From IMG/VR virus record IMGVR_UViG_3300042350_004528, positions 186,001-250,000 of that record: a stretch of DNA of 64,000 bases; one strand, given 5' to 3'. The translations under genes were made by a program, and so were the position numbers. Numbering within the stretch: the stretch's first letter is position 1; every line of letters begins with the position of its first letter. The notes beneath the pieces were generated by a model. That model saw only the letters and a list, made by a program, of their open reading frames with translations, searched no databases and had not been told where the DNA came from. Positions 1-64,000 of this stretch are shown one piece after another.

Positions 1-313
1 AGTACTCACACGATAGGTCGCTTTTCTTTGCTACGATAGAGCCGTTAAAGCCGTCATTTACGGGCGTAAACCAATTTTCTTTGGCTACGAAGTCAGCCTC
101 TTTACCCTCACGAATACGGGCGTTATTCACCATATTTTGATAGTTAGCGTTTAACAACATATTGTAGTCAACTAACTTGGTGATAACGGCACTACGCAAA
201 GGGTTGCCCGTCTTTAACATTTTTTGTTCAACCACTGCTAATACTTGGGCGAACTTTGCACTGCCTCCGTCATTGATAAGGCTTGCGATTACTTGTGATT
301 TTTTGTTTTGCAT
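1..313 (-). CDS. Hypothetical protein (3'-truncated by window), paralogue of 10169..10684
   Basis: Manual translation MQNKKSQVIASLINDGGSAKFAQVLAVVEQKMLKTGNPLRSAVITKLVDYNMLLNANYQNMVNNARIREGKEADFVAKENW..; array promoter upstream; absent from ORF track. Confidence 0.88.
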   Translation of the reverse strand, partial: MQNKKSQVIASLINDGGSAKFAQVLAVVEQKMLKTGNPLRSAVITKLVDYNMLLNANYQNMVNNARIREGKEADFVAKENWFTPVNDGFNGSIVAKKSDLSCEY

Positions 314-399
314 ATCTGTTTGTTTTGATTTGATGATACAAATGTAGGTGTAATTTTTTTAACCCGCAAATTTTAACGCAAATTTTTTTATCTTTTTTT

Positions 400-498
400 T
401 TGTTTAACTTTTCGGGCAAAACATTAAACACAAAAAGTATCGTGTAGGTTGGAGTATACTCTCCCGACTTGTTCAGCCCGCCCGTTGTCTTTAACAAC
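400..498 (-). ncRNA. Putative structured small RNA 1 (three-way junction)
   Basis: Array promoter at 503-534 with no ATG-initiated ORF; stem CGGGCGGGC/GUUUUGCCCG enclosing GGAG-AGUAUA-CUCC and ACAC..GUGU hairpins. Confidence 0.55.
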
Positions 499-502
499 AA
501 TA

Positions 503-534
503 CAAAGGTAAATGAAATAAATTTAACTTGCAAA
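503..534 (-). promoter_or_regulatory. Array promoter (representative copy)
   Basis: TTTG(534-531)-20 nt-TACCTTTG(510-503). Confidence 0.85.
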
Positions 535-691
535 CTTTAACACAAATTTCTTTGTTTTTTTTTTGACTCATTTTAAGCCGTTTTAAGACACTCTAACAAC
601 TAAACCATACGAACATATACCTTTGTTCCTTTCGTTTAATCTGAGCATAAAAAAAGGGGCGATTTGCCCCTTTCTTTGTTTCTTGTTTACC

Positions 692-925
692 TTACCAAAC
701 CAAAACCGCTGGGTCTTCCGTTTGGGCGATTTGTTCCGCCTTTGTTTTTAACTCGGTCATTTGAGCGATTAAAACCTCATAGGTCGGTCTTTGATTTGTT
801 TTGTAACCCAAAATTCGTTTGGCACAATCCCTCGCTGAAATTCGGCTCATTTTCATTCCTGTTTTTTTCTCGAACTCTAAGCCGCGAAGGCATACTACGA
901 TTTGAAAAAGTGATGTTGTTGTCAT
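692..925 (-). CDS. Hypothetical protein, 77 aa
   Basis: Start corrected to MTTT after promoter and A-rich leader; terminator ~650-672. Confidence 0.8.
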   Translation of the reverse strand: MTTTSLFQIVVCLRGLEFEKKTGMKMSRISARDCAKRILGYKTNQRPTYEVLIAQMTELKTKAEQIAQTEDPAVLVW

Positions 926-989
926 TGTTTGTTTGTTTTGATAGTTCAAAGATAAACGAAATAAATTTAACTTGCAAATTTTAACATAA

Positions 990-1016
990 AAAAAAGGGGA
1001 ATTTCTTCCCCTTTCT
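990..1016 (-). terminator. Intrinsic terminator GGGGAA-GAAA-TTCCCC + U tract (similar copies ~1240, 2801, 6661, 17538; + strand ~25958)
   Basis: GC stem, GAAA tetraloop, flanking A/T tracts. Confidence 0.85.
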
Positions 1017-1032
1017 TTGTTTCTTGTTTACC

Positions 1033-1173
1033 TTAAAAATTTCTTCCCGAAATTTTATATTTGTCTTCTTTTGGATTACCCCAAAACCAATTGTTAAGTT
1101 TACGAACTATAACTATTGATAGCCAAATGGTAAGAAAAAATATGGGCAATCCGATAATAAAGAAATCTTTCAT
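1033..1173 (-). CDS. Small membrane protein, 46 aa
   Basis: MKDFFIIGLPIFFLTIWLSIVIV TM segment; own promoter and terminator. Confidence 0.75.
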   Translation of the reverse strand: MKDFFIIGLPIFFLTIWLSIVIVRKLNNWFWGNPKEDKYKISGRNF

Positions 1174-1282
1174 AGGTTTGTTTGTTTTGTTGATATAAAG
1201 ATAAGTTAAATTTATTTCATTTGCAAGTTTTAACATAAAAAAAGGGGAATTTCTTCCCCTTTGTTTGCATTAGCACTTTTGT

Positions 1283-1348
1283 TTACATTAGCACAGCCAT
1301 GATTAACAAAGCACCGCAAAAAAGCGTTAAGACGAATAGAATACTCAT
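1283..1348 (-). CDS. 21-aa hydrophobic peptide MSILFVLTLFCGALLIMAVLM
   Basis: Only ORF between an array promoter (1371-1401) and a terminator (~1240-1262). Confidence 0.62.
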   Translation of the reverse strand: MSILFVLTLFCGALLIMAVLM

Positions 1349-1465
1349 TGTTTATTTTGATTTGTTGATACAAAGATAAGTTAAATTTATTTCATTTGCA
1401 AGTTTTAACATAAAAAAAAGGGAACTTTTTTTGTTCCCTCTCTTTTGATCCACAACCCTATTCTT

Positions 1466-2017
1466 TTAATATGAACAACCTTTTGATTTAACAAAGGGAA
1501 TAAAAACCCCGAAGTTTGCACTAACTTGTTTTTGTGTGTTTATATCAACCCTAACCCAACCAACATAATAGTTAAGATACAAACCCCCAACCAAAGTGTT
1601 TATGTTTTTGCGACAACTTAAAACGCTGAACTCCCCGACACTTGTTTTTGTGTAGTTTGTGTATGTTTCTCTTTGATTAAAGTTTAACCCTGCGTGAACC
1701 CCAACCCGAACTGCGTTATCATTGTTCAACACTTTACCAACCAACAACTTTGTGTTTGTTTCTTTTGTTGATATGTTTCTAACCTCGTAATTGTTGTATT
1801 GTGGGTGTTGTTCGGGTGCAACATAATCATATTGAAACAAAGGTGCTTGTTCCCCTTGTTTAATACAACCATAAGAAACTGAACCATAGTAACCCCAATT
1901 GTTTGCGTCAACCCCCAGGGTTATATCGTTTAACTTTGTGTTTGTTCCTACCAACATTTGTCCGTTTGCAACCATTGAAGAAACTCCGAGTGCGATTGAG
2001 AAAATTAACTTTTTCAT
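1466..2017 (-). CDS. Secreted, putative outer-membrane beta-barrel-like protein, 183 aa
   Basis: Signal peptide MKKLIFSIALGVSSMVANG; alternating hydrophobic/aromatic strands. Confidence 0.65.
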   Translation of the reverse strand: MKKLIFSIALGVSSMVANGQMLVGTNTKLNDITLGVDANNWGYYGSVSYGCIKQGEQAPLFQYDYVAPEQHPQYNNYEVRNISTKETNTKLLVGKVLNNDNAVRVGVHAGLNFNQRETYTNYTKTSVGEFSVLSCRKNINTLVGGLYLNYYVGWVRVDINTQKQVSANFGVFIPFVKSKGCSY

Positions 2018-2119
2018 TTGTTTTGTTTGATTTGATAACACAAAGATATGTTAAATTTATTTCATTTGCAAATTTTAACATAAAAAAAGGGGACTTTTTT
2101 GTCCCCCTTTTTTGTTCGG

Positions 2120-2185
2120 TTAATCTAACTTGTTGCTGACAAACGAACCGATAGCAACAAGAATTAAAGCTATTAATAGTCCCAT
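2120..2185 (-). CDS. 21-aa hydrophobic peptide MGLLIALILVAIGSFVSNKLD
   Basis: Between gene 2192..2404 and its terminator; manual translation. Confidence 0.55.
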   Translation of the reverse strand: MGLLIALILVAIGSFVSNKLD

Positions 2186-2191
2186 AGTTTT

Positions 2192-2404
2192 TTATATGTT
2201 ATTTGTTTGACAAAACCTATCAAAATAGGCTTCTTCTTGGGCTTGAACATAACGAGATTCATCCGTTATTGTTTCACTTGGGGAATAACTTGGGTGGTAC
2301 GCTAATTTACGATTTACATCATAAACAATTGTGTCCCCCTTTTGTAGTCTTTTACCACTTGCGGCACATTTGCTACTGAATTTGGCTACGATTATTTTTA
2401 ACAT
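2192..2404 (-). CDS. Hypothetical protein, 70 aa
   Basis: Start corrected to MLKII. Confidence 0.8.
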   Translation of the reverse strand: MLKIIVAKFSSKCAASGKRLQKGDTIVYDVNRKLAYHPSYSPSETITDESRYVQAQEEAYFDRFCQTNNI

Positions 2405-2518
2405 TGTTTGTTTGTTTTGATAGTTCAAAGATAAACGAAATAAATTTAACTTGCAAATTTTAACATAAAAAAAGGGTAAATTTCTTTACCCCCTTTTCAA
2501 ACATTATGAACAACAAAT

Positions 2519-2746
2519 TTATTTTATCTTTTCCGCGAAATAGTTTACAACATCGGGAATGTGTTTTTTGTAGTACGGCTGATTTTCCATGCACCACTTT
2601 TTAACCTCTTCTTTTGTTGTGAAACCTTTGTTACCCCAACTTGAAGCGTTTGATTGAATTTGATTGAATGTTGGCTCCAAGTCGTTGATGAAGTCGCGAA
2701 CTGTCCAACCCTCCCAAATGTGTTTGTCTAAATTTACTTTTGCCAT
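2519..2746 (-). CDS. Hypothetical protein, 75 aa
   Basis: Start corrected to MAKVN. Confidence 0.82.
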   Translation of the reverse strand: MAKVNLDKHIWEGWTVRDFINDLEPTFNQIQSNASSWGNKGFTTKEEVKKWCMENQPYYKKHIPDVVNYFAEKIK

Positions 2747-2830
2747 TGTTTGTTTGATTTGTTGATGCAAAGATAAATGAAATAAATTTAACTTGCAAAT
2801 AAAAAGGGGAATTTCTTCCCCTTTCTTTTT

Positions 2831-3019
2831 TTAGTTATAAGCATCGCAAGTGTGGTGCTTGTGTCTTTCAGGTTTAATCGGTGCATAGTGTGTTTTGTAC
2901 GCATCGCACTGAACATACTTTGTGCGTTTTTTATGTTTCTTTAACTTGATACCATCGTTTGCAAAACTTGTTCCCGTTGCCATAACTGAAACCAACAATA
3001 AAATAAATAACTTTTTCAT
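2831..3019 (-). CDS. Small secreted basic protein with two CDAY motifs, 62 aa
   Basis: Signal peptide ending TSFA; QCDAYK and TCDAYN. Confidence 0.75.
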   Translation of the reverse strand: MKKLFILLLVSVMATGTSFANDGIKLKKHKKRTKYVQCDAYKTHYAPIKPERHKHHTCDAYN

Positions 3020-3132
3020 AGGGTTTGTTTTTGATTATGATGTAAAAGTATATAGATTAAATTTAATGTGCAAATTTTTTGCAAAAAAAAAGGAAGAAAT
3101 TTCTTTCTTCCAATTTTCGTATCAAATCAAAC

Positions 3133-3510
3133 TTAATCTTTCGTTACTTGCATTGTCTTTTCAAGCAACAATATTCGTGGTACAATGTACTCAACATATT
3201 CGGGTGTAAGTTGTTTGTTGTATATCTCCATAACAAAATCAACCGAAGGTGTTGCACCATAGAATGTTCCCAGCAAAACATTTGTTTCTTTGTGTCTTAT
3301 CTCGGTGTAACTTTCCTTTGTGGTTTTCGCCACTTTAATATCAAAGACACAACAAAATTCGGGGTCGGACTGCAAAGCGTTTAGTTTGGCTATATCCGTT
3401 TCGTTTGTGTAGTGAACCTCCAAAACAAGTTTGGGCTCTTTCGGGTTTGTACTCGCTTTAACTCCAACAAAGGTAGTTAAGCAAATGAGTGTTAAAAGTA
3501 TTTGTTTCAT
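3133..3510 (-). CDS. Secreted hypothetical protein, 125 aa
   Basis: Signal peptide ending VKA; ATG 4 nt after -7 box. Confidence 0.8.
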   Translation of the reverse strand: MKQILLTLICLTTFVGVKASTNPKEPKLVLEVHYTNETDIAKLNALQSDPEFCCVFDIKVAKTTKESYTEIRHKETNVLLGTFYGATPSVDFVMEIYNKQLTPEYVEYIVPRILLLEKTMQVTKD

Positions 3511-3546
3511 ACTACAAATATAAACATTTTATTTTTAATATGCAAA

Positions 3547-3699
3547 TTAAACTCTCCCCTCAATGATTGCCGCGAACCAAAGTGATGCGTAAAGAAACGC
3601 AGACATAAAAATCATAAAGGCGACTGAACCATAAAACTCTTTCGGATCTTCCTTGCGAAAATCATTCAGCGTGATGAACATTTCTTTAATATCTTTCAT
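3547..3699 (-). CDS. Small membrane protein, 50 aa
   Basis: Manual translation MKDIKEMF..YGSVAFMIFMSAFLYASLWFAAIIEGRV; own promoter. Confidence 0.72.
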   Translation of the reverse strand: MKDIKEMFITLNDFRKEDPKEFYGSVAFMIFMSAFLYASLWFAAIIEGRV

Positions 3700-3761
3700 T
3701 GTTTGTTTGTTTTTGTTGATACAAAGATAAGTGAAATAAATTTAACTTGCAAATTTTAATT

Positions 3762-3922
3762 CAAAAAAAGGGGAAATTTCTTTCCCCAATTAAATGCATT
3801 TTGCCTTTTTCTGTTTATTGACGGATTACAAAAGACAAACGTCATCCGTTCTCACCCACCTTATAAATCCTTCCCGTGCACGAAACAAGAAACTGGGGCG
3901 GGATTGTTTCTACTTGTTATTT
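3762..3922 (-). ncRNA. Putative small RNA 3 (~160 nt)
   Basis: Array promoter 3927-3958 and terminator ~3762-3790 bracket a GC-richer segment with no ORF at a normal start position; helices AAUCC/GGAUU and ACGGAU/AUCCGU. Confidence 0.5.
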
Positions 3923-3962
3923 AATACAAAGATAAACGAAATAAATTTAATGTGCAAATTTT

Positions 3963-4160
3963 TTACCAAGTGAAATCATTTTTATTCGCATTCAAAGAAA
4001 GGAATAAAATGAATAGAAACAATAAACCTGTTCCGAAGAAGAATGCAAACTCTTCGTTCTTGATGTAACCCTTTGATTGCAGGGCAAGTCCAACGCTTAC
4101 TCCAATGGTTATCAAACCAAGGATTGAAAGCACGAATGGGATAACTTTAACTTTTTTCAT
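3963..4160 (-). CDS. Two-TM membrane protein, 65 aa
   Basis: Start corrected to MKKVK; two hydrophobic helices. Confidence 0.78.
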   Translation of the reverse strand: MKKVKVIPFVLSILGLITIGVSVGLALQSKGYIKNEEFAFFFGTGLLFLFILFLSLNANKNDFTW

Positions 4161-4200
4161 ATTTTTTTGTTTTGATAGTTCAAAGATAAACGAAATAAAT

Positions 4201-4344
4201 TTAACTTGCAAACTTTTGTTTAAGTTTTTTTCGGTTATATGTTTTACCCGAAGGTTTGCTCCTTGTTATCATATTCCTACGAATGATTTGAGCAATGTGT
4301 CTTTCTGACAAACCTTGTTTCCAATCTTGTGTTTCGTTTTTCAT
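4201..4344 (-). CDS. Small basic protein, 47 aa
   Basis: Manual translation MKNETQDW..KLKQKFAS; stop lies inside the next promoter. Confidence 0.68.
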   Translation of the reverse strand: MKNETQDWKQGLSERHIAQIIRRNMITRSKPSGKTYNRKKLKQKFAS

Positions 4345-4382
4345 AACACAAAGATAAATGAAATAAATTTAATGTGCAAATT

Positions 4383-4724
4383 TTATTCTGCAAAATTATC
4401 TTTACCACATTCAGGACAAACTTTTTCCTCATACAAAGTATGGTCTTGTGGATTATGTTCGTTGTCAACCATTACCGATTTCAACTCATCCTTACCACCA
4501 ATCCAACCACAATTTTCGCAATAAAGGTCGTATTCAATTTCAATAACCTCATCAAAAATTTCCTTGTATTCAGTAACCAATTCTTTATCGGTGAAATTCG
4601 CATACCCTTTCATCCCGTATTCAAATATACTGGCAACATAACTATTGTCACCTCGTTCGTGTTCCGATATGATTGTGTTGATGTCGTTATCTACCAACTT
4701 GTCTATGATTTCCTGTCTTTTCAT
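4383..4724 (-). CDS. Hypothetical protein with C-terminal Zn ribbon, 113 aa
   Basis: CENC..CPEC. Confidence 0.8.
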   Translation of the reverse strand: MKRQEIIDKLVDNDINTIISEHERGDNSYVASIFEYGMKGYANFTDKELVTEYKEIFDEVIEIEYDLYCENCGWIGGKDELKSVMVDNEHNPQDHTLYEEKVCPECGKDNFAE

Positions 4725-4751
4725 AACTTAAAAGTTTTTCTTATATTGTAC

Positions 4752-4802
4752 TCATCGCCAACCTTGTTTAACTATTACGTTCTTTCTACCTTGCTTTCGC
4801 CA
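4752..4802 (-). pseudogene. Start-less remnant of the 3' end of a paralogue of 16275..16508
   Basis: WRKQGRKNVIVKQGWR* versus WIKQGKKNVIIKQGWQ*. Confidence 0.7.
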
Positions 4803-4806
4803 TATT

Positions 4807-4917
4807 TTAGTTATATCGTTGTTTACAAATCACCCAAATGCTATAAAGAATAAGTGGTGAAAAAAGAATTAATTGCCCCAAACAAACCATTCTTTGTCTT
4901 GCTGTTAATCTTTTCAT
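4807..4917 (-). CDS. 36-aa membrane peptide
   Basis: MKRLTARQRMVCLGQLILFSPLILYSIWVICKQRYN; ATG 4 nt after variant -7 box TATCTTTA. Confidence 0.6.
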   Translation of the reverse strand: MKRLTARQRMVCLGQLILFSPLILYSIWVICKQRYN

Positions 4918-4941
4918 AGTTTAAAGATAAGTTAAATAAAT

Positions 4942-5106
4942 TTAACTTGCAAACTTTGTTTCAATTTTTTTATCCCCAACAAAGTTATACCCAGAGTTAA
5001 ACCACCATAGGGCCAAACGGATTGACCAGTAAATGCTTCGTTTTTGTTTCCTTCCATTCAGATAGCATTCCCACGCTTTCCGAATTCTAAACTTGTTTAT
5101 TCGCAT
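4942..5106 (-). CDS. Hypothetical protein, 54 aa
   Basis: Manual translation MRINKF..ETKFAS; overlaps stop of upstream gene. Confidence 0.6.
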   Translation of the reverse strand: MRINKFRIRKAWECYLNGRKQKRSIYWSIRLALWWFNSGYNFVGDKKIETKFAS

Positions 5107-5315
5107 AATTCAACCTCAATGATTTCACAATAGTTTTCCAACTCGTCTAACGGAATTCTACCATAGTTCGTTGATGAATAGTAACCTTGAAACTCGTAAC
5201 GCTTCTTCCATTCAGTTAAGGCGTTCTTTGCTTCCTCAACACTATTGTAAGTGTCGCTGAAATGAATGCTAAACCCATCGGGACTTAACACATCGTATTG
5301 CTTGTTTGATTTCAT
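5097..5315 (-). CDS. Hypothetical protein, 72 aa
   Basis: ORF with array promoter. Confidence 0.82.
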   Translation of the reverse strand: MKSNKQYDVLSPDGFSIHFSDTYNSVEEAKNALTEWKKRYEFQGYYSSTNYGRIPLDELENYCEIIEVELCE

Positions 5316-5418
5316 AGTTCAAAGATAAGTGAAATAAATTTAACTTGCAAATTTTAATACAAAAAAAAGGGGCAGATTTCTCCGCCCACCTTTTTCAAAT
5401 ATGAAAACAAATCAAGTT

Positions 5419-5793
5419 CTATGAAAAGTAAGGTTGTATAACCTCTTTGTCGCTCAAATTAGCTCTCATCTTTGCATACGCTTCCGCTTCTTTATCATCT
5501 TTGTTATAGATGAAATCAACATTGCTTGAAGCGATTGCAAATTGTCCGTTCGCAATACCCCAAAAGTAATAACGAACATTGTCATTCACATCAACTGCAT
5601 TCAATGCCCTCTCGCAAACCTCGTTCAGTTCGGGGAATAACTTAACGCTTCCCGTGATACTTGAAACGATTGCAAGTTTCATACTGCCGTTGGCGAATTC
5701 ATCAGCTACCTTGTTCTCACCAATGTTTCTTAAACCCTCAATAAGGATTTGTTTGTAGCTACCCGAAGGTGCTTTTGGAAATGGATTGTTCAT
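5419..5793 (-). CDS. Hypothetical protein, 124 aa
   Basis: ORF, promoter, terminator. Confidence 0.85.
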   Translation of the reverse strand: MNNPFPKAPSGSYKQILIEGLRNIGENKVADEFANGSMKLAIVSSITGSVKLFPELNEVCERALNAVDVNDNVRYYFWGIANGQFAIASSNVDFIYNKDDKEAEAYAKMRANLSDKEVIQPYFS

Positions 5794-5835
5794 ATCGTTT
5801 TGTTTTTTGATACAGCAAAGATAAGTGTAATAAAT

Positions 5836-6006
5836 TTAACTCGCAAGTATTTTTTTAATTTCTTTTAATCGATCCAAAACTTTATCCATTTCTTTTGAAA
5901 TCTTTGTGTGGGTTCTATGTTTGCTATTAGGTTCCCACAACTCGGACAAAGTTTTATATCGTTCTTTGAGCCGTATCTCCTCAACAATCAATACCGAATG
6001 TTCCAT
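5836..6006 (-). CDS. Hypothetical protein, 56 aa
   Basis: Start corrected to MEHS; ends ILAS inside next promoter. Confidence 0.72.
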   Translation of the reverse strand: MEHSVLIVEEIRLKERYKTLSELWEPNSKHRTHTKISKEMDKVLDRLKEIKKILAS

Positions 6007-6008
6007 TG

Positions 6009-6212
6009 TTAATTCAGTATTGATTGGTAAGGGATTGGAAATTCCAAGAAAGGTGCGGACAACCATTTGTCAATTTTGATTGTCTTGTCGGTAATCTTTT
6101 CCTTTCGGTAAACCTTTACGCAAGTTTCCAAGTTTTCATCAGCGAATATGGTTTCGGTGCTTTCATCATCATTTGTGCGAAATACCTCGTACCAAGTTTT
6201 TGTGTTTTCCAT
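6009..6212 (-). CDS. Hypothetical protein, 67 aa
   Basis: ORF with array promoter. Confidence 0.78.
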   Translation of the reverse strand: MENTKTWYEVFRTNDDESTETIFADENLETCVKVYRKEKITDKTIKIDKWLSAPFLEFPIPYQSILN

Positions 6213-6285
6213 TTTTTCTTTTTCCTAATTTTGTGAGTGCAAAGGTATATATAATAAATTTAACTCACAAGTTTTCAACACATTT

Positions 6286-6606
6286 TTACCAAGTTTTTGG
6301 ATATTTGTCCAATGTTTCTTGCGGATATAAAACTTCGTTTCCGTTGTTCAAAACATCTTCCCACCAACGAATACCAATCTGCAATCGTGGTACTGCGAAC
6401 TTCATAACATCTTCATCGTGGACACGAAAGAACAAATCGTTTCTTCCACCTGTTCCCTCTTCGCCAGGTGTTGGCAAAGTTAAAACTTCTTCGCAATAAA
6501 CTCCGCGAACATTAAACTCTTCTTTGAGCCAATTTTCAAAATCTTTGGCACAACTCTTTCCAACAATTGTTCCGTGCCAAACACATACTTGATTAAAATT
6601 TTCCAT
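6286..6606 (-). CDS. Hypothetical protein, 106 aa
   Basis: Start corrected to MENFN; GGRNDLFF motif. Confidence 0.85.
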   Translation of the reverse strand: MENFNQVCVWHGTIVGKSCAKDFENWLKEEFNVRGVYCEEVLTLPTPGEEGTGGRNDLFFRVHDEDVMKFAVPRLQIGIRWWEDVLNNGNEVLYPQETLDKYPKTW

Positions 6607-6694
6607 TTGTTTTGTTTTTGATATAACAAAAATAAATGAAATAAATTTAATGTGCAAATAAAAAGGGGAATTTCTTCCCCTTTCTTATCCACAA

Positions 6695-7099
6695 TTAGCG
6701 GTCAAAATATGTTTCTTTGATACCTTGTTTCTTTTCCATTGACTGCGACATAAGGTACATTGTTTCCCCCATTGGTTTATCGTGGTGAGAAATAACAACT
6801 TCAATGATACCCTTGTTGTCGGTCGGGTGAAACAACATTGTAAACTCCCCAGTGTTCGGTGCAAGTTTACGGATTAAAGTTTCTGCACTATCCGTTTCAA
6901 ATTCGGTGTACCCTGCAACATTTCTCCAAGTCAAAGAAAGTCCGTAACAAAAGAATTTCTTTGTACGCATTTTCTTCATCATTGTTTTTACTTCGTACAC
7001 AAAATCTTCCCAATAGATTTGTGCTTCCATTTCATCTTCAACTTCGGGCATATCCCAACCCGCTAAAATTCTTTTTGTTTCTTTGATTAAAGTTTCCAT
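6695..7099 (-). CDS. Hypothetical protein, 134 aa
   Basis: Start corrected to METLI; SHHDKPMGE motif. Confidence 0.85.
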   Translation of the reverse strand: METLIKETKRILAGWDMPEVEDEMEAQIYWEDFVYEVKTMMKKMRTKKFFCYGLSLTWRNVAGYTEFETDSAETLIRKLAPNTGEFTMLFHPTDNKGIIEVVISHHDKPMGETMYLMSQSMEKKQGIKETYFDR

Positions 7100-7210
7100 T
7101 TGCTTGTTTGTTTTTGTTGATACAAATATAAATGAAATAAATTTAACTTGCAAATTTTAACACAAAAAAAAAGGGCGGATTTCTCCACCCCTTTTTTCAA
7201 TCGGAAAGAA

Positions 7211-7567
7211 TTAAAGTTTATAGAATGTTATGACACACTTATTTTTTTTGTTGTCAATATCGGGTGCTGAACTATTATATTTACTACCCTTTGGTTGCCA
7301 CCTTTCATAATAATAGTTTATGTAGTTTTTAACCAACTCAATATCACTTTCTGCCAAATGCTTTGTGAATGTAGCAACTAATGTTCCGTTACTTGCGTTC
7401 CTTGAAATTGTCATTTCTTCGGAAATGTTTGTTGGCAAAGTAAGTTTGTTTTGTGCTAACTTTGAGCAAGTTTCAAGGGTGTCAACAACATCAACCTTGT
7501 TGGTTGTTTGTGCTTTTGCGGTTGTTACTCCGAACAACACAACTGCGATAAAGAATACTTTTTTCAT
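7211..7567 (-). CDS. Secreted hypothetical protein, 118 aa
   Basis: Signal peptide ending AKA-Q (Bacteroidota Q rule). Confidence 0.82.
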   Translation of the reverse strand: MKKVFFIAVVLFGVTTAKAQTTNKVDVVDTLETCSKLAQNKLTLPTNISEEMTISRNASNGTLVATFTKHLAESDIELVKNYINYYYERWQPKGSKYNSSAPDIDNKKNKCVITFYKL

Positions 7568-7629
7568 CTTGTTTATTTTTGATTATGATACAAAGATAAA
7601 TGAAATAAATTTAACTTGCAAATTTTACC

Positions 7630-7905
7630 TCAAAAATCTTCGGTTGAAAAATCAATGTTAAGTTCGCTAACCATTTGTATTGTTTCAAACTCCGTTTTAA
7701 GTTCATTAACTTCTTCGTTGATAAGACACATCTCAAAGTCCAGTGCGTGTACTTTCATAAGACAAAGAATAGGGTGTATGTGCCCGTTCTCCAACTTAAA
7801 CATCAATGTTGTTTTCTCACCCAAAATTTCTGTTGCTCGGTCATTAAACTTAACCAACTTACTCTTTAGCTCCATTAAACGAATGTCCGTTTGCTTGATT
7901 GCCAT
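7630..7905 (-). CDS. Hypothetical protein, 91 aa
   Basis: Start corrected to MAIKQ. Confidence 0.8.
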   Translation of the reverse strand: MAIKQTDIRLMELKSKLVKFNDRATEILGEKTTLMFKLENGHIHPILCLMKVHALDFEMCLINEEVNELKTEFETIQMVSELNIDFSTEDF

Positions 7906-8045
7906 TTTGTTTGTTTTTGTTGATACAAAGATAAATGAAATAAATTTAACTTGCAAATTTCAGGGATCTAAGTTATCCACATTGTTATAAACAAAAAAGG
8001 GTGGGGATTTCCCCCACCCAATCATCAAATAAACAAACAAGCAAT

Positions 8046-8285
8046 TTAACAAATCAATGATACTTCCATACTTTGAAGTTTTTTGATAAACTTCTCTTCA
8101 TCGGTATCAACCATAAGTTTAATTGTTGGATTGATACTTTGGGCATAACCCCATTTTTGTTTTACCGCCTCAAAGTAATTTCTTGCGGTTTTCAGTTGCA
8201 AAAAGTTGTTACAACTGCTCAACACTTTGAATGCCCTTTCTCGGTCATCGTGGTAATCTTTTGCGAAGTCGGTTACTTTTAACAT
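8046..8285 (-). CDS. Hypothetical protein, 79 aa
   Basis: Start corrected to MLKV. Confidence 0.8.
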   Translation of the reverse strand: MLKVTDFAKDYHDDRERAFKVLSSCNNFLQLKTARNYFEAVKQKWGYAQSINPTIKLMVDTDEEKFIKKLQSMEVSLIC

Positions 8286-8342
8286 ATTTGTTTGTTTTTG
8301 TTGATACAAAGATATGTGTAATAAATTTAACTCGCAAGTTTT

Positions 8343-8693
8343 TTAGTTAAATTGTGCAGCCCATCGGTCGCAAGTGGCTTTGTCCACCCAAATAACCATT
8401 GCTTCCAATTCTTCTTTTGTTGTGATTGGCTCGGTGCTTTCGCCATCATCATCAGTACCTTGTAAGATAGCGTTTCCTACAATAGGGTATTGCCAGTCCG
8501 CCATCATAAACCCACCATCAAACGGATGATACAACCCCTCATCATCGGTGTAGATTGTGTCGTTGTTCTCGAATGTTACAGGACAAGCGAAGGTTTCGCA
8601 ACCATTACCAATAGCAGGTGCAATGTCTTTCCAATCGTTGATTTCAATTTCTTCGATTTTGCGGTCAGCGGTGTTAATCTTAAATGCTTTCAT
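8343..8693 (-). CDS. DUF3846-like protein
   Basis: DDEGL..PIVGNAIL pattern. Confidence 0.65.
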   Translation of the reverse strand: MKAFKINTADRKIEEIEINDWKDIAPAIGNGCETFACPVTFENNDTIYTDDEGLYHPFDGGFMMADWQYPIVGNAILQGTDDDGESTEPITTKEELEAMVIWVDKATCDRWAAQFN

Positions 8694-8729
8694 ATCGTTT
8701 CGTTTTGTTGATACAAAGATAAATGTAAT

Positions 8730-8960
8730 TTATTTAACCTGCAAATTTTCATTCAATTTATTTGCAAAGTTTTCAGCACTTTGTTTATCGTGAAACCAAT
8801 AGTTAGCCAAGTCCTTACCTCTATAAGGTTTTAAGGTTTTGTGGCTTACCACTTGCCCTCGTTCGTTGGTAACATAATAGTATGTCGCACACATAGGCAT
8901 ACCACTCGGTGTGCTTTTACCCTTACGGGGTATGTATTGATTTGATTGTACTTGAAACAT
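8730..8960 (-). CDS. Hypothetical protein, 76 aa
   Basis: Leaderless-type start. Confidence 0.78.
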   Translation of the reverse strand: MFQVQSNQYIPRKGKSTPSGMPMCATYYYVTNERGQVVSHKTLKPYRGKDLANYWFHDKQSAENFANKLNENLQVK

Positions 8961-8984
8961 AATGCAAATATAAGTATAATAAAT

Positions 8985-9200
8985 TTAACTCGCAAATGGT
9001 TTCCAACTTAATGGTTCATCGGTTGAAAGGTCGCAAGCAATTTCAATGTTGTTTAAGTGTGTCCAACACTCGTCAGCCATTCCCGTTGGTTGCTCAAATT
9101 GTTTTGCCAACCCGTTCTCATAGATAAACTTTCGGATAACATCCAAGTCATCTTTAACCATTGCAAGGCGGTGCTTTAATTGATCGATTTCGTTTTCCAT
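8985..9200 (-). CDS. Hypothetical protein, 71 aa
   Basis: Leaderless-type start; ends PFAS. Confidence 0.78.
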   Translation of the reverse strand: MENEIDQLKHRLAMVKDDLDVIRKFIYENGLAKQFEQPTGMADECWTHLNNIEIACDLSTDEPLSWKPFAS

Positions 9201-9236
9201 ATCACAAAGATAAACGAAATAAATTTAATGTGCAAA

Positions 9237-9536
9237 TTAATCAACAACTCCGTTCCCGTAGTAAAGGTCAAACGATTTCTTTTTATAGTCATCGGACTTT
9301 AACCACGCTTGGTACTTTTGTTCCCACTCGTTGTCTTGAAACTTGTAATAACTCCCGTTGCAATATCTTAAACGATTATTCAGTTTATAGAATTGTTCAA
9401 ACAAACCTATCTCGGTTATGTCCGCAATTTCCTTTGTACTGGTGATAACCGATGTCTTATCAAGGTAACAAAAACCCGTTTCGGTTACAACCGTTTCGTT
9501 TCTTGGGTTCCAATAGTTCAATGTCGCTTTGTGCAT
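9237..9536 (-). CDS. Hypothetical protein, 99 aa
   Basis: ORF with array promoter. Confidence 0.82.
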   Translation of the reverse strand: MHKATLNYWNPRNETVVTETGFCYLDKTSVITSTKEIADITEIGLFEQFYKLNNRLRYCNGSYYKFQDNEWEQKYQAWLKSDDYKKKSFDLYYGNGVVD

Positions 9537-9589
9537 ATCGTTTGATTTCTTGATACAAAGATAAGTGTAGTTTTTTTAACTTGCAAATT

Positions 9590-9907
9590 TTATTTCAAAA
9601 TAATACCATCAACAATCAACACTCGGTCATACTTTAAAATCTTAATATCAGCCAATAGTTTAGTTGTTTTACGAAGATACTCCGCTTCAGTCATATTAGA
9701 ATACTCCAATTCATTTTCAATCTTACTTAACTTATTTTGACTTCTTTCGGCTTTTTTAACCATTTCGTGGTAAAGTTCGGAAAGGGTTTCCTTTGTGTCG
9801 CTTGGACTACCTGCGATAATATCTGTTTGTTGGTGGCGAACGCTTGAATAGTCGGTGTCATAAACTCCAACGCAGGTGTAGTCTGTTTTTAATCCGATTA
9901 ATAACAT
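9590..9907 (-). CDS. Hypothetical protein, 105 aa
   Basis: Start corrected to MLLIG. Confidence 0.8.
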   Translation of the reverse strand: MLLIGLKTDYTCVGVYDTDYSSVRHQQTDIIAGSPSDTKETLSELYHEMVKKAERSQNKLSKIENELEYSNMTEAEYLRKTTKLLADIKILKYDRVLIVDGIILK

Positions 9908-10038
9908 ATTGTTTGTTTGTTTTGTTGATACAAAGATAAACAAAATAAATTTAACTTGCAAACTTTATCACAAAAAAAAGATAAAAAAAACTTACATTAA
10001 AGTTTGCACATTAAAAAAAATACATTTACCTTTGTATT

Positions 10039-10150
10039 GTCCAATTAAGGAAGGGCGGGCACTCAAAAGGTGGCTGGGGTGTTCTAAGGGAACCTGCCCT
10101 TTACTCTCGTATTATGTTAAATAAAAAAAAAGGGGATTGCTCCCCTTTTC
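10039..10150 (+). ncRNA. Putative structured small RNA 2 (three-way junction)
   Basis: The only + array promoter in the - block (TTTG 10003, TACCTTTG 10027-10034); stem AAGGGCGGG(10051-59)/CCUGCCCUU(10093-101); internal GCACUC/GGGUGU and GUUC/GAAC hairpins; ends at bidirectional terminator ~10127-10150. Confidence 0.65.
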
Positions 10151-10168
10151 TTGTTTCGGCTTTCTCGC

Positions 10169-10684
10169 TTACTTGAAAGCGATTACATTCTTGTTGGCTC
10201 TCACTTCCTTAATGCCCTCAATCTTGATTGTGCGGAAGATTACTTCATCTGCAACACCTTGATTTGCGGCACTTGAAACTCGCTTAAAGTTCTTGATGAT
10301 TTCCACTTCTTCTGCGGTGGCTTCTTTGCCATCAACAAAGTATTGCAACACTTCTGCACTTTCAACAATGCCCGACAAATACATTTTGTCTTGTGCTTTC
10401 TTGCTTCTTACGATTGCACCATTCTTGCTATCGTAAACTTTCTCGTGCCAATTACTTTTGGCTTGAAAATCGGCTTCTTTGCCCTCACGAACACGCTGAT
10501 TGTTTACTGCATTTTGGTACACAGCATTAAGCAAAAACTTGTAGTTTACAAGTTTGGTAACATTCGCCTTACGCAAAGGATTACCTGTTTTTACCATGTC
10601 TTGTTCAACATTGGCAATGATTGTTGCGAAGGTGGCACTTCCGCCATCGTTAATCGCATTGAAGATGATTTGTTCTTTGTTCAT
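10169..10684 (-). CDS. Hypothetical protein, 171 aa, paralogue of 1..313
   Basis: Shared INDGGSA, KTGNPLR, TKLVxY, REGKEADFxAKxNW. Confidence 0.88.
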   Translation of the reverse strand: MNKEQIIFNAINDGGSATFATIIANVEQDMVKTGNPLRKANVTKLVNYKFLLNAVYQNAVNNQRVREGKEADFQAKSNWHEKVYDSKNGAIVRSKKAQDKMYLSGIVESAEVLQYFVDGKEATAEEVEIIKNFKRVSSAANQGVADEVIFRTIKIEGIKEVRANKNVIAFK

Positions 10685-10760
10685 ATTGTATCGTTTTTTG
10701 ATGATGCAAATATAAGTGCAATAAATTTAACTTGCAAATTTTACTGCAAAAAAATTAAAA

Positions 10761-11078
10761 TTATTCTTCAAGCAATTCCGTAACCTCAAATTCCTTTTCC
10801 TCAATCATCTTCAACAAACAAATAAGTTGGTCGGTTGAAAGGTCTTGCAAAGAAATGGTGTCCATATCGTGTCCACTATCAATAAACACTCGTTCATCAA
10901 GTGTAACCCCACCAATAACCTCGTTCATTTGGTCATCAATGTAGTTAAAGATAATACCACCATGCAGGTTTATCTCTTGTGCGTTGTTGCATATCATTTC
11001 GGTCTTAATATCCTCAATGATTTCCTTTCGTTGCAATTCAATGCGAAGATTGTGTCGGTATGATTTATCTTTGTTCAT
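10761..11078 (-). CDS. Hypothetical protein, 105 aa
   Basis: ORF between identical promoter copies. Confidence 0.82.
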   Translation of the reverse strand: MNKDKSYRHNLRIELQRKEIIEDIKTEMICNNAQEINLHGGIIFNYIDDQMNEVIGGVTLDERVFIDSGHDMDTISLQDLSTDQLICLLKMIEEKEFEVTELLEE

Positions 11079-11129
11079 AGGTTTGTTTTTGATGATGCAA
11101 ATATAAGTGCAATAAATTTAACTCGCAAG

Positions 11130-11369
11130 TTAAACTTCGATTTCACCACTTTTTATTTTCTCGTCAATCAGTTGTTCATACTCGGTTTGTATTTCCTTTG
11201 AACACTGGCTAACTTGGATCGCGACAAACTCACCATGAGGTAAACCCTCAAGTGCGTCATCAACGCTTCCCGCAAAAAACAATTTGTTATCGGACTTCCA
11301 ACGCAAGGGTTGGTCTGTTCCTCTTTCAAACACCAAATAGGTGTTTTCCTTTTTGTATATGTTGTTCAT
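11130..11369 (-). CDS. Hypothetical protein, 79 aa
   Basis: ORF track. Confidence 0.75.
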   Translation of the reverse strand: MNNIYKKENTYLVFERGTDQPLRWKSDNKLFFAGSVDDALEGLPHGEFVAIQVSQCSKEIQTEYEQLIDEKIKSGEIEV

Positions 11370-11547
11370 ACGCTTGGCGTTCTTCTTTGATTTTTATGAG
11401 AGTATTCAACTTGTTCTTTGCACATTCAATCGCTTCTTTCTTCGCACCCTTGTATTCAATAACCCACATTAAGTTTGCTTCTTCTTGGTGAAAGTTATTT
11501 GAACTCAAATTTCGCAACCAATAGTCATAGTTTGAATACATACTCAT
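11326..11547 (-). CDS. Hypothetical protein, 73 aa
   Basis: ORF track. Confidence 0.7.
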   Translation of the reverse strand: MSMYSNYDYWLRNLSSNNFHQEEANLMWVIEYKGAKKEAIECAKNKLNTLIKIKEERQAYEQHIQKGKHLFGV

Positions 11548-11551
11548 AGCG

Positions 11552-11668
11552 TTATAGTTTAGTTAATATACGAAAGATAAGGGCAATAAAATGTAGTGTT
11601 ATTACCAACACTCCAAATATCACAACAAAGTAATAAAAGTAATCGTGTGCTGTCCTTTTCAATTTCAT
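11552..11668 (-). CDS. 38-aa membrane peptide
   Basis: MKLKRTAHDYFYYFVVIFGVLVITLHFIALIFRILTKL; ATG 4 nt after -7 box. Confidence 0.65.
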   Translation of the reverse strand: MKLKRTAHDYFYYFVVIFGVLVITLHFIALIFRILTKL

Positions 11669-11705
11669 AATACAAAGATAAGTGAATTAAATTTAATGTG
11701 CAAAT

Positions 11706-11954
11706 TTACAAGTGAGTAACATGCCCACAATTTAAGCATTCAATATAAGGTTTTCCACCTTGTGCAACAATAACACTTTCTTTGGGAAACAACCACCATT
11801 CATTCTCGCCACATTGTTCACATTCTGCATTCTCACTCCCCATTCTCTCGGTCATTGTCATTTGTCCCTTTCCTTTCAAATGTGGGTACACCAGGTCAAG
11901 TACATTTCCATTCACTTCTTGAAGGACTGCTTGATAAAATTTCGGTTTGCTCAT
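11706..11954 (-). CDS. Zn-ribbon protein, 82 aa
   Basis: CEQC..CLNC. Confidence 0.8.
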   Translation of the reverse strand: MSKPKFYQAVLQEVNGNVLDLVYPHLKGKGQMTMTERMGSENAECEQCGENEWWLFPKESVIVAQGGKPYIECLNCGHVTHL

Positions 11955-12054
11955 ACTCGTTTTGTTTTTGATAGTTCAAAGATAAGTGAATTAAATTTAA
12001 TATGCAAATAAAAAGGGGACTTTCGCCCCCTTTTTTTACCCACAGTTTTATGGT

Positions 12055-12711
12055 TTAATCATCACTATCACTATACTCGTAAACCTCACAATCAACATAC
12101 AACTTCACATACAACTTGCCCTCTTGTTCAACAACCTCTAAACCATTCTCGCCCTCATCTTCTGCCGTATTGTAGTTTACGCTATCATCAGTAATTTCGC
12201 CCTTGTGTTCGGGTGTCCAATCGTTTGCACAATCTTGGAAACTTTCGTGCAACTGCTCAATCATTTGTTCGTTTTCTTCGGTAAGAATGAAATCCTTTTT
12301 GTAGTCAGTATTCTTTCCGTTCCAATTAGTGTGCGACATACCACCAATGTATTCAGTTAGAAAGTCGGCTTGTTCCTTTGTAACCTCACAAAGTACATTA
12401 CCACTATACCTTTCGCACCACTCCGATTGAGCCGATTTTGAGTAAGTGAAATCATCTTCTTCATCACTCAATTCAATACGGACAATACCACTTTCGCCCA
12501 TATAGTGTCCGTCAGACGCTTCATAAAACTGAACTTGGTTGTAAACCTCATTGTCAAAGTAGTCAGTTAAACCACTTTCATCATTCACAATCTCGCCCTT
12601 TTTATCGTGGAACAAAAGGTTTGTGTCATTCATACTATCGCCACCACAACTGAAATGAAATTCAGCGAAAGCGATTTTTTGGGCTTTCCATTTTTCAATA
12701 ATTTCTTGCAT
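12055..12711 (-). CDS. DUF6878-like acidic protein, 218 aa
   Basis: FSCGGDS motif; adjacent to DUF6915-like gene. Confidence 0.6.
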   Translation of the reverse strand: MQEIIEKWKAQKIAFAEFHFSCGGDSMNDTNLLFHDKKGEIVNDESGLTDYFDNEVYNQVQFYEASDGHYMGESGIVRIELSDEEDDFTYSKSAQSEWCERYSGNVLCEVTKEQADFLTEYIGGMSHTNWNGKNTDYKKDFILTEENEQMIEQLHESFQDCANDWTPEHKGEITDDSVNYNTAEDEGENGLEVVEQEGKLYVKLYVDCEVYEYSDSDD

Positions 12712-12754
12712 ATCGTTTTTGTTTTTGATTGGTACAAAGATAAATGAAATAAAT

Positions 12755-13171
12755 TTAACTTGCAAGTTCTTCGTTCTCTTTTCTTAATTTATCCAAGAAA
12801 ACATTTGCAGTTTCAATACTTTCGGGGTTGTCCACCAACTTAACCCCATTGTGTATCCAATCGGGCAAATCAAAGTGTTTAAGATAGTCCTGTGCAGTCG
12901 GCACAAACTTCATACGGAAATCTTCCAAGATATGCAACATAGCAATATCAATCGTGTCTACACTTCTACCACTTGAATTGGTTATATTGTAACCAAACAC
13001 CTTTGGAATGATTGTGTAAGCAAACCAAGTATTGTGTGTTAATACCCTTGCTGAATTGTTGTTCATAGTCGCTTTCGGACTATCAATAAGTTCGTGGATA
13101 GCCAAGTAATCTTCCACTTTACCACCCCAACGCTTAACGCTGGACTTTGAATGAATTAACGGATTAGCCAT
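12755..13171 (-). CDS. DUF6915-like protein
   Basis: MANPLIHSKSSVKRWGGKVEDYLAIH..HILED. Confidence 0.72.
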   Translation of the reverse strand: MANPLIHSKSSVKRWGGKVEDYLAIHELIDSPKATMNNNSARVLTHNTWFAYTIIPKVFGYNITNSSGRSVDTIDIAMLHILEDFRMKFVPTAQDYLKHFDLPDWIHNGVKLVDNPESIETANVFLDKLRKENEELAS

Positions 13172-13294
13172 ATTGTTTTGTTTTTTGATATTGCAAATGT
13201 AAGTGTAATAAATTTAACTCGCAAATTTTAACACAAAAAAAGGGGGAAATTTCTTTCCACCCTCTTTTCTTTATCAAATAAACAAACAAAATCC

Positions 13295-13564
13295 TCAATC
13301 CCAAATTCGTGTAACTTGTTGGCTGAATGGGTTGTACTCAACTTGTTTACCCATTTTCCAATCCCCTTTGTCCACTAACAAGGTTTTGTGTTCGTTACTC
13401 CACGCACCATTCGGTTTTTCGTGTTTCAGTTCACTATCCTCTTTGACAAGGACTTCGGGGAAATCGGTTTTCTCTTGCAAGTCCATAGCGAAATTGCCAT
13501 AGAGTGTGTGTTGGTTTGTTCCCTCGCCCACCAACAAAGTGTGCTTTGTTAAACTCTTTTTCAT
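13295..13564 (-). CDS. Small His-containing protein of the type that partners DUF6745-like proteins, 89 aa
   Basis: GEGTNQH..LKHE..EH..QVEYNP..RIWD. Confidence 0.65.
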   Translation of the reverse strand: MKKSLTKHTLLVGEGTNQHTLYGNFAMDLQEKTDFPEVLVKEDSELKHEKPNGAWSNEHKTLLVDKGDWKMGKQVEYNPFSQQVTRIWD

Positions 13565-13626
13565 ATCATTTATGTTTTTGATTGGTACAAAGATAAGTAT
13601 AATTTTTTTAATGTGCAAGTATTTTT

Positions 13627-14304
13627 TTAACTTTCTGCAACAAGTAATGTTTTGTACTCTTTCTCGGTCAAGTGTCTTGCACTACCCAAAGATTGGTATT
13701 TACCCTTTGGTTTAATCATAATACAATCCCCTTGTCGGATAATCTTCTCAATCTTACCCATTGGAATATCGGTTTGGATAGTCCACGCAATACATTGTAT
13801 AGCGTTTACTTTCTTTTTGTCAAACTTCCACATATCCCCCAAATCGTTTGTGCGATATACGGACTGCAAATCAACCCAAATAAGATATTCTCTATCGGTG
13901 CTTGTATCTTTGCAACGGACATAATGACAACTTTCCATACCCCTACCATTCAACCCCTCGTTAAAATAACTACCCTCAACCTCGTACAATTCATAAGTAT
14001 CGTTAAACTTGTGTTCAACCAATTTACCATTGGTATCAACCCAAGTGGTTGATTTTTTGAGTGTTTTTTTGGATAACAATTTTGGGTTTACATCAGCGAC
14101 AATTTTGTCCAAACCCAAATGTAAAACACCAATTCGCCTTTGTTCAAGGTTGTTTAATCGTGCAATCTCATTGAAAGACAAGGGAACAATATCGTTCCAA
14201 AAATCTTCAAGTTGTTCCATTGGACAATCCTCTTTGTGTTTCAGTTTTAGAACACGACACCCCAAGTCAAAGGGGAACTCTACATTGTTGATTACTAATT
14301 TCAT
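13627..14304 (-). CDS. DUF6745-like protein, 225 aa
   Basis: NLEQRR, CKDTSTDREY, IAWT, RQGD motifs. Confidence 0.55.
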   Translation of the reverse strand: MKLVINNVEFPFDLGCRVLKLKHKEDCPMEQLEDFWNDIVPLSFNEIARLNNLEQRRIGVLHLGLDKIVADVNPKLLSKKTLKKSTTWVDTNGKLVEHKFNDTYELYEVEGSYFNEGLNGRGMESCHYVRCKDTSTDREYLIWVDLQSVYRTNDLGDMWKFDKKKVNAIQCIAWTIQTDIPMGKIEKIIRQGDCIMIKPKGKYQSLGSARHLTEKEYKTLLVAES

Positions 14305-14452
14305 ATTGTTTCGTTTTTGATAGTGCAAATGTAAGTGTAATAAATTTAACTTGCAAGTATTCACAAAAAATAATTTGAAATACTTTTCTTTTCTCTGGCA
14401 ATCAAGTTAAAAAGAAAAAGGGGACTTTCGCCCCCTTATCTTGTTCATACTT

Positions 14453-15280
14453 TTAGTTATTCCAACAAGCGTTGAAAAATTCAAGGTAATCTTCTTTGCG
14501 ACCATAGGTTTTTCCGTTAAAGTCGCGTTTCTTCATACCCCTTTTAATACATTCAATAAACTTGTTTTGGCTCTTGTAGTATTTCTCAACTCCCAAGTTA
14601 CCCATAAAGTTAATCAACCCCGTTGTCGCATATTGACTGCGAACAAACCCCGTTGCATTGTAGAAGAAATCAATCGCATTGATACGCTTAATTGCTTCTT
14701 GCATATCAACAACTTTGAAACTCCCGTTTATGATTTGCTTCTTTGCCAAAGCGGTGGTTGAATTTGTGAGCAAAGCGGCAATCGTTGTGTGGGTGAGAGA
14801 GAAATCCTCCGTTAATTGACTAATAACTTTTACATCTTTGTTGAAATCCGACCAACCACAAATAAAGTCGGATATACCCCAATTACGAGAACTGCTATTT
14901 AATTTCGTTACAACAATCAACGCTTCCTTTTCGTCTTTCACCTCAATAAGTTTGCAACGAATAGGTAATTCAACACCCTTTAAGGCGGTGGTTAAATGTT
15001 GTCCATCAGCCACATTGTAAGACATACCGATTTTAACAACAACCACATCACGAAGAACTGCACCTAATTGTGTAACGCTTGAAGCCATTTTTTGGACATG
15101 AGAAGGTGATACTTTTCGGTTAAACTTTAATAGTTTTAACAACTCATAATTAGTTGTTTCAACAATCGCAGGGTAACAAATTACATTACCATTCACATCA
15201 TACTCAATCGTTTCTTTGAGTAAGGTTTTGAACGCAAAATTCCTTGAATTTTTACGCCCGATTTTCTCTGTTTTTTTCAT
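14453..15280 (-). CDS. ParB/Srx-like N-terminal domain protein, 275 aa
   Basis: FNRKV..HV and VADGQH (canonical DGQHR; R replaced by L). Confidence 0.7.
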   Translation of the reverse strand: MKKTEKIGRKNSRNFAFKTLLKETIEYDVNGNVICYPAIVETTNYELLKLLKFNRKVSPSHVQKMASSVTQLGAVLRDVVVVKIGMSYNVADGQHLTTALKGVELPIRCKLIEVKDEKEALIVVTKLNSSSRNWGISDFICGWSDFNKDVKVISQLTEDFSLTHTTIAALLTNSTTALAKKQIINGSFKVVDMQEAIKRINAIDFFYNATGFVRSQYATTGLINFMGNLGVEKYYKSQNKFIECIKRGMKKRDFNGKTYGRKEDYLEFFNACWNN

Positions 15281-15452
15281 AAAGAATTATTTTTTGTTTT
15301 TGATTGGTGCAAATATGAGTGTAATTTTTTTAACTCGCAAATTTTATCACAAAAAAATTTAAAAAACTTTTCAAACCTGGTGGATCCATAAAAAGAAAGG
15401 GGCAATGTTTCCACCGCCCCCTATTGTTGTAATCAAAAAACGCAACAATATA

Positions 15453-16058
15453 TTATTCTGTAAGGTCAAAAATGAACTCTGTATATCCTTTCGGTATTCT
15501 ATTTCCAACCGAAATTGAATGACGAGCCCAAACTCCAACCTGCCCTCTTTCATCCCCTCTAAAATCTCCACCGCCTCGCCCGTTGCCCTCGCAAGTTAGC
15601 AAAGGTAAAGGGTGAATTGTGAACGGCCACTTTTTCCCGTTCTTATCTTCCCAATAATCGCTAACGGGTACTTTTGTTTTATCAACATACTGCTTTTTGG
15701 TATGGTTGATAATGTACTGATACCTTGAACGATTAACACGGGTAGGTGCGAGCTCGTTATCATCATCGCAAAGGTCGTAAAGATTAACCTCTCTAACTTT
15801 CCCCTCTTCGTCTTGGTGAGTTAAACCTTTTTCCCCGTCTGCATAATCACCAGCCCAAACTACACGGGCTTTGTTAAACTTTCCTCTCGGTGATAACAAC
15901 TTTTCAAAAGTGTTCACAAAATCGTTACGCATCCACGAGTGCTCCATAAGTTTGAGCCCGTTGTTGTACTTGTGTGAATACATCCACCCTAAGACCGTTT
16001 CTTTTTCATCATCGCCCGTCTTTTCAGCGAGAATACAAGGTTTGTAATACTGTCCCAT
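15453..16058 (-). CDS. Phage hypothetical protein, 201 aa
   Basis: MGQYY, GLKLMEHSW, HPLPLLTCEGNGRGGGD. Confidence 0.85.
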   Translation of the reverse strand: MGQYYKPCILAEKTGDDEKETVLGWMYSHKYNNGLKLMEHSWMRNDFVNTFEKLLSPRGKFNKARVVWAGDYADGEKGLTHQDEEGKVREVNLYDLCDDDNELAPTRVNRSRYQYIINHTKKQYVDKTKVPVSDYWEDKNGKKWPFTIHPLPLLTCEGNGRGGGDFRGDERGQVGVWARHSISVGNRIPKGYTEFIFDLTE

Positions 16059-16113
16059 ATCTGTTTTGATTTATGAATACAAAGGTAAGTGTAATTTTTT
16101 TAATGTGCAAATT

Positions 16114-16278
16114 TTAATTCAATAATTTTATCCAACCTTGTGAGTGTGCTTCATTTATAAGATACTCATCACTAACACTATTATAGTTCTCATCACCTTG
16201 GGAACGCAAAAACTCTACCATTGCTTCATCACCTTTATAGGTAATCCCTGTGTTATTGTCTATCCAAATGTTCATCAT
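16114..16278 (-). CDS. Hypothetical protein, 54 aa
   Basis: Manual translation MMNIWIDN..; ATGA overlap with upstream stop. Confidence 0.65.
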   Translation of the reverse strand: MMNIWIDNNTGITYKGDEAMVEFLRSQGDENYNSVSDEYLINEAHSQGWIKLLN

Positions 16279-16508
16279 TGCCACCCTTGTTTTATTATTA
16301 CATTTTTTTTACCCTGTTTAATCCAGTGTTCAAACCATTCGCCCCATTCACCTCTCCTGTGTCGGTAAACGCAAATGTATTCATCAAAACTATCGTTCAT
16401 AAATGCATTCATACGCTTCTTAACTTCTGCGTATGTATTCACCCTCAAAGAAACATCTTTTCCTTGTTGGTTTCTATAACTCACCGAAGGTTTAAATGCT
16501 TTTGCCAT
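16275..16508 (-). CDS. Hypothetical protein, 77 aa
   Basis: RRGEWGEWFEHW motif. Confidence 0.82.
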   Translation of the reverse strand: MAKAFKPSVSYRNQQGKDVSLRVNTYAEVKKRMNAFMNDSFDEYICVYRHRRGEWGEWFEHWIKQGKKNVIIKQGWQ

Positions 16509-16509
16509 A

Positions 16510-16860
16510 TTACTTCCACAAATTTTCGTAAGACATCAATGAAGCGGTAATCCTTTCAATAAACAAATCACCCCACTCAACATCACTCATCGTTCCGATA
16601 CCCTTTTGGTTTTTGTAATCTTTCAAATCATTGTTCATTTCAAACAAAATAGTTTTACAAGCAATTAACCTTTCGGGTATTTCAAAATCGGTGCTTTCGT
16701 TACTCTCTCTGCGATAATACTCCGCAATGTTGATAACCTCATCAACCAATTGTTCATCGGACATCTTCGCATACTTAACCATATCTTGCGGTGTTTCGAT
16801 TTCATCCCCCGCCATATCCACAATGGCGTCTATTAGTTTTTCTCTCATTGTTTGTTTCAT
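16510..16860 (-). CDS. Hypothetical protein, 116 aa
   Basis: Leaderless-type start. Confidence 0.8.
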   Translation of the reverse strand: MKQTMREKLIDAIVDMAGDEIETPQDMVKYAKMSDEQLVDEVINIAEYYRRESNESTDFEIPERLIACKTILFEMNNDLKDYKNQKGIGTMSDVEWGDLFIERITASLMSYENLWK

Positions 16861-16953
16861 AGTACAAAGATAAGTGTAATAAATTTAATGTGCAAATTTT
16901 TTTACAAAAAAAAGGGATAATTTCTTATCCCCTTTGTATTCAATCGTTACGGA

Positions 16954-17469
16954 TTAATAAGCGTATTCAACTTCCCAACCCGCATTTGTTTTCTTCTTCT
17001 GCAAGAAAGGTTTAAGGTCTTTAATGAACTTCTTTTCCGCCTCGCTATCAAAGAATGAACCCAAAGCACTCTTAACCACTTCAAGTATCGGTGTGTTGGT
17101 TGTTGTATCAGCGAATGTGCAATACAAATCAGCACTCCAATCTTTTGGTATTGAGCCGTGTTCTTGGTGTGATACCTTTGCTTTCTTCAAACCTCTCTCA
17201 ATACGAACAATCGGTGTTTCGTAAATGTCGGTCATATCATCGTACCAATCAATTTCGCTGAATGATACTGACATTGACAACAACTTTTTGGTCTTGATTG
17301 ACTTCCAAAAGTTTTCAACTTCCTCAGCAATTCGTTTCTCGTTCACATACAACTGCGACTTGCGTGATGAACCCGAATAGTCCGAACTGATACATAAACG
17401 GATTTTGTTTTCATTCAATCGGTTCACGCTAACCGAAAGCGACTCCTTGGTGAAAAGATTTTTTATCAT
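16954..17469 (-). CDS. Hypothetical protein, 171 aa
   Basis: Start corrected to MIKNL. Confidence 0.82.
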   Translation of the reverse strand: MIKNLFTKESLSVSVNRLNENKIRLCISSDYSGSSRKSQLYVNEKRIAEEVENFWKSIKTKKLLSMSVSFSEIDWYDDMTDIYETPIVRIERGLKKAKVSHQEHGSIPKDWSADLYCTFADTTTNTPILEVVKSALGSFFDSEAEKKFIKDLKPFLQKKKTNAGWEVEYAY

Positions 17470-17575
17470 ATCTTGTTTTGTTTTTGTTGATGCAAAGATA
17501 AGTACAATAAATTTAATGTGCAAATTTTAAGATAAAAAAAAGGGGAATTTCTTCCCCTTTCTTTTCAATGTTTTA

Positions 17576-17908
17576 TTACTCAACCACTTCTTCTTCTTTT
17601 GTTTCAATGTTGCTGAACAACTCTCCGATGTCGTGTGTGATTGCATTCACATAATGTGATGCATCAAAATCGGCATCATCAATCTCAATCTCGTTTCCGT
17701 TGGTAATTCGGAATGTAGTGCGGTATCCACTGATTTCAATATCACTTGGATCCGCTTCCTCAACGATCGCGATAACTCTTTCGCGTAACTCGTTAAGGTC
17801 TACCGAACTTTCACCCTCAACCTTGTTAATAAGATTGATGACATCTTCCTTTGTGAACAATGAACCTGCGGACTCGTTCACTAACTTAATAACTTCATTT
17901 TTTTTCAT
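17576..17908 (-). CDS. Acidic hypothetical protein, 110 aa
   Basis: Start corrected to MKKNE. Confidence 0.82.
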   Translation of the reverse strand: MKKNEVIKLVNESAGSLFTKEDVINLINKVEGESSVDLNELRERVIAIVEEADPSDIEISGYRTTFRITNGNEIEIDDADFDASHYVNAITHDIGELFSNIETKEEEVVE

Positions 17909-17969
17909 AGGTATTATATGTTTTTGATTATGATACAAATATAAGTGCAATAAATTTAATGTGCAAATT

Positions 17970-18440
17970 TTAACCCAAAAACTTTGGGTTTAATTTGAAC
18001 TCCAATTTGTATGTAGGGTTATAGCGACCACCCGAACAAAAACCGCAAGAAGATGTATTGCGTGTTGCTCTATGTTTCTTATGAGTATGACCACAACCCG
18101 AACAAACTGCAATATAGCGTGATTCGGGCGTTGTAACACTCTTACCACTATAACATCTATCGCCTGAGCAACCAATTTCTTGTGCTTTGGCTTTCCATAC
18201 TCTATCGTGGTGATGACCTGGTGTGAGGGCGTGTGCAATCTCGTGTAGGATTGTATTTCTAACTTCTTTTTCATCGTTCAAATGTGTTAAATACTTTGAT
18301 AATGTAATTACCTTTGCTCGGTACTTGCAACAACCAAATCTGCGTCTTGCGTTGTCAAAGGTGAAACGCCAACCTTGTTGTTTGATACCATGCTTTTGCA
18401 TGAGTTCGTTTGCGAGTGTTTGTGCTTTGTATAAGTCCAT
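17970..18440 (-). CDS. SprT-like zinc metalloprotease
   Basis: HEIAH, H..W, C-terminal CSGC..CGFC ribbon. Confidence 0.88.
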   Translation of the reverse strand: MDLYKAQTLANELMQKHGIKQQGWRFTFDNARRRFGCCKYRAKVITLSKYLTHLNDEKEVRNTILHEIAHALTPGHHHDRVWKAKAQEIGCSGDRCYSGKSVTTPESRYIAVCSGCGHTHKKHRATRNTSSCGFCSGGRYNPTYKLEFKLNPKFLG

Positions 18441-18460
18441 TGCTTTGTTTTTTGATGATG

Positions 18461-18557
18461 CAAATATAAGTGTGATAAATTTAACTTGCAAATTTTACTG
18501 TAAAAAAAATTTTTTTGTAAAAAAGTTTGCGGGTTAAAAATATTGTATGTACATTTG
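18461..18557. promoter_or_regulatory. Back-to-back array promoters at the main strand switch
   Basis: - promoter ~18461-18492 and + promoter 18526-18557. Confidence 0.85.
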
Positions 18558-18785
18558 TATTACAAAACAATTAAAATGGATTTAAATCAAAAATCATCAG
18601 CAGACCACATTATCGAACATCTATTAGCTATTGATGTGGATGGGGAAACAATGGAATATATCATCAATGGGGTTTGTATGGATGAACAGGTATTCAGACA
18701 ATTATTTCTTAAAGCATCGCTCTCGCAAATTAATCAGTTGATGGATGTAAAAAAGTTTGCGGGTTAAAAATATTGTATGTACATT
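18516..18785 (+). repeat. Exact 40-bp direct repeat (18516-18555 and 18746-18785) flanking one gene
   Basis: TGTAAAAAAGTTTGCGGGTTAAAAATATTGTATGTACATT twice. Confidence 0.95.
18576..18767 (+). CDS. Hypothetical protein, 63 aa
   Basis: Start corrected to MDLNQ; ends KFAG in next promoter. Confidence 0.78.
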   Translation: MDLNQKSSADHIIEHLLAIDVDGETMEYIINGVCMDEQVFRQLFLKASLSQINQLMDVKKFAG

Positions 18786-18791
18786 CGCAAC

Positions 18792-19091
18792 ATGAAAACA
18801 AAAGACATAAACACGAGTATCGGTCTGTCAATCTATAAAGGTGATTGGGACGGGGCTGAATGGACGATAACGGGCTTTCCCAAAGCCGAGGTCATCGGAC
18901 ATAAATATGAAAGTGCATACGATTTCGAAGAAGCCGTTAAACGCAATGTGAATTGTAGCGGTATTAAGTTTGATAGTGAGATGTGCCAGTTCTTTGCATA
19001 CGCCAAAACCAAAGCAAGGTTGGTTAGTTTCGCGAAGCAAATTGAGAAGCACTACGCTAAAGCGAATGAGTTGAAAGAAAAAATGTTTTAA
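18792..19091 (+). CDS. Hypothetical protein, 99 aa
   Basis: Start corrected to MKTKD. Confidence 0.82.
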   Translation: MKTKDINTSIGLSIYKGDWDGAEWTITGFPKAEVIGHKYESAYDFEEAVKRNVNCSGIKFDSEMCQFFAYAKTKARLVSFAKQIEKHYAKANELKEKMF

Positions 19092-19144
19092 TACTTGCAC
19101 ATTAAATTTATTTCATTTACATTTGCCTCCAAATCAAAAACGCA

Positions 19145-19360
19145 ATGGAAGATATTATTAAAATCAACAAGTTGGAACTCGCAAGTGAGTTAGCCAACGA
19201 AGCCACAAAGGATGAGATGTTCTCAAAGGGTCTTATCGTGGATGAGGATGAAATGTATCGTGAGGACAATGGTTGCTCAATCTATACAGAGGAAGCACAA
19301 GACATCTTCAACGATTACTACGATTATTTCTTAACCAAGATTGAGGAGGTTGCGATATGA
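19145..19360 (+). CDS. Acidic hypothetical protein, 71 aa
   Basis: YTEEAQDIFNDYYD. Confidence 0.8.
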   Translation: MEDIIKINKLELASELANEATKDEMFSKGLIVDEDEMYREDNGCSIYTEEAQDIFNDYYDYFLTKIEEVAI

Positions 19361-19551
19361 GTAAGGTAGCAAAACTGGTTACAATATCCCTGATGACAAG
19401 AGTCATCGTGGATGAGAATGCAAGTGAGGAAGAGATTTTGAATTCTGCCAGACCTAAATTCATTCAGAAGGTTCAGGAAGAACTGAATGAAAACATCGAG
19501 GAAATTTGGTACGACAATGAATGTCCCTACGACCCTGAATTCGACAATTAA
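19357..19551 (+). CDS. Hypothetical protein, 64 aa
   Basis: ATGA-coupled. Confidence 0.78.
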   Translation: MSKVAKLVTISLMTRVIVDENASEEEILNSARPKFIQKVQEELNENIEEIWYDNECPYDPEFDN

Positions 19552-19605
19552 AATCTTTTTGTATTCAAATTTGCACATTAAAAAAATTATACTTATCTTT
19601 GCTGT

Positions 19606-19926
19606 ATGGAAAAATCAATGAGAACAGCGGCTGTATGTTCAAACTACGCCCTGAAAATAAAAGAAGCCCTTGTTCAAATGGCTGTTGAGGATAAACTCCC
19701 AATGGATATGACCACTTTGAATACGGATGAATTCGAAAACATTCTCGAACCGCTTGTTCGCAAGGTTGTCCGTGACGAGGACGAGAATGCAATCCCTGAG
19801 AGCATTCAGGTTGGTGTTTACTACTATGAGGATGATGAAACAGGGAAGCCTGTGTTTGATACTGATAGTATGATGGATGAATTCGAAAATGAGTTGAAAA
19901 AACTTGAAGACAAGTTTGCGAGTTAA
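19606..19926 (+). CDS. Acidic hypothetical protein, 106 aa
   Basis: Leaderless-type start; ends KFAS. Confidence 0.8.
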   Translation: MEKSMRTAAVCSNYALKIKEALVQMAVEDKLPMDMTTLNTDEFENILEPLVRKVVRDEDENAIPESIQVGVYYYEDDETGKPVFDTDSMMDEFENELKKLEDKFAS

Positions 19927-19955
19927 ATTAAATTCACTTATATTTGCATAACACA

Positions 19956-20258
19956 ATGACAAACTATACTGATTTCAATGAAGAGGTTGGCAAGATTCGG
20001 GTGAGGCTAGCCCAACAAACCGAAGCTTTACTTAAGCCCGCGATTCCGCCAGCCATTTACAACTGCAAGAACGAAGGCATTGCCATATCGACAGCAGAAG
20101 GTACGATGAAAGTTGAAACCATTGGTTACGACAACGGCGGAGTATTCGTTAAAACCGAAACAGGTGAGGTATGGGATTACATGGATTTGGACACTGATGA
20201 TATGGTCGCGATTTACGAGCATGTTTGGTACCAAATTAATTCCGCACCTATGAGGTGA
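19956..20258 (+). CDS. Hypothetical protein, 100 aa
   Basis: Start corrected to MTNYT. Confidence 0.8.
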   Translation: MTNYTDFNEEVGKIRVRLAQQTEALLKPAIPPAIYNCKNEGIAISTAEGTMKVETIGYDNGGVFVKTETGEVWDYMDLDTDDMVAIYEHVWYQINSAPMR

Positions 20259-20405
20259 GTCTTTGTGTGATGTTTTGTTTTGATGATGAAGAGGAGACCT
20301 AGTGTCTCCTTTTCTGATTATACCAGGATCAACAGCAAAAAAAGTTGATTTCAGATTTGCACATTAAATTTAATTCATTTATATTTGCATTCAAAACAAA
20401 ACGAA

Positions 20406-20621
20406 ATGGCTAAACCAAAATTTTACGAGTGTGTGATTTCATTTACATACGAAGCGGAGAACCCAACAGACGCCGCGAGGCAGTTTATCGCAAACATTCA
20501 GAACAATCCAAACTGGAATGTACTGGTGAAAGATTGTGAGAACTTTGAGAACACCTTTAATGTTGATACGGAAACAGGTGAGTGTGAAACCAATTCAATC
20601 GAGGATTATGACGACCTGTAA
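20406..20621 (+). CDS. Hypothetical protein, 71 aa
   Basis: Start corrected to MAKPKFY. Confidence 0.8.
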   Translation: MAKPKFYECVISFTYEAENPTDAARQFIANIQNNPNWNVLVKDCENFENTFNVDTETGECETNSIEDYDDL

Positions 20622-20820
20622 AGCCCTGACAGCACATATTGTTGAAGAAGGAAACCTGATCGACAGGTGGCCCTGTGATGTTAACGAAGAGAATGAGATG
20701 CAATCAAACGGGTCTCAGGAATTTCTTTATGAATATAACGGGAACAAGTACTGTGTCTGGATGGACTGGAACGACAATCCAATCCTACCTGGTGAAATTT
20801 TATCACCAATTCCTGAATAA
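20608..20820 (+). CDS. Hypothetical protein, 70 aa
   Basis: Start corrected to MTTCK. Confidence 0.7.
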   Translation: MTTCKALTAHIVEEGNLIDRWPCDVNEENEMQSNGSQEFLYEYNGNKYCVWMDWNDNPILPGEILSPIPE

Positions 20821-20875
20821 AATTTGCAGGTTAAAAAAATTATACTTATATTTGCATCATTAAATCAAAACAAAT

Positions 20876-21160
20876 ATGTCAAAGCCCACAGCAAAAGAAA
20901 CGGTAGAAACCGTAACCAATTACCTGAACAGTTTCTCGAGCAAAGAGAAGGAATTCATTGAGGAAATGAACAGGGAACATCGCACACTTCAACAGTCATT
21001 CACAAAACTATGTCTGGCATGGCTTGAGAACTGCGCCAATGAAGAATATCGTTTTGATGGAAGGAATGAAGCGAGTCACACTGTATCGAAGGAACTCGTT
21101 GAGAACTTCAAGTGGAACAAGGATGGTTTCAAACCATCTGAATTCTTACCCTGTATATAA
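20876..21160 (+). CDS. Hypothetical protein, 94 aa
   Basis: EHRTLQQSF..DGRNEAS. Confidence 0.85.
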   Translation: MSKPTAKETVETVTNYLNSFSSKEKEFIEEMNREHRTLQQSFTKLCLAWLENCANEEYRFDGRNEASHTVSKELVENFKWNKDGFKPSEFLPCI

Positions 21161-21193
21161 AAAAAAGAGGGGACTTTTACATCCCCTCATTTT

Positions 21194-21364
21194 TTATTGT
21201 ACCGAGTCTGTGGTTGTGGAAACATTCGTAGTGTCTACGCTTGTGGTATCGGTAACAACAGCGGTTGAGTCCGTAGCTGTTGTTGACTCGGTGGATTCCG
21301 ATCCGCAAGATACAACTGTCAACATTGAAGCGACAATTGCAAGTGTCATGAGAATTCTTTTCAT
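21194..21364 (-). CDS. Short Thr/Ser/Asp-rich lipoprotein, 56 aa
   Basis: Lipobox VVSC; four D-(S/T)-(T/V) sequons. Confidence 0.8.
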   Translation of the reverse strand: MKRILMTLAIVASMLTVVSCGSESTESTTATDSTAVVTDTTSVDTTNVSTTTDSVQ

Positions 21365-21470
21365 GTCCACAATATTAAACAAAAAATAGATAAATGTCAA
21401 GCAAATTAGACAAAAAAAAATTTGCAGGTTAAAAAAATTACATTTACATTTGTATTCAAAATCAAAAGCA

Positions 21471-21815
21471 ATGAAATATAAACAGCAAGCTCCAATTGAT
21501 GATTGGTCAGACATCGACAAGTGCATCAAGAATTCTGAAATCAACCTGAAACATTTACAGGACATTGACAAAGCTCAGGAAGCCAAAGGTGAACCCTTAC
21601 TTTACCGTTACTTTTACAGGCCTGTCGCTGACGGTCGAGCTTGGTATCAGGTGACGAAGGTTACATCTAGAACAGCTACCGTCACATGGTGCGCAGGGAT
21701 TTGTCTTGACGACTATGTTGATATGATGTTGGGTGAGGAAGCTACGATATCTCGCGGCATGATTGAGAACATGGTGAATGGAAGAATTGCACTTGAAAAA
21801 TTATTTGCACATTAA
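21471..21815 (+). CDS. Hypothetical protein, 114 aa
   Basis: PVADGRAWYQV; ends LFAH. Confidence 0.83.
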   Translation: MKYKQQAPIDDWSDIDKCIKNSEINLKHLQDIDKAQEAKGEPLLYRYFYRPVADGRAWYQVTKVTSRTATVTWCAGICLDDYVDMMLGEEATISRGMIENMVNGRIALEKLFAH

Positions 21816-21860
21816 ATTTTTTCCATTTATATTTGTATTCATAAATCAAAAACAAAATAT

Positions 21861-22484
21861 ATGCACAAAGGAGTAATCTTATTAGTAAAAGCGGATGACC
21901 GCGATGACGCCATTGGCCAAGCCAACGAGTTTCTTGACCACTATGGGGATGGCGATGTATGGGATTGGTTCGTAATCGGTGGCCGTTGGAGCGGTAACCT
22001 GAACACCCTATCGAAAACTTTCTACGAGAAAGCAAAGGTTCTTTTCGAACAAGCATATCCAAATGAGGATAGCCCATTCTTGTCAACCAAAATGGTTGAG
22101 GAGCAAGCACAGGGTTTGCAAGAGATTTGGGAAAGCATTGGCGGGAAAGGTCAGAACCCATATTCTCGCAGCAGTTATATCAGTGACGGATTTGAGGATG
22201 ATTGTCTCCCGTTGACTGATTGCATTCCCGTCATTCAGGATTGGAAGAAAGATATGGTGGCGGAGGCTGAAACCATTTGGAATAAAATGATTGAGGCCAA
22301 GAAAGATAGTGCGGACAAGTACGATATGTCAGGGTACTACGCAGGTATCTATCGTGACTTAAAGTATGATAATTTCTCTTTCGAGAGTAATGTCTACGAT
22401 GTCGTCAATCACACGAACGACCCCTCGCAGGCTTTGGAGAACCCCGAGCAGTGGTGGGCGGTTCAAATTGATATGCACAATTAA
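21861..22484 (+). CDS. Phage hypothetical protein, 207 aa
   Basis: WDWFVIGGRWSG..IDMHN. Confidence 0.87.
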   Translation: MHKGVILLVKADDRDDAIGQANEFLDHYGDGDVWDWFVIGGRWSGNLNTLSKTFYEKAKVLFEQAYPNEDSPFLSTKMVEEQAQGLQEIWESIGGKGQNPYSRSSYISDGFEDDCLPLTDCIPVIQDWKKDMVAEAETIWNKMIEAKKDSADKYDMSGYYAGIYRDLKYDNFSFESNVYDVVNHTNDPSQALENPEQWWAVQIDMHN

Positions 22485-22572
22485 TATTCCTCTTATCATT
22501 CCACAAAGGGGAGGTTTTTAAAATCTCCCTTTTTTTTTATCACATTTGTAAAATCAATTAATAACAGAGCAT

Positions 22573-22680
22573 ATGTCTAAGTCAGTAAAAGTAAAAATCA
22601 CGAAGAGTACATTCAAGTATGTAAGCAAACCAACAACTAAACAGGGCCGTGTGCCAAAACCCTCATCCAAAAAAAGATAG
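22573..22680 (+). CDS. 35-aa Lys-rich peptide
   Basis: MSKSVKVKITKSTFKYVSKPTTKQGRVPKPSSKKR. Confidence 0.55.
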   Translation: MSKSVKVKITKSTFKYVSKPTTKQGRVPKPSSKKR

Positions 22681-22740
22681 ATTCACATTTGCAAGTTAAA
22701 AAAATTATACTTATCTTTGTCCCAATCAAAACAAAATAAT

Positions 22741-22995
22741 ATGGAACTTTTAGTTGGAACCAACCTTGAGGTTATGAGTAGGACAATTTACATCGCCGTT
22801 GATGTACAATTTGACAAGAACGGTGAAACCTACGAGGCTAATCTCACCTGTTGTTTATCGGAAGATATAAACATTGGATTTGATTCCTGGGATATCACAA
22901 TTGCAAACGAGGAAGAACTTCCTGAGTTAACGGCGGAAGAAACTGAGCAACTTAAAGAATTTGCAAAAAAATATGCCCAAGTACTTGCAAATTAA
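22741..22995 (+). CDS. Hypothetical protein, 84 aa
   Basis: Start corrected to MELLV; ends VLAN. Confidence 0.8.
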   Translation: MELLVGTNLEVMSRTIYIAVDVQFDKNGETYEANLTCCLSEDINIGFDSWDITIANEEELPELTAEETEQLKEFAKKYAQVLAN

Positions 22996-23034
22996 ATTTA
23001 TTACACTTATATTTGTAACCTAAATCAAAACAAT

Positions 23035-23649
23035 ATGTCAAAAGTATTCAAAGTAACTTCAGGTACAATGGTGTGTTCCGACCCTTGTTACGAAATCCCG
23101 ACTTGGTGTCAGGGTATCGTGAGTAATGTGAAAAACGGAAATTGGGAAGCGGGTATTGAAACTTCCGATGAAGGCTCTTGGGGTGAGCGTATCGCTCGTC
23201 TTTGGGTTTACAACTTGGAAGCGGCTATCAAAGACCCAAGTATAGTTAAAGCCATTGAGAATGGTGGTGGACACGAAATGCCTTTCAGTGCGGGTGTTGA
23301 TAGTGGTCAGTTCGGTTTCTTCGACCACGCCAACTATCGCAAAGATGATAGTGCGAAAGATTTACCACAATACGACTTCGGTGGTGACTTTGGAATGGGT
23401 ACTAACGAGGGTGATGCTTGGTATGGTGCTTGTTGTCATTTAACACTTGGTGAAGAAAATTGGGGTGTCCTACCAAATGGTGTTGTTTCTTCTTCAGGAT
23501 ATGGTGATGGCTCTTATGCAGTCACAGGTATCAAGAACGATGAGGGTGAGTATGTTGCGTTCTGCATTGTCTTTATCGGTAACGATGATGAGGAGGATAA
23601 CGATGATTTGGATTGGGGTGATTGGAACGAAACTACCGATGAGGATTAA
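23035..23649 (+). CDS. DUF4241-like protein
   Basis: SDPCY, GVDSGQ, SSGYGDGSY. Confidence 0.72.
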   Translation: MSKVFKVTSGTMVCSDPCYEIPTWCQGIVSNVKNGNWEAGIETSDEGSWGERIARLWVYNLEAAIKDPSIVKAIENGGGHEMPFSAGVDSGQFGFFDHANYRKDDSAKDLPQYDFGGDFGMGTNEGDAWYGACCHLTLGEENWGVLPNGVVSSSGYGDGSYAVTGIKNDEGEYVAFCIVFIGNDDEEDNDDLDWGDWNETTDED

Positions 23650-23763
23650 ATTGGGTTTTTAGGTTGGAGCCTCCTGATCAATTCAGGGGGCTTTTTTTTT
23701 CTTAAAAAATTTGCATATTAAATTTATTTCATTTATCTTTGCATTCATAAAATCAAAAACAAA

Positions 23764-24342
23764 ATGAATATTTTACCAAAATCAATTACTGACCGAGTGT
23801 CAATCAAGAATGTGAAAGAAAACTTCGGACACGACTTGGGTGGTTTCTTCTGCGACATCTACTTCGACAACAAGAAAGTAGGTTACCTGAACAATGATGG
23901 TTGGGGTGGTTGCCCTGACATTCGTACCTATGGTTTCGATGCAAAGCACAAAGCGATGATGAAATCATTTGAGGACTTCCTGACCGAGCAGAACTTCGCC
24001 CAGTTTGTTGCTGATGATTACAACAAACCGCACCCGCAAATGCCCAATGGTAAGAATGATTGGGTTGCTGATGATTTCAGGTTTGACAGCCAAGTTGAAT
24101 TCCTTTGTGAACGCCTGAACTTTATGAAAAGTATTGAACGCCAAACAAAGAAAGCAATCCTTTATGGTAACCCTCGTTCAACCAATTACAAGATAGTATC
24201 TTGGAAAGGTGCAAAGACACTTGAAGATGTTGTGAAGAGTATCGGTAATGCTCGTTTCAAGGTTGTTGTTGATGGTATCAAAGCCAAACTTGTTGAGGGG
24301 GAAATGATTTACAACACAAACCTCGAAAAGTTTTTGCAATAA
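23764..24342 (+). CDS. Hypothetical protein, 192 aa
   Basis: NDGWGG motif. Confidence 0.87.
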   Translation: MNILPKSITDRVSIKNVKENFGHDLGGFFCDIYFDNKKVGYLNNDGWGGCPDIRTYGFDAKHKAMMKSFEDFLTEQNFAQFVADDYNKPHPQMPNGKNDWVADDFRFDSQVEFLCERLNFMKSIERQTKKAILYGNPRSTNYKIVSWKGAKTLEDVVKSIGNARFKVVVDGIKAKLVEGEMIYNTNLEKFLQ

Positions 24343-24398
24343 AATTTGCACATTAAATTTATTTCACTTATCTTTGTACCAACAAAATCAAAAAACAT

Positions 24399-25016
24399 AT
24401 GGGATATTCAACCGATTTCTTTGGCTCATTGTCTTTGAGCCGACCAGCGACCATCGTAGAGAAGAACTACTTGGATAAACTCGCTGACACTCGCAGAATG
24501 AAACGCGATGTTAACAAACTCATGGAACTCTACAAAGGGGAACATGGCAATCCATTTGCTAAAGACAAGAACAACCCTGACGATATCTATGGTTTCAAAG
24601 GGGAATACTTTGTTGGGGCAGATGGTTTCAAGGGTCAGAATGGCGATGATAGTGTTATCGACCACAACAGCGCCAGTGGCGAGATTGGATGGGGAGAATA
24701 CAAAGGCGATTGGGTTTTGCGTGATAAATTACAAACCGAACTCAACGCTGATAAAATCAAACAGCCAGGTCTTTGGTTGCAATGGGTGCTTAACGAGGAT
24801 GGTACTGAACTATCATGGGATGGTAACGAAAAGTTTTACCACTACACCGAATGGTTGCAGTATCTTATCGCCCATTTCTTTGAGCCATGGGGTATCAAAC
24901 TCAATGGCGAGATTGAATGGGTTGGCGAGGACAGCAATGACCGAGGAAAGATTGTTGTGTCCGACAACCATGTTGAAATTCTTGACGCTGTTATAGGATA
25001 TCAGAAGAGGGGTTAA
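24399..25016 (+). CDS. Phage hypothetical protein, 205 aa
   Basis: MGYSTDF, QPGLWLQW, WDGNEKFY. Confidence 0.87.
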   Translation: MGYSTDFFGSLSLSRPATIVEKNYLDKLADTRRMKRDVNKLMELYKGEHGNPFAKDKNNPDDIYGFKGEYFVGADGFKGQNGDDSVIDHNSASGEIGWGEYKGDWVLRDKLQTELNADKIKQPGLWLQWVLNEDGTELSWDGNEKFYHYTEWLQYLIAHFFEPWGIKLNGEIEWVGEDSNDRGKIVVSDNHVEILDAVIGYQKRG

Positions 25017-25123
25017 TCCCCTCTTTTCCTGAATTCTGGATCGGATCAAAAAAAAATGTAAAAAAGTTTGCGTATTAAATTTATTCCACTTATCTTTGTA
25101 TCATAATTAAAAACCAAAATAAA

Positions 25124-25936
25124 ATGTACGAACTCGAAAAAATCAAAGAACTTGCACCTGCGGCTTTCCGTATGCCTGAAGACGGTGCTCAGGACGGTGT
25201 GTCAAAGCACTACCAATTCATGACCACCGCTGAAATCATTGACGGTCTTGGTGGAATGGGTTGGGATGTTCACTCGGCTATGCAACAAAAGTCGAAGAAG
25301 AACCCTGAAACCACAAAGCACATGTTGCGCTTCCGTAATGACAACTACGGTTCACTGGGTGTTAAGGGGAATGTTCCTGAAATCCTGTTAGTGAATTCTC
25401 ACGACCGCACAACCTCATTGAACTTTCATGTGGGTATCTTCCGCATCATCTGTTCGAACGGCTTGGTGGTTGCTGATGAAACATTCAACAAGTTCCGTAT
25501 TCGTCACATGGGTACAACATTCGATGAGGTTAAGGGATTAATCAACAACATCACTGAGAACCTACCAACTGTGTTCAATACAATCAACCGCTTCGAGGGT
25601 GTGATTATGAGTGAGGAGGCACAAACCGAGTTCGCTATGCGAGCATTCGCTATCCGCTTCCCTGAGTACATCAACCCAAAGACAAACGCTTTGGACACCA
25701 AGAAAGTAATGAAGAATGTATCAGTTGATGAAATCCTGAAAGCAGTTCGTCCTGAGGACAATGGCCCTGACTTGTGGAGAGTTTACAACCGAGTTCAGGA
25801 GAAACTCATCAAGGGTGGCTTCCAACATCAAGGCGAGGGGCAGAAGCCTCGTGCTTCACGCCCTATCAGCAACATTCGTATGAATGTCCTGATTAACAAA
25901 GGCCTGTGGAACTTGGCGGAGGAGTTCGCTAACTAA
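25124..25936 (+). CDS. DUF932/DUF945 family protein
   Basis: KHMLRFR, NSHD, GIFRIICSNG, LWRVYNRVQE. Confidence 0.85.
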   Translation: MYELEKIKELAPAAFRMPEDGAQDGVSKHYQFMTTAEIIDGLGGMGWDVHSAMQQKSKKNPETTKHMLRFRNDNYGSLGVKGNVPEILLVNSHDRTTSLNFHVGIFRIICSNGLVVADETFNKFRIRHMGTTFDEVKGLINNITENLPTVFNTINRFEGVIMSEEAQTEFAMRAFAIRFPEYINPKTNALDTKKVMKNVSVDEILKAVRPEDNGPDLWRVYNRVQEKLIKGGFQHQGEGQKPRASRPISNIRMNVLINKGLWNLAEEFAN

Positions 25937-26037
25937 CTCACAATACACTTGAAAGAAAGGGGGAAGAAATTCCCTCTTTTTTTTTGCACATTAAATTTAA
26001 TTTACTTATCTTTGTTATCGAAATCAAAAACAATAAT

Positions 26038-26607
26038 ATGAAGTTACTTAATTTTGTGATGGTCGCCAAACACCTGACAGGTGACAGCGAAGTTTATTTC
26101 TTTCCTACAAAGGAGGAAGCAAGAACATTCTACAACAACAGAGTTAAACCGCTGTTGGATATTTGTATGAAGAACGAATTGGAGGAAGATGAGGCGTACT
26201 CATTCGGACAAACCAAAGATTGTGTTCGTTTCGATTGTGGTTACGATGAGGAACTTGATGCGATGCTTAACGAGTGTAATCATTACTATCGTGTGGACAG
26301 CGTTGAAGTTCCTGAAAATGTTACACACTATGTGGCTGACTTTTCCGAGTGGGTTGATGAGAGTGTTATCGAGTTCCACACCGAACAACAGGCAAAGGAA
26401 GTTTGGAACGATAAGATTGATGAGGAAATCAGGTTGGCTTCCGAGTATCATGGGATTGAGATTAGCAGACATCACCAAGAAACTTGGGAAGATAAATCAG
26501 GTATGACCTTGTTTCAGGAAACACATTACAGCGATATGTATTCCGATGCTTACTTTGGTCATTCAATGGATATGACTTGGACATTCAGGATTGGACAAAT
26601 AAATTAA
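26038..26607 (+). CDS. Hypothetical protein, 189 aa
   Basis: Start corrected to MKLLN. Confidence 0.83.
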   Translation: MKLLNFVMVAKHLTGDSEVYFFPTKEEARTFYNNRVKPLLDICMKNELEEDEAYSFGQTKDCVRFDCGYDEELDAMLNECNHYYRVDSVEVPENVTHYVADFSEWVDESVIEFHTEQQAKEVWNDKIDEEIRLASEYHGIEISRHHQETWEDKSGMTLFQETHYSDMYSDAYFGHSMDMTWTFRIGQIN

Positions 26608-26611
26608 TCTT

Positions 26612-26839
26612 ATGGCGATAAAAATCATTTACTACTCGGAGGTTATAGATAACTGGGGTAGAACAGAAAGTTCAATGAAAGGTGATATCATCTTCGCGGC
26701 CCTGAACAATGTTGAGGACTGGACTGACGATATGATGTTCGAGGGTGATGACGGTCGCAAGTATTCAATAGATGAGCTTGCAGGTAAAGAAGTTTGTGTA
26801 CCAGACATCGGGATATTCACCGTACCAGAAGAAGAATAA
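26612..26839 (+). CDS. Hypothetical protein, 75 aa
   Basis: ORF track. Confidence 0.78.
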   Translation: MAIKIIYYSEVIDNWGRTESSMKGDIIFAALNNVEDWTDDMMFEGDDGRKYSIDELAGKEVCVPDIGIFTVPEEE

Positions 26840-26896
26840 TTAACGGGGCTTAAAAGCCCCTTTATTTTTTTATCTGGGACGTTATATTTATCATGG

Positions 26897-27379
26897 ATGG
26901 TGAAGTCCCAGATTTTAAATGAGAGATCTTTTGATATAACAGACGGTGAACGATATTTAATTGTCGTGATCACCCCAGATAGATCGTACTCAGTTTTCAC
27001 CAGAAAGTACCAGAGCAAACCAGTTGTCTCTGTGGAATTCAAAGAAGCAAAACTTTATAAGGAGCTGAAGACAGCTCAGAATGTTGTGAAGGAAATCTTC
27101 CAGAACAATGAACACTACCAGGAATCTGTAATAAAGATATTCCAGGTGAAGGATCTATTCGAACCCAGATATTTTGTACAGTATATTAAAAAAGCTTACA
27201 TGAATTCTCCTGAGCTTAAGTGTTACATCGACTGGTACGTGATCGGCGAGAACCAGGTTGATACTTATCTGGATTACAGCGAAGCTCAAAAACATCTGGA
27301 CAAATACAAACGCGATCTACTTGAATTCTATTACAGCCAGATCATGAACATCAGGAGCTTCGACTTAAAAAAAATATAA
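26897..27379 (+). CDS. Hypothetical protein, 160 aa
   Basis: Preceded by TATTTAT rather than the array promoter. Confidence 0.8.
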   Translation: MVKSQILNERSFDITDGERYLIVVITPDRSYSVFTRKYQSKPVVSVEFKEAKLYKELKTAQNVVKEIFQNNEHYQESVIKIFQVKDLFEPRYFVQYIKKAYMNSPELKCYIDWYVIGENQVDTYLDYSEAQKHLDKYKRDLLEFYYSQIMNIRSFDLKKI

Positions 27380-27435
27380 AAAAAAACGGCTCCATTTCTG
27401 GAACCGTCTCTTCACCACTAAATCAAAAACAAAAA

Positions 27436-27702
27436 TCAATACTGGTAGTATGTGTATTCAATTGTGTCCCCCACCCTGTAACGGGCATGTTGAGGATCAA
27501 CTGTAACTGGAGCTGTGCTGTCCCAGAATTCATATCGGTAGCGCTTCTTGTAATTCAGTGTTGTTGGATCGTACTGTTCGATCGTGTCAACTTTCTTAAT
27601 CACATGTGGCACCACATGAATTGACTTCGGTGGTCTCTGGACACACCCTGTCACCAGGACAGTGAATACAAATATTAGTTTACGCACCTTTGGTAAATAC
27701 AT
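27436..27702 (-). CDS. Putative lipoprotein (start uncertain)
   Basis: LIFVFTVLVTGC lipobox. Confidence 0.65.
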   Translation of the reverse strand: MYLPKVRKLIFVFTVLVTGCVQRPPKSIHVVPHVIKKVDTIEQYDPTTLNYKKRYRYEFWDSTAPVTVDPQHARYRVGDTIEYTYYQY

Positions 27703-27913
27703 CTGGGTTTTCAAAATCAGTTTCAGTATCCAGAAACATGAATGAATCCTCCAACTCCTCATCGGTGAGTTTAACATCTTCCGACAAAGAATTCAGAAAG
27801 TCCATTGCTTCCCGTTTGCTGTTGAAATACTTGTAGTCTGTGTTGTCCTCATTCATAAGGTACTCCAAACCATTTAACGATATGCCCTCAATGGGTCTTC
27901 CAATTATTATCAT
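27680..27913 (-). CDS. Hypothetical protein, 77 aa
   Basis: GRPIEGISLNGLEYL; leaderless-type start. Confidence 0.82.
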   Translation of the reverse strand: MIIIGRPIEGISLNGLEYLMNEDNTDYKYFNSKREAMDFLNSLSEDVKLTDEELEDSFMFLDTETDFENPDVFTKGA

Positions 27914-27991
27914 ATGACAAAGGTAATTTAAATTTATTTAATATGCAAGAAACTGGGGAAGTTTTTTTCTCCCCCAGTTAATTTTATTACA

Positions 27992-28837
27992 TTATTCCCA
28001 AGGTGTATCAAAGTTATCGAATGGGTTTTCTGGGAAGCAAGAGTTCTCATCATTCCATTCTTCTTCCGAAATTACATTTCCGTCCTCACCAACATAAACT
28101 CTTTGTTCAACATTGTAGTTATATACAACGCCATCCAAAACATATTCTGGTTCACCCTCCGCTAACATAAGTTCACCATCCTCGCTGTAAGCACAACCCG
28201 CGAACCAGTTTCCAGTTTCCATAAACACCAGTTTGAAGTTCAAGTTCGGAAACATTTTGATAACTTTTCCCAACCAGTTGATTGGTGGCGACCAGGCGGA
28301 GTTGAAGTTAATTGTAATATAGTTTTCGTTATCTGTATCGAAACCCATTTCCTCTGACGAGCAATCCCACTTTGTTCCCCAGTTCATAACATTCCAGTCG
28401 TACCAGTTGTCAGTCCCATACTCTTCAATAAGAGCCTCTCGCTTCTCTTCTGTACCATTGGCACATTCAATTAGTTCTGGAATTTCAATTGGTATCTTTG
28501 CTTCATTCAATTGGTTGTTGATGAAGTCCCTGTCGGTTTTGTCTGTGGTCTCCAGAAGTTTTTTCTCCAGATCAGCGATCAACTCTTGTTGTTTCTCGAT
28601 ACGATTTTTTGCGTGGTTCACATCCCACTCGTTCACCCATTCACAATCACGAGGTGGTGATATGGTTCTGGAAAGTGGTTCTGGTGTCGGTAAGTAGTTC
28701 GACATTCTCCAGACAAGTTCTGTTTCACCTGTTTTGCTGTAACGCACAGGTTCTTCGGTAATTCCCATTGCAAGGAATTGTTTGAATTCTTTGGTATCAC
28801 CCGATACCTCTAAACGATTTTCGCACCAGTTTGGCAT
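27992..28837 (-). CDS. YubB/DUF1281 ferredoxin-like domain protein
   Basis: MPNWCEN, WYDW..NWGTKW, FNSAWSPP. Confidence 0.82.
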   Translation of the reverse strand: MPNWCENRLEVSGDTKEFKQFLAMGITEEPVRYSKTGETELVWRMSNYLPTPEPLSRTISPPRDCEWVNEWDVNHAKNRIEKQQELIADLEKKLLETTDKTDRDFINNQLNEAKIPIEIPELIECANGTEEKREALIEEYGTDNWYDWNVMNWGTKWDCSSEEMGFDTDNENYITINFNSAWSPPINWLGKVIKMFPNLNFKLVFMETGNWFAGCAYSEDGELMLAEGEPEYVLDGVVYNYNVEQRVYVGEDGNVISEEEWNDENSCFPENPFDNFDTPWE

Positions 28838-28979
28838 AGTATATTGTTTTTGATTTCGAGAGCAAATATACACCATATATTTTTAACTCGCAAACTTTAT
28901 CACAAAAAACTTTTTTCATTTTTATTTGCACATTAAATTTATTGCACTTATCTTTGTGTCGAAATCAAAAATAAAAATC

Positions 28980-29723
28980 ATGTTTAATCTAGGGTACACG
29001 TACAAGAAGCCTACCACACTGTTTGGTACGCAGAATGCAAAGACAAAGAAAGGTGAAAAACTGGGGTATACAACCTATATCCTGTATATGTCACCAGAAA
29101 AACAAAACACGCTTGGCAAGAACATTTGCCCGAAAGCCACAGCAGGCTGTTCGAAGTCATGTCTCTTCACAGCGGGTCGTGGCAAGTTTAGCAATGTCAT
29201 GAAAGGTCGTCTGAATAAGACTGAATACTTTCTTCGTGACAAGGTGAACTTCATGGACGATGTTGTTAAGGAAATTAAAAAGGGTATTAAAAAACATGGT
29301 GCGGGTGCAATGTGCGTTCGTCTCAATGGTACCTCTGATATTCCTTACGAGAACATTCCAGTGGGTGGTTTTAAAAATGTCATGGAAATGTTTCCTGATG
29401 TGCAATTTTACGATTACACAAAGATCTATTCAAGGTTGACAAAGCAATTGCCTGCGAACTATCACCTTACCTTTTCCAGGGCGGAGACAGAGGACAACCA
29501 ACGCGAAGCGGACAAAGCACTCGCACTTGGTTTCAATGTCGCTGTTGTTTTCGCTGTTAAGGACGAGACAGAACTTCCCGCTGAATACAACAATGCAAAG
29601 GTTATCAATGGTGACGAGCACGATCTTACTTTCTTACATGGCAATGGTGTTGTCGTGGGGTTGAAAGCAAAGGGTGAAGCAAAGAAAGATGATACAGGTT
29701 TCGTAGTAAGGGGTTGTAACTAA
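28980..29723 (+). CDS. Gp88-like phage protein (Cys cluster, radical-SAM-like)
   Basis: CPKATAGCSKSCL, RLNGTSD, FYDYTK, NYHLTFS, GLKAKG. Confidence 0.78.
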   Translation: MFNLGYTYKKPTTLFGTQNAKTKKGEKLGYTTYILYMSPEKQNTLGKNICPKATAGCSKSCLFTAGRGKFSNVMKGRLNKTEYFLRDKVNFMDDVVKEIKKGIKKHGAGAMCVRLNGTSDIPYENIPVGGFKNVMEMFPDVQFYDYTKIYSRLTKQLPANYHLTFSRAETEDNQREADKALALGFNVAVVFAVKDETELPAEYNNAKVINGDEHDLTFLHGNGVVVGLKAKGEAKKDDTGFVVRGCN

Positions 29724-29784
29724 CCCCTTATTTTTTTTTGCATTCAGACTTGCAAGTTAAATTAAATTCATATACCTTTGTCAT

Positions 29785-30102
29785 ATGAAAGCAAAACAAA
29801 ACAATTATCCAAAGTTTATCATCCGTTGGAACGGTCGATTCCATAAGGGTCTGATAACCGAAGACTTCGTCTTCTACTGTAACTACCAGGAAGGAGATGA
29901 TAACGGCAATGTTGAGATGTATCGCAGGGTTGAATCTAACCCGCATGACAGGGACAACAGCGGGCTAGAATTGGTATCGAACAATTACTTTGCTAGCGTT
30001 GGTCTCTTCGAAGCGCTCGAGGCGGGCGTCTGGGAATACATCTCACCAACCATGAAACTGAATTATAAACTAGCAAAAGAAGCGGGACAATTCGATGAGT
30101 AA
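29785..30102 (+). CDS. Hypothetical protein, 105 aa
   Basis: Leaderless-type start. Confidence 0.8.
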   Translation: MKAKQNNYPKFIIRWNGRFHKGLITEDFVFYCNYQEGDDNGNVEMYRRVESNPHDRDNSGLELVSNNYFASVGLFEALEAGVWEYISPTMKLNYKLAKEAGQFDE

Positions 30103-30406
30103 GAAAGAAAGAAAAATATACGAGACCTCTGTAATATACAGAGGGTACCAGACATTTAAACTGTGCTGGGCCACCTCATATGCTGAAGCTGCCAGGATCT
30201 TGGATGTGGCCCCTAGTTACCTTAAGAATTACGGCCTGTCTTATAAACGCGATCGGGATTTTGACTTCGAGGGTTGTTATGGGTATATCGATTCAGGTGA
30301 GATCATCTTTGGTGAACCAGGACGACCTGATCTGATGAGAAAACTTATGCCATGGGCGGAGTTGACGGAGATCGTTGATACTTATATTAAAGAGAAATAC
30401 GAATGA
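30095..30406 (+). CDS. Hypothetical protein, 103 aa
   Basis: Coupled ORF. Confidence 0.75.
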   Translation: MSKKERKIYETSVIYRGYQTFKLCWATSYAEAARILDVAPSYLKNYGLSYKRDRDFDFEGCYGYIDSGEIIFGEPGRPDLMRKLMPWAELTEIVDTYIKEKYE

Positions 30407-30768
30407 GACCAGAATTCAAGATATACAGGAATCTACACAGAGACTGTTTCAGTGTGATGAGATGGAACCAGGAGAAGAGAGGGTACCGTCTGTATCAGCA
30501 TGTCAAGGATCTAGAAGCTTACGGCGTAACGTTCAGGGTATCTCAGGCTGGACGGGCCAGGGTTCTGGAGACGAAGCAAAAGAATGTACATGCATTCGTA
30601 TGCTGCCAAGAATTCAAGCTTGCTTCTGGGGCCGCGAACCTGGGTGAGGAGATCTACTACAATCCATACAAGATGGAAACGTTCAGGATCAAGAGCTCGG
30701 ACGAATCGATTCTGAATGCAGATTCGGTTATCATGACGAATAATAAATGTTATTTAAATGTGATCTGA
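30403..30768 (+). CDS. Phage hypothetical protein, 121 aa
   Basis: YRNLH..FSV, KNVHAFV, YNPY. Confidence 0.82.
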   Translation: MRPEFKIYRNLHRDCFSVMRWNQEKRGYRLYQHVKDLEAYGVTFRVSQAGRARVLETKQKNVHAFVCCQEFKLASGAANLGEEIYYNPYKMETFRIKSSDESILNADSVIMTNNKCYLNVI

Positions 30769-30772
30769 ATTC

Positions 30773-31324
30773 ATGGGCGGAGATGAGAGAAGCGCGATAG
30801 AAGTGATCGCTGAATTCACGTCACCATTTGAGGATTCACTTAACGTGTTAATCCTAGGTGATCATATAGATGATCTTGAGGCTGCTGAAGTAAAGGCGGC
30901 GTTCGATCGAACCAGGAATGAATTCCTGAGTCTGCCATCGGTGGACGAGGAGAAGATGGCCCCGATCAAATATATTAAAATTAATACATCCGAATTTTTC
31001 AGGGGGAAGATCAGTAATAAAATTAAGAAGGAACCCTGTGTTGTATATCTGGATCACGAGCTCAGCAAAAATGCTTTGAACATCCTCACCAATAATAACA
31101 GTGAGGTGGATGATCTGGAGGAAATGCTTCTGGAGAAATATCTTTTCGGGATCAACCAGGAAAAATTTATTCTGGATCTCACCAGCTGTCTGGATGAAAG
31201 GATCGAACTTCTCATGAGTGCCATGGACGCCAGAGCTGGGGAATTCAATTATGTTCTGGTGGAAAAGTATCTGGCGATCTGGATATATGCGCTTGACGAA
31301 TTCGCCCCATTTCAGTTCGATTAA
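30773..31324 (+). CDS. Hypothetical protein, 183 aa
   Basis: ORF track. Confidence 0.75.
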   Translation: MGGDERSAIEVIAEFTSPFEDSLNVLILGDHIDDLEAAEVKAAFDRTRNEFLSLPSVDEEKMAPIKYIKINTSEFFRGKISNKIKKEPCVVYLDHELSKNALNILTNNNSEVDDLEEMLLEKYLFGINQEKFILDLTSCLDERIELLMSAMDARAGEFNYVLVEKYLAIWIYALDEFAPFQFD

Positions 31325-31386
31325 AAAAAAGATAAAAAAAGTTTCAAAAAAACTTGCATAATAAAAAAAGTTGTATTACATTTGTA

Positions 31387-31470
31387 GTCCTTAAGAGTTC
31401 AGGCCTGGGAGGCAACCCTTTCTCTCTGTTTTGTTTTTGATTTCAAAAAGTCCTCCCAGGTTCTGTTCTC
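31387..31470 (+). ncRNA. Putative small RNA 4 (hairpin with anti-leader loop)
   Basis: Array-type promoter 31353-31384 with no ORF; CCUGGGAGG(31404-12)/CCUCCCAGG(31452-60) stem; loop UUUUGUUUUUGAUUUC. Confidence 0.62.
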
Positions 31471-31609
31471 GAATTCAAGTTTAAGTTTCTACTAGAATTC
31501 AACCCCGTATAATTTTTAGAATTCATATTGCTGGATCTTCCAGAATTCATATCCGTAACTTTTTTAGAATTCATATATAAATAAAAAAGGTGAACCCTTT
31601 TAGAATTCA
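31471..31609. repeat. GAATTCA repeats at 24-bp period
   Basis: GAATTCA at 31471, 31495, 31519, 31543, 31567, then 31603. Confidence 0.9.
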
Positions 31610-31634
31610 CCTTTCAGTTTTTTTATGTATTCAC

Positions 31635-31892
31635 TTATTCGTCATCCGCTTCTTTCTTGCGTCTGGTCTTTCTGGTTGGTAAACCTCTTTTCTCACGTAT
31701 CCTGTCCCTGAGTTCCATCACCTTCAGGATGGCTGTGATCACCGCGATGAAAAGACCGAGGATCACACCGATCAATTGTAGGAGATCTGTTGCACTCATG
31801 GTGATTGATAACATTGATGATAATATTCCGTATTCAGGTTTTTTAGTTAGTGTATCCGTTAATTGGGTGATGAGTGTGTCCTTCATTTTCAA
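31635..31892 (-). CDS. Holin-like small membrane protein
   Basis: TM helix followed by very basic tail; ACTATTTAT upstream. Confidence 0.5.
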   Translation of the reverse strand: MKMKDTLITQLTDTLTKKPEYGILSSMLSITMSATDLLQLIGVILGLFIAVITAILKVMELRDRIREKRGLPTRKTRRKKEADDE

Positions 31893-32037
31893 TACTGTTT
31901 TTGTTTATTTTTTTGTATACAAATAAATAGTATGAATGAATAGAAAACGCCCGTTGTTAACTCGAATACATTATTTTTTTTTAAAAAAATTTGCACATTA
32001 AATTTTAATGTGTTATCTTTGATTAAATTAAAATAAT

Positions 32038-32331
32038 ATGAATGCAATAAATACAGCCTATACATTGGGTTTGGTCGCCATGTATTTTATCATGGGCGGA
32101 GAATTCACATTCTGGGTGTTCATGACCTCGGTCTTGATCGCACTGATTCCACTGACAACTTCGAACCTGTTATTCGCGACCCCGATCGTGGTTCTGATCT
32201 GGTGTTTCTTTTTCACCAGCAGTACAGTTTACGATTCCGACTTCGCGTGGTTATGCATCCTGTATGCACCCTTCCATTACACCTCATTCATATCCCATGT
32301 CATAGACGCCATCGAGGGCATTTTCGATTAA
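32038..32331 (+). CDS. Multi-TM membrane protein, 97 aa
   Basis: Hydrophobic; last array promoter 31990-32021. Confidence 0.78.
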   Translation: MNAINTAYTLGLVAMYFIMGGEFTFWVFMTSVLIALIPLTTSNLLFATPIVVLIWCFFFTSSTVYDSDFAWLCILYAPFHYTSFISHVIDAIEGIFD

Positions 32332-32409
32332 ATTTACGCCGTTTTTTTAATAATTTAAAAAAAATATATCGAAAACTGTCGAGGGGCTCAAATTTTTTTC
32401 ACTTGTTCC

Positions 32410-32462
32410 TGGGTGGGAAATGGGATTTTGTGGGGGTAAGTGGGGGATTGTGGGAAATAGTG
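32410..32462 (+). repeat. TGGG repeats at 10-bp period
   Basis: TGGG at 32421, 32431, 32441, 32451, plus 32410 and 32414. Confidence 0.85.
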
Positions 32463-32608
32463 TAAGTAACTGATTATCAGGTAATTCAGTGACTGTCAGT
32501 GAGTTATCTGAATGCACTCATTTTCAGTCAGTTGCGGGTATGTGTGTTTCTCGGCAGAATTCACATGGGATCCTGGGCAATATAATGTAAAATGAATGCA
32601 TTTTAAGG

Positions 32609-32905
32609 CTATTTAAGCGCACTTCGTGCTGCTGTGGTAGCCTCTATCATTTTATTGTATTCAATCCACTGAAGGTATGTTTTCTCCTCGAATACTCTGG
32701 TGTATTTATTACAGTTTTTCACTCCGTACTTCCATACAACCTTCATGATATTTTCATCCTCAGCCAGAGAGCTGTACCATGTGAGTATTCTTTTTTTACC
32801 CTTCATGTATACAAACTCATCTCCTTCTTTCAGACTGTGAATTCCATTCTCAAGCTCCTGAAGAATGAATACACCTTTCATATGATTCACTCTTATTGTA
32901 TTCAC
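32609..32905 (-). CDS. Hypothetical protein, 98 aa
   Basis: Last gene of the - strand block. Confidence 0.75.
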   Translation of the reverse strand: MNTIRVNHMKGVFILQELENGIHSLKEGDEFVYMKGKKRILTWYSSLAEDENIMKVVWKYGVKNCNKYTRVFEEKTYLQWIEYNKMIEATTAARSALK

Positions 32906-33132
32906 TTCTTCTGTACGATATCAATATATTCTTTTAATCTATTCGCAGCCCTCTGACTCGGTTTTCCATTCTCAACCGTGAACAAATACTTCTCAAAGAA
33001 ATACCTCAGCGCTTCCACGTCCGATAGTTTTGCATCTGGCAATGTTTCCTTGTTCGATTCCTTACATTCTCCTGTGCAAGATTCCCCACAACTGTAAAGA
33101 CATCCTTGCGTTCCTGAATAACCTATACCCAT
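32902..33132 (-). CDS. Hypothetical protein with Cys-rich N-terminus
   Basis: CLYSCGESCTGEC. Confidence 0.75.
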   Translation of the reverse strand: MGIGYSGTQGCLYSCGESCTGECKESNKETLPDAKLSDVEALRYFFEKYLFTVENGKPSQRAANRLKEYIDIVQKK

Positions 33133-33272
33133 ATCTTATTATTTTACATTGGATGTATTTCATTTATTATAGCTTTAACAAGTAATCCATAAGTTATAAT
33201 TAATGATATAACTATAATTATCTCAAATAGATTTTGCCACTTTTTTGGTGTTTTTCTTACCCACATAATTTT

Positions 33273-33551
33273 TTAATATTCGGTTATTGTATAATTGTTG
33301 CAGACGATGCGTTTAATTCCAAATCCATCCTTAAAGGTAATGCACCCGCTCTTTTCATCCCTGGTATATTCTCTGGTGAAATATGTCTCCATGGTTTGAA
33401 AATTGTTCACGCTTACCTGATACAAGGTTTCGTTTGACTTGACCCCCTTGTAAATAAAATATGCTCTGGAGCCCACCAAAGCAATCACGGCGATGATCGT
33501 GAATACCATAATCATCTTAATCAACGAATGTGTTCTGTCGTATGTTCTCAT
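33273..33551 (-). CDS. Membrane-anchored hypothetical protein
   Basis: N-terminal TM. Confidence 0.75.
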   Translation of the reverse strand: MRTYDRTHSLIKMIMVFTIIAVIALVGSRAYFIYKGVKSNETLYQVSVNNFQTMETYFTREYTRDEKSGCITFKDGFGIKRIVCNNYTITEY

Positions 33552-33568
33552 TGTTTTTATTTATTTTT

Positions 33569-33865
33569 TTAATCCATTGGAATCTCAAGAACTCTCCCCC
33601 CAGAAATATCAACCCAGGTTTTGCATACAATCAGATCCAATCCAATCATATAACCCCTGACATGATTATCTTTGCTGAACACCTTCTTCGCCACCCATGG
33701 GCCAGTTGGTTTTCCAACCGCAAGATATGGTTTTACCCAGATACCCAGTTCATATTCCTTTCTGAGTTTCCATACGGTGTAATTATCCATACCCTTGTTC
33801 TTCTCCCACCTGTGTCTCAACACAAAGGTCATTCTAAACCACTTTGTTCTTATTCTTCCAATCAT
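33569..33865 (-). CDS. Hypothetical protein, 98 aa
   Basis: ORF track. Confidence 0.75.
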   Translation of the reverse strand: MIGRIRTKWFRMTFVLRHRWEKNKGMDNYTVWKLRKEYELGIWVKPYLAVGKPTGPWVAKKVFSKDNHVRGYMIGLDLIVCKTWVDISGGRVLEIPMD

Positions 33866-33868
33866 CCT

Positions 33869-34117
33869 TTATTGTTTCATTCCATACACACCCATCACCA
33901 ACAACATCAAGATCAACCCAGCCGTCACCAACATTGATAATACGGATATCTTCTCGCTATCCTCAACTTGTTGTGGTGTTCTTCCTTGGTACTCCACGGT
34001 GTTATCCTTTGGTTTATTATTGTCAACCAGACTGCGAACCTTTTCACCCAATTCGGAATCATTTGGTGTCTCCCACACCATCTCCGTTAATTTCTTCATT
34101 AATTCTTGATTATCCAT
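33869..34117 (-). CDS. Membrane-anchored hypothetical protein
   Basis: PNDSELGEKVR; C-terminal TM. Confidence 0.78.
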   Translation of the reverse strand: MDNQELMKKLTEMVWETPNDSELGEKVRSLVDNNKPKDNTVEYQGRTPQQVEDSEKISVLSMLVTAGLILMLLVMGVYGMKQ

Positions 34118-34123
34118 GTGTTT

Positions 34124-34348
34124 TTATTTTTTATCTATTTTAATATTTTGACTGAAATAATATTTTCCGCAAGTATCAATAAACTCATCTCTGTATGGCA
34201 AACCAACCTTAACCCATTGAACCACCATGTATTCGCATTGGTTGTCACCAATATCTTTGATTCCAACAACCTCCCACGGTTTATTCGGGTCTGGTTGCGA
34301 ACAGGAAACCAAGAACAAAATTAATAACGATGCAAATTTTTTTGTCAT
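34124..34348 (-). CDS. Putative lipoprotein
   Basis: LFLVSC lipobox. Confidence 0.72.
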   Translation of the reverse strand: MTKKFASLLILFLVSCSQPDPNKPWEVVGIKDIGDNQCEYMVVQWVKVGLPYRDEFIDTCGKYYFSQNIKIDKK

Positions 34349-34358
34349 AACCAAATTT

Positions 34359-34628
34359 TTATTGTTTTACTTTTACCATATGATCGTTGAAACTATCCAC
34401 ATCCACAAACTCCCGCTCAAGATATTCAATCACCTCACGCATTGCCTTGGCATCATTGTCAGAACTCTTTATTGTCAGAGCGACTGCACCAGCCAGAATC
34501 ATTCTTATCTCATGAAGAGTTAATTCATCCTGTTCTTTGGGTTGTACAATATTAAAATAAGACATCCCATCCCTTCGTGTCATCTGAACAACAACCGTCC
34601 GTGTCGTTTCATCGAATTTACTGTCCAT
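34359..34628 (-). CDS. Hypothetical protein, 89 aa
   Basis: ORF track. Confidence 0.78.
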   Translation of the reverse strand: MDSKFDETTRTVVVQMTRRDGMSYFNIVQPKEQDELTLHEIRMILAGAVALTIKSSDNDAKAMREVIEYLEREFVDVDSFNDHMVKVKQ

Positions 34629-34804
34629 GTTTTATTTATTGTTCAAACGTTTTTGCTTCTCGTAATAAATCGAATCGTGCTTTCCTTTCCAAGCCACCCA
34701 TTGCACATCACCCCTCTTTATATCCCTGTGCGTTTTCCTCGCACCAAGATAACTCAACCCCACGATGAAACCAATTCCAATTTTAAACCATAGCGCTGCC
34801 ATAA

Positions 34805-35032
34805 TTATTTCCTTAAATGTTCTGGGTGAATGGGATTCTTGCAATTACCCTTATGTTCAAAGATCGCCCCCCTATCATAATCAGCAAAGAAATATTCACA
34901 ACCCTCAATCTCAACAATGTTTAATTTGGAATGTCCGTTGTTGATCACAATGTTTGTTTGTCTCTTCTCAACCGTTGATTGTGTGCAAGAAACCAATCCG
35001 ATTAAAATCACCGCAATTAATATCTTTCTCAT
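34805..35032 (-). CDS. Putative lipoprotein
   Basis: LVSC lipobox; EGCEY..HKGNCKNPIH. Confidence 0.8.
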   Translation of the reverse strand: MRKILIAVILIGLVSCTQSTVEKRQTNIVINNGHSKLNIVEIEGCEYFFADYDRGAIFEHKGNCKNPIHPEHLRK

Positions 35033-35889
35033 GCTGTTTCCCTTTCCGCATTAAGAGACTTCAATTTCAATCCTGGTGTGGACAACCATTTGATGATTTC
35101 CTCAGCGGTGTACCAACCAAAGTTATCATCATCGTCAGAGTAGTTCACCCAAAACATAATATCATACTCCGTGTTCGCTTTTCTCTTCTTCTCTTCCCTC
35201 GCAACAGCATCCTTATAATCAATCCACCTCGGTGAACAAGCCATAAAATACTTATTACCTTTGTAACCACTGTTACGTCTTGTCTCCTCCTTCAACTTGG
35301 TGACGCCAATCTCTTTCTCATACTCAATGAGATCATATGCTTCCTTATCCACGTTGTACATCTCATCCAATACGTCTTGTGGCAACTTATCCAGAATGAG
35401 AACGGACAATGATGAATTTGAGAACGCTGGCACCTCAGACTTTAGAAATGTGATGGCGATGTTCTTATTCTTGAACGCCTCATACAACTCCCTCATCTTA
35501 GGGAAATCTTCCTTGTTCTTGCTAGCGATACAAAAGTCACCCTCGTCCCAAGCGCACTCAAGGTCGTTGTAAACATTCTTAATGTCATAGCCCAAAAGAT
35601 CCTTGGCCTTATACTTCTCCTTCAACCCATATGGTCTTTCAGATGTCAACACACAAAGGTCTTTATCTTCTTTGAACAGAACCTCACCGATTGTCATTCT
35701 TCGGTTATCAATCCCAAGCAATGGTTTCTTAATCCCCAAGATGTTTGTCTTGTCGGACTTCAATCCAAACTTGTTTTTGATTCCCCTGATTCCCCATTCG
35801 TGTTCCGATGTGAAATCCCAACCGAGTGATACCCCATAAAAGTTATCACCCTCAACGATGAACGATACGTTTTGATATGCTCTTCTCAT
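35029..35889 (-). CDS. Phage hypothetical protein, 286 aa
   Basis: GWDFTSEHEWGI. Confidence 0.87.
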   Translation of the reverse strand: MRRAYQNVSFIVEGDNFYGVSLGWDFTSEHEWGIRGIKNKFGLKSDKTNILGIKKPLLGIDNRRMTIGEVLFKEDKDLCVLTSERPYGLKEKYKAKDLLGYDIKNVYNDLECAWDEGDFCIASKNKEDFPKMRELYEAFKNKNIAITFLKSEVPAFSNSSLSVLILDKLPQDVLDEMYNVDKEAYDLIEYEKEIGVTKLKEETRRNSGYKGNKYFMACSPRWIDYKDAVAREEKKRKANTEYDIMFWVNYSDDDDNFGWYTAEEIIKWLSTPGLKLKSLNAERETA

Positions 35890-36106
35890 GATATATTATT
35901 TTTTTGTGTATTTTTTTAAATCCTTTGCTGAAATATTCAACTCACAATTTCCGTGTGCTTTCAATGAAACGAAAATTTCGCCACGCTCGGTTATCCAGAC
36001 ATTGGTTGCCTTGGTTTTCACACCATCGATGTAAAAATCCTTATCCTTTATGTTTGTTGCGTCTCGCATGTCGCAAATATATAACAGGAATTTTTAATAC
36101 GCAAAT

Positions 36107-36343
36107 TTATTTCGTTAATTTTATAAAGATTCCAGCTGGCCCATGTGATACATGATAACCACAACATCTATTGTCCAAAGTCATACCATACGATTTAAGA
36201 CGAAATATTATCGCGGACTCAGCCTCACCATAAAAAATAGCGTGAACCGTGCTATCAGCGTAATCAATTGAAACGCCAATTATTTTATTTATTGCCCAAG
36301 ATGGGTTTATGTCCAACTCTTCAACTGGTATGTGTACTAACAT
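36107..36343 (-). CDS. Hypothetical protein, 78 aa
   Basis: ORF track. Confidence 0.7.
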   Translation of the reverse strand: MLVHIPVEELDINPSWAINKIIGVSIDYADSTVHAIFYGEAESAIIFRLKSYGMTLDNRCCGYHVSHGPAGIFIKLTK

Positions 36344-37167
36344 TGTATTCTTTTTAATACGTCTAATATTCTTGAGTATGCTTCAACACCAACTGGTATC
36401 GACATTAATGAGACCAAAAAGTTACTGATGTATGAGTACATTGCGATGATATCCCCTTGAGATAACTTGTCAGATGTCTTGATGAAGACAATCAAAGCTG
36501 TCACAAGAAATGTATATTTAACCGCATTCACCCAGAACCAATTCTTTCCTTGTAATGTTGAACCGTATATCCATAACTTTCTTCTTCTGTTAAAGAAACT
36601 TGTTATCTCATCCTTATTGGAACGATTGATAACATCAACTTTTTTCTCATATTGATTGTTCCCAACAACAGTTGCTTGTTTTATCTTCTTGTAAAACTTA
36701 AACACAATAAACATAATTGGGAACACACAACCCAACACAATGAAACCTGTTATCAAACTTCCCCTCATCACAAAAACCAAACTACCCAGAACCGTGACAA
36801 TAACGGAAATGTAATAATGAACGTAACTCTCGAGAACATCCACAATCTGGTGAGCCATATCTGTCCTGGCTACCTTAGATGAGTTATCAACATCGGTCTT
36901 ATGTATAAACTCCATCACGATGTTGTTATATATCTTTGTGTATACCTTTGTGTCATAAACCATTCTCTTGTATATGAACATGGTTGATCCAGCGTAAACC
37001 AGAACCAAACCAATCAACCAATTCCAGTTACCAACCAACAAACCATCAATCGTCTTTCCAAGAAAATAGGGTTGCAATAAAAGCAAACCCTCGGCAATTA
37101 ACATGTAAGTGTATATTAATAATAACTCATACTTATATTGCTTAAATATATTAATCAGATGTTTCAT
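36337..37167 (-). CDS. ABC transporter six-TM domain protein (no ATPase domain)
   Basis: PYFLGKTIDGLL, RMVYDTKVY, six hydrophobic segments. Confidence 0.75.
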   Translation of the reverse strand: MKHLINIFKQYKYELLLIYTYMLIAEGLLLLQPYFLGKTIDGLLVGNWNWLIGLVLVYAGSTMFIYKRMVYDTKVYTKIYNNIVMEFIHKTDVDNSSKVARTDMAHQIVDVLESYVHYYISVIVTVLGSLVFVMRGSLITGFIVLGCVFPIMFIVFKFYKKIKQATVVGNNQYEKKVDVINRSNKDEITSFFNRRRKLWIYGSTLQGKNWFWVNAVKYTFLVTALIVFIKTSDKLSQGDIIAMYSYISNFLVSLMSIPVGVEAYSRILDVLKRIQC

Positions 37168-37717
37168 CGTTTTCAGTTTCCCCTTTCAGTTTTTCATAAT
37201 AATCTTTTAGTTCACATAAGCTATACCAGTCCTTATCGAATGTCGGTTCCATTTCCTTTATGTTCTCAACCAGCTCGGCTTTGTAGCCTCTGTGATATAC
37301 ATAATGTTCTATCGCATCAGCCAAATCCTGAAGATGCTTCGGTGCCCCTATGCTTATTCTCAAATCGTAATCAGACCATTTAGTTTTATAATCCCACATT
37401 CGAATCCCCTTGGTTATTTTTCTCTCAATATTATGTAAGAACCTGTTCCTTACTCTAACGATTGAGTTATCCGATCCAAATAAATGCAAGAACCTTAGGA
37501 ACCACCTTGGGCACCACCAGGGTTTGGCTTCAGCATCCATTGCCATTACCAATGCGTGAATCATTCCACGCTTCTCGTAAGCATCCTCGAAAGGAACATA
37601 GCCTAGGTAGCCATACTTTTCATGGAAATTCTTTGGAAAGAAAACCGCTCGCAGGTCATCCAACCTTATATCCATTGTGTGGATCATCCCTTTATTTTTA
37701 CCCTTGAATATTTTCAT
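37151..37717 (-). CDS. Hypothetical protein, 188 aa
   Basis: ORF track. Confidence 0.82.
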   Translation of the reverse strand: MKIFKGKNKGMIHTMDIRLDDLRAVFFPKNFHEKYGYLGYVPFEDAYEKRGMIHALVMAMDAEAKPWWCPRWFLRFLHLFGSDNSIVRVRNRFLHNIERKITKGIRMWDYKTKWSDYDLRISIGAPKHLQDLADAIEHYVYHRGYKAELVENIKEMEPTFDKDWYSLCELKDYYEKLKGETENDETSD

Positions 37718-38054
37718 TTCGAATGTTGTTAAATTCTTCTCTTATTCTTCTGATTATTTCAGCATCGATATTTCTCATTAGTTCTTCTGTCAATGCTCTG
37801 GTCAATTCTTTCTCAACATCTTCATCACATCTAACACGAGTTATTAATTTATCTTTCTCATAAAACCAAATAACCTTGAATCTTTCATATGAAAAGTTCG
37901 ATTTGATTTTTGGATATCTAAACTCTTCGGTTTTGGGAAATGGTTCTTCAAGTTCATTGTTGAATAAAATAACATAATGGTCACCAACATCAATGATATC
38001 ATCACACAATAGGTAGGTTCCATACTCATCATTTAATAACCATTCTTTAGACAT
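37698..38054 (-). CDS. Hypothetical protein, 118 aa
   Basis: ORF track. Confidence 0.78.
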   Translation of the reverse strand: MSKEWLLNDEYGTYLLCDDIIDVGDHYVILFNNELEEPFPKTEEFRYPKIKSNFSYERFKVIWFYEKDKLITRVRCDEDVEKELTRALTEELMRNIDAEIIRRIREEFNNIRNENIQG

Positions 38055-38057
38055 AAA

Positions 38058-38423
38058 TTACTTCTTAGTGTCATCCTTTATGACAATACTGTAATCCAAT
38101 TTATTTAGTTCATCAGATAATCTTTTCAAGAAAGTTTCTTCACCATCATCACCAGACAATAACCAATCAACACGCTGTGCGTATATCTCAGCAATTCTCA
38201 AAATCTTTACAGCATCCCTGAATTTTTTGATGACCTCATCGGGATATTTGTGGTGGGTTCTCTCATCTGGGTATCTTTCAAAATACTCAACGCCATACCA
38301 TCTAACCTTTTCTCTGAACTCCTCATCGGTTAAAGGTCTGCCACTTCGTTCTATTTCACTTTCAATGCTATCAGCAATGTTGCGAATCTTATATTGGTCG
38401 TAATCAAATGCTCCTCCACTCAT
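38058..38423 (-). CDS. Phage hypothetical protein
   Basis: MSGGAFDY..DWLLSGDDGEE. Confidence 0.85.
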   Translation of the reverse strand: MSGGAFDYDQYKIRNIADSIESEIERSGRPLTDEEFREKVRWYGVEYFERYPDERTHHKYPDEVIKKFRDAVKILRIAEIYAQRVDWLLSGDDGEETFLKRLSDELNKLDYSIVIKDDTKK

Positions 38424-38974
38424 ATTTTATTTGTATAAATTTCTTTTATTGTACCATCTTTATAAAAAATTCTGCAATCAGGTTTTGTCCACCCATAGAG
38501 GTTAGCCATAACTTGCGCATACTGCTCAATGCTATCCAATTTAAGTCTACCAACAACTCTTGTTGAACTATATTTATTTTCAACAATTGGTTCAACCAAC
38601 CAAGTGGCGCCAGGATATTGGCTCTTCAAGTTTTTAATAGCGACATCTTTCTGAATGGTTCCTTTTTTACCATCGGTCAGCCATTGAGAAACCTCGTAAC
38701 CATTCCATTTTGTGTTCATCTCCTCGATGTTGGTGGCATAAGATGCTGGGTACCAACGATCGCCACAGCAAGGGCAATCCATACCCTCATCACAACCATT
38801 CCAATAACAACCCAAGTCCTCGGCAATTCTTAGAGCCTCATCCTCCGAAACGGCCTCAATGTACAATCTGTGGCATAGTTTATCATCGGTGATGAATGAA
38901 CCACCACTGTTGTTCTGTGTAATTTCGTAAAATTCGGTTGATTTTGCCTTAATCGCTGATTTTTCGCTGACCAT
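38420..38974 (-). CDS. Phage hypothetical protein with CPCCGDRW motif
   Basis: QNNSGG..DCPCCGDRW. Confidence 0.85.
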   Translation of the reverse strand: MVSEKSAIKAKSTEFYEITQNNSGGSFITDDKLCHRLYIEAVSEDEALRIAEDLGCYWNGCDEGMDCPCCGDRWYPASYATNIEEMNTKWNGYEVSQWLTDGKKGTIQKDVAIKNLKSQYPGATWLVEPIVENKYSSTRVVGRLKLDSIEQYAQVMANLYGWTKPDCRIFYKDGTIKEIYTNKI

Positions 38975-39039
38975 AATTTTTATTTTAGGTCACAAATATA
39001 AAGAAATATTTTTAAATATCCAAATCTTATTGAAACATT

Positions 39040-39300
39040 TTAATCAAAATTATATTTGACTGTAACCAGATAATTTTTTTTGATATCTTCTGGTATAAAA
39101 CACCAGACAATATTAATCATCTTGTGGCGCGAAAAAAATGTTGATGGTTTCTCATCTATTTGTTTCAACGCATCGGAATTTTCTATAATATGTTTCTCAT
39201 CGTTTGATATCCAAACGTATTGATCACCGATTCTATTTGGTTTTTTATCATCAACCAAAAGAACCATCTTGTCAAGCATTATAAATCTCTCATTCAGCAT
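39040..39300 (-). CDS. Hypothetical protein
   Basis: ORF track. Confidence 0.7.
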   Translation of the reverse strand: MLNERFIMLDKMVLLVDDKKPNRIGDQYVWISNDEKHIIENSDALKQIDEKPSTFFSRHKMINIVWCFIPEDIKKNYLVTVKYNFD

Positions 39301-39329
39301 AATCGTATTGAAAATCTAAGTAAAACAAT

Positions 39330-39578
39330 TCACCCCCTTGGGCTGTCCATTGGTTGGACAGCCACTAAATCTTGTGAAATAAATGTATGCGTAACACCAG
39401 TCGCATAAGGCATAAAGATCATGTCATAGTAAACGGAAACGTGTGTACCGAATGTTTCGTAATACCAAACTACTTTGTGGTTTACACCATCGATTGTGAT
39501 GTACTCATCACCATCTTTTAATTGATCATCCGTAACAATATAATGATTGCCCTGGTACTTTATGAACTCACCAATCAT
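39330..39578 (-). CDS. Hypothetical protein
   Basis: ORF track. Confidence 0.72.
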   Translation of the reverse strand: MIGEFIKYQGNHYIVTDDQLKDGDEYITIDGVNHKVVWYYETFGTHVSVYYDMIFMPYATGVTHTFISQDLVAVQPMDSPRG

Positions 39579-39829
39579 ATTGAAATGTCATCATTCTTTG
39601 GGGATGCGAAAGTATAATTAGCTGCCATAGCAACTTCAAACTTAGTTAAAAGTTCTTTTATATCAGTCGCACCCCAACCCGTACCAACCGTTCTGTTTTT
39701 TGCGGTGTGTTCGATTGTGTATCGCACAACTCTATCGTGTGTTACACTAACGGACACTCGGAAGTCAGACCTATCAGTGTATTTCCTTTCAATCTCAGCA
39801 ACTTTATCCGCTAGTTCAAGTAATGTCAT
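39575..39829 (-). CDS. Hypothetical protein
   Basis: ORF track. Confidence 0.72.
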   Translation of the reverse strand: MTLLELADKVAEIERKYTDRSDFRVSVSVTHDRVVRYTIEHTAKNRTVGTGWGATDIKELLTKFEVAMAANYTFASPKNDDISI

Positions 39830-39830
39830 A

Positions 39831-40070
39831 TCAGTCCCACTCTGTTATGTCCATATCTCTGTCGTTGATCACACAATCTAATGCTCTTTCAATGTCCCAA
39901 AAATATGTAACGAAATTACCATCAATCATTGTAATTGTGTTCACACCAAGTGCAGTGTAAAACTTGTCTGGGTCAATATCGTTATCGACTAACATTGTGA
40001 CGATCTCATCACTAGTGAAACCGACCTCATATTTTCTTTTGCTATTTTTAATTATTTCTTCTGCCGTCAT
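39831..40070 (-). CDS. Hypothetical protein, 79 aa
   Basis: Start corrected to MTAEE. Confidence 0.75.
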   Translation of the reverse strand: MTAEEIIKNSKRKYEVGFTSDEIVTMLVDNDIDPDKFYTALGVNTITMIDGNFVTYFWDIERALDCVINDRDMDITEWD

Positions 40071-40148
40071 ATTATTTCTTATTTTTACGAGCATTCGGTA
40101 GCACCAGGAAAAAATACCATAGTATTACCAGTATCGTTAATGTATGCA

Positions 40149-40754
40149 TTAATTAATTTTTTCTATGTAACTTAAAACCTCTTCTTTAGTATTAACCCAA
40201 TCCAATAGTTCGTAGTGTTCGCCTTTGGCGTTTATAAACTCGGCGTTGATTATTTGCAAACTATCTTCAACATTGTGAATGTTTCCGATGTATCGCTCAC
40301 GTGCTTCATCGTCATATTCAAAAAGACAACCATCGGAATCTTCCTCAACTCTGATCGTGCTTCCCCATTTAACAATGTTCCAGAAAGCGCCACCCTCGGA
40401 TATTGATGTTGCAAAATCATCCACATCGAATGATTCAGCATCTTCTTTGATTGGCATGTCCCAAGTTTCTTTCAACATTGGTAGCAACTCGTTCCACCAT
40501 TTAACATCACCATCAAAATTATCCTCAACGGTAACAACAACCTCGGCAATACCATGCTCTTCTTCATCATCCCAGTATAATTCATCACCCTCGGTGGATA
40601 TCCATTTCTTGGTGAAATCCTCTGAGAATCTGATTGAATCGAGTAGTTCTGTTAAAAATCTAACCCACGCTGACTCATCCGATTCTAACTCCTCAAACAA
40701 ATCGTAATCAGTAATTTTGTAAGTTAATGTGTAGGATACTTTAAACTTTTTCAT
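40149..40754 (-). CDS. Acidic hypothetical protein, 201 aa
   Basis: ORF track. Confidence 0.8.
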   Translation of the reverse strand: MKKFKVSYTLTYKITDYDLFEELESDESAWVRFLTELLDSIRFSEDFTKKWISTEGDELYWDDEEEHGIAEVVVTVEDNFDGDVKWWNELLPMLKETWDMPIKEDAESFDVDDFATSISEGGAFWNIVKWGSTIRVEEDSDGCLFEYDDEARERYIGNIHNVEDSLQIINAEFINAKGEHYELLDWVNTKEEVLSYIEKIN

Positions 40755-40758
40755 TGTA

Positions 40759-42210
40759 TTAAATTTTAATCTTTATGTTTTCGATAATTAAATCACCAGT
40801 GTGAATACCGTTATGTTTATAAATTTCAACATGGTATCTGTTAGATGAGTTGACCTCAAATTCAAATTGCATTGTTGGTCTACCGTCAGCGTTGAGTGTT
40901 CTACAACAACCCTTTTCACAAGACTCACCAGGCATTTTATGATCGGCTCCGAAGAAAGACATATAACCCGCGAAGCTCTCAACCATATTCGGGTGTGCTG
41001 TTGTTAATTTATTTCGATTAACGTAAACCTCATAGACACCTTTAGGTATCTTCGTGAATGAAACGGTTAATACTAATTTAACTCTATTTGGCGCACCTAG
41101 CTGGCCACTTGTTGGCGTAACCTGTGTGACAGCATCTGTGATTTGACCATTAATTGGTATGCTGAAATTATTGCTATGTAAAACATTGTTGTATGCTCTA
41201 GCCATCATCGGTTGATCAGCTTTTTCATATACCTCAACATCATCATAATCATAATCAAGTTTGTATATTATCTTTATCACATCTTCCATTGTATAGGTAA
41301 CTTTCTTACCATTCTCATCGAAGAAAACATAAGACCAGTCAGCTGATTTTAACATCTCCAATGTAACTTTCTCCCCATTCGGAGAATTAGTCCATTGCTG
41401 CCATAGTCTATCAATGTTTGAGTGATGTGTCCAGAAAACTGGATCAAACCCAGCTGTCGGAACCCAACCCATCAACCCTGTCTCACTAATTTTACCAGTG
41501 ATTGGGTTGTTGAACAACTTACCAGTTTGTACATTACCAGCGCCGATGTAATCGTGCATCGCACCATGTGGGGCATTGTTAATCTGCGAGTTAAACATTT
41601 CGTATGAGGTGTAACTCATTAATTTATCTGTCTCCAAAGCTCTTTGGATTTCACCTGCAATAGGATAACCATAGTTCAAGCTATCAAATCTACAACGTTC
41701 ATATAGGGATGATTTCGGATCTCTGAATTTTTCTTGTAAAAATTTGTCGTAGTCAAAATTATTTGTGTAGCCCCAATAAGGTAATGCGAAATCTTTATAT
41801 CCAGACAATTTTCTAACTATCTTTTCTAAATGGTGAATGTATAATCTATGCCAAACCAAGAAATGAATTTTTTCTTTACCACTTGGTGTATGTGTACAAT
41901 TATCCCAAGCTTCTTTTAAATCGGCTGGGGTCTTATAGCTTGGGCACAGTGGGTTATATAAGATTGTGTCGGGAACCCAATGAATTGCACCTTGATAATA
42001 CCAACTCAATGGGTTATCACAAGGCATATTACGCATAATTTTAAAGGCTTTGTCCATGGCTTCAACGTCCATTTGTGCCTCTGGTGTGTGAATTTCTTTT
42101 CGGAGATATCGTTTTCCAACAACATCTCCAACGCTTTCGGTTCTGTCTTTACATGATATTAGCCATAATAGGCCAAACATCAAAATGAATAGTATTAATA
42201 TTTTTTTCAT
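40759..42210 (-). CDS. Tyrosinase / polyphenol oxidase (type-3 copper), lipoprotein
   Basis: CuA AIHW..CTH..FLVWHRLY; LPYW; CuB PHGAMH..DPVFWTHHSNIDRLW; LISC lipobox. Confidence 0.93.
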   Translation of the reverse strand: MKKILILFILMFGLLWLISCKDRTESVGDVVGKRYLRKEIHTPEAQMDVEAMDKAFKIMRNMPCDNPLSWYYQGAIHWVPDTILYNPLCPSYKTPADLKEAWDNCTHTPSGKEKIHFLVWHRLYIHHLEKIVRKLSGYKDFALPYWGYTNNFDYDKFLQEKFRDPKSSLYERCRFDSLNYGYPIAGEIQRALETDKLMSYTSYEMFNSQINNAPHGAMHDYIGAGNVQTGKLFNNPITGKISETGLMGWVPTAGFDPVFWTHHSNIDRLWQQWTNSPNGEKVTLEMLKSADWSYVFFDENGKKVTYTMEDVIKIIYKLDYDYDDVEVYEKADQPMMARAYNNVLHSNNFSIPINGQITDAVTQVTPTSGQLGAPNRVKLVLTVSFTKIPKGVYEVYVNRNKLTTAHPNMVESFAGYMSFFGADHKMPGESCEKGCCRTLNADGRPTMQFEFEVNSSNRYHVEIYKHNGIHTGDLIIENIKIKI

Positions 42211-42220
42211 AATTTTTAAT

Positions 42221-42397
42221 TTATTTTACAACATTAAGTAAAAAAAGTGTGATGTAAACCATAGATACAACTGTCATAAATTTAATTGTCATGGCGATGA
42301 TGGGTTTAGTACCGTTAACTTTAGCAACAAGCATGAAGGATCCTGTTGCATAGAACCAAATGATGGTTATGATCTTAGCAATGTCTAATATGTTCAT
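42221..42397 (-). CDS. Two-TM small membrane protein
   Basis: Hydrophobic, 58 aa. Confidence 0.65.
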   Translation of the reverse strand: MNILDIAKIITIIWFYATGSFMLVAKVNGTKPIIAMTIKFMTVVSMVYITLFLLNVVK

Positions 42398-42401
42398 AGT
42401 T

Positions 42402-42965
42402 TTAATTTTTAAATAAATCACTCAGGTATTGAAACATTTCAAAGTAAGGTTCGGTGGCATACCAAGTAAACCCCAACTTAGTCATGAATTCCTCATTTTC
42501 TTTTTTATACATCTCAAACATACGACTACCAGTCATCTTAGAGTATTGTACATTAGCGATACGATCACATAATTTAACAAATACAGCGCCTTTGGTATTA
42601 CGAATACCCTCATAGTATTTGTCATTGGCACGTTCCTTACGGTTCTTACCCTTTTCATTGGTTACAGCATAAATAATCTCAGCCGCTTCCTGACCCAAAA
42701 TATCTTTAACATCGTTATATGACACACGACAATCTTCGATCAAATCGTGGCCCCAACAAGCAAGCATACATGCGTGTTTAGTCGAAACCTGTGTGGTTGG
42801 ATTAACAACCACATCACCAGTAAAGTATTCTTTATCGTCTAAAAGATGGTTGTACTTCTCACCGACATGGGCCACCATTCTCAAGTGGAACTCATACGGT
42901 AAGTATGTGTCGTACATGTGGTTTGTTTCATTGTGCTTCTCAATGCACCATTTTTTCTTATCCAT
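42402..42965 (-). CDS. HD-domain (p)ppGpp hydrolase-like protein (SpoT/Mesh1 type)
   Basis: PYEFHL, HDLIED, VKLCDRIAN. Confidence 0.82.
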   Translation of the reverse strand: MDKKKWCIEKHNETNHMYDTYLPYEFHLRMVAHVGEKYNHLLDDKEYFTGDVVVNPTTQVSTKHACMLACWGHDLIEDCRVSYNDVKDILGQEAAEIIYAVTNEKGKNRKERANDKYYEGIRNTKGAVFVKLCDRIANVQYSKMTGSRMFEMYKKENEEFMTKLGFTWYATEPYFEMFQYLSDLFKN

Positions 42966-43064
42966 AATTTCTCTTGTTGTTACAAAGGTAAGAAAGAAAA
43001 ATTTAATAACCAAAAAAAGGGGATAATTATTTCTAATTACCCCCCAGCACTTGACATGGCATGC

Positions 43065-43421
43065 TTAAGATTTTTTGTAATAGATCGTATCAGGTAAAGA
43101 CCCAAACACGAACTTGGTTACGTCACATAACCACATTTTAATATCAAATGGTATACCCATGTAAGACTCAACCTTATATGTGGCACCAGAACCATTCCCC
43201 TCATCATACAACCAACCATCCGAAATTTTTTTGAGCTCCTCAGCACCCTCAAATGGTTTATCGGACAATGCTATCCAAATATACCACTCACCTTCACATA
43301 GCAAATCAAGCCAGGTGTCAGCACCAAGAACCATTTGTAGATCGGCTTTAGATCCTTCCCATTCTGGAAGATCAACAAACCAACCATTAAATTCTTTATC
43401 AAATCTTAATCTTTGTTTCAT
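43065..43421 (-). CDS. DUF6717-like protein
   Basis: WFVDLP..MVLGAD..WLCDVTKFVFG. Confidence 0.7.
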   Translation of the reverse strand: MKQRLRFDKEFNGWFVDLPEWEGSKADLQMVLGADTWLDLLCEGEWYIWIALSDKPFEGAEELKKISDGWLYDEGNGSGATYKVESYMGIPFDIKMWLCDVTKFVFGSLPDTIYYKKS

Positions 43422-43804
43422 AAACTACATTTAAACATATAGTTAAATATCTCACAATTTGAATTTAGTTTAGATAAATCTGGAAAGGTCACATCACCTA
43501 TATAGTTATTATCTATATGTGATATGTGTAACTCGGTGAACATGTGTGCATATTTTTCATATGTTTTTTTGCCACCAATGCACCAATCAATAACTTCGAT
43601 ATCTGGATTCCAAAGTCCCCTGGTATCGATTACAACTTCACGACCCTTCAATGGTGGTAACTCTAGTGATGTGTTGTAGCCAACGAGTAATCTACCACCC
43701 ATGGTTTTTTCTTTGAAATGTTTGAAATCTTCGGAACTACGCCATAGCATTTTATTACCGATTCCTATGAACCCGAGATTATTTACAGCAATTATAGCTT
43801 TCAT
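43418..43804 (-). CDS. folA: Dihydrofolate reductase (short)
   Basis: AVNNLGFIG..LW..EDFKHFKEKT, PLKGR, IGG, GDVTFP. Confidence 0.88.
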   Translation of the reverse strand: MKAIIAVNNLGFIGIGNKMLWRSSEDFKHFKEKTMGGRLLVGYNTSLELPPLKGREVVIDTRGLWNPDIEVIDWCIGGKKTYEKYAHMFTELHISHIDNNYIGDVTFPDLSKLNSNCEIFNYMFKCSL

Positions 43805-44115
43805 TTTGATAATAAATCAATTAGTATGTAAGACAATTTATAACCAGCGAATGCACCTAAAGCTGATGGTATTGGAAACACAATTAACTTACCAAGTGAT
43901 GTAACATACTTCGGTCGGTTAACAATTCTACCCATATAAAAGTAGTAGGTTATATAACCAAGAAGAACCGCTAGATCTGTTTTGGTTGCGATAAACACAA
44001 CCAACATAGCACCGATAAAACCAAACGTAAAATTGTCTCTGGACTCGGTAAAAACCTCACCAGGAGTTGCATCTTTATATTCTTTAACTATTTGTTTTAT
44101 CGTTGTCTTGCCCAT
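43801..44115 (-). CDS. Membrane protein, 104 aa
   Basis: Three hydrophobic segments. Confidence 0.78.
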   Translation of the reverse strand: MGKTTIKQIVKEYKDATPGEVFTESRDNFTFGFIGAMLVVFIATKTDLAVLLGYITYYFYMGRIVNRPKYVTSLGKLIVFPIPSALGAFAGYKLSYILIDLLSK

Positions 44116-44371
44116 TTTGTTTTATTTTCTCAAGATATTCAATCATAGTTTCGGCGTCTTTTGGGTTAATGATTATTTCATCAAATGCGCCGTAATTTGA
44201 CTGTCTACCGAATATATAATCAATAGCATATAAAATCCTATCACGCAATGATTTACGTTTCAAGTGTGGCTCGATGTATAGCGTATTATCTTCATCATCA
44301 TACCAAATGGCAAATTGATGTTCGAGCGATTCACATTCACACACCAAGATTTCTCTATTAATCTTTTCCAT
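44084..44371 (-). CDS. Hypothetical protein
   Basis: CECESLEH. Confidence 0.8.
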   Translation of the reverse strand: MEKINREILVCECESLEHQFAIWYDDEDNTLYIEPHLKRKSLRDRILYAIDYIFGRQSNYGAFDEIIINPKDAETMIEYLEKIKQNGQDNDKTNS

Positions 44372-44588
44372 CTTCTTTTTTAATATCCTCTCGAGTTAAT
44401 TCTTTTTCAGCTTGGTGCATGAAGATAATCTCTTTTGTTTGTTCATCAACTGTGCAAGCGGCAATTGGTTTATCAACTCGGTAATGATATTCTTCTCCTA
44501 GCATACCAACTTCTCCGTTGACAACTTCAAAGGCATCAAACTCCTCTGGTAGGGTGTTGAGCCACGTTTTTAATTCTCCTAAATTCAT
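44358..44588 (-). CDS. Hypothetical protein
   Basis: ORF track. Confidence 0.75.
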   Translation of the reverse strand: MNLGELKTWLNTLPEEFDAFEVVNGEVGMLGEEYHYRVDKPIAACTVDEQTKEIIFMHQAEKELTREDIKKEDGKD

Positions 44589-45592
44589 ATATCGTAAGGT
44601 GTTGTACTGAATGTTATCTTCTCGATACTCAAACAGTTTGTGTTTATTATTTTTTCGATAAACATAATAAAATCAGAAACAATATCAAATGATTTTATTT
44701 GTTTGTTCAGGTATAGGTTGTAAACCCCAATTTCTTGAAGAACATCTGATTTATTGATTATTAAATCAGTCACACCGTTGATGTTAATTGCTTTGATCAT
44801 ATCGTCCAAGTCCAACCAATCAACTTGCCTCGGTCTACCAGTTGTTGCACCAAACTCATTACCAACTTCTCTTATCTTCACAAACAATGGGTCTGCACCT
44901 TCAAAGTTTTTGGCACCAACATATGTGCGATAAGCTTTTGCAACGCCGTACACTCTGTCAATTTTTTGTGCTGGTATTCCATTAAGGATGGCCCCACCAA
45001 TTGTGCAATGTGATGATGTAACATATGGGTAATCACCCCAATCAATATCCAACTCAAAACCCTGAGCCCCTTCGCAAAGTATACTACAACCGTCTTGCCC
45101 ATTAAATAATCCGTATGTATCAACAACCATGTCGGCTAACATAGGAACATCAACAGCTCTAAGACCTTTTCGATAATACTTATCTCGGTAAGCTGGGCCA
45201 TTCCCAGTTTTAGTCGTACCGATTTTACTATCCAAACTATCTTCGTGTAGATGTTGCTCGGTGATGATGTGAACACGTTTATCAATCAATAAGTTCTCAC
45301 GAACTTTAAATCCAGCTAATTCGAGTTCATCAATTTCTTGAATAAGTTTGTCTGGGTTGACCACACAACCAAGTCCAATAATTGATTTGATTCCATACAA
45401 TACACCAACTGGTATGAAATGTGTTACATATTTTTCACCATTGTGATATATCGTGTGACCAGCATTACCACCACCATTGTAGCGCATAACATAATCATAC
45501 TCATCTGGCTTCTTAGCCAGAGCGTGGGCAACCTTGCCCTTTCCAGTGTCACCCGCTTGCAGGTCAACAATTACATCAGCTTTGCGTATCAT
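44585..45592 (-). CDS. purA: Adenylosuccinate synthetase (short form, 335 aa)
   Basis: GDTGKGK, GGGNAGHT, GTTKTGNGPAY, EGAQG, YPYVTSS, EFGATTGRPR, NKSD. Confidence 0.92.
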   Translation of the reverse strand: MIRKADVIVDLQAGDTGKGKVAHALAKKPDEYDYVMRYNGGGNAGHTIYHNGEKYVTHFIPVGVLYGIKSIIGLGCVVNPDKLIQEIDELELAGFKVRENLLIDKRVHIITEQHLHEDSLDSKIGTTKTGNGPAYRDKYYRKGLRAVDVPMLADMVVDTYGLFNGQDGCSILCEGAQGFELDIDWGDYPYVTSSHCTIGGAILNGIPAQKIDRVYGVAKAYRTYVGAKNFEGADPLFVKIREVGNEFGATTGRPRQVDWLDLDDMIKAININGVTDLIINKSDVLQEIGVYNLYLNKQIKSFDIVSDFIMFIEKIINTNCLSIEKITFSTTPYDI

Positions 45593-46047
45593 AGTGCGTG
45601 GTTTTCCCAATAACCGTTAGGGTAATCAATATTAACATAAAGCATATAAGTTGTGTAACCTTTGCGCTCATCTTTTTTATAGTGATTCCAGGTAGCATCT
45701 TCATCCATAAATGGTCGCAAACCAATAGCTTTGAATTTCTCAACAAACCACTTACAAAGTTCATGGTGAATGACCATATCTTTTGTCTCGAGTTCAAAAC
45801 GAACACAAACCCATGGTGTTGTCATATAACCATCGGATCCCCCACCATAACTCAAAAGTTCTGGATATAAAACGATACCGATTTTTGGTTTCCATTCGTC
45901 ATTTTTAGAGTCTGGGTTAATCAAAAAAGGTGTTTTAACTTCCAAGTAATGTTCATCAACCTGTTTAAAATTTGGGTCGTGTAATTGTAATCGATCAATA
46001 ATTTGGTCGATTTCTTTGTCGATTTGTTCTCTTATATTTACTAACAT
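45589..46047 (-). CDS. Hypothetical protein
   Basis: Start corrected to MLVNI. Confidence 0.75.
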   Translation of the reverse strand: MLVNIREQIDKEIDQIIDRLQLHDPNFKQVDEHYLEVKTPFLINPDSKNDEWKPKIGIVLYPELLSYGGGSDGYMTTPWVCVRFELETKDMVIHHELCKWFVEKFKAIGLRPFMDEDATWNHYKKDERKGYTTYMLYVNIDYPNGYWENHAL

Positions 46048-46099
46048 AATTTTATTTAAAATAGGATTGGGTTGTTTCCAACCCAATCCATTGTTTTAA

Positions 46100-47962
46100 T
46101 TATTTTACCTCGGTTACAGTACCCTGTTCAGATTCTTTTTTCTCTTGGATTTGCTTTAACAATTCCATTCCAAGTAAGCCATTGATTGGGCTACTATCAC
46201 CACTACCTGTGATAAGAATCTCAGGGATGATTTTGATACCATTTGTACCAATCATTTCGGTAACTTTAAGTTTACCAAAGTTTTCAACACCCATAGCTTT
46301 AACTTGCTTTTCGTAAGCCTCAGCAGTTGATTTACCAATCGCGGAAATCTTAGATGCTTCAGCATCACCAGTCAATTTAATCTGCGTAGCATCAGCTTCA
46401 GCGTTCAATTTCTTAGCTTCAGCTTGAGCGGCAGCTTTTAATTTCAAGGCTTGTGCTTCACCCTCAGATTTCTTAACAGCGGCCTCAGCTTCACGTTGAG
46501 AAATCTCAACCGATTGTTGTGCTGACACCATTTGTCCTTGCATATCGGCAAGTGCTTTAGCCGATTCAAGCGTCTTACGTTTATCTTGAGCTTTGCGTTG
46601 AGTGTCAAATGTTACCTCTTCTTCTTGTGCAATCTTACGGTCAGTAAGAGTTTTCATCAGAGAGTCTGGTGGTGTGATGTCACCAATAAGCGTATCAACC
46701 GCATGCACGTTGTATTCTTCAAGAACCGTGCTGATCTTATCTTTAGCAGCATTCTGTCTTTGTTGACGAGTTGATAAGAACGCAATCACATCAGAATCTT
46801 GTGCCGAGTTACGGAAATAGTTACCGATGGTTGGTTCAAGAACTTGTGACACAAGGTTCTGCATTGAGCCGAAACGAGCAATTACTTTAGGCGCTTCGGT
46901 TGATGGGATGTGGATAATCTGTGAAACATCCAAATTGAATGGGAAACCGTCTTGTGAACGTACTGTGATGGTACTCAAGTTCTTATCAAGATTGTGTGAT
47001 TCATTACGAGCATTTGCCCAGTTAAGAACCAAGTTTGTTGTTGGTACTATCTCAATCTTCTGTGTATAAGGATTGATTGCGTATTTACCTGGATCCAATG
47101 GGGTTGCCCACACACCTTTCTGACCTTTTTTAACGATGTTACCGTGTTTAAAATCACTTCCAGTGGTGTCTTCACCATCTTCACCAACATAAGAGATAAC
47201 AACACCAACATGACCGATAGGAATGGATGTCATTTCTTTCTTCTCAACTTCGATTGCCCATGGGTTCAATGAATAAGAACCAGCTTGAATAACTTGGATT
47301 TGTAAACCCCTTTGTCCACCATTAGCCAAAAACTTATCAAAGTCTTGGAAATTATTGTGACCGCTAACCACAGAACCAGCGATTGAACCAATCTCAAGTG
47401 GTGTACCATCAAGTGCTGTAACAACGCCAACCATACCATCTTCAATGTATGTGATGTCAGCGAGGAATATCTCGAATAAATGGGTATTAACACGATACAC
47501 ACCGTTGTTTAAATAACCAACTTGTTTACCACGTTGTCCACCTGTTGATAAAAACGCTCTAGCATCTTGGTAATCATCACAATCAACGTGTCGAGCCAAG
47601 ATAGCACCCTTTGGTAACTGTGCGCCATCTTTAGCTGATAACAAGCCGATCTTACCTTTAGGTATTGTTGTTAAAGGGGCTTGTTCGATTTCGAATTGCC
47701 ATATCCAGTAAGCCCAATATAAACCTGGGGCTAATGTGTCGGCCTGAAAGCCTGGTTCATTGTTTAAGGCGATAATCTTACCATCGGGTAATTGTTTATT
47801 GGGGCCAAAAAGTACAAATTTTTTGGTCACCAAACCAATTTTGTCTTCAGGTATGATAACCATACCAAAGAACACTCGTAGTACGAACTTGTAGAATACT
47901 ACCATGAGGATCGGGATTAAAACCCATGCGTAACCCAATACGCTAGTTAATTGTTCTGTCAT
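46100..47962 (-). CDS. SPFH/band-7 flotillin-like membrane protein, 620 aa
   Basis: N-terminal TM, repeated GQRG..PG.Y units, VRSQDGF SPFH core, Ala/Glu coiled coil. Confidence 0.9.
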   Translation of the reverse strand: MTEQLTSVLGYAWVLIPILMVVFYKFVLRVFFGMVIIPEDKIGLVTKKFVLFGPNKQLPDGKIIALNNEPGFQADTLAPGLYWAYWIWQFEIEQAPLTTIPKGKIGLLSAKDGAQLPKGAILARHVDCDDYQDARAFLSTGGQRGKQVGYLNNGVYRVNTHLFEIFLADITYIEDGMVGVVTALDGTPLEIGSIAGSVVSGHNNFQDFDKFLANGGQRGLQIQVIQAGSYSLNPWAIEVEKKEMTSIPIGHVGVVISYVGEDGEDTTGSDFKHGNIVKKGQKGVWATPLDPGKYAINPYTQKIEIVPTTNLVLNWANARNESHNLDKNLSTITVRSQDGFPFNLDVSQIIHIPSTEAPKVIARFGSMQNLVSQVLEPTIGNYFRNSAQDSDVIAFLSTRQQRQNAAKDKISTVLEEYNVHAVDTLIGDITPPDSLMKTLTDRKIAQEEEVTFDTQRKAQDKRKTLESAKALADMQGQMVSAQQSVEISQREAEAAVKKSEGEAQALKLKAAAQAEAKKLNAEADATQIKLTGDAEASKISAIGKSTAEAYEKQVKAMGVENFGKLKVTEMIGTNGIKIIPEILITGSGDSSPINGLLGMELLKQIQEKKESEQGTVTEVK

Positions 47963-48031
47963 TTTTTTATTTTTTTAAATGTTGTACAAAGGTAAGTTAA
48001 AATTTTTAAATCACCAAATTTTTTTATAAAA

Positions 48032-48286
48032 TTATTTAATGGTTTTGTTGAGTGAATCAATCATATGCATCGCATCATTCCAAGTAACTTCTTTTGAAAG
48101 CTGGATTGTGTAATCAGCGGCATTTTCAACATTTACGTTGATGGCTGGTACTCCGTGTGAGTACCTACCATCAAGTTCGTATGCTACAACTTTTTTTGGT
48201 GATAGAATAAAATAAATCCCAACCGATAGGACTGATGCTACAACTAGCATCAAAAAGTATAACCAAGATTTTTCCATTGTGCTCAT
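48032..48286 (-). CDS. Membrane-anchored hypothetical protein
   Basis: N-terminal TM. Confidence 0.72.
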   Translation of the reverse strand: MSTMEKSWLYFLMLVVASVLSVGIYFILSPKKVVAYELDGRYSHGVPAINVNVENAADYTIQLSKEVTWNDAMHMIDSLNKTIK

Positions 48287-48287
48287 C

Positions 48288-49817
48288 TTATAATTTATTT
48301 AAACGTTCACGAATTTCAGTTAATGTTGTTTGGTTGTGGAACTTACCATCTTCATAAATGGTTTGTAAGATTCCAGTTCCCTCTTGCTCCCAAGTACATT
48401 GAGTTAATACCTCATGGTCTTCAGTTACACAGATCAAACCTTTCAAAGATTTCTTGGTACCATCATCAGTTACTGGATCTTTGTAGATGTTGTAACCAAC
48501 CTTTCCTTTTGGAATTAAAGCACTTCCCAAAAGTCCATCGGCTGAAGGTATAGTATCAAACTCCTCAACTTCAAACCAAGCACCTTTGGCTGCGAAACCT
48601 AAAGTGTCACGGGTATTCATTTGGTAAGTAAATGAACCAACACCCAATACAATGTTTGTTGCCGCAAATCCTTTTGCTTCCAATCTCTTGTAGATTTCAA
48701 TTTGACGGTCTAATGTGATTGAATCTCCGTAGATTGCTCCGATGTGTGGGTCAAGAACCTTGTAACCTTGTTCATTGATTGTTCCACCAAAGATGTCCCA
48801 AAGTAATTCTATTACCCCGACTTCAGCAGGTGTTTTATACTCACCAGGCGCATCGGATAATTGTTCTTCTCTACCACAAATAATATCAACTGGATCACCA
48901 GAGTCAGGACGAATTACTAACTTACCGTCACGAGCCATGATAGCTTCTTTGTTTGCTGGTAAGTATTCAGTAATCAACTTCCACAAATCAAATGTGTCAG
49001 ATACAATTGATAGGATTCCATTCGGAAAATCTACCAACCAATCGGCAATCATTTGTTGTTCACCAACAGTAAAGATTTTTGTTGTTGATACAGAGTGTTC
49101 AGATGCGTTAACCGAGTTAATGCACACTTCGTCTTTTGGTTCATTATAGAAATAACGAGCCCCTGGAATACAGATGATTGTATCTGAACCACGGAACGAT
49201 GTTGCATGTCCCATTCCACTAGTCAACATATCCCATGGTGATAAACCACGTGCTGAAAAGTCATGACACATAAAAGGAATTAACCAAGCTGTTGATGGGT
49301 CGGTTTTCATAACCCACTCAACAACATTACGTTTGTATTGCAATGCTATTGTTGCTGATGTGGATGGTTTCCAAGCCAACGAACTGATAATTGTTTCCAA
49401 ATACAATGTCAACCACGCAAACCCATCGACAGTATTGATGAAAGTCATGTGTGGAACATTTGGGTTTGTTTCAATACCTTCAGGTAGTGCTTTAACACGA
49501 ATAGGTAAGTAACCTAATCTGTGTAGTGCAACGAAGTGTGATGCATCGTAATCCATTCCAAGATACAATGACATATCTTTTCCAAAGTTAACCGCAACTT
49601 CCTCGGGTAAACTGAAAAAGTTCTCTTGAAATTCATCATGTAACCATTTAACAACCAATTGTTGTCCGAATGAAACGATTTTTGACACGCCTTTAGGTGC
49701 ATACTTAACACTACGTGGAATCCATGTGCCGTACAAACGGGTGGTTCCAGGAGCTAACATTTTCTTGTGACCGATCTTATATCCGTCAGTGTAAAATAAA
49801 CTTGTTGGTTTGAACAT
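48288..49817 (-). CDS. Nicotinamide phosphoribosyltransferase-like (NadV/Nampt; probable Namat)
   Basis: TDGYKIGH, HDFSARG, ASEHSV, SIVSDTFD, VIRPDSGDP, IYGDSIT, KKSLKG. Confidence 0.92.
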   Translation of the reverse strand: MFKPTSLFYTDGYKIGHKKMLAPGTTRLYGTWIPRSVKYAPKGVSKIVSFGQQLVVKWLHDEFQENFFSLPEEVAVNFGKDMSLYLGMDYDASHFVALHRLGYLPIRVKALPEGIETNPNVPHMTFINTVDGFAWLTLYLETIISSLAWKPSTSATIALQYKRNVVEWVMKTDPSTAWLIPFMCHDFSARGLSPWDMLTSGMGHATSFRGSDTIICIPGARYFYNEPKDEVCINSVNASEHSVSTTKIFTVGEQQMIADWLVDFPNGILSIVSDTFDLWKLITEYLPANKEAIMARDGKLVIRPDSGDPVDIICGREEQLSDAPGEYKTPAEVGVIELLWDIFGGTINEQGYKVLDPHIGAIYGDSITLDRQIEIYKRLEAKGFAATNIVLGVGSFTYQMNTRDTLGFAAKGAWFEVEEFDTIPSADGLLGSALIPKGKVGYNIYKDPVTDDGTKKSLKGLICVTEDHEVLTQCTWEQEGTGILQTIYEDGKFHNQTTLTEIRERLNKL

Positions 49818-49836
49818 AATAATTATTATTTTGGGG

Positions 49837-50808
49837 TTAAAATACGTTTAATTGTTTAACTAATGAGTGAATTGTTTTGTGCCTTGAAAGCGTGTCAACG
49901 ATAGTTCCGTCTTGAACATCCTTCACACTATTTGTTGTGTAGATACCATCAAAATATTCACTTAGGAAATCAAACCCAGCGCTGAAGATGCCATGAGTAA
50001 CTATCAAATAGTTTTTACCGTGGTGTTTTGGGTGAACAGTACTTGATATTTTTCTGGCATCATTGACAGCTTTAGCGATTTCAATGAATGTTCTACCACC
50101 ATCGCAGATGTCATCAATAATGAAAATATCTTTGTCGGCATCGTTTACTGAAATTGGTACGTTAGTGTAATCAATCTTACCAGTTTCAATATTACGATGT
50201 TTTGATGCGATGATAACTTCATGTCTATATTTGAGTTGTTCAGCACAATGAAACACTTTTTTCAAAGCACCAGCATCGGGTGATACTAAACGTACACCAT
50301 CGAAATTCATGGAGTCCCAAATTTCAAATCCTTTTGATAAAAAGTAATCTTTAAATGCGAAATAAAGTAAAACGGTATTGTCCCGTTTCTCAAAGTTATT
50401 GATGCATGCCTCAAGAACATCTGAGTGTGGGTCAAGGACTGTTACCTTTTCGTAACCCTGTGAGTTAATGATTGGTGCGATTACGTTCTTAACATAATTG
50501 ATACCACCTTCCGTAAACTTACGGTCGCTTCTAGCACCCATACAATAAGGAATGTAAAGACGAATACGATTAACACCAACCTCTTTTAACGCTTGTGTTG
50601 CACAGATAATAATTTCCAAATCCTGGAATGTATTTAAACGAGATTTGATTGTTATACCTTGCGAATTATCTTTAAGTGAACAAAAGGTATTGTATCCATT
50701 TTCAACCAATCTCAATGATTGTTGTCCATCGGGAAAACGACTAATCTCATATTTGAATGATAGCTTATCGTTATCGTTATGGTTAACTAAATTTAAAAGT
50801 TCCGCCAT
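49837..50808 (-). CDS. Ribose-phosphate pyrophosphokinase-like (probable Adps)
   Basis: FPDGQ, PYCMGARSDR, DPHS, SPDAGA, IDDICDGGRTF, VTHGIFS. Confidence 0.9.
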   Translation of the reverse strand: MAELLNLVNHNDNDKLSFKYEISRFPDGQQSLRLVENGYNTFCSLKDNSQGITIKSRLNTFQDLEIIICATQALKEVGVNRIRLYIPYCMGARSDRKFTEGGINYVKNVIAPIINSQGYEKVTVLDPHSDVLEACINNFEKRDNTVLLYFAFKDYFLSKGFEIWDSMNFDGVRLVSPDAGALKKVFHCAEQLKYRHEVIIASKHRNIETGKIDYTNVPISVNDADKDIFIIDDICDGGRTFIEIAKAVNDARKISSTVHPKHHGKNYLIVTHGIFSAGFDFLSEYFDGIYTTNSVKDVQDGTIVDTLSRHKTIHSLVKQLNVF

Positions 50809-50865
50809 TTTTTTATTTTCTTTAAATGTTGTACAAAGATAAGTTAAAATTTTTAAACCACCAAA

Positions 50866-51375
50866 TTATTTAATTTTTCCAATGATATCCAACATTCTTT
50901 CGAGTTGTGGATTCTTGTGGGCTGTGGACTCATTTAAATTTGAAGTGCCCTTGGAGATGTTAACTGGTGCTATGTTCGCACCGCTACTGAGTAAGTCTTG
51001 TAATTCACTATCCGATAATTTTTCAGCATCTATTTCTACAAATGTACGTGGGTCATACCTTCTACCACGAAAAGATATTGGTCTATCGTAAGACTGTTGA
51101 TATGCTGTACTTGCGAATGGCATCATGGACGTCCCATTATTACCAATAGTTTCAGATCTAACCATGGTTGTTGCCCCAGTTAAAATATCACCACTAGTGC
51201 CAGTTTTTTTACTTATGAACTCCTGTGACGCAGCGCTAGTTTGCTTTGGGTTATTGTTCTTTATTTTTATCGCAGATACAGTTTCGTGATTTATAGTTGC
51301 ACTCGAACTCTTGGGTTCGCCAGTTTGATTTATCAACTTGATAAATTTTGCAAGTAATCTAAAAAGAATATTCAT
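50866..51375 (-). CDS. Hypothetical protein, 169 aa
   Basis: ORF track. Confidence 0.72.
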   Translation of the reverse strand: MNILFRLLAKFIKLINQTGEPKSSSATINHETVSAIKIKNNNPKQTSAASQEFISKKTGTSGDILTGATTMVRSETIGNNGTSMMPFASTAYQQSYDRPISFRGRRYDPRTFVEIDAEKLSDSELQDLLSSGANIAPVNISKGTSNLNESTAHKNPQLERMLDIIGKIK

Positions 51376-51495
51376 TTAATCTCTATCAAAAAATGTTGTA
51401 AATACCGATAAAATAAAAATACAAACGACAATACCAATAACTATTATCGCTGTGACTTGAGCTGCTGGGTGTAAACTTTCCATATTATTAATTTT

Positions 51496-52050
51496 TTAAT
51501 TATCAAACCAAACTATCATTCTAGAAACATAACCATTTTCCTCAAAGGTTTTCATGGCCGATAGCAAAACCACATACTCAATAGGTGCACCAAAATCATA
51601 CTCAGATGATGAGCAATATTTAGTGTAGCGATTGATTGCGGTTTCAAATTCTTTTGTGGTTAACCAAGTGTGTGAGTGCCAATCAGGATGTTCGACCCAA
51701 CAAGGTTTATCATTTCTGTCCTTGATTATTTTAAGACGACCACTCTCAGCCCATCTCATCGCAGTTTCTAATGTAACGCTATTCTCAGATGGCGAATCAC
51801 TTATGTAACAAACAGAATCGTTCCTCGAATAGTAACCAAGTTCCTCAAATGGTGGTAATCCTTTAGGTAATAATCCATTTTTATGATTGGATCTAACACC
51901 CTGTGAGATAAAGCCAAACATATCATAGTTTCTACCTGGATTAATGGCACCAGCAAAATCACGCCAATATGCTGGTTTACCAGTTTTTTTAGCTTCTTTT
52001 AATTCTTCTTTTGTGGTGTACTCAAGGTACATATGAATATCACATCCCAT
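51496..52050 (-). CDS. Phage hypothetical protein
   Basis: MGCDIH..RNY..HSHTWLT..WFDN. Confidence 0.87.
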   Translation of the reverse strand: MGCDIHMYLEYTTKEELKEAKKTGKPAYWRDFAGAINPGRNYDMFGFISQGVRSNHKNGLLPKGLPPFEELGYYSRNDSVCYISDSPSENSVTLETAMRWAESGRLKIIKDRNDKPCWVEHPDWHSHTWLTTKEFETAINRYTKYCSSSEYDFGAPIEYVVLLSAMKTFEENGYVSRMIVWFDN

Positions 52051-52065
52051 ATTATTTTCTATTAG

Positions 52066-52139
52066 TGGGCCCTGCTGGGTTCGAACCAGCGACCACCTGA
52101 TTATGAGTCAGACGCTCTAACCGACTGAGCTAAGGGCCC
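52066..52139 (-). tRNA. tRNA-Ile2 (CAT anticodon, lysidine type), CCA not encoded
   Basis: Cloverleaf GGGCCCT..TAGCTCAG..GACTCATAATC..GGTTCGAA..AGGGCCCA; resembles ileX-type rather than Met tRNAs. Confidence 0.88.
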
Positions 52140-52169
52140 TAATTTTATACAAAGATAGTAATTAATTTT

Positions 52170-52673
52170 TTATTTTCCAAATCCAGTATCGGTAAAAAAT
52201 CTGAGCGTCTCGGCCATAAATGTATTTGTATCAAAATTTGGGTCGAATGTTAAATTATCATCCACAATAATATTATCATCCTCATCAACTTTATATTGGT
52301 ACATTTCAAAACTGTTTGGGGTAGTTTTTATAGGATCAACTTTAATAATATCACCCTCAAATTGAACCCCACATAGTTCACAAAAATGTACAACTTTATA
52401 ACTATTCGTATCAGGCATTGGGATTAGAATGTCTTTATGTGTTAAACTCATCGCCTTTGAACCATCTTCATTTGTGTGATTGCAACTCAATTTTATCTCA
52501 TAAATTTGTTTTTCATACGAAGTTATGTGATTATTTTTCGATTCGATTAAAATATCAACTTTTTTCTTGAGCTCTCGTTCAATGGAGTTTAGATCTCGAG
52601 TAACCTTTTCTTTATTAATCTCAAGTTCGATTATTTTTTTACGGCCCTCTATAAACGGATTCTTTGATTCCAT
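52170..52673 (-). CDS. Hypothetical protein, 167 aa
   Basis: Coiled coil, CNH..CELC. Confidence 0.78.
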   Translation of the reverse strand: MESKNPFIEGRKKIIELEINKEKVTRDLNSIERELKKKVDILIESKNNHITSYEKQIYEIKLSCNHTNEDGSKAMSLTHKDILIPMPDTNSYKVVHFCELCGVQFEGDIIKVDPIKTTPNSFEMYQYKVDEDDNIIVDDNLTFDPNFDTNTFMAETLRFFTDTGFGK

Positions 52674-52678
52674 AAAGA

Positions 52679-53113
52679 TTAACCATTTGTATTTTTTAAT
52701 TCTAATTCATAATATTTTACCATCAGAGATGCGCTGGCATAATTGGTGGCAAGTGGTATGTTATGTACATTACATATCCTCAAAAGCATGCTCACATCCA
52801 CCTGATGTGGGTGGGCTTCAAGTGGGTCGATGAAAAAAACAACACCGTCAATTTTACCGTTAACAATCATAGATGCTATCTCCGCATCACCACCGTAAGG
52901 CCCAGAGTTTAACTTGGTTACATTCGTCAAACCAGCGTGTTCAACGTGTTTACCTGTGGTTCCAGTAGCATATATGTTTACGTTGTTTTTAAAGAAATCG
53001 AGACGTTTCATAATGAATGAGACCATATCCGCTTTCTTACCATCATGTGCGATAATAGCAACATTAAGTTTTTTCCGATTCTCTTTGTCAGCTAAAAATT
53101 TATTCAACAACAT
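52679..53113 (-). CDS. mgsA: Methylglyoxal synthase
   Basis: IAHDGKK, ATGTTG, SGPYGGD, FFIDP..HPHQVD, IPLATN. Confidence 0.94.
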   Translation of the reverse strand: MLLNKFLADKENRKKLNVAIIAHDGKKADMVSFIMKRLDFFKNNVNIYATGTTGKHVEHAGLTNVTKLNSGPYGGDAEIASMIVNGKIDGVVFFIDPLEAHPHQVDVSMLLRICNVHNIPLATNYASASLMVKYYELELKNTNG

Positions 53114-53115
53114 AA

Positions 53116-53637
53116 TTAAAATTTAATTCTAAGACCCATTTTTTGCATAGCCAATAATGCCTCGGCGTTACCCATAGCATCATCAACGGGATTGTGAGTA
53201 TGTTTTGTTTTTCTATACAAACGTTTCCACTCCTGGTTCTTACTAGCATCCTTAACCAAACCACAATACAAATCACCGATACGTCTGCCAGAAAACCCGA
53301 ATGGGTTTCTACCGCAGTACTTATGCATGTACCAGTTAATCCACTGCCAATCAAAGGCTAAGTTATCGCTGATAAAGGTTGGTTTACCTTCGGAATTTTT
53401 AACTAACCATTTTTCGAACTCGCTCATAACCTCATATGGTTCCCCAAACTGTTCATGCTCAGACCTTGAAAACCCACTGACAGCTAACGCATCTGGTTTG
53501 TATTGATCAGTTAATGGTCTGATCTTACCATAAAACGTTTTTGATGTGTCGGACACTTTAACAACACCGAAACATACAATTGAATGTGTACCAACTAATT
53601 CACCATCAGCCTCAACATCCACTACAAAATAACTCAT
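53116..53637 (-). CDS. DEDDh 3'-5' exonuclease
   Basis: VDVEADG, FD, HNPVDDA. Confidence 0.85.
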   Translation of the reverse strand: MSYFVVDVEADGELVGTHSIVCFGVVKVSDTSKTFYGKIRPLTDQYKPDALAVSGFSRSEHEQFGEPYEVMSEFEKWLVKNSEGKPTFISDNLAFDWQWINWYMHKYCGRNPFGFSGRRIGDLYCGLVKDASKNQEWKRLYRKTKHTHNPVDDAMGNAEALLAMQKMGLRIKF

Positions 53638-54068
53638 ATCTTTACTAATTTTTTAATTTCTCTGTCAATATCGCGCTTTTTAATTGTCTCGCGTTTATCG
53701 TAATTCTTTTTACCCCTAGCAATAGCGATTCTACATTTTATCTTACCAGAACCATTCAAGTAAAACCAAAACGGAACGATTGTTAAACCTTTTGTCAAAC
53801 TGTTCTGAATCTTTCGGATTTCTGTTCTGTGTAAAAGTAATTTTTTATCACGATTCTCATCATGACCAAAAAATTCGCTATTTGTGGTTATTTTAAAATT
53901 TTTGATGAACATTTCGTCATCCTTGATATAGCAAAACGCATCAACTATGCTAATTTTACCATCCTTAATTGCTTTAACTTCAGAGCCAAAAAGAATAATA
54001 CCAGCCTCATACTCTTGAAGGTATTCATAATCAAATTTTGCTTTTCTATTTGTAACTAAAGTTTTCAC
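53634..54068 (-). CDS. smpB: SsrA-binding protein SmpB
   Basis: NRKAKFDY, EAGI.L.GSEVK, KLLLH, ARGKK.YDKRE. Confidence 0.94.
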   Translation of the reverse strand: MKTLVTNRKAKFDYEYLQEYEAGIILFGSEVKAIKDGKISIVDAFCYIKDDEMFIKNFKITTNSEFFGHDENRDKKLLLHRTEIRKIQNSLTKGLTIVPFWFYLNGSGKIKCRIAIARGKKNYDKRETIKKRDIDREIKKLVKI

Positions 54069-54154
54069 AATACAAATATAGTAAATGATTTGAATAAAAA
54101 CAAAAAAACCCCGTAATTTTTTACGGGGTTTAGTTTATTCGATGATACGCTCGA

Positions 54155-54790
54155 TTAAAAGTAAGTTTGTTCGAAATACAATACTTCAAATTTGTTCTCT
54201 TCGTTAATTAATTCAATTGCATTAATTAAATCATTATATTCAACGACAGATTCTTTTTGACCAGTTCTATAAGTTTGTAAGAAATCAAATGTAGTTAAGT
54301 CATTCCCGAATAGTTTTGAAGATGTTGTGTTGTACTTCATCATCAAACCTAACTCTAACTTATAAGCTTCTCTAACTATCTCACATAATCCAGAGAAAGT
54401 TCTCTTAGTATCAACTGATGGTATAGTTGGGATAATATTAAATCCAACCATATACTCTTGTAACCCTTTAGCGTGTACTAATTCGGTATCAGCCTCAGCG
54501 TCAAAGAAAGCGCCAGCTTTTTTATAGTTTCTATCGTGACACCAGTTAGCGGCGTTTCTATAAAAATAATGGGCTTCATATTCATCGGCAATTCTACTAG
54601 TCAATTCAGCGACAGTTTCGCCAGGTAAGTTATACAACATTTGGCCCTCATCTTCCATCGGTTCAACGGAAACAGCAACGGGGGTGACATCTTCAGCATC
54701 TGGTGTCATTGTAACCTCAGCCTCAGGTAATTTATTATCCCTTGCAATGTTCATAATCTTACTTTTCATTTCTTCTTTTGTAACATTCAT
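54155..54790 (-). CDS. Ferritin-like protein
   Basis: E..AHYFY, E..HA, EAYKLE, TFDFLQ. Confidence 0.8.
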   Translation of the reverse strand: MNVTKEEMKSKIMNIARDNKLPEAEVTMTPDAEDVTPVAVSVEPMEDEGQMLYNLPGETVAELTSRIADEYEAHYFYRNAANWCHDRNYKKAGAFFDAEADTELVHAKGLQEYMVGFNIIPTIPSVDTKRTFSGLCEIVREAYKLELGLMMKYNTTSSKLFGNDLTTFDFLQTYRTGQKESVVEYNDLINAIELINEENKFEVLYFEQTYF

Positions 54791-54835
54791 GATTAAATCT
54801 TTTACATAAATAGTTTGATTTTATAATAAATCCCC

Positions 54836-55603
54836 TTACAAATCATTAAATAACTTGATCATATCCGAGATATCAACAACACCCTTTTTCTGAATCACAT
54901 GAGTTGCACATTCGTTTGCAAAGAAAATGCTAGTCTCAACATGCCTTGTTTTAATTAACGCAGCGGTGAACGCGGCGATAAAAGTATCACCAGCCCCAGC
55001 CACATCCCTAACATCAACCTTTTTTGTTGGATAGTTATTGCCATTAAGGTCACAACCATCACCACCTTTAGTGATTAATAATTTATTACTTATCTTATTG
55101 ATAACGTTATTATTATGCGCTGGGTTCTTACTTTCTGAATGATTAACTTTGATATATGTTGCATTAGTTATCCACGACCCGAAAGGTTTCTTAGTGTCAA
55201 CTGTCGATATGTTGCTATTCGCTATGATATACTCAATCATCTCTGTCGTTAAAAATCCCTTGTCGTAATCGGATATAATAACAGCATCATAGTTAGCAAA
55301 CTCAACGCTTGATATTTTACTGAAAACCAGCGGTTCAACAACATCACCATCATCAACTCTCAATAAAATGTAATTGGATTTCTCATCTACATAACGAGTC
55401 TTAACCATGTTTGTTTCTTGGTAAATAAAATCAACATCAATACCCAATGATTTTAAATTAGCAACAACATTACCAGCCATACCTGGATTAGTTTTGGTAT
55501 CGATTGGTTTAAATACTGGTGTGGGGGCTTCTGGGTTTAACCTGGAACACTCTCCATAGATAAATTTATCTATACAAATTTCACCGATAACTAAAATTTT
55601 CAT
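54836..55603 (-). CDS. PfkB-family kinase similar to HldE heptose-7-phosphate kinase domain
   Basis: RLNPEAPTP, GMAGNV, SDYDKG, DVAGAGDT. Confidence 0.85.
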   Translation of the reverse strand: MKILVIGEICIDKFIYGECSRLNPEAPTPVFKPIDTKTNPGMAGNVVANLKSLGIDVDFIYQETNMVKTRYVDEKSNYILLRVDDGDVVEPLVFSKISSVEFANYDAVIISDYDKGFLTTEMIEYIIANSNISTVDTKKPFGSWITNATYIKVNHSESKNPAHNNNVINKISNKLLITKGGDGCDLNGNNYPTKKVDVRDVAGAGDTFIAAFTAALIKTRHVETSIFFANECATHVIQKKGVVDISDMIKLFNDL

Positions 55604-55785
55604 ATTAAATAACAAAATTGCGATTCTTTTTCTGAAGACCTAACCTGATGAATTATACCTCGGTCTGTCCTCACAACTAATTTATTTTCTTTTGGTAGCA
55701 CTTCTAAAACTACACCTGTTTTATGTTCACCGAGGAACGAGAAATTAACTGGATCCCCAACTTTATAGTCCGAAATCTTTTTCAT
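55600..55785 (-). CDS. Small beta-barrel hypothetical protein
   Basis: KVGD.V..GVV. Confidence 0.7.
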   Translation of the reverse strand: MKKISDYKVGDPVNFSFLGEHKTGVVLEVLPKENKLVVRTDRGIIHQVRSSEKESQFCYLI

Positions 55786-56430
55786 TTAATCCCACCAACC
55801 TCTAATGTCTCTGTTTAATAACTTGAACAAAATATCCTGAGCCCTTTTTTCGTTGTAGTGACTAAGATTCATCGCCAATCTTCTTTTATATTCATCTTTG
55901 GTTAATTCAAAAATTTGATGTTTTTTATTGGCCAAAACTTTCCTAACAGCAGCTTTATGTTGATTAAAATACTCGTCATATCTCTCAGAGACCTCAACAA
56001 TTTCTAGTTCCTTGTAATCAGGTTTATCATCCATATCCAACCAATTGTAATTTGATTCGTGATAATCCATGTATTCCATTGAATAATATTCTTCTTGAAT
56101 TTTATCAATAAGCCTAACACATAACATCATTCTTTGAGCATCGTATTTGGCTGATGTATGGATATCCCTATCACCAATATATTTGGATTGATTTTTAAGT
56201 TTAAACTTTAATATCTCCCAGATAAAATGATCATCCCAATCCCTATCTTTCCAGATAACTGGGAACCATCTGACTAAATTTTTAATGTTACGCGAAAATT
56301 CCCTGAATCTCCACCCCAGGTTTTTCCAATAATAATCGTAAGTTTTATCCCATAAAACTTTTAATTTATTGGGTTCCTTAACATTTTCATCAGTATCAAA
56401 ATCAATATTTAGTTTATGGCTATTTCTCAT
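55786..56430 (-). CDS. Phage hypothetical protein
   Basis: WFPVIWKDRDWD..GWWD. Confidence 0.85.
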   Translation of the reverse strand: MRNSHKLNIDFDTDENVKEPNKLKVLWDKTYDYYWKNLGWRFREFSRNIKNLVRWFPVIWKDRDWDDHFIWEILKFKLKNQSKYIGDRDIHTSAKYDAQRMMLCVRLIDKIQEEYYSMEYMDYHESNYNWLDMDDKPDYKELEIVEVSERYDEYFNQHKAAVRKVLANKKHQIFELTKDEYKRRLAMNLSHYNEKRAQDILFKLLNRDIRGWWD

Positions 56431-56811
56431 TCAGTTAAATAATTTAAGTTTTGTGTGTTTAAATGTTTTCTTTGTGTAAATACTTACTCGGCGTTTAAAA
56501 CAACGGAATCTAATTTTCAACTCATCAATACCATCAACACCAGCACAAACTGTTTTGTGAAACTTTAGTAGTTCTCTGATCATTTGTGGCCTCTTCTTAG
56601 CTGACTTTAAAAAGACATCGTTAAACTTACCAAAGTGCTTAATTTCGTACTTGCAACCATCAAAGTCAGCCACATTGTATGTGATGGAAAATTGATGGTC
56701 TGTGACCATAATTGATGTGGTGTCAGGTACATTTGACGTAATCCAAACGGTTAACCCATCTTCCGTATGAAAGATAGATTTGGAAACTTTTTGATTTACA
56801 TTACTTTCCAT
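56431..56811 (-). CDS. Hypothetical protein
   Basis: ORF track. Confidence 0.72.
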   Translation of the reverse strand: MESNVNQKVSKSIFHTEDGLTVWITSNVPDTTSIMVTDHQFSITYNVADFDGCKYEIKHFGKFNDVFLKSAKKRPQMIRELLKFHKTVCAGVDGIDELKIRFRCFKRRVSIYTKKTFKHTKLKLFN

Positions 56812-56819
56812 TTTTATAT

Positions 56820-57428
56820 TTATATTAGATGTTTCAATATTTTTTCTTTAATACCAGATTGTTTTATACCCTCGAAATCTCTAGGCGTCCAGACAAAATT
56901 TTCTAAACCCCAATCGCGATCAAATGGGCCATATGAACTATTCTCAACATGTATACCCATGTGTAAATCATCAACAGCGACCCAATGAGTAACTTCTGGA
57001 TGATCTCTTAACCAACGAAGGATTTCAAAATGTCTTTCTTGCTCCCTATCAGAGGTTCGAGTCCACGGAAAATCGTTATGGTCAGGGACAAACCCTTCCT
57101 CTAACCAATTTGTAAAATGAAACACCTCTGTTCCATCAATTGGTCTTTTAATAATACCTTTAGATTCATAGTAGTCACCTAATTCTTCAATTGTCGCGTG
57201 TAATCGCCAATCGGAACTAACAACAATTTCAGCGCCAGTTTCTTCAAGTATTTCATTGAGCACTTTAACAGCTTTATCGTCAAAATTATCGAACCTATAT
57301 TCAACAGGAATCTCTTTCGAGGTCATGGACAACTTTCTACCACCCCACTTTTCTTGTTTTTTGTATCGACTACCCCAATTGTTTGACAAACAAATGACCC
57401 CGTCATTATCTAAAAATATAACTTTCAT
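56820..57428 (-). CDS. HAD-superfamily phosphatase (HAD_SAK_2-like)
   Basis: FLDNDGV, IVVSSDWR, AVDD. Confidence 0.85.
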   Translation of the reverse strand: MKVIFLDNDGVICLSNNWGSRYKKQEKWGGRKLSMTSKEIPVEYRFDNFDDKAVKVLNEILEETGAEIVVSSDWRLHATIEELGDYYESKGIIKRPIDGTEVFHFTNWLEEGFVPDHNDFPWTRTSDREQERHFEILRWLRDHPEVTHWVAVDDLHMGIHVENSSYGPFDRDWGLENFVWTPRDFEGIKQSGIKEKILKHLI

Positions 57429-57429
57429 C

Positions 57430-58002
57430 TTAATAATTTAAATCAATGATATCTTTTTCCAACATTGCTTTTGCAATTTCATAGTAATGTTGGTTAAACC
57501 CATCTTTATTTCTTGGTGATGGTAATACATGCACAAAATGATTACGTTGCCCGTAAAGCATATCAGAATCATCATCTATGATGATATAGTTTTCAACACC
57601 AGACTTATCCATGTACTCTTGCTGTACAACTTCATCCCAATTAATATGGTGGAATTGTAGATCGTTATTTAGGTAATACTCTATCTCCATTCCTCGCGGA
57701 ATTGAATAACCTTTGGCTCTCATACTAGGCGTGATGCCAATGATTTTACCTGCCATCTCTTCCATCTCCCAAACCTTTCTCATAAAGTCTATACCACCGT
57801 GTCTCCAGGTTGAACTAACGACAATTTCGGCGCCAGTTTCAAGAATTAATTTGTTCATTAACTCTTTACTCCAAGAGCAAAATGTTTGATAATGATCTTT
57901 GCGGCCATCTTCCCAAACCCATTCTTTGTATTGACACTCACCACTTCGATAAGCATTCTCGCAGTTCAACACACCGTCTATGTCAAGGAATATTACTTTC
58001 AT
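57430..58002 (-). CDS. HAD-superfamily phosphatase (HAD_SAK_2-like)
   Basis: FLDIDGVLN, IVVSSTWR, RGMEI, IIDDDSD. Confidence 0.87.
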   Translation of the reverse strand: MKVIFLDIDGVLNCENAYRSGECQYKEWVWEDGRKDHYQTFCSWSKELMNKLILETGAEIVVSSTWRHGGIDFMRKVWEMEEMAGKIIGITPSMRAKGYSIPRGMEIEYYLNNDLQFHHINWDEVVQQEYMDKSGVENYIIIDDDSDMLYGQRNHFVHVLPSPRNKDGFNQHYYEIAKAMLEKDIIDLNY

Positions 58003-58211
58003 TTTTTATCATTTGATGAGAGTGAAGAATAACCGAGCAAACCAATTAATACTTTGATACCAAGAGCTTGCCAAAACCCAATCTTTACTAAGATAGTGGG
58101 CATAGCTGGAACCAAACAAAAGTTCCATAACCACATTATAGGTAACGCCAAGATAACCGCTAAAAGAAGCAGTAATCCGATCACAATCAAGAACGCTAAT
58201 AATTTTTCCAT
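57999..58211 (-). CDS. Small membrane protein
   Basis: MWLWN..IGFWQALG. Confidence 0.8.
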   Translation of the reverse strand: MEKLLAFLIVIGLLLLLAVILALPIMWLWNFCLVPAMPTILVKIGFWQALGIKVLIGLLGYSSLSSNDKK

Positions 58212-58254
58212 GTTACAAATATAATATTTTTTTATTTAACAACAAAATTTATTT

Positions 58255-58584
58255 TTATTTTATAGTTACTTTTATGCTAACACCAATCGTATCTATTTGA
58301 TAATCCGAATATATCTTGATTGTTTTTTCATTATCTTCGTAGGTACCAGCATCACCATTAAAAAACAAAATAAACTTTTCACCAAAATAAACCTCGTTAG
58401 ATTTATAATTTGTATCTTTATTGATTATCTCGTACTTATATTCTAGTTTGTCTTTTTTATGATGGTTGTATAATAAAAAAGAAAATCCTATCAATATATG
58501 CACTGATAGGAACACACTTAAAATGAGTTTAAAATTTTCTTTGAAAAATTCTAAGATTCGATTAGTTTTCGTCTCCTGGTTCAT
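58255..58584 (-). CDS. Membrane-anchored hypothetical protein
   Basis: One TM. Confidence 0.7.
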   Translation of the reverse strand: MNQETKTNRILEFFKENFKLILSVFLSVHILIGFSFLLYNHHKKDKLEYKYEIINKDTNYKSNEVYFGEKFILFFNGDAGTYEDNEKTIKIYSDYQIDTIGVSIKVTIK

Positions 58585-59107
58585 AATTCAATTGTTTAAG
58601 TATTATATAGTCGTTCGTTTGAATGTATAAGTTGTTTTTACGCATCAGGGTAATAAATGAGTCTAACGGACTTGTTAATGGGAAATATTCGATGACATCG
58701 GATGGTATCCCATAATTTATATAATTAAACCCAGATAATCTGCGATATTTCTTCTCTCTACCCATTTGTTTATAAGGTCGACCAGAATCATCAATAAAAT
58801 TAAACTCTTCCCAGCCATCTGGATCGCGTTTAGGTATATCCCAAGTTTCCTCGTATTTTGGTAACTTTTCAATAACCTCATTCAATAATTCTGGGTTTTC
58901 ACCACATTGTGTGACAGTACCCATTAGTTTGTAATTTTTCGATTCCCCTGGATTAAATTCAAACAAGATGTTACCATCGCTGGTGATTTTGCCCCATGCG
59001 TGATCCATTGTGATGTTTTCTCTAGGTGAATCAATCTCTATCAACAATAATTTGTTCTTTATTGTGTATACTTCAATTGGATTCCATATCGCTTTTAAGT
59101 CTTGCAT
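58562..59107 (-). CDS. Hypothetical protein
   Basis: ORF track. Confidence 0.78.
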   Translation of the reverse strand: MQDLKAIWNPIEVYTIKNKLLLIEIDSPRENITMDHAWGKITSDGNILFEFNPGESKNYKLMGTVTQCGENPELLNEVIEKLPKYEETWDIPKRDPDGWEEFNFIDDSGRPYKQMGREKKYRRLSGFNYINYGIPSDVIEYFPLTSPLDSFITLMRKNNLYIQTNDYIILKQLNYEPGDEN

Positions 59108-59108
59108 A

Positions 59109-59570
59109 TTAACTATTCTTTAATGTACTATCCCAAGCTACATAACAAACTAGATCGTAATTAACTTTACTGGCATCATTGTTCAATATATATGGTTCAC
59201 TTGGTTTAAATTTAACGTATTCGAGTATATCCTCAGCGGGTAATAACTCACTAAGTTGTACTAATTGTTTTAAACTTAATGACTTAAAAACCAATTTACT
59301 CAACATCAAATTCTCTGGATGGAGTCTACTTGAGAAGTGATAAAAGATATTGTCTTTAGTTACTAAGTGTTCGTTTAAACAATAGTCAACCAAATACATG
59401 AACCTCAGATCTTTGAACCATTTCGGTATTGCCTGATCATTCACATCAATACCATGGACAATCTTAAATTGAATCTGGTCAATATAAACACCACGCTCAA
59501 ATTTACCAGCAGTCAAGCCGTTAAATGATGGGTTTTTGGGATTCGTGGTTATGTAATTGTTTAAATCCAT
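59109..59570 (-). CDS. Hypothetical protein
   Basis: Leaderless-type start. Confidence 0.78.
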   Translation of the reverse strand: MDLNNYITTNPKNPSFNGLTAGKFERGVYIDQIQFKIVHGIDVNDQAIPKWFKDLRFMYLVDYCLNEHLVTKDNIFYHFSSRLHPENLMLSKLVFKSLSLKQLVQLSELLPAEDILEYVKFKPSEPYILNNDASKVNYDLVCYVAWDSTLKNS

Positions 59571-59597
59571 ACCACAAATATAATCAAAATTTTTTAA

Positions 59598-60221
59598 TTA
59601 CAAAACTTTAATGACATTTTCTGGACTAATTGCATGATAATTAGTGCCAACCGTTATTATCTTAATCCCATCAATCTCCATAATAATAGGTTTTGGGGCA
59701 TCGTTTGATAAAATCATTAACTCGGAATCATGGGTGTAGCCACACTCAACCAAAGCGGTTGTTAGCCTATGAATAATATAAACGCTGAGGTAATAATCTA
59801 AAACTTTCATATGGTAATTATAATCAAGCTCCTTTTTACCCGTCATACTACCCTGTCCGCTACCATCACATTCTTTACAATCAACAATACTCTCGCAACA
59901 TTCGCACTCAATCTTACCATCACCATCACATGCATAACAATCATCGTATTCATCAATCATTGGAACCGTGTTCAACTTAGTAATTAAATCACCTAATTTT
60001 ACTGGTACATTATTATCCAGTTTCTGGTTCTTTAATACAAATGAAAAATCTGGCATACCATCGGTTTTAATTGTGATCTCATCATCTGGTATTTGCTCTT
60101 TTGGTACCATAATTAAAAGTCGAGAGTCTGTTGCGCAATAATAATCTTCGTACTCAAAATACGCATTTAGTTTGTCCGCTGCAAACATTTTAGCTGCATC
60201 TAGTAATTTAATCTTACTCAT
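59598..60221 (-). CDS. Protein with DnaJ-type CxxCxGxG zinc finger
   Basis: CYACDGDG..CECC..CKECDGSG; start corrected to MSKIK. Confidence 0.8.
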   Translation of the reverse strand: MSKIKLLDAAKMFAADKLNAYFEYEDYYCATDSRLLIMVPKEQIPDDEITIKTDGMPDFSFVLKNQKLDNNVPVKLGDLITKLNTVPMIDEYDDCYACDGDGKIECECCESIVDCKECDGSGQGSMTGKKELDYNYHMKVLDYYLSVYIIHRLTTALVECGYTHDSELMILSNDAPKPIIMEIDGIKIITVGTNYHAISPENVIKVL

Positions 60222-60504
60222 GTTGTCTTTTATTTTTAAATTCTTCAAGTTGTTTTTCCACAATTCTATTCCAATCCATTTCATCGTACTTTGAGCCAAT
60301 GGTTCCAAAATCTTTCTTATACTCGAATATTTCTTTAACCATTAAATCTTTATCAATTGGTGTAAACTTGTCCCAGTTTGTTAATATCATATCAACCGTT
60401 CGGCTAACAATAGGGGTTCTTCTCCCTAATGCATATCTAAAAGCTGATATCATTATAACAGAGTCGACTCTAAATATTTTTCTAAATCTCGGATCTTTCG
60501 TCAT
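60214..60504 (-). CDS. Phage hypothetical protein
   Basis: AFRYALGRRT. Confidence 0.8.
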   Translation of the reverse strand: MTKDPRFRKIFRVDSVIMISAFRYALGRRTPIVSRTVDMILTNWDKFTPIDKDLMVKEIFEYKKDFGTIGSKYDEMDWNRIVEKQLEEFKNKRQHE

Positions 60505-60505
60505 G

Positions 60506-60907
60506 TTATTCTCTATAATAATCGTTTTTTATATGAATATGGCCATTATATATTGGTGAAAACCCATCGAAAGATTCAGCAGGTTCTTCCAATGCAAATC
60601 CCAGTAAAACCAATTTGACATCAAATTTATCGTTCACCGATGAGTAAACCAATTCTTTACCACAAAAAAATAAACAATTTTCTAAAAAATCTGGTATTAT
60701 TTTTTTAAAATCGTAAGAAGCATCAAATGCTTCAATCACATCAATACCCACCCTATCAACAATATAATCAATTTTAACACCGAAATAATTTTTTCTAATC
60801 GATGTTAATGACTTAAGTGATAAAACATAAGCACCCAGTTTACCTGTGAGTTTGTTTAATGGATCGTCTATATTAAAATTAGTATCAAGATAATGAAAAA
60901 TATTCAT
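60506..60907 (-). CDS. Hypothetical protein
   Basis: ORF track. Confidence 0.72.
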   Translation of the reverse strand: MNIFHYLDTNFNIDDPLNKLTGKLGAYVLSLKSLTSIRKNYFGVKIDYIVDRVGIDVIEAFDASYDFKKIIPDFLENCLFFCGKELVYSSVNDKFDVKLVLLGFALEEPAESFDGFSPIYNGHIHIKNDYYRE

Positions 60908-61205
60908 GGTTTTTTATTACAATGTAATTTATAATCTTATGTTTCAACACCAAATCGACAATATTTTTTTTCAAAACAAGTTTTTTAACTTTAGATTTGG
61001 ATCCATCATATATGTGAAAATAAAAATCAAAGATTTCTTTATCATAGTAATGGTAGGGCCCGATTAAATCCACCAACCCAGCTTTTTTTAGCGCCAGATA
61101 GTATTCCTCGATTTTTTCATAGTCACTTTCAGATAACGGATTCTTTATGTTATCTAACAAAATTTTGTTGACAGAAACTTCTCTTTCTATTTCTAATACA
61201 TCCAT
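60885..61205 (-). CDS. Hypothetical protein
   Basis: ORF track. Confidence 0.72.
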   Translation of the reverse strand: MDVLEIEREVSVNKILLDNIKNPLSESDYEKIEEYYLALKKAGLVDLIGPYHYYDKEIFDFYFHIYDGSKSKVKKLVLKKNIVDLVLKHKIINYIVIKNHEYFSLS

Positions 61206-61206
61206 A

Positions 61207-61803
61207 TTAAATTATTTGATCGATAACACCATTTTTCAAAGCTTCTTCTGCCGAAAAATACCAATCTTTTTTAAGATTTTTGATTTGGTCAAGTTGTTTC
61301 TGTTTCAGACGAGTACAATCAATTAAATGTGCGTCATAAACCATCATAATCCTTTTGGTTTCTTCAAGATTTTCCTTCAATATACTAAGTTTATCGTATG
61401 GCATTTGATCCAAACACTCATGATACATGTATGTCGATAACTTGTGTCCGTATCTTTTATCCCCAGATACTAATACAAGTAGAGCCATCGACATAGCAGA
61501 ACCAAAACAATAAGTATAGACCTCGGTATTCGAACTCTCTATTGCCGCGATTAAAGCAAAGCCATCATATACCGATCCCCCAAAGCTATTCACAATCAAT
61601 TTTATTGGCTTACGTTCATAATCAACCAAATTCTCTTGGTTCTCGTCATCATACTCATTAATCTCAGCAATATATTGGATTATATCGCCTACGGAAGATT
61701 CATCTATCTCGCTACTTAGTGTGATCGTCCTTGATGGATTTTCCCTATCAAAAGAAAAATACCTATTCTTCTTTTTGTTCTGGTTTTTTAATTTCATATT
61801 CAT
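61207..61803 (-). CDS. clpP: ClpP-like protease subunit
   Basis: VNSFGGSV, AMSM (Ser), MYH (His), DWYFSAEEA. Confidence 0.87.
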   Translation of the reverse strand: MNMKLKNQNKKKNRYFSFDRENPSRTITLSSEIDESSVGDIIQYIAEINEYDDENQENLVDYERKPIKLIVNSFGGSVYDGFALIAAIESSNTEVYTYCFGSAMSMALLVLVSGDKRYGHKLSTYMYHECLDQMPYDKLSILKENLEETKRIMMVYDAHLIDCTRLKQKQLDQIKNLKKDWYFSAEEALKNGVIDQII

Positions 61804-62101
61804 ATGTCAACCATGGTTTTTTTTGTTGGGTGTTTAGTGCCTCAACTATCTTATTATAATTTTCTTCATAAAATCTTTCACCGTCTTCCGAATTTGCCCA
61901 AAATAGAAATCCTGGTTCAGTCTGCGTCCTCCCCAGGATTTCTTTTGTTGCTCTTCTATCTTTTTTAAGAAATGAAATACTAACATAGTTCAGTATAAAC
62001 TTCCCATCAGTCTTTGACCAATACGCCAGTTGGCCAAATTTTTGTTTGTTCTTTACTCTGGCATTTTCAATAATCTCTATTAAAAATTTAACATTTCCCA
62101 T
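61763..62101 (-). CDS. Hypothetical protein
   Basis: ORF track. Confidence 0.72.
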   Translation of the reverse strand: MGNVKFLIEIIENARVKNKQKFGQLAYWSKTDGKFILNYVSISFLKKDRRATKEILGRTQTEPGFLFWANSEDGERFYEENYNKIVEALNTQQKKPWLTYEYEIKKPEQKEE

Positions 62102-63432
62102 TAACTAGATTCTTCCATATCAACCACACCCGAGTCTTTAACTATACCCTCAAGAACCTTAAACTCAAAAGATTTGTGTTTGTAAATTCTAGGTACCAGA
62201 CCAGATTCTAATCTGACACATACACCCTCACGGATATGGGTATCATCGAGCATTGATTTACCTTTAGAATAAATATCAACAAGTTCAGTAATCTTGTCAT
62301 TAAAATCCCTATCACCGTTTATACTTGGATAGGTTAATTCCATTTCAATTCTTCTGAAACGTGTTATCTCTGGAACATGTTTTACACCTATCTCATTACA
62401 TCTTTTAACAACATCATCCCAAGTGTAATCAACTGATTGGCCATCTGGGTTGGTCATTGTCATACGGTACACATAAAAGTCTTGTTGGGCTGTCGAACAA
62501 CCATATGAGTAAACCATGTGCTTTTTATCGCCCATGTTGGAATACTGTTTCGTGAATTCCTTATCACCCATTTTACTTGTATCAACAGATGGCATGATTG
62601 GCGTATTCTCATTCTCATAACCAACAATCTCAAGATAAACAGTCTCACCTTTTCTTAGATTACCTTTGAAAAGAGCGAAAGCTTTATCTCTTATGGTTGG
62701 ATCATGGAATTGGGTTGCATTTGATTTAGCCTCCTCCAAAACAACTCTGCGTGTACCAGTTAAATAAGCCCATTCAGTCTCGTTTATCTTGATACCAAGC
62801 TTAATCAATAATCTTTCAAACCAATTTAAATCACGGTCAACCAACACATGCCCAACTCTATGAGAAGTTCCGTGTAGTTTTTCTGTGATGACAACCAAAT
62901 CCTCACGATTTATTTGATGTACATTCTTACCAAAATGTTCGGTATCAATATGTTCCTTGAACATAACCGAAGTTTTTGCCACTCTGGTTTTTTTACCTTG
63001 GTTTTGTTGAGCGGCTTTTATTGTGTTCGGGTTGATGTACTTATTACAAATTGGTACACCACCCCATTCATCAATCTCAAGACCCTCATCAACCAGACCA
63101 GTCACATAAATGAAACCAAAACTGTGTAATGGTGTCCAGAAACCATCTGAGATTTCCCCACGAAATCTCTGGGCCCTAACCCTACGGTTATCATCAAACA
63201 TACCAGCTTTATCATCTGGGAATTTGTTCTTTGTTTTATCTCGATATAAGTTATTCGCATGGCAAAACTCATGAGATAACTGACCATCACATGGGAAGTA
63301 TACCCCCCAATGATCTTCTTTGCAATCTAAACCAACCACCACTTGATTACCGTGGCATGTCGCTAATTGCACCTTATCCGCATTAGGATGCGGTCTAACG
63401 TTTTTAAGTTTTGTTACTATTCCTTTATACAT
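62101..63432 (-). CDS. RNA ligase (DRB0094-like: OB fold + Rnl2-type domain)
   Basis: HPNADKV, TEKLHGTS, EIVG, REGVCVR, YKHKS. Confidence 0.85.
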   Translation of the reverse strand: MYKGIVTKLKNVRPHPNADKVQLATCHGNQVVVGLDCKEDHWGVYFPCDGQLSHEFCHANNLYRDKTKNKFPDDKAGMFDDNRRVRAQRFRGEISDGFWTPLHSFGFIYVTGLVDEGLEIDEWGGVPICNKYINPNTIKAAQQNQGKKTRVAKTSVMFKEHIDTEHFGKNVHQINREDLVVITEKLHGTSHRVGHVLVDRDLNWFERLLIKLGIKINETEWAYLTGTRRVVLEEAKSNATQFHDPTIRDKAFALFKGNLRKGETVYLEIVGYENENTPIMPSVDTSKMGDKEFTKQYSNMGDKKHMVYSYGCSTAQQDFYVYRMTMTNPDGQSVDYTWDDVVKRCNEIGVKHVPEITRFRRIEMELTYPSINGDRDFNDKITELVDIYSKGKSMLDDTHIREGVCVRLESGLVPRIYKHKSFEFKVLEGIVKDSGVVDMEESS

Positions 63433-63437
63433 ATTTT

Positions 63438-63719
63438 TTACTTTGATTCTACCATTACGTAAGTACCCTCTACCATACCCCATGAAGATTCTTCATGAAA
63501 GTAATATGTTTCTGGTACGTCTTTGTCTGTCATAGGTCTTGTCAGATACCATAATTGTGACCCTTTCCAAGTGACATTTAACAATTTTTGACCTTTTGGT
63601 AAATGCAATGTGGCCTCACCGCCCCAGTTTTTAACCCGAGAGTTATCAGTACAGGATGTAAATAAACAAACTGAAATAATGGCCGCCCAAATAGATGCGA
63701 TGATAATAATTTTTCTCAT
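63438..63719 (-). CDS. Putative lipoprotein
   Basis: LFTSC lipobox; KL.NVTWK..LWYLTRPM. Confidence 0.82.
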   Translation of the reverse strand: MRKIIIIASIWAAIISVCLFTSCTDNSRVKNWGGEATLHLPKGQKLLNVTWKGSQLWYLTRPMTDKDVPETYYFHEESSWGMVEGTYVMVESK

Positions 63720-63818
63720 ATTATTTTTATTAAGGTACAAAGATAGTGATTATTTTTTTAATTCGCAAATAAAAAAACCCCACAGAGGGGGTTTTTTAAA
63801 AAAAAATTCATATTAAAT

Positions 63819-64000
63819 TTAAATAGAGAATATTTCTGCGAGTTGATCTATGAATTTATTCTTTGGTACATAACCGCTTTTAGTAGCGATTTTTGCCCCA
63901 TTCTTGTAATATAAAAGGGTTGGAATTCCTCTTACATTATTTTTTGCAGCTAACTCTGGACAATTATCCACGTTAACTTTGCATATTTTAACGATACCAA
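63819..64000 (-). CDS. Thioredoxin, C-terminal part (5'-truncated by window)
   Basis: Manual translation KVNVDNCPELAAKNNVRGIPTLLYYKNG. Confidence 0.8.
   Translation of the reverse strand, partial: GIVKICKVNVDNCPELAAKNNVRGIPTLLYYKNGAKIATKSGYVPKNKFIDQLAEIFSI

Follow-up and report, generated by a model that had tools for sequence, protein, structure and literature searches.

Organization of the locus

The sequence analysed here, referred to below as the window, is a stretch of 64,000 nucleotides from a freshwater phage of Bacteroidota with a genome of roughly 299 kb (IMG/VR record IMGVR_UViG_3300042350_004528; contig of 298,833 bp). It was found identical in four IMG/VR metagenomes and is present completely in at least 17 freshwater or lake DNA runs from many studies, indicating that the phage is widespread in lakes. 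It has no close relative among 50,697 deposited phage genomes: a blastn search of the region against these records found no match, and the only megablast hit of the late region was a NAMPT gene of Tenacibaculum phages.

From position 1 to about 32,000, almost every small gene has its own copy of one promoter, TTGC-N19-TAnnTTTG. There are 60 exact-core copies in the window, located on the minus strand up to about 18,500 and on the plus strand from there to about 32,000. This is the sigma-A consensus of Bacteroidota (-33 TTTG, -7 TAnnTTTG; PMC7366714), and these genes are therefore very probably transcribed early by the host polymerase; we call them early genes on this basis. Eleven genes have TTTG-N4-ATG and look leaderless, which places the transcription start about 5 nt after TTTG. 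Forty-four genes have leaders of only about 12-23 nt, which belong to one A/C-rich family, (A)AAUCAAAAACAAAA..AUG. From about 32,000 onwards, the genes lie on the minus strand in tight operons without this promoter.

One of the 60 promoter copies is followed not by an open reading frame but by a predicted hairpin (Table 1). No ATG occurs between about 31389 and 31624, and no plausible open reading frame was listed there. In this unit, a 9-bp G+C stem, formed by CCTGGGAGG and CCTCCCAGG, encloses a 39-nt loop containing GTTTTGTTTTTGATTTC, and is followed by a repeat region and a terminator, so that the unit has its own promoter and its own terminator. The hairpin and the whole unit are both more stable than expected (fold z = -3.2 and -3.4, respectively). 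The hairpin itself does not have the form of an intrinsic terminator, which requires a short loop and a U-run directly after the stem: its loop is 39 nt long, the stem is followed by UUCUGUUCUCG, and a terminator scan picked only an alternative small inner hairpin at this place, as well as the true terminator at 31585-31615.

Table 1. Features of the small-RNA unit and its predicted targets (window coordinates)
Position	Strand	Feature	Observations
31354..31384	+	Promoter: -33 TTGC (31354-57), 19-nt spacer, -7 TAcaTTTG (31377-84)	Same exact-core frame as 59 other promoters in the window; a promoter in this frame is kept at the same place in all 13 variants from relatives
31389..31403	+	Inferred 5' end (TSS about 31389, give or take 3) and short 5' segment	TSS placed by analogy with the 11 leaderless-looking genes; CAGG 31400-03 pairs with UCUG 31462-65 as an outer helix with one bulged U; pairs at columns 4/70 and 5/69 vary G.U/A-U/G-C
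31404..31412	+	5' arm of the G+C stem (CCUGGGAGG)	Pairs with 31452-31460
31413..31451	+	39-nt loop; conserved core 31426-31445; seed GUUUUGUUUUUGAUUUC at 31428-31444	Unpaired probability 0.76-0.99 for 31414-31433; a weak inner stem joins 31434-39 to 31444-50
31452..31460	+	3' arm of the stem (CCUCCCAGG)	Pairs with 31404-31412
31461..31584	+	Downstream part of the same unit, with six (A)GAATTCA repeats, function unknown	GAATTC at 31471, 31495, 31519, 31543, 31567 and 31603, mostly 24 nt apart; not significantly structured as RNA (z = -0.65); variable copy number in relatives
31585..31624	+	Bidirectional intrinsic terminator, probable 3' end (RNA of about 230 nt)	Stem 31586-94/31606-14, then a U-run on the + strand; conserved in all relatives, including L082
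21840..21863	+	Predicted target: leader and AUG of gene 21861-22484	Exact 15-nt complement at 21843-57; total -15.8 kcal/mol
23746..23766	+	Predicted target: leader and AUG of gene 23764-24342	Exact 15-nt complement at 23750-64, reaching the A of the AUG; -12.9 kcal/mol
28961..28982	+	Predicted target: leader of the GP88-family gene (ATG 28980)	16 bp, including one G.U; -17.1 kcal/mol, the best of all targets
28835..28858	-	Predicted target: leader of the DUF1281_C-domain gene (ATG 28837)	One mismatch at 28842-28856
26019..26040	+	Predicted target: leader of gene 26038-26607	One mismatch at 26021-26035; -14.2 kcal/mol
27388..27435	-	Possible second anti-leader element, resembling a 3'UTR-borne seed	Exact 15-mer UUUUGUUUUUGAUUU after the stop codon of ORF 27436-27777, then a terminator hairpin (27409 to 27388) and a U-run; same layout kept in L033, L027/L028 and L041 with diverged sequence

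The initial annotation had described this locus as an ORF-less hairpin under an array-type promoter, whose loop is antisense to a leader shared by many genes, and every element of that observation was found in the sequence; a small correction is that the 5' arm starts at 31404. It did not mention that the transcript probably runs on for about 160 nt through AGAATTCA repeats to a terminator, that many relatives carry a second seed near the 5' end, that similar anti-leader tracts sit in several early 3'UTRs, or that one relative lacks the module.

Complementarity of the loop to early leaders

The complement of the loop sequence, AAATCAAAAACAAAA, is exact in the first two leaders of Table 1 and has one mismatch in others, including the one at 28962-28976. 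In all, there are 16 sites with at most 2 mismatches, against 3.4 expected, and 0 of 100 shuffles reach 16. A third exact copy, at 27420-27434, is not a leader. The initial annotation had called the match low-complexity and cautioned that chance needed to be excluded. We therefore shuffled the loop 1000 times, keeping its mononucleotide or dinucleotide content. The native loop has at least 10 contiguous Watson-Crick (WC) pairs with 22 of the 44 leaders and at least 12 with 10 of them, with a maximum of 15, whereas the shuffles average 0.33 and 0.99 for the first count and 0.05 and 0.08 for the second, and none of them reaches 22 (p<=0.001). Chance is thus excluded as the source of the match.

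The complementarity is also specific to the early class. None of 39 late genes reaches 10 pairs (Mann-Whitney p = 1.6e-12), although these genes are A-rich upstream as well (A fraction of 0.46, against 0.54 for the early leaders). RNAcofold gave about -1 kcal/mol for every RNA-mRNA interaction, as a loop-to-linear helix counts as a pseudoknot in that model; we therefore combined duplex energies with opening energies. With this correction for accessibility, the mean interaction energy is -9.2 kcal/mol for early leaders, -4.3 for late translation initiation regions (TIRs), and -2.5 for loop-shuffled RNAs, whose best mean is -5.5. The best predicted targets are proteins of unknown function, along with GP88-family and DUF1281_C-domain proteins. 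Most of the loop is predicted to be accessible; however, the duplexes are A-U rich, and 31434-31439 is predicted to be about 80% paired in the weak inner stem. In a scan of both strands of the whole window for sequences antisense to leaders, excluding the trivial opposite strand of each leader, the two strongest sites were this loop and 27418-27435 on the minus strand.

The initial annotation also raised the possibility that host mRNAs are regulated. As A-rich leaders without a Shine-Dalgarno (SD) sequence are general in Bacteroidota, host mRNAs could be the main targets, with the match to the phage's own leaders merely reflecting that these imitate host leaders. In line with this, the same leader-type 18-mer precedes ATGs in unrelated IMG/VR contigs, so the motif is not private to this phage. 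However, the result for the late genes shows that generic A-richness is not enough, and the seed tracks the phage's leader family. We consider host mRNAs unlikely as the main targets, although this reading does not exclude the main explanation.

The position of the predicted duplex bears on the direction of any effect. Pairing covers the very 5' end of many leaders (target nt 1-24), and the RNA has the same promoter class as its targets, so it would be made together with them. In this view, the duplex could shield early mRNAs from 5'-end-dependent decay or sequester them for later use rather than repress them. On the other hand, the duplex reaches the AUG or lies within a few nucleotides of it, inside the 30S footprint, and initiation in Bacteroidia depends on unstructured upstream sequence (PMC6847099). 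A positive or protective effect therefore seems improbable, and it would face the same problem of stoichiometry as repression.

Conservation of the unit among relatives

Homologues of the upstream 183-aa protein (98 to 42% identity) and of a top target gene led to syntenic contigs from many samples, which are designated here by L numbers. Thirteen distinct sequence variants of the unit were recovered, always downstream of the same gene and always with a TTGC-N19-TAnnTTTG promoter. In the loci found through the upstream protein, this protein is 95, 92, 82, 81, about 55 and 42% identical, while L084 and L085 were found through homologues of a target gene. Left out were P0017 (85% clade), for which no DNA was on file, L081, which ends before the locus, and L083, which is rearranged and has no exact-core promoters. 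MAFFT and RNAalifold mis-registered the 7-, 8- and 9-bp stems, and a covariance-model alignment was used instead. A model built on 11 variants finds exactly one copy per phage, including the untrained L084 (E 1e-10) and L085 (E 2e-8), and no second copy in the window.

The stem exists in nine versions of 7-9 bp, all of which pair. One position is A-U in the window and L023, G-C in L033, and G.U in L035 and L026; in the 8-bp lineage, the same three states recur (L027; L039 and L043; L040), and L085 has a further A-U for G-C exchange at another position. Across the 13 variants, 97.7% of cells are paired and three pairs show double-sided changes. The covariation score is 0.283, against 0.204 for shuffles (0/500), and sliding the partner by one column lowers pairing to 64-71%. 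The G.U pairs in L026, L035 and L040 would be C.A mismatches on the other strand, so the plus-strand RNA is the folded molecule. For the same reason, and because there is no minus-strand promoter, we rejected the idea of a minus-strand mimic of the leaders. A reading of the stem as an SD/anti-SD pair (GGAGG/CCUCC) was also dropped, since L033, L039 and others have GGGGG/CCCCC.

Within the loop, CUGUUUUGUUUUUGAUUUCA is identical in 9 of 13 variants and 10 of 13 share UGUUUUGUUUUUGAUU, while the loop segments on both sides differ in sequence and length. A stem conserved without its loop had been named beforehand as a finding that would refute the antisense reading; the loop core was found to be conserved. 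These observations also weigh against a relic, that is, an inverted remnant of a promoter-leader cassette trapped in a hairpin or terminator. The array evolves by cassette duplication, so inverted leader copies could arise, and one clade has lost the module. Nevertheless, the core is 100% conserved across clades whose flanking protein is about 55% identical, adjacent loop bases drift, the stem shows compensatory changes, the promoter is conserved, an independent second seed exists, and no minus-strand promoter lies upstream of the leader-like strand. We regard this reading as very unlikely.

The second seed is also G/U-rich and lies 8-30 nt from the 5' end on the same strand, as AUAAUUGUUUUGGUUUAU in L027/L048, L037 and L084, and as UAUUUGUUUUUGAUUU in L039, L040 and L043. 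It matches the four-A sub-family of leaders. In every clade with enough leaders (L033, L035, L048, L037 and L084), the clade's own RNA matches its own leaders far above shuffles (0/500 each). In phages with seed A, 39 of 81 leaders have at least 10 WC bp to it, whereas in L037 (seed changed) and L082 (module absent) together the figure is 1 of 17; this suggests co-evolution, but it rests on only two independent lineages. The covariation between seed and leaders across clades is mixed, as the seed-by-leader matrix has no clean diagonal. In the L085/L081 phage, both have diverged, their complementarity is weak (8.5 against 6.95 for shuffles, p = 0.016), and it is no better than with foreign RNAs. 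The variant loop of L023 matches the window's leaders worse (8.0 against 11.0), in a comparison that could not use L023's own leaders. L082 lacks the promoter, hairpin and repeats altogether and keeps only the terminator, so the module is dispensable, and it is gained or lost as one block.

An exact stem pattern searched in IMG/VR returned only identical copies of this phage plus chance palindromes. The exact loop-core 18-mer gave 35 hits in IMG/VR, of which only this phage and the L048 clade are real, the rest being chance or antisense to other phages' leaders. The hairpin-plus-loop pattern, searched in 185,579 species genomes, gave one chance hit inside a coding region, so no cellular homologue and no clue to the host were found.

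Transcript evidence and the repeat region

Four RNA-labelled runs were compared with 29000-34000. In a riverine metatranscriptome, the only piece of this 5-kb stretch is a single 177-nt contig at 31405-31581 with 0 mismatches, which lies wholly between the predicted start and the terminator; under uniform placement, a fragment of that size would do so about 1% of the time (55/4824). Two other metatranscriptomes contain only the neighbouring small gene 32038-32331. In a further search, the first run contained 0.77 of the unit's words, and two more RNA runs contained 0.14 and 0.09. The contigs are unstranded, the depth is about 3 (3.3 for the 177-nt contig), the ends are unmapped, and DNA carry-over cannot be excluded, so this evidence is supportive rather than proof. 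It does suggest that the transcript runs through the repeats to the terminator.

The antisense model does not explain these repeats, which make up the 3' two-thirds of the transcript. One alternative is that the RNA is a protein-binding sponge or decoy, in which the (UUUUG)n loop and the AGAAUUCA repeats would be binding sites for a host or phage RNA-binding protein, for example an unknown phage protein or ribosomal protein S1, which prefers U-rich single strands; complementarity to the leaders would then be secondary. The G/U-repeat character of the loop is kept even where the exact seed changes (L037, L085, L039), the transcript carries 4-14 same-orientation GAATTCA repeats, and the repeat region is unstructured, as in sponge RNAs that display motifs. 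However, U-richness alone does not give exact 15-mers or 22 of 44 leaders with at least 10 WC bp, the second seeds are also leader complements, and no candidate protein or known motif was identified. This alternative is unlikely, although it is the strongest of those considered.

Another alternative is a DNA-level element at the point where early plus-strand and opposing minus-strand transcription converge, such as an origin, a packaging site, a partition site, or a transcription or replication barrier, with the promoter serving only to activate it. Six repeats lie at a 24-nt period in one orientation, the array is conserved but variable in number, as iterons are, the promoter, hairpin and repeats are gained or lost as one block, and the site sits at a switch in gene orientation and GC skew. 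The skew turn coincides with the change in gene orientation and is thus uninformative. An iteron-type origin, packaging site or partition site would bind an initiator, terminase or ParB-like protein, with an adjacent cognate gene; the neighbouring proteins have no informative family, which points neither way. The G.U intermediates of the stem, the strand-specific seeds and the upstream promoter point instead to a folded plus-strand RNA, and the precise complementarity to the leaders has no role in this model, which we consider improbable.

Comparison with described regulatory systems

No described RNA family matches the unit. At the gathering score of the Rfam 15 models, including GcvB and phage C4, the only hit in the window is tRNA, and with E up to 10 on 31300-31700 there are only sub-threshold chance hits. 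Among trans-acting sRNAs of Bacteroidota, GibS of Bacteroides thetaiotaomicron (PMC7366714) also has its own sigma-A-type promoter (TAnnTTTG), is non-coding, and uses a long, conserved, single-stranded, A/U-rich-compatible seed that pairs across translation initiation regions, in a phylum without Hfq; it binds its targets with high affinity without a protein in vitro. In contrast, the unit described here has no sequence or Rfam relationship to GibS, is encoded by a virulent-looking jumbo phage rather than a cell, its seed sits in a hairpin loop rather than at the free 5' end (although relatives add a 5' seed), and its predicted targets are dozens of mRNAs sharing one leader rather than a few metabolic genes. 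The G/U-rich R1 region of GcvB in Enterobacteria reportedly targets C/A-rich elements upstream of start codons in many mRNAs (Sharma et al. 2007, Genes Dev). The pairing logic proposed here is the same, with an unstructured G/U-rich seed against an unstructured C/A-rich translation-enhancing leader giving one RNA many targets. However, GcvB is cellular and Hfq-dependent, and its targets share a motif by convergence, whereas the predicted targets here share a leader because they belong to one duplicated promoter-leader cassette family.

The phage immunity RNAs P1/P7 c4 and P4 CI are phage-encoded small RNAs whose hairpin loops carry sequences complementary to leader regions of the phage's own early or lytic transcripts, shutting them off, and they are also a route to superinfection immunity. 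They are processed out of the transcript they control and have one or two target sites in the same operon. The present unit has its own promoter directly upstream and at least 20 dispersed predicted targets, on both strands across about 30 kb, and there is no evidence that this phage is temperate. The proposed job is the same as that of the T4 proteins RegA and RegB (review, PMC3014915), namely class-wide post-transcriptional shut-off of early phage mRNAs through a motif shared by their initiation regions. RegA is a translational repressor and RegB is an endoribonuclease cutting GGAG in early SD regions; here, the recognising molecule would be an RNA and the motif an SD-less A/C-rich leader. 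Finally, lambda OOP and P22 sar are phage-borne base-pairing regulators that act during infection but are encoded opposite their single target, while recently described phage or satellite trans sRNAs (for example, bioRxiv 10.1101/2022.04.08.487710 and 10.1101/2024.10.31.621285) act on a few phage, satellite or host genes in Proteobacteria. None of these is described as targeting a leader common to a whole gene class. The principle of antisense pairing at the initiation region is thus familiar; what is new is the bearer, a Bacteroidota jumbo phage, the predicted target, a leader shared by a whole gene class, and the architecture, with a loop seed, an optional 5' seed and a repeat tail.

Proposed role of the small RNA

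The best explanation is that the unit from about 31389 to about 31620 on the plus strand is the gene of a phage-encoded, trans-acting antisense small RNA, transcribed by host RNA polymerase. The RNA would fold into a stable G+C hairpin displaying a mostly unpaired G/U-rich seed, and the loop would pair with 10-16 nt of the leaders (AAAUCAAAAACAAAA-AUG) of singly transcribed early genes, up to or next to the AUG. Bacteroidia ribosomes ignore SD sequences, and initiation is tuned by mRNA structure and upstream bases (PMC6847099 and PMC7797042). Such a duplex should therefore block 30S binding by occluding the unstructured A-rich landing site. Translation of a large subset of early mRNAs would then fall together, and the mRNAs might be destabilised, while late operons would be untouched. 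Because the RNA should be more stable than the mRNAs, it could work as a delayed shut-off of early expression or as immunity against superinfecting relatives.

What the analysis itself demonstrates is the promoter, the hairpin with its conservation and covariation, the specificity of the complementarity, and the presence of the sequence in an RNA library. Pairing in vivo, repression as the direction of the effect, its timing and its stoichiometry are inferred, and any host target is hypothetical. The stoichiometry is a difficulty in its own right, as one RNA gene faces at least 44 leadered promoters of the same class in this window alone, so that the RNA would need much higher stability or catalytic turnover. 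The interpretation given in the initial annotation, that one sRNA could switch off many early mRNAs or host mRNAs together, is accordingly only partly supported. We are highly confident that this is a real, selected small-RNA gene, but regard it as about equally likely as not that it acts by pairing with early leaders and lowers their translation.

A broader and more tentative view is that a lytic jumbo phage uses RNA rather than protein for class-wide control of its own early genes. One stable small RNA would recognise the leader common to a whole temporal class of dozens of single-gene transcripts, helped by anti-leader tracts carried in the 3'UTRs of some early mRNAs (27418-35, 8027-44, 13276-92, 20271-84), and together they would time the early shut-off or block superinfecting relatives. 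In this picture, the seed and the leader family co-evolve, and the module is gained or lost as a block.

Antisense small RNAs are known from phages, but as regulators of one or two sites, almost all in Proteobacteria, and RNA regulation in Bacteroidota and their viruses is barely charted. Cultured Flavobacterium jumbophages exist (PMC13573597), so the idea is testable. The system would offer a natural, compact tool, with one seed and one leader of about 15 nt, for multiplexed translational control in Flavobacteriia and Bacteroidia, and it offers a clean setting for studying how leader accessibility governs SD-independent initiation. If confirmed, it would show how a phage can switch off many SD-less mRNAs at once, through a leader shared by a whole gene class, without a dedicated protein.

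Accessory genes and promoters of the window

Accessory genes of the window encode an ABC_membrane_3-like protein, a tyrosinase-domain protein and an SPFH/Band 7 protein. A further ORF is partly overlain by a match to a gene annotated as nicotinamide phosphoribosyltransferase (NAMPT), with 75% nucleotide identity to Tenacibaculum phages PTm1/PTm5. NAMPT islands are reported in cultured Flavobacterium jumbophages (PMC13573597). A tRNA-Met (CAT) gene sits inside the late region and is preceded by a promoter-like TTGG-N19-TAtcTTTG, which belongs to a "TTGG" variant class also seen before 47962, 50808, 43013 and 38974.

The 31-nt promoter TTGC-N19-TAnnTTTG is present in 60 exact-core copies, one per small gene, and its spacer is strongly conserved as well. 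Eleven of these genes have TTTG-N4-ATG and probably give rise to leaderless mRNAs, which is an unusually high share. The small gene next to the RNA unit, which has no Pfam family, is the only part of 29000-34000 recovered in two independent metatranscriptomes (contigs 32053-32275 and 32053-32338), and it may be very highly expressed.

Coordinates of additional features in the window and in related phages (L numbers denote loci of relatives)
Locus	Position (strand)	Feature
Window	1-32021	Region of the 60 promoter copies
Window	8027-8044(-), 13276-13292(-), 15430-15445(-), 20271-20284(+)	G/U-rich anti-leader tracts
Window	10004-10150(+), 533-330(-), 3957-3760(-)	Array promoters with no ORF behind them
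L082	2145	Same
L084	52 and 9617	Same
Window	27388-27435(-)	Anti-leader, terminator hairpin and U-run after ORF 27436-27777
Window	31470-31610	(A)GAATTCA repeats
L037	6690-7050	(A)GAATTCA repeats
Window	32038-32331(+)	Small gene next to the RNA unit; promoter 31991-32021
Window	36337-37167(-)	ABC_membrane_3-like protein
Window	40759-42210(-)	Tyrosinase-domain protein
Window	46100-47962(-)	SPFH/Band 7 protein
Window	48288-49817(-)	ORF with NAMPT match at 48867-49206
Window	52065-52139(-)	tRNA-Met (CAT)
L082	18040-18110	Site lacking the promoter-hairpin-repeat module

Repeats and loss of the module in a relative

The (A)GAATTCA repeats all lie in one orientation and are often 24 nt apart, with 6 copies in the window and 4 to about 14 in relatives (L037, L027, L043, L084, L085). 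The last copy forms the 3' arm of the terminator, and the region is unstructured as RNA (z = -0.65). It is possible that the repeats constitute a protein-binding array on either RNA or DNA. The syntenic relative L082 (a 110-kb contig, JGI 3300042969) lacks the whole promoter-hairpin-repeat module and keeps only the terminator, and its leaders are mostly ACAAAUUUAAAACAAUAUG rather than AAAUCAAAAAC.

Anti-leader tracts and further candidate ncRNAs

The exact 15-nt anti-leader UUUUGUUUUUGAUUU lies directly after the stop codon of ORF 27436-27777 and is followed by 12 nt, a terminator hairpin and a U-run, which is the layout of a 3'UTR-derived sRNA. This layout is kept in the relatives L033, L027/L028 and L041, with diverged sequence. 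Similarly, G/U-rich tracts complementary to leaders were found between the stop codon and the terminator hairpin of several other early genes. Among 44 3'UTRs, 4 have at least 12 nt of exact complement to some leader, against 0.81 expected, while the maximum in 100 shuffles is 3.

Further array promoters were found with no ORF behind them. The units at 10004(+) and 533(-) share a GGGCGGGC-containing start, while those at 10004(+) and 3957(-) end in terminators. Homologues of the 10004(+) unit (start UGUCCAAAUGAAGGAAGGGCGG...) recur in L082 and twice in L084. These units, which have no Rfam match, are candidate additional families of phage ncRNAs.

What the first reader, a model, noticed from the sequence alone, without database searches (positions are those of the whole stretch)
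31471..31609. Five GAATTCA motifs at exact 24-bp period directly after sRNA 4
Seen: GAATTCA at 31471, 31495, 31519, 31543 and 31567 with variable 17-nt linkers (two alike: CCGTA...TTTTTAGAATTCATAT), and a sixth at 31603 inside a terminator hairpin. Inference: an iteron- or centromere-like protein-binding array (origin, partition or packaging), or periodic processing sites in the sRNA 4 read-through transcript that would release 24-nt RNAs.
Basis: partly seen in the sequence, partly recalled or inferred. Interest (0 to 1): 0.68.

Follow-up and report, generated by a model that had tools for sequence, protein, structure and literature searches.

The report
Oriented GAATTCA site array, jumbo phage
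Five evenly spaced GAATTCA copies in a lake-water giant phage are real, are kept in its relatives, and are the dense core of a one-directional cluster of the same short site, most likely docking sites for a protein on the DNA rather than a source of 24-letter RNAs.

Summary
Observation confirmed. GAATTCA sits at 31471, 31495, 31519, 31543 and 31567 (exact 24-nt period), with a sixth copy at 31603 in a bidirectional terminator. It is the only such cluster in the 298.8-kb phage genome.

The array is conserved. Relatives sharing 70-98% identity in the adjacent small membrane protein carry 2-5 copies at exactly 24 nt, and units are gained or lost in register. More distant relatives keep the motif (consensus Y-A-GAATTC-A-n-A-T) at 25, 34 or about 48 nt. 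Two relatives lack the array.

The array is only the peak of something larger. In four phages, about 5 kb ending at the array is packed with same-orientation AGAATTCA sites, including inside genes. Further upstream lies a zone of opposite orientation. Elsewhere the genome purges GAATTC.

The array lies in a transcribed stretch: a conserved promoter, a 5' hairpin whose loop is antisense to early-gene leaders, a terminator, and one metatranscriptome contig. But it also occurs without that promoter, or behind a separate terminator.

Best reading (about 0.45): oriented DNA recognition sites for a sequence-specific protein or DNA-tracking enzyme. An RNA-level platform is the main rival (about 0.25). 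Release of 24-nt RNAs, a CRISPR- or ToxI-like array and a minus-strand ORF are not supported.

The parts
31346..31385 (+). Bacteroidota-type promoter (TTG ... TAcaTTTG) of 'sRNA 4', reading into the array
   Evidence: The pattern scan finds it among about 70 similar early promoters. It is conserved in the relatives L051, L057, L052, L056, L072 and L074. That this is the Bacteroidota promoter consensus is from my own knowledge.
31404..31460 (+). 5' hairpin of sRNA 4: stem CCTGGGAGG / CCTCCCAGG with a large loop
   Evidence: Folded. The stem is kept in relatives through a paired 1-nt deletion (L046/L057) and through an A-U to G-C change (L072/L074, L052, L056).
31423..31445 (+). 23-nt loop segment TCTCTGTTTTGTTTTTGATTTCA, antisense to the shared leaders of the phage's early genes
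   Evidence: It is 100% identical in the diverged relative. Its mean duplex energy with 66 leaders is -10.0 kcal/mol, against -5.8 +/- 0.95 for 200 shuffles, none of which reach it, and -7.6 for the reversed loop.
31471..31590 (+). Five 24-nt units, each starting with GAATTCA (31471, 31495, 31519, 31543, 31567); unit consensus GAATTCATAT-N7-TTTTYA
   Evidence: The motif is invariant while linkers are about 59% identical to the 83%-identity relative, with no indel inside the units. Copy number is 2-5 at exactly 24 nt in close relatives.
31586..31624 (.). Bidirectional intrinsic terminator holding the sixth GAATTCA (31603-31609) in its 3' arm
   Evidence: A GAATTCA copy is in the terminator of every relative looked at, including those without an array (L054, L062) and those with a different stem (L059, L064).
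27526..32563 (+). 'Forward zone': every one of the genome's 11 top-strand AGAATTCA copies lies here; 13 of 18 GAATTC sites are oriented GAATTCA on the + strand
   Evidence: The same zone is found in G001 (14 of 14), G003 (16 of 17) and G002.
19440..27328 (-). 'Reverse zone': 10 of 14 GAATTC sites are oriented GAATTCA on the - strand, although they lie in + strand genes
   Evidence: Fisher test of zone against orientation: p = 4e-4 here and 1.5e-4 to 3e-4 in three relatives.
30773..31324 (+). 183-aa gene of unknown function just upstream of the array (P0001); holds 4 GAATTC sites, all as Glu-Phe codons
   Evidence: Across eight homologues, 20 of 22 such sites are followed by a codon starting with A.
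31635..31886 (-). 83-aa single-pass membrane protein, convergent with the array; used as the anchor to find relatives
   Evidence: 104 homologues. It gives a weak holin PHROG match, E = 4.7e-4.

Best explanation
The five GAATTCA copies are the tandem, highest-density core of a conserved, orientation-specific cluster of (Y)A-GAATTC-A(nAT) sites. The sites act at the DNA level. Each is most likely a recognition site for one sequence-specific protein, or for a DNA-tracking enzyme that reads the site in one direction only. Stacking 2-11 copies head-to-tail next to the convergent terminator would make recognition at this one locus near certain. Twenty-four bp is the length of the unit that was duplicated and roughly one protein footprint, so it is kept in register in this clade. 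The transcript that runs through the array (sRNA 4) is a separable module. Its conserved part is a hairpin loop antisense to early-gene leaders. Shown: the sites, their conservation, their orientation pattern, their presence inside genes on both strands, and the genome-wide purge of GAATTC elsewhere. Inferred: that a protein reads them, that the substrate is DNA, and which process is served (replication origin or fork barrier, packaging or entry signal, or Chi-like nuclease control).
For: (1) The motif is invariant while linkers drift. Against the relative with 83% identity in the neighbouring protein, all five aligned motif copies are intact (the window's first copy has decayed to GATTTTCA there) and linkers are about 59% identical. 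(2) Across 52 array copies from 9 phages, A is at -1 in 44, Y at -2 in 49, A at +6 in 51 and T at +9 in 41, always in the same orientation. (3) The sites continue outside the array into coding sequence at 2.6-5.9 per kb, against 0.11 per kb in the rest of this genome, even in relatives that lack the array. They occupy different reading frames and lie in genes on either strand: a 63-aa minus-strand ORF in L064 holds four, read as EF, EF, NS, NS. (4) An orientation switch 2.5-4 kb upstream of the array is present in all four phages examined. (5) All 11 top-strand AGAATTCA copies in 298.8 kb fall within 5 kb. (6) The array exists without the sRNA promoter (L058) and behind a separate terminator (L061). 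(7) Spacing clusters at 24-25 nt and 47-49 nt across clades. (8) In silico, the palindromic copies would pair with each other in RNA rather than be displayed single-stranded.
Against: No binding protein is identified: Pfam, PHROGs, Atlas and PDB searches of the neighbours gave no DNA-binding lead. The array is transcribed: it has a conserved promoter and terminator, and one metatranscriptome contig covers exactly 31405-31581. An RNA role therefore cannot be excluded. In the forward zone of this window nearly all sites are also sense-oriented in the local mRNAs. Spacings such as 11, 16, 18 and 41 nt show no helical phasing. No replication, partition or packaging gene was found among the genes scanned near the array. 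The near-absence of top-strand GAATTCA outside the island (1 of 31) is not reproduced in relative G003. The four phages are related, so their orientation patterns are not fully independent.
Confidence: 0.45

Rival explanations
1. RNA-level platform. The repeats work in the + strand transcript (sRNA 4, or the 3' UTR of the upstream operon) as multiple docking or cleavage sites for a sequence-specific RNA-binding protein or RNase, acting as a sponge or decoy. Alternatively they work as a multivalent 8-nt seed (AGAAUUCA) that pairs with the UGAAUUCU found in mRNAs of the reverse zone.
For: A conserved promoter, 5' hairpin and terminator frame the array. A riverine metatranscriptome has a single 177-nt contig at 31405-31581 and nothing on the flanking genes. 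Forward-zone sites in this window are sense in their mRNAs. Seven of the genome's ten TGAATTCT copies lie in + strand genes of the reverse zone and are perfect complements of the array motif.
Against: The array persists without its own promoter (L058) and after a terminator (L061). Same-orientation sites sit antisense in a minus-strand gene beyond the terminator. Dense sites remain in relatives with neither sRNA nor array (L054, L062). Predicted folds pair the palindromic motifs with each other: P(unpaired) is 0.12-0.33 for motifs against 0.5-0.75 for linkers. There is no complementarity beyond 8 nt. The RNA contig has low depth, its strand is unknown, and DNA carry-over is not excluded.
Confidence: 0.25
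2. Polar anti-nuclease or translocase signal (Chi/KOPS logic). This is a specific form of the DNA reading: the oriented motif is recognised by a host RecBCD/AddAB-type enzyme or another DNA motor approaching from the membrane-protein-gene side, and tandem copies raise the chance of recognition.
For: There are two opposed orientation zones in four phages. Tandem multiplicity comes with loose spacing. Sites are tolerated in any frame and on either coding strand. That tandem Chi copies raise recognition is from my own knowledge.
Against: Known Chi sequences are G-rich, not AT-rich palindromes (own knowledge). The host and its Chi are unknown. The sites are confined to about 13 kb rather than spread over the genome. 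No ends or breaks were mapped.
Confidence: 0.15
3. Neutral by-product. The units are slipped or duplicated copies of the terminator's loop and 3' arm (TTTTAGAATTCA) with no function of their own.
For: Each unit resembles the terminator's loop plus 3' arm. Copy number changes in register among near-identical phages. Two relatives do without the array.
Against: The motif is intact in all copies while linkers have drifted to near-random in their centre. The motif is kept in clades whose terminator stem is different. The same oriented site is enriched in neighbouring genes.
Confidence: 0.07
4. Guide-RNA or antitoxin-type array: processing into 24-nt RNAs, a CRISPR-like mini-array, or ToxI-like antitoxin repeats.
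For: A short constant part plus a variable 17-nt part at a fixed period, lying between a promoter and a terminator.
Against: The constant part is only 7-12 nt. Linkers of different units and phages are diverged copies of one another, not acquired sequences. The period differs between clades. The gene after the terminator is convergent rather than a downstream toxin gene, and no cas or toxN-like family was found in the neighbours. Rfam gives no match.
Confidence: 0.04
5. A small protein is encoded on the - strand (31443..31610, 55 aa), with 8-residue repeats (M/L)NSxxxxx.
For: The frame is open through all six copies here and in the 83%-identity relative. Twenty-four nt is eight codons.
Against: The motif copies fall into different frames in L051, L052, L056, L058, L059, L064 and L061. 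The variable residues are not conserved. The putative start codon lies inside the terminator stem. The other frames are closed simply because the motif itself supplies stop codons.
Confidence: 0.02

Closest known systems
Iteron arrays of phage and plasmid replication origins (for example ori-lambda and T4 oriE; from my own knowledge)
   Same: Several direct repeats at a regular spacing of about two helical turns. Copy number varies between relatives. A short AT-only stretch follows. Transcription runs into the repeats.
   Different: Only 8-11 bp are conserved instead of 17-22. No initiator gene is adjacent. The same site also spreads through several kb of coding DNA, with an orientation switch.
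Polar chromosome motifs read by DNA motors: Chi (RecBCD/AddAB), KOPS (FtsK), SRS (SpoIIIE) (own knowledge)
   Same: A short asymmetric site, tolerated in any reading frame, with strong orientation bias that flips at a defined point. Tandem copies would add up recognition probability.
   Different: Those motifs are spread over whole chromosomes and are G-rich. This one is confined to about 13 kb, has a palindromic restriction-type core, and no cognate enzyme is known.
Phage P1 pac site with seven TGATCA/G hexamers, and the lambda cosB R sites (own knowledge)
   Same: A cluster of short, partly palindromic hexamers at one unique locus of a phage genome, bound by a phage protein.
   Different: Here there is no terminase gene nearby, no mapped genome end, more copies, and extension into neighbouring genes.
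ToxI, the type III antitoxin RNA, and phage pseudo-ToxI (own knowledge)
   Same: Promoter, tandem short repeats, then terminator. Copy number changes quickly in phages.
   Different: ToxI repeats are 36 nt and nearly identical, fold into pseudoknots and precede a toxN gene. None of that holds here.
CsrB/RsmZ/CrcZ-type sponge sRNAs (own knowledge)
   Same: One sRNA with many copies of a short motif.
   Different: Those motifs sit in loops or single-stranded stretches at irregular spacing, with a known protein partner. Here the motif is self-complementary, is predicted to be paired, and also occurs outside the RNA.

Membership tests
Replication-origin iterons | Three or more direct repeats at regular spacing | tested here: met
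   Five copies at exactly 24 bp; 2-5 copies at 24 bp in close relatives.
Replication-origin iterons | Adjacent initiator (Rep/O-type) gene and an AT-rich unwinding element | tested here: inconclusive
   The neighbours hit only GP88, L5 gp82 and DUF1281_C, or nothing. Only a 16-nt AT-only stretch follows the last unit. GC skew follows gene orientation and marks no origin.
ParABS centromere (parS) | Palindromic parS of about 16 bp next to parA/parB genes | tested here: not met
   The site is asymmetric beyond the 6-bp core. The only ParB-like gene (14453-15280; PHROG E = 8e-14, no Pfam hit) lies 16 kb away, outside the cluster. A parA gene was not searched for.
CRISPR array | Near-identical repeats of 23-50 nt with unrelated spacers, plus cas genes | tested here: not met
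   The constant part is 7-12 nt. Linkers are diverged copies of each other. No cas family was found among the neighbours.
Type III toxin-antitoxin (ToxIN-like) | Near-identical repeats of about 36 nt, then a terminator, then a co-directional toxin gene | tested here: not met
   Units are under 70% alike. The next gene is convergent and encodes an 83-aa membrane protein.
Polar DNA motif (Chi/KOPS-like) | Asymmetric short motif with an orientation bias that switches at a defined point | tested here: met
   Forward and reverse zones in four phages, Fisher p = 1.5e-4 to 4e-4.
Polar DNA motif (Chi/KOPS-like) | Recognition by a translocating enzyme, and excess plus skew in the host chromosome | not testable with these tools
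   The host is unknown.
Known RNA families (Rfam 15) | Match to a curated covariance model | tested here: not met
   Only the tRNA-Met at 52066-52139 reaches a gathering score in the whole window.
Protein-sponge sRNA (CsrB-like) | Motif copies displayed unpaired in a stable sRNA | tested here: inconclusive
   The RNA is probably made, but the motifs are predicted to be mostly paired with one another.

The most novel reading that the evidence does not exclude
The array is the core of an undescribed polar cis-acting DNA signal system of freshwater Bacteroidota jumbo phages. It uses an 8-11-nt oriented site built on a restriction-type palindrome that the rest of the genome purges. The sites are laid out in two opposed zones and are read by a DNA-tracking machine, as a Chi-like nuclease switch, a translocase or entry stop, or a replication fork trap.
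Probability: 0.2. Interest if true: 0.85.

Novelty: new variant of a known kind. Interest (0 to 1): 0.62.

Why it matters
Almost nothing is known about the cis-acting signals (origins, packaging or entry signals, nuclease-control sites) of uncultured jumbo phages of Bacteroidota. Here a short site can be followed across a whole phage family. It is purged genome-wide yet stacked in one place, in one orientation, with a conserved polarity switch. That gives a concrete, testable handle on a unique genomic locus and on the factor that reads it. It also uncovers a conserved phage small RNA whose loop is antisense to the shared leaders of the phage's own early genes, a possible early-gene shut-off device. 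If the array were merely a terminator duplication, the finding would be ordinary; the conservation data argue against that.

Tried and rejected
- **Rfam:** the scan of the window found only a tRNA.
- **Phage BLAST:** blastn of 3.3 kb against 50,697 GenBank phage records found no match.
- **Tandem Repeats Finder:** it does not see the array.
- **Identical relatives:** three IMG/VR relatives were 100% identical and so uninformative.
- **Loop pattern scan:** a 19-nt loop pattern gave only chance hits beyond the known relatives.
- **Pattern scans for the array:** these mostly returned unrelated perfect tandem repeats. They did yield the relatives L021 and L064.
- **Minus-strand MNS-repeat ORF:** rejected by the frame test in relatives.
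- **GAATTC excess in the island:** part of it is explained by the island's different codon usage (TTC 67% against 20%; GAA-TTC 16 observed against 9.5 expected). The island still shares the total absence of CCGG, GGWCC and CTGCAG.
- **Phage methyltransferase or endonuclease:** no EcoRI methylase, N6_N4 methylase, Dam-type methylase or EcoRI family was found in the phage. The EcoRI control rang nowhere, so that blank is weak.
- **GC skew:** it follows gene orientation and marks no origin.
- **Neighbour proteins:** Pfam, PHROGs, Atlas and PDB gave no nucleic-acid-binding lead.
- **Genome-wide exclusion of top-strand GAATTCA outside the island:** it is 1 of 31 sites here, but it was not reproduced in relative G003, so I do not rely on it.
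- **Literature:** nothing was found on such arrays.
- **Failed call:** one script call returned no answer and was rerun.
- **Operator notes and unused tools:** No alternative genetic code was used. The large representative protein search, structure prediction and complex prediction were not used.

Full report
**What the window is.** The 64-kb window is positions 186,001-250,000 of a 298,833-bp IMG/VR virus record, 34% G+C, rated complete. It carries about 70 copies of a Bacteroidota-type promoter (TTG ... TAnnTTTG), most of them followed by a shared A/C-rich leader and an ORF. That this is the Bacteroidota promoter type is from my own knowledge. The same DNA is present in at least 16 lake-water metagenomes from 2020 to 2025. 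It is therefore a freshwater jumbo phage that probably infects Bacteroidota.

- GAATTCA lies at 31471, 31495, 31519, 31543 and 31567, an exact 24-nt period, and again at 31603.
- The copy at 31603 is the 3' arm of a hairpin that is followed by a T run and serves as a terminator for both strands.
- The array fills a 310-bp gap between convergent genes: 30773-31324 on the + strand and 31635-31886 on the - strand.
- By chance such an arrangement is expected about 2e-9 times per window.
- It is the only cluster in the genome.
- Units share GAATTCATAT-N7-TTTTYA. This is too little for Tandem Repeats Finder to detect.

**Conservation among close relatives.** Three IMG/VR contigs are identical. A pattern scan found one diverged relative (L021/L046) with the same gene order. 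Its neighbouring proteins are 78-83% identical to those of the window. In the alignment of the intergenic regions:
- the promoter is kept;
- the hairpin is kept through a compensating 1-nt deletion in each arm;
- a 23-nt loop segment is kept exactly;
- four GAATTCA copies are kept at exactly 24 nt;
- the linkers are only about 59% identical, with no indel inside the units.

**Conservation across the wider family.** The adjacent 83-aa membrane protein has 104 homologues. Their contigs show the following.

| Relative | Identity of membrane protein | Array copies and spacing (nt) |
|---|---|---|
| L074 | 98% | 5 copies at 24 |
| L072/L073 | 96% | 4 copies at 24 |
| L051 | 90% | 3 copies at 24 |
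| L052/L053 | 83% | 5 copies at 11, 16, 24, 24 |
| L056 | 70% | 2 copies at 24 |
| L058 | 64% | 3 copies at 25, 25 |
| L059 | 72% | mixed, including 24-25 |
| L060/L064 | 59% | mixed, including 24-25 |
| L061 | 69% | 11 copies at 34 and 47-49 |
| L054/L055 | 76% | no array; one copy in the terminator |
| L062 | 82% | no array; one copy in the terminator |

- The identity figure is and is the local alignment identity to the window's 83-aa protein; for L059, L061 and L062 that alignment covers only 72-81% of the protein.
- A second contig carrying the same membrane protein as L074 has an intergenic gap exactly 24 nt longer.
- Over 52 copies the consensus is Y-A-GAATTC-A-n-A-T, always in one orientation.

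**The array is the peak of something larger.**
- GAATTC is among the most avoided hexamers in this genome outside 205-219 kb: 31 sites against about 70-110 expected, depending on the Markov order. It is avoided together with other restriction-type palindromes: CCGG, GGWCC and CTGCAG are absent altogether.
- Inside that 14-kb island GAATTC is 22 times denser and is the most over-represented hexamer at every Markov order.
- Part of this excess follows from the island's different codon usage. But the island shares the other avoidances.
- Every relative shows 2.6-5.9 sites per kb around the locus, including those without an array.
- Near the array almost every site carries the flanking A's in the same orientation: L046 12 of 12, L056 11 of 11, L060 13 of 13, L062 10 of 10.
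- These sites lie within genes, in different reading frames. In L064 four lie inside a minus-strand ORF beyond the terminator.
- In the gene just upstream of the array, Glu-Phe is written GAA-TTC and is followed by a codon starting with A in 20 of 22 cases across eight phages.
- Further upstream, 2.5-4 kb from the array, the orientation flips. This is seen in the window and in three relatives, with Fisher p between 1.5e-4 and 4e-4.
- All 11 top-strand AGAATTCA copies of the genome lie within window 27,525-32,556. Seven of the ten TGAATTCT copies lie in the zone to its left.

**Transcription.**
- The array lies between a conserved promoter and a terminator.
- One riverine metatranscriptome has a single 177-nt contig on the 3.3 kb laid, at 31405-31581. 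That is the hairpin plus all five units. Two other RNA runs cover only the 97-aa gene at 32053-32338.
- This is modest evidence: depth is low, the strand is unknown, and DNA carry-over is possible.
- The hairpin loop is complementary to the leaders of 66 promoter-led genes. The mean duplex energy is -10.0 kcal/mol, against -5.8 +/- 0.95 for 200 shuffles and -7.6 for the reversed loop. The stem shows compensatory changes.
- I read sRNA 4 as an anti-leader RNA.
- The array is separable from it. L058 has the array directly after a stop codon, with no promoter or hairpin. L061 has a terminator between the sRNA-like part and its array.

**Weighing DNA against RNA.**
- For DNA: same-orientation sites occur in genes of both strands and in several frames; there is a polarity switch; dense sites persist in relatives with no sRNA; and the palindromic cores are predicted to pair with one another in RNA.
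- For RNA: the promoter and terminator frame the array; there is an RNA contig; and in this window the forward-zone sites are sense in their mRNAs.
- I put an oriented DNA recognition array at about 0.45. This includes a more specific Chi/KOPS-like reading at about 0.15.
- I put an RNA platform at about 0.25, a neutral terminator duplication at 0.07, a 24-nt RNA, CRISPR-like or ToxI-like array at 0.04, and a minus-strand ORF at 0.02. The ORF is refuted by inconsistent frames in seven relatives.

**Comparison with known systems (from my own knowledge).**
- It works most like iteron or pac-type repeat arrays, and like polar motifs such as Chi or KOPS.
- It is not a member of any of them. No initiator, ParA or terminase gene was found among the neighbours scanned, the site is only 8-11 bp, and it spreads through coding DNA.
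- It fails the defining features of CRISPR arrays and of ToxI.
- Rfam has no match.

**Limits.**
- The host, the reader protein, the genome ends and the replication origin are all unknown.
- The relatives are related to each other, so their patterns are not independent.
- My gene calls in the zone analysis are crude.

Noticed in passing
window 31404-31460, loop 31423-31445: The 'sRNA 4' hairpin loop (TCTCTGTTTTGTTTTTGATTTCA) is antisense to the shared A/C-rich leaders of the phage's early genes, giving 14-20-bp duplexes with several of them. It is identical in a relative whose neighbouring proteins are about 80% identical. This could be an early-gene shut-off RNA.
   Followed up: partly
whole genome (G000) and window 19000-33000: CCGG, GGACC/GGTCC and CTGCAG are completely absent from 298.8 kb, and CTATAG occurs once, which is extreme restriction-site avoidance. 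The island at window 19-33 kb has 40% G+C and a different codon usage (Phe TTC 67% against 20%), yet it shares these avoidances.
   Followed up: partly
window about 470-538 (-), about 3890-3964 (-), about 10035-10110 (+): Three further early-type promoters are followed by G+C-rich structured sequence instead of a leader and ORF. Rfam has no match for them.
   Followed up: no
window 31626-31634, and the same place in all relatives: A near-copy of the motif, ATGTATTCA, is conserved between the terminator and the stop codon of the membrane-protein gene in every relative looked at, including those without an array.
   Followed up: no
window 1-22000 and 31983: About 70 near-identical promoters (AAAATTTGCAAGTTAAATTTATTTCACTTATCTTTG) each lead a small ORF through a 'tatcaacaaaaacaaacaaaca-ATG' leader. 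This dense early region would break short-read assemblies, and several relatives' contigs end 1-4 kb from the array.
   Followed up: no
window 40759-50808 and 62101-63483: Auxiliary genes lie next to the island: a tyrosinase-domain protein, adenylosuccinate synthetase, an SPFH/Band 7 protein, an NAPRTase-family protein, a weak phosphoribosyltransferase-domain match (below Pfam's cut-off) and an RNA ligase. A tRNA-Met lies at 52065-52139.
   Followed up: no
L061 (252-kb relative), locus positions 1764-2635: This relative has an 11-copy version of the array with 34-nt and 48-nt units. The longer units carry small, differing stem-loops between the motif copies.
   Followed up: no
genome outside 205-219 kb: Only 1 of the 31 GAATTC sites outside the island has A at +6 on the top strand, while 12 have the reverse form. 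This is not reproduced in the 73-kb relative G003, so it may be chance or lineage-specific.
   Followed up: partly

What the first reader, a model, noticed from the sequence alone, without database searches (positions are those of the whole stretch)
32332..32608. Non-coding hub with 10-bp-periodic GTGGG boxes (MraZ-box-like) and IHF-like sites where the two halves converge
Seen: TGGG at 32421, 32431, 32441 and 32451 (one helical turn apart; six G-tracts in all), then three related dyads CTGATTATCAG (32470), GTGACTGTCAG (32489) and CTCATTTTCAG (32517), each followed by N4-TT. Established: MraZ binds TGGG/GTGG direct repeats at 10-bp period upstream of the dcw cluster, and the IHF consensus is WATCARN4TTR. 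Inference: a nucleoprotein site such as a terminal-repeat boundary or packaging site, a decoy for host MraZ that affects division genes, or a G-quadruplex.
Basis: partly seen in the sequence, partly recalled or inferred. Interest (0 to 1): 0.66.

Follow-up and report, generated by a model that had tools for sequence, protein, structure and literature searches.

The report
MraZ-operator look-alike in a huge phage
A 299-kb lake-water phage of Bacteroidota-type hosts carries, between two converging genes, a conserved non-coding module whose core is a near-perfect copy of the DNA site that the bacterial cell-division regulator MraZ binds, so the phage probably recruits or soaks up that host protein.

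Summary
The 10-bp-phased G boxes are at the stated coordinates and are unique in the 298,833-bp genome.

What is conserved in five diverged relatives is an array of 3-6 GTG(G/T) boxes at an exact 10-bp period (window 32430-32469, weaker box at 32420). This is the published architecture of MraZ-binding repeats.

- **Pattern test:** a pattern fitted only to the phage copies retrieved at least 120 bacterial loci. In 91-107 of them an mraZ-like reading frame lies directly downstream; 10 of 10 checked are Pfam MraZ.
- **Independent matrix test:** a matrix built from an unbiased sample of Bacteroidota-phylum mraZ promoters scores this site 40 bits. The next unrelated site in the genome scores 12.

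The phage has no MraZ or AbrB-type gene, so host MraZ is the likely binder. The array sits in a ~280-bp module under purifying selection, with an AT tract and a GGCTCAAATT block upstream, a TTTCTCGGCAGAATTCAC core downstream, and a plus-strand hairpin followed by a T run.

Whether it controls a small phage transcript or titrates MraZ is unresolved. A packaging or terminal site, a conserved G-quadruplex, and the second and third "IHF dyads" are not supported. No binding or transcript data exist.

The parts
32038..32331 (+). 97-aa predicted membrane protein gene. It is the syntenic left neighbour of the element in every relative.
   Evidence: No Pfam or PHROG family. A Bacteroidota-type promoter (TTTG ... 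TATCTTTG) lies at about 31990-32020.
32329..32336 (+). Conserved palindromic TAAATTTA, a 7-of-8 match to the Bacteroidota -7 promoter motif TAnnTTTG. It is a candidate -7 element for a + strand transcript. This is inference.
   Evidence: Invariant columns T1 A2 A3. T5 T6 T7 A8 of alignment A4; motif scan. In the relatives it lies beyond the stop codon, so it is not kept as part of the gene.
32342..32369 (.). AT-only tract of 28 bp. It could be a UP-element-like or easily melted or bent stretch.
   Evidence: It belongs to the best-conserved 5' block (identity 0.67-0.85, against 0.38-0.60 at third codon positions).
32385..32402 (+). Conserved block GGCTCAAATT(C/T)TTTTCAC. Its function is unknown. 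In relative L015 the TTCTTTTAC part is expanded to four tandem copies.
   Evidence: GGCTCAAATT is invariant in all 7 homologues plus partial L018. It is single-copy in the genome.
32410..32417 (+). Two extra TGGG tracts. They are not conserved.
   Evidence: Changed to AGGGTGTA in close variant L020/L021 and absent in the other relatives.
32420..32469 (+). The MraZ-operator-like array: five 10-bp units starting at 32420 (ATGG), 32430, 32440, 32450 (GTGG) and 32460 (GTGT). The spacers are A/T-rich.
   Evidence: - Sequence and period.
- Conserved box letters with variable spacers.
- Matrix from host mraZ promoters gives 40.2 bits (3 units) and 41.8 bits (4 units), top of the whole genome.
- The phage-fitted pattern retrieves mraZ operators in bacteria.
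32470..32487 (+). It holds the invariant skeleton CTG.T...CA.....TT, which is IHF-like (TATCAG-N4-TT).
   Evidence: Invariant columns C142 T143 G144 T146 C150 A151 T157 T158. The dyad symmetry itself is lost in L007, L014 and L019.
32488..32535 (.).
   Evidence: The alignment block that contains it has identity 0.40-0.63 between relatives, no better than third codon positions. The imperfect inverted repeat 32490-32504/32516-32530 is only partly kept.
32536..32579 (+). Conserved core: GGGTATG-N4-TTTCTCGGCAGAATTCAC-N4-GATCC-N3-GGCA.
   Evidence: Invariant TAT-N5-TTTCTCGG. Identity 0.51-0.78. Unique in the genome. No conserved small reading frame was seen on reading the homologous sequences.
32576..32610 (+). 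Hairpin followed by a T run on the + strand (intrinsic-terminator-like). It is weak in this phage.
   Evidence: Homologous position in relatives: L014 -15.5, L015 -19.2, L019 -19.8 and L007 -12.5 kcal/mol, each followed by (C/U)AUUUU. Stem sequences differ while the hairpin is kept. Window copy: -6.8 kcal/mol, no better than shuffles.
32609..32905 (-). 98-aa protein gene of unknown function. It is the syntenic right neighbour.
   Evidence: No family; the atlas search was uninformative.

Best explanation
The core of the feature (32420-32469) is an operator for the host's cell-division regulator MraZ. It consists of four to five GTG(G/T) boxes as direct repeats, exactly one helical turn apart, so that adjacent subunits of an opened MraZ ring can each insert into the major groove on one face of the DNA.

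The phage encodes no MraZ, so the protein would come from the host, which the expression signals mark as Bacteroidota-type. The operator is embedded in a conserved ~280-bp non-coding module: a -7-like TAAATTTA, an AT tract, a GGCTCAAATT block, the boxes, a TTTCTCGGCAGAATTCAC core, and a + strand hairpin with a T run.

My preferred mechanism is inferred, not shown. The module is a short + strand transcription unit, either its own RNA or the long 3' tail of the 97-aa gene's mRNA. Bound MraZ would gate or block passage through the boxes, tying the output to the host's division state.

In parallel or instead, replicated phage genomes offer many high-affinity sites that draw MraZ away from the host dcw promoter.

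- **Shown:** the sequence architecture, its uniqueness, its conservation, and its equivalence to real mraZ operators.
- **Inferred:** binding, transcription, and any effect on the host.
For: 1. **Architecture matches the literature.** MraZ contacts GTG(G/T) boxes separated by six spacer nucleotides, three boxes in most bacteria and four in some Mycoplasma (PMC12957436). In B. subtilis the triple repeat is unique to the mra promoter (bioRxiv 10.1101/2022.02.09.479790). The Mollicutes site is a series of AAAGTG[T/G] repeats (PMC8475190).
2. **The phage-fitted pattern finds mraZ operators.** The pattern GTGGGNNWWWGTGGGGGWWWGTGG fits all phage homologues. A reading frame with the MraZ signature D.KGR follows within 400 nt in 91, or 107 with a looser signature. 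All 10 tested frames are Pfam MraZ. Many are Bacteroidota: Algoriphagus, Prevotella, Sphingobacterium.
3. **Independent test.**
   - 60 of 61 evenly drawn genomes of that phylum have MraZ.
   - 28 of 29 distinct upstream regions have two or more boxes at 10-bp spacing.
   - Their unit matrix puts window 32430 first in the whole genome: 40.2 bits against 11.9 for the next unrelated site (genome mean -43.7, sd 11).
   - Phage relatives score 30-41 bits. Real operators have a leave-one-out median of 24.
4. **Conservation.** Five diverged homologues keep 3-6 boxes and the period. Spacers, box order and box number change. Identity in the boxes and flanks exceeds that of third codon positions.
5. 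**No phage-borne binder found.** The phage has no MraZ or AbrB-type domain.
6. **Host type.** TAnnTTTG lies upstream of 62 of 276 reading frames against 8% expected, and SD-like sequences precede 1 of 276.
7. **Terminator-like hairpin.** A + strand hairpin with a T run is kept at the module's end with different stem sequences.
Against: - No protein-binding, transcript or infection data exist, and the host is unknown.
- The array is not in front of any gene. Genuine operators overlap the mraZ promoter.
- No canonical TAnnTTTG lies near the boxes on either strand, so the promoter part of the model is weak.
- The hairpin is weak in this phage itself.
- The 642-kb relative LR756502.1 has no such array, so it is a feature of one sub-family.
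- Similar G-rich phased repeats occur in viral contigs for other reasons. A control pattern with a 12-bp period gave 17 stretches against 28, so occurrence in phages in general is not shown to be enriched.
- An undetected phage protein could be the real binder.
Confidence: 0.6

Rival explanations
1. The phased boxes are iterons or a centromere-like site for a phage-encoded protein or another host protein. That is, a replication origin (AT tract next to direct repeats) or a partition site, and the likeness to MraZ boxes is convergent.
For: - An AT-only 28-bp tract lies 50 bp from the direct repeats.
- The whole module is conserved, not just the boxes.
- Most phage genes nearby have no known function.
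- In another phage family (L165/L166) similar boxes sit beside DnaA boxes.
Against: - The boxes match the MraZ operator in letters, spacing, number and A/T spacers, at the top of the range of real operators.
- No initiator, ParA/ParB-like or AbrB-like gene was found next to it.
- A better origin candidate, an inverted pair of perfect DnaA boxes, lies at G000 185742-185766.
- There is no strand-skew turn specific to this point beyond the change of gene strand.
Confidence: 0.15
2. The element acts as RNA: a small RNA or 3'UTR whose G-rich repeats fold (RNA G-quadruplex, or pairing with the upstream U-rich CAC block) or bind an RNA-binding protein. The DNA-level likeness to MraZ boxes is then irrelevant.
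For: - A + strand hairpin with a U run ends the module in all homologues.
- Single-sequence folds are more stable than shuffles: z = -2.7 on + and -3.9 on -.
- UUUUUUUCAC can pair with GUGGGGG through G-U pairs.
Against: - RNAalifold gives a weak consensus (-12.5 kcal/mol) with an unfavourable covariation term (+2.3). The long-range pairs are invariant or change on one side only, and the hairpin pairs that change on both sides are broken in 1-3 of the 7 sequences.
- There is no Rfam match in the element.
- Four G3 tracts are not conserved.
- A strict 10-nt period with invariant GTG(G/T) is what a DNA major-groove reader needs, not an RNA helix.
Confidence: 0.12
3. It is a packaging (pac/cos) site or the edge of a terminal repeat, with the phased repeats bound by small terminase and an IHF-like bend beside them.
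For: Phased short repeats with a bend site are typical of pac/cos regions (SPP1 and P1 pac, lambda cosB; from general knowledge). The site lies at a module boundary.
Against: - Contigs from many samples read through it without a break: three IMG/VR contigs and a 516-nt Logan contig over 32216-32731.
- The assembly closes elsewhere, with a 145-bp end overlap.
- The terminase large subunit lies at G000 122720-123463, 95 kb away.
- No terminus signal could be obtained.
Confidence: 0.03
4. It is a DNA G-quadruplex that stalls polymerases or marks the convergence point.
For: This is one of only two G-strand canonical quadruplex motifs in the genome. The other also lies in a convergent intergenic region.
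Against: The relatives keep the boxes but have only 2-3 G3 tracts (L015 two; L007, L014 and L019 three), so a three-tetrad quadruplex is not what is conserved.
Confidence: 0.05

Closest known systems
MraZ-binding repeats (MraZ boxes) of the bacterial dcw/mra promoter
   Same: - Direct repeats of GTG(G/T) with six spacer nucleotides (10-bp period).
- 3-6 boxes with A/T-rich spacers.
- A single occurrence per genome.
- The letters are almost the same as in Sphingobacterium, Algoriphagus and Prevotella operators, including a fourth GTGT box.
   Different: - It lies in a phage, with no mraZ or dcw genes downstream.
- It sits between converging genes rather than over a recognisable promoter.
- It has more boxes (4-6) than the usual three.
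- It is flanked by phage-specific conserved blocks that show no similarity to host promoter flanks; nhmmer alignments stop at the boxes.
Titration ('decoy') sites for host regulators on replicating elements, for example datA for DnaA or plasmid iterons
   Same: A cluster of high-affinity sites for a low-abundance host DNA-binding protein, carried on DNA that multiplies in the cell. This comparison rests on general knowledge.
   Different: No evidence here of titration. There is a single array per genome, and the conserved flanks and terminator-like hairpin suggest more than a passive sink.
lambda cosB / P1 pac type packaging sites with an IHF bend
   Same: Short phased repeats next to an IHF-like motif (TATCAG-N4-TT at 32475-32486).
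   Different: No terminus, no nearby terminase, and the repeats match a different, known protein's site.

Membership tests
MraZ operator (MraZ-binding repeats) | Three or more GTG(G/T) boxes as direct repeats separated by six nucleotides | tested here: met
   GTGG at 32430, 32440 and 32450, and GTGT at 32460. Relatives have 3-6 boxes at the same period. The definition comes from PMC12957436.
MraZ operator (MraZ-binding repeats) | Sequence indistinguishable from genuine operators of the candidate host phylum | tested here: met
   A matrix from 29 unbiased mraZ upstream regions scores the site 40.2 bits, top of the genome. Real operators have a leave-one-out median of 24.2 and a maximum of 42.
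MraZ operator (MraZ-binding repeats) | Lies in the promoter region directly upstream of mraZ / the dcw cluster | tested here: not met
   There is no MraZ gene in the phage. The array lies between the 3' ends of two converging genes.
MraZ operator (MraZ-binding repeats) | Bound by MraZ in a box-dependent way | not testable with these tools
   Needs EMSA, footprinting or ChIP. The complex-prediction tool takes no DNA.
MraZ operator (MraZ-binding repeats) | The cell in which it acts makes MraZ | tested here: inconclusive
   60 of 61 sampled genomes of the Bacteroidota phylum encode MraZ, and the phage's expression signals are Bacteroidota-type. The actual host is not identified.
IHF binding site (WATCAANNNNTTR) | Match to the consensus, kept in relatives | tested here: inconclusive
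   The first site, TATCAG-GTAA-TTC (32475-32487), keeps TCAR-N4-TT in all relatives, and L015 is a perfect match. The second and third sites are mismatched and not conserved. Whether the host has an IHF with this consensus is unknown.
Canonical G-quadruplex motif (four G3+ tracts, loops 1-7) | Motif present and conserved | tested here: not met
   Present in the window at G000 218411-218454, but the relatives have only two or three G3 tracts.
Phage pac/cos site or terminal-repeat boundary | Physical genome end or coverage step; usually near the terminase genes | tested here: inconclusive
   No raw-read coverage was available. Contigs read through. The terminase gene is 95 kb away.
Iteron-type replication origin | Direct repeats beside an AT-rich unwinding tract, with a cognate initiator gene | tested here: inconclusive
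   An AT tract and repeats are present. No initiator-like gene was recognised beside them. Origin activity cannot be tested here.

The most novel reading that the evidence does not exclude
Phages plug directly into the bacterial division regulator MraZ by carrying its operator. In this huge-phage family a conserved 4-6-box array would act either as a sensor that couples a phage RNA to host division state, or as a multiplying decoy that strips MraZ from the dcw promoter and reprogrammes division during a long infection.

Similar arrays seen in about nine other unrelated viral-contig families hint that the trick may be widespread. One sits right after a -10-like TATAAT box, and one sits beside DnaA boxes.
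Probability: 0.2. Interest if true: 0.8.

Novelty: new variant of a known kind. Interest (0 to 1): 0.6.

Why it matters
MraZ is one of the most widely conserved bacterial transcription factors, and its physiological role is still poorly understood. In the full-text searches made here I found no report of a virus carrying its operator; those searches cover a limited library.

A conserved, top-scoring MraZ site in a huge phage would give a natural handle on what MraZ senses. It would also be a new example of how large phages take over host cell-cycle control.

The site is a host-range clue as well, because its box flavour matches Sphingobacteriales and Cytophagales-type operators. The claim is cheap to test: one gel shift with any Bacteroidota MraZ.

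Tried and rejected
- **Read-based terminus test.** The 20 holder runs listed are kept as assembled contigs. The one raw-read DNA run gave about one read and the RNA run none on the element, so there was no terminus, start or strand information.
- **Rfam.** Nothing in the element at gathering or E<=1.
- **Conserved RNA structure.** RNAalifold gave no convincing support.
- **Similar DNA in GenBank phages.** None found.
- **Exact core motif in viral contigs.** It found only the same family plus two chance coding hits. The metagenome scan added one close variant plus three chance hits.
- **Capture from a host dcw promoter.** nhmmer of the phage alignment against 120 host loci aligns only the boxes. 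L104 (Sphingobacterium) alone also shares GCTCAAATTCT. So a recent capture with flanks is not shown.
- **Remnant mraZ start.**
  - TTTCTCGGC-A-GAATTC resembles the codons for (M)FLGEF with one extra base.
  - The same 8-mer begins mraZ in only 2 of 120 host loci, and no MraZ profile match exists in the phage.
  - I keep this as an unproven curiosity.
- **Small conserved peptide in the core.** Rejected. The start codon is absent in L015 and the frame lengths differ (sequences).
- **General enrichment of such arrays in phages.** A 12-bp-period control gave 17 stretches against 28, mostly long perfect tandem repeats. Enrichment is therefore not claimed.
- **Neighbouring proteins.** No Pfam or PHROG family for the flanking small proteins, and the atlas search of the 98-aa protein was uninformative.
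- **The 642-kb relative LR756502.1.** It has no array.

Full report
**Setting.** The window is bases 186001-250000 of a single 298,833-bp contig. Its first 145 bases recur at the end, which indicates a circular assembly. The genome is 34% G+C.

- Gene content is that of a huge phage: NAMPT, PRPP synthetase, RNA ligase, GP88 and L5-gp82-like proteins. The nearest GenBank record is a 642-kb uncultured phage.
- All public runs that hold it are lake or freshwater metagenomes.
- Its expression signals are Bacteroidota-type. TAnnTTTG lies 10-40 nt upstream of 62 of 276 long reading frames, against 8% expected. Shine-Dalgarno-like sequences precede 1 of 276.

**The observation.** The finding's region (32332-32608) is the gap between a + strand 97-aa membrane-protein gene ending at 32331 and a - strand 98-aa gene ending at 32609.

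- Three TGGG at 10-bp spacing occur nowhere else in the genome.
- Three or four GTG[GT] boxes at 10-bp spacing occur only here. Simulated genomes give 0.15 and 0.0.

**Relatives.** The neighbouring 97-aa protein has five further clusters at 66-79% identity. Their contigs keep the synteny: GP88, L5-gp82-like, a ~180-aa gene, an 85-aa gene on the other strand, the 97-aa gene, a gap, then the ~98-aa gene. A metagenome scan added a close variant. The gap is homologous in all of them (alignments A3, A4).

*What is conserved:*
- TAAATTTA;
- an AT-only tract;
- GGCTCAAATT(C/T)TTT;
- an array of GTG(G/T) boxes at an exact 10-bp period, with 3 boxes in L015, 4 in L014, 4-5 in the window and L019, and 6 in L007;
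- the skeleton CTG.T...CA.....TT;
- TCAG-N11-TAT-N5-TTTCTCGG(C/T)(A/G)GAATTCA;
- GATC(C/A);
- a + strand hairpin followed by (C/U)AUUUU.

*What is not conserved:*
- the two upstream TGGG (32410, 32414);
- the dyad symmetry of the three 'IHF-like' sites;
- four G3 tracts.

Pairwise identity in the 5' block (0.67-0.85), the boxes (0.59-0.78) and the core (0.51-0.78) exceeds that of third codon positions in the neighbouring gene (0.38-0.60). The middle block, which holds dyads two and three, does not (0.40-0.63). Within the array the box letters are invariant, while spacers, box order and box number change. That is the signature of a protein reading one face of the helix.

**Identity of the boxes.** The literature defines MraZ sites as follows:
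- three GTGG[A/T]G repeats in B. subtilis, unique in that genome;
- AAAGTG[T/G] repeats in Mollicutes.

I made two tests.

*Test 1: a phage-fitted pattern.*
- A pattern that fits every phage homologue and nothing else by design (GTGGGNNWWWGTGGGGGWWWGTGG) was scanned over one genome per prokaryotic species.
- In 91 loci (strict signature) or 107 loci (loose signature) a reading frame with the MraZ signature starts within 400 nt downstream.
- Ten of ten checked are Pfam MraZ.
- Many are Bacteroidota. Sphingobacterium operators are close to the phage array letter for letter, including a fourth GTGT box.

*Test 2: a matrix independent of the phage.*
- I drew 61 genomes evenly from the phylum of one of those hits. 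60 encode MraZ.
- Of 29 distinct upstream regions, 28 have at least two boxes at 10-bp spacing and 12 have at least three.
- A 10-bp unit matrix built from them (consensus GTGGGGAAAA) was scanned over both strands of the whole phage genome. It puts window 32430 first, with 40.2 bits for three units and 41.8 bits for four. The next unrelated sites score 11.9 and 6.4. The genome mean is -43.7 with sd 11.
- The phage relatives score 30-41 bits. Genuine operators have a leave-one-out median of 24 and a maximum of 42.

The phage array is therefore as good an MraZ operator as the best real ones. The phage itself has no MraZ or AbrB/MazE-type domain, so the natural binder is host MraZ.

**What the module does.** This part is inferred.

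- *Conserved flanks.* They argue that the array is not a bare binding site.
- *Evidence for + strand transcription.* A hairpin with a U run on the + strand ends the module in every homologue. The stem sequences differ: GC-rich in L014, L015 and L019, another sequence in L007, AU-rich and weak in the window. On the - strand no U run follows it, from my reading of the L019 and L015 sequences. So + strand transcription probably reaches this point.
- *Where that transcription starts.* It could start at a -7-like TAAATTTA at the module's start, or it could continue from the 97-aa gene.
- *Position of the boxes.* Either way they lie inside the transcribed stretch. In many non-Bacteroidota mra promoters seen here the boxes follow the -10 element (contexts).
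- *No canonical promoter.* No TAnnTTTG lies next to the boxes.

I therefore rank the mechanisms in this order:
- (a) MraZ gating a short phage transcript;
- (b) titration of MraZ by replicated phage genomes;
- (c) a roadblock that insulates the converging transcription units.

None of these is shown.

**Rivals.**
- *Packaging site or terminal-repeat edge.* Contigs read through the site. The assembly closes elsewhere. The only terminase-like gene is 95 kb away. The read-start test was impossible.
- *G-quadruplex.* The motif is real in this phage, one of two on the G strand of the genome, but it is not conserved.
- *Structured RNA.* There is no Rfam hit and no convincing covariation support.
- *Origin or partition site for an unknown protein.* This cannot be excluded, but it requires the match to MraZ operators to be coincidence.

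**Limits.**
- The host is unidentified.
- Nothing shows binding or transcription.
- Only five diverged homologues exist.
- Similar G-rich phased repeats turn up in viral contigs with a shifted period as well (17 stretches against 28). I therefore do not claim that phages in general are enriched for MraZ arrays, although several unrelated viral contigs carry operator-like arrays in non-coding DNA.

**Verdict.**
- The packaging, G-quadruplex and triple-IHF readings are not supported.
- This is a known kind of site, an MraZ operator, in a new setting: a conserved, gene-less module of a huge phage.

Noticed in passing
window 31460-31620: The previous gap holds five exact AGAATTCA at 24- and 36-nt spacing (31494-31602), plus looser GAATTCA copies from 31468. 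A 14-bp-stem terminator-like hairpin lies on the - strand (31615-31585). There is a sub-threshold Rfam match to Termite-leu RNA (31537-31618, - strand, 29.9 bits against a cut-off of 51). The element's conserved core also contains CAGAATTCAC.
   Followed up: partly
window 19439-32556 (G000 205439-218556): 16 of the genome's 21 AGAATTCA octamers fall in this 13-kb + strand module, which is also richer in G+C (about 40% against 34%). The module may have a separate origin.
   Followed up: no
G000:C1:185500-185830 (170-500 bases before the window starts): The genome's only other G-strand quadruplex motif (185650-185684) lies in another convergent gap, with C-rich/G-rich hairpins. It is followed by an inverted pair of perfect DnaA boxes (TTATCCACA at 185742, TGTGGATAA at 185758) and a third partial box. 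The genome has eight perfect DnaA boxes, against about two expected from its size (my own estimate). This is a candidate replication origin that would use host DnaA.
   Followed up: partly
G000:C1:140001-155000: A 15-kb stretch at 47% G+C in a 34% genome, with C-rich 9-nt-period repeats (CCCGAAGTT-like) at about 153.6-153.9 kb. It is probably a large repetitive gene or a foreign insert.
   Followed up: no
L015:5351-5400: In this relative the TTCTTTTAC part of the GGCTCAAATT block is expanded to four tandem ~10-nt copies, while the box array has one unit fewer. The two phased arrays may compensate for each other.
   Followed up: no
L015:5929-6645; L007:5030-5490: The relatives differ just beyond the 98-aa gene. 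L015 has an HNH/NUMOD4 homing endonuclease there. L007 shows several tRNA-like 3' ends on the - strand.
   Followed up: no
L145, L150, L162; L147, L148, L167; L158, L165, L166; L156, L160, L168: Unrelated viral contigs carry 3-4-box MraZ-operator-like arrays in non-coding DNA without an mraZ gene.
- One family has the boxes five bases after a TATAAT, as in bacterial mra promoters.
- Another has them directly beside three DnaA boxes and is conserved between two diverged contigs.
   Followed up: partly
L169-L185: Long, near-perfect 12-nt tandem arrays of GTGGGGGATTCC-like units occur in many viral contigs, including giant-virus bins. They were found with the period-shifted control. Their nature is unknown.
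   Followed up: no
window 32547-32564: TTTCTCGGC-A-GAATTC reads like the codons for FLG-EF, the usual start of MraZ (MFLGEF...), with one extra base, and it is preceded by GTG in this phage. It could be a relic of a captured mraZ 5' end. Support is thin: the 8-mer starts mraZ in 2 of 120 host loci, and there is no profile match.
   Followed up: partly
G000:C1:1-145 and 298688-298833: The contig's ends overlap by 145 bases, which points to a circular assembly, although the source database classes the record as linear.
   Followed up: no
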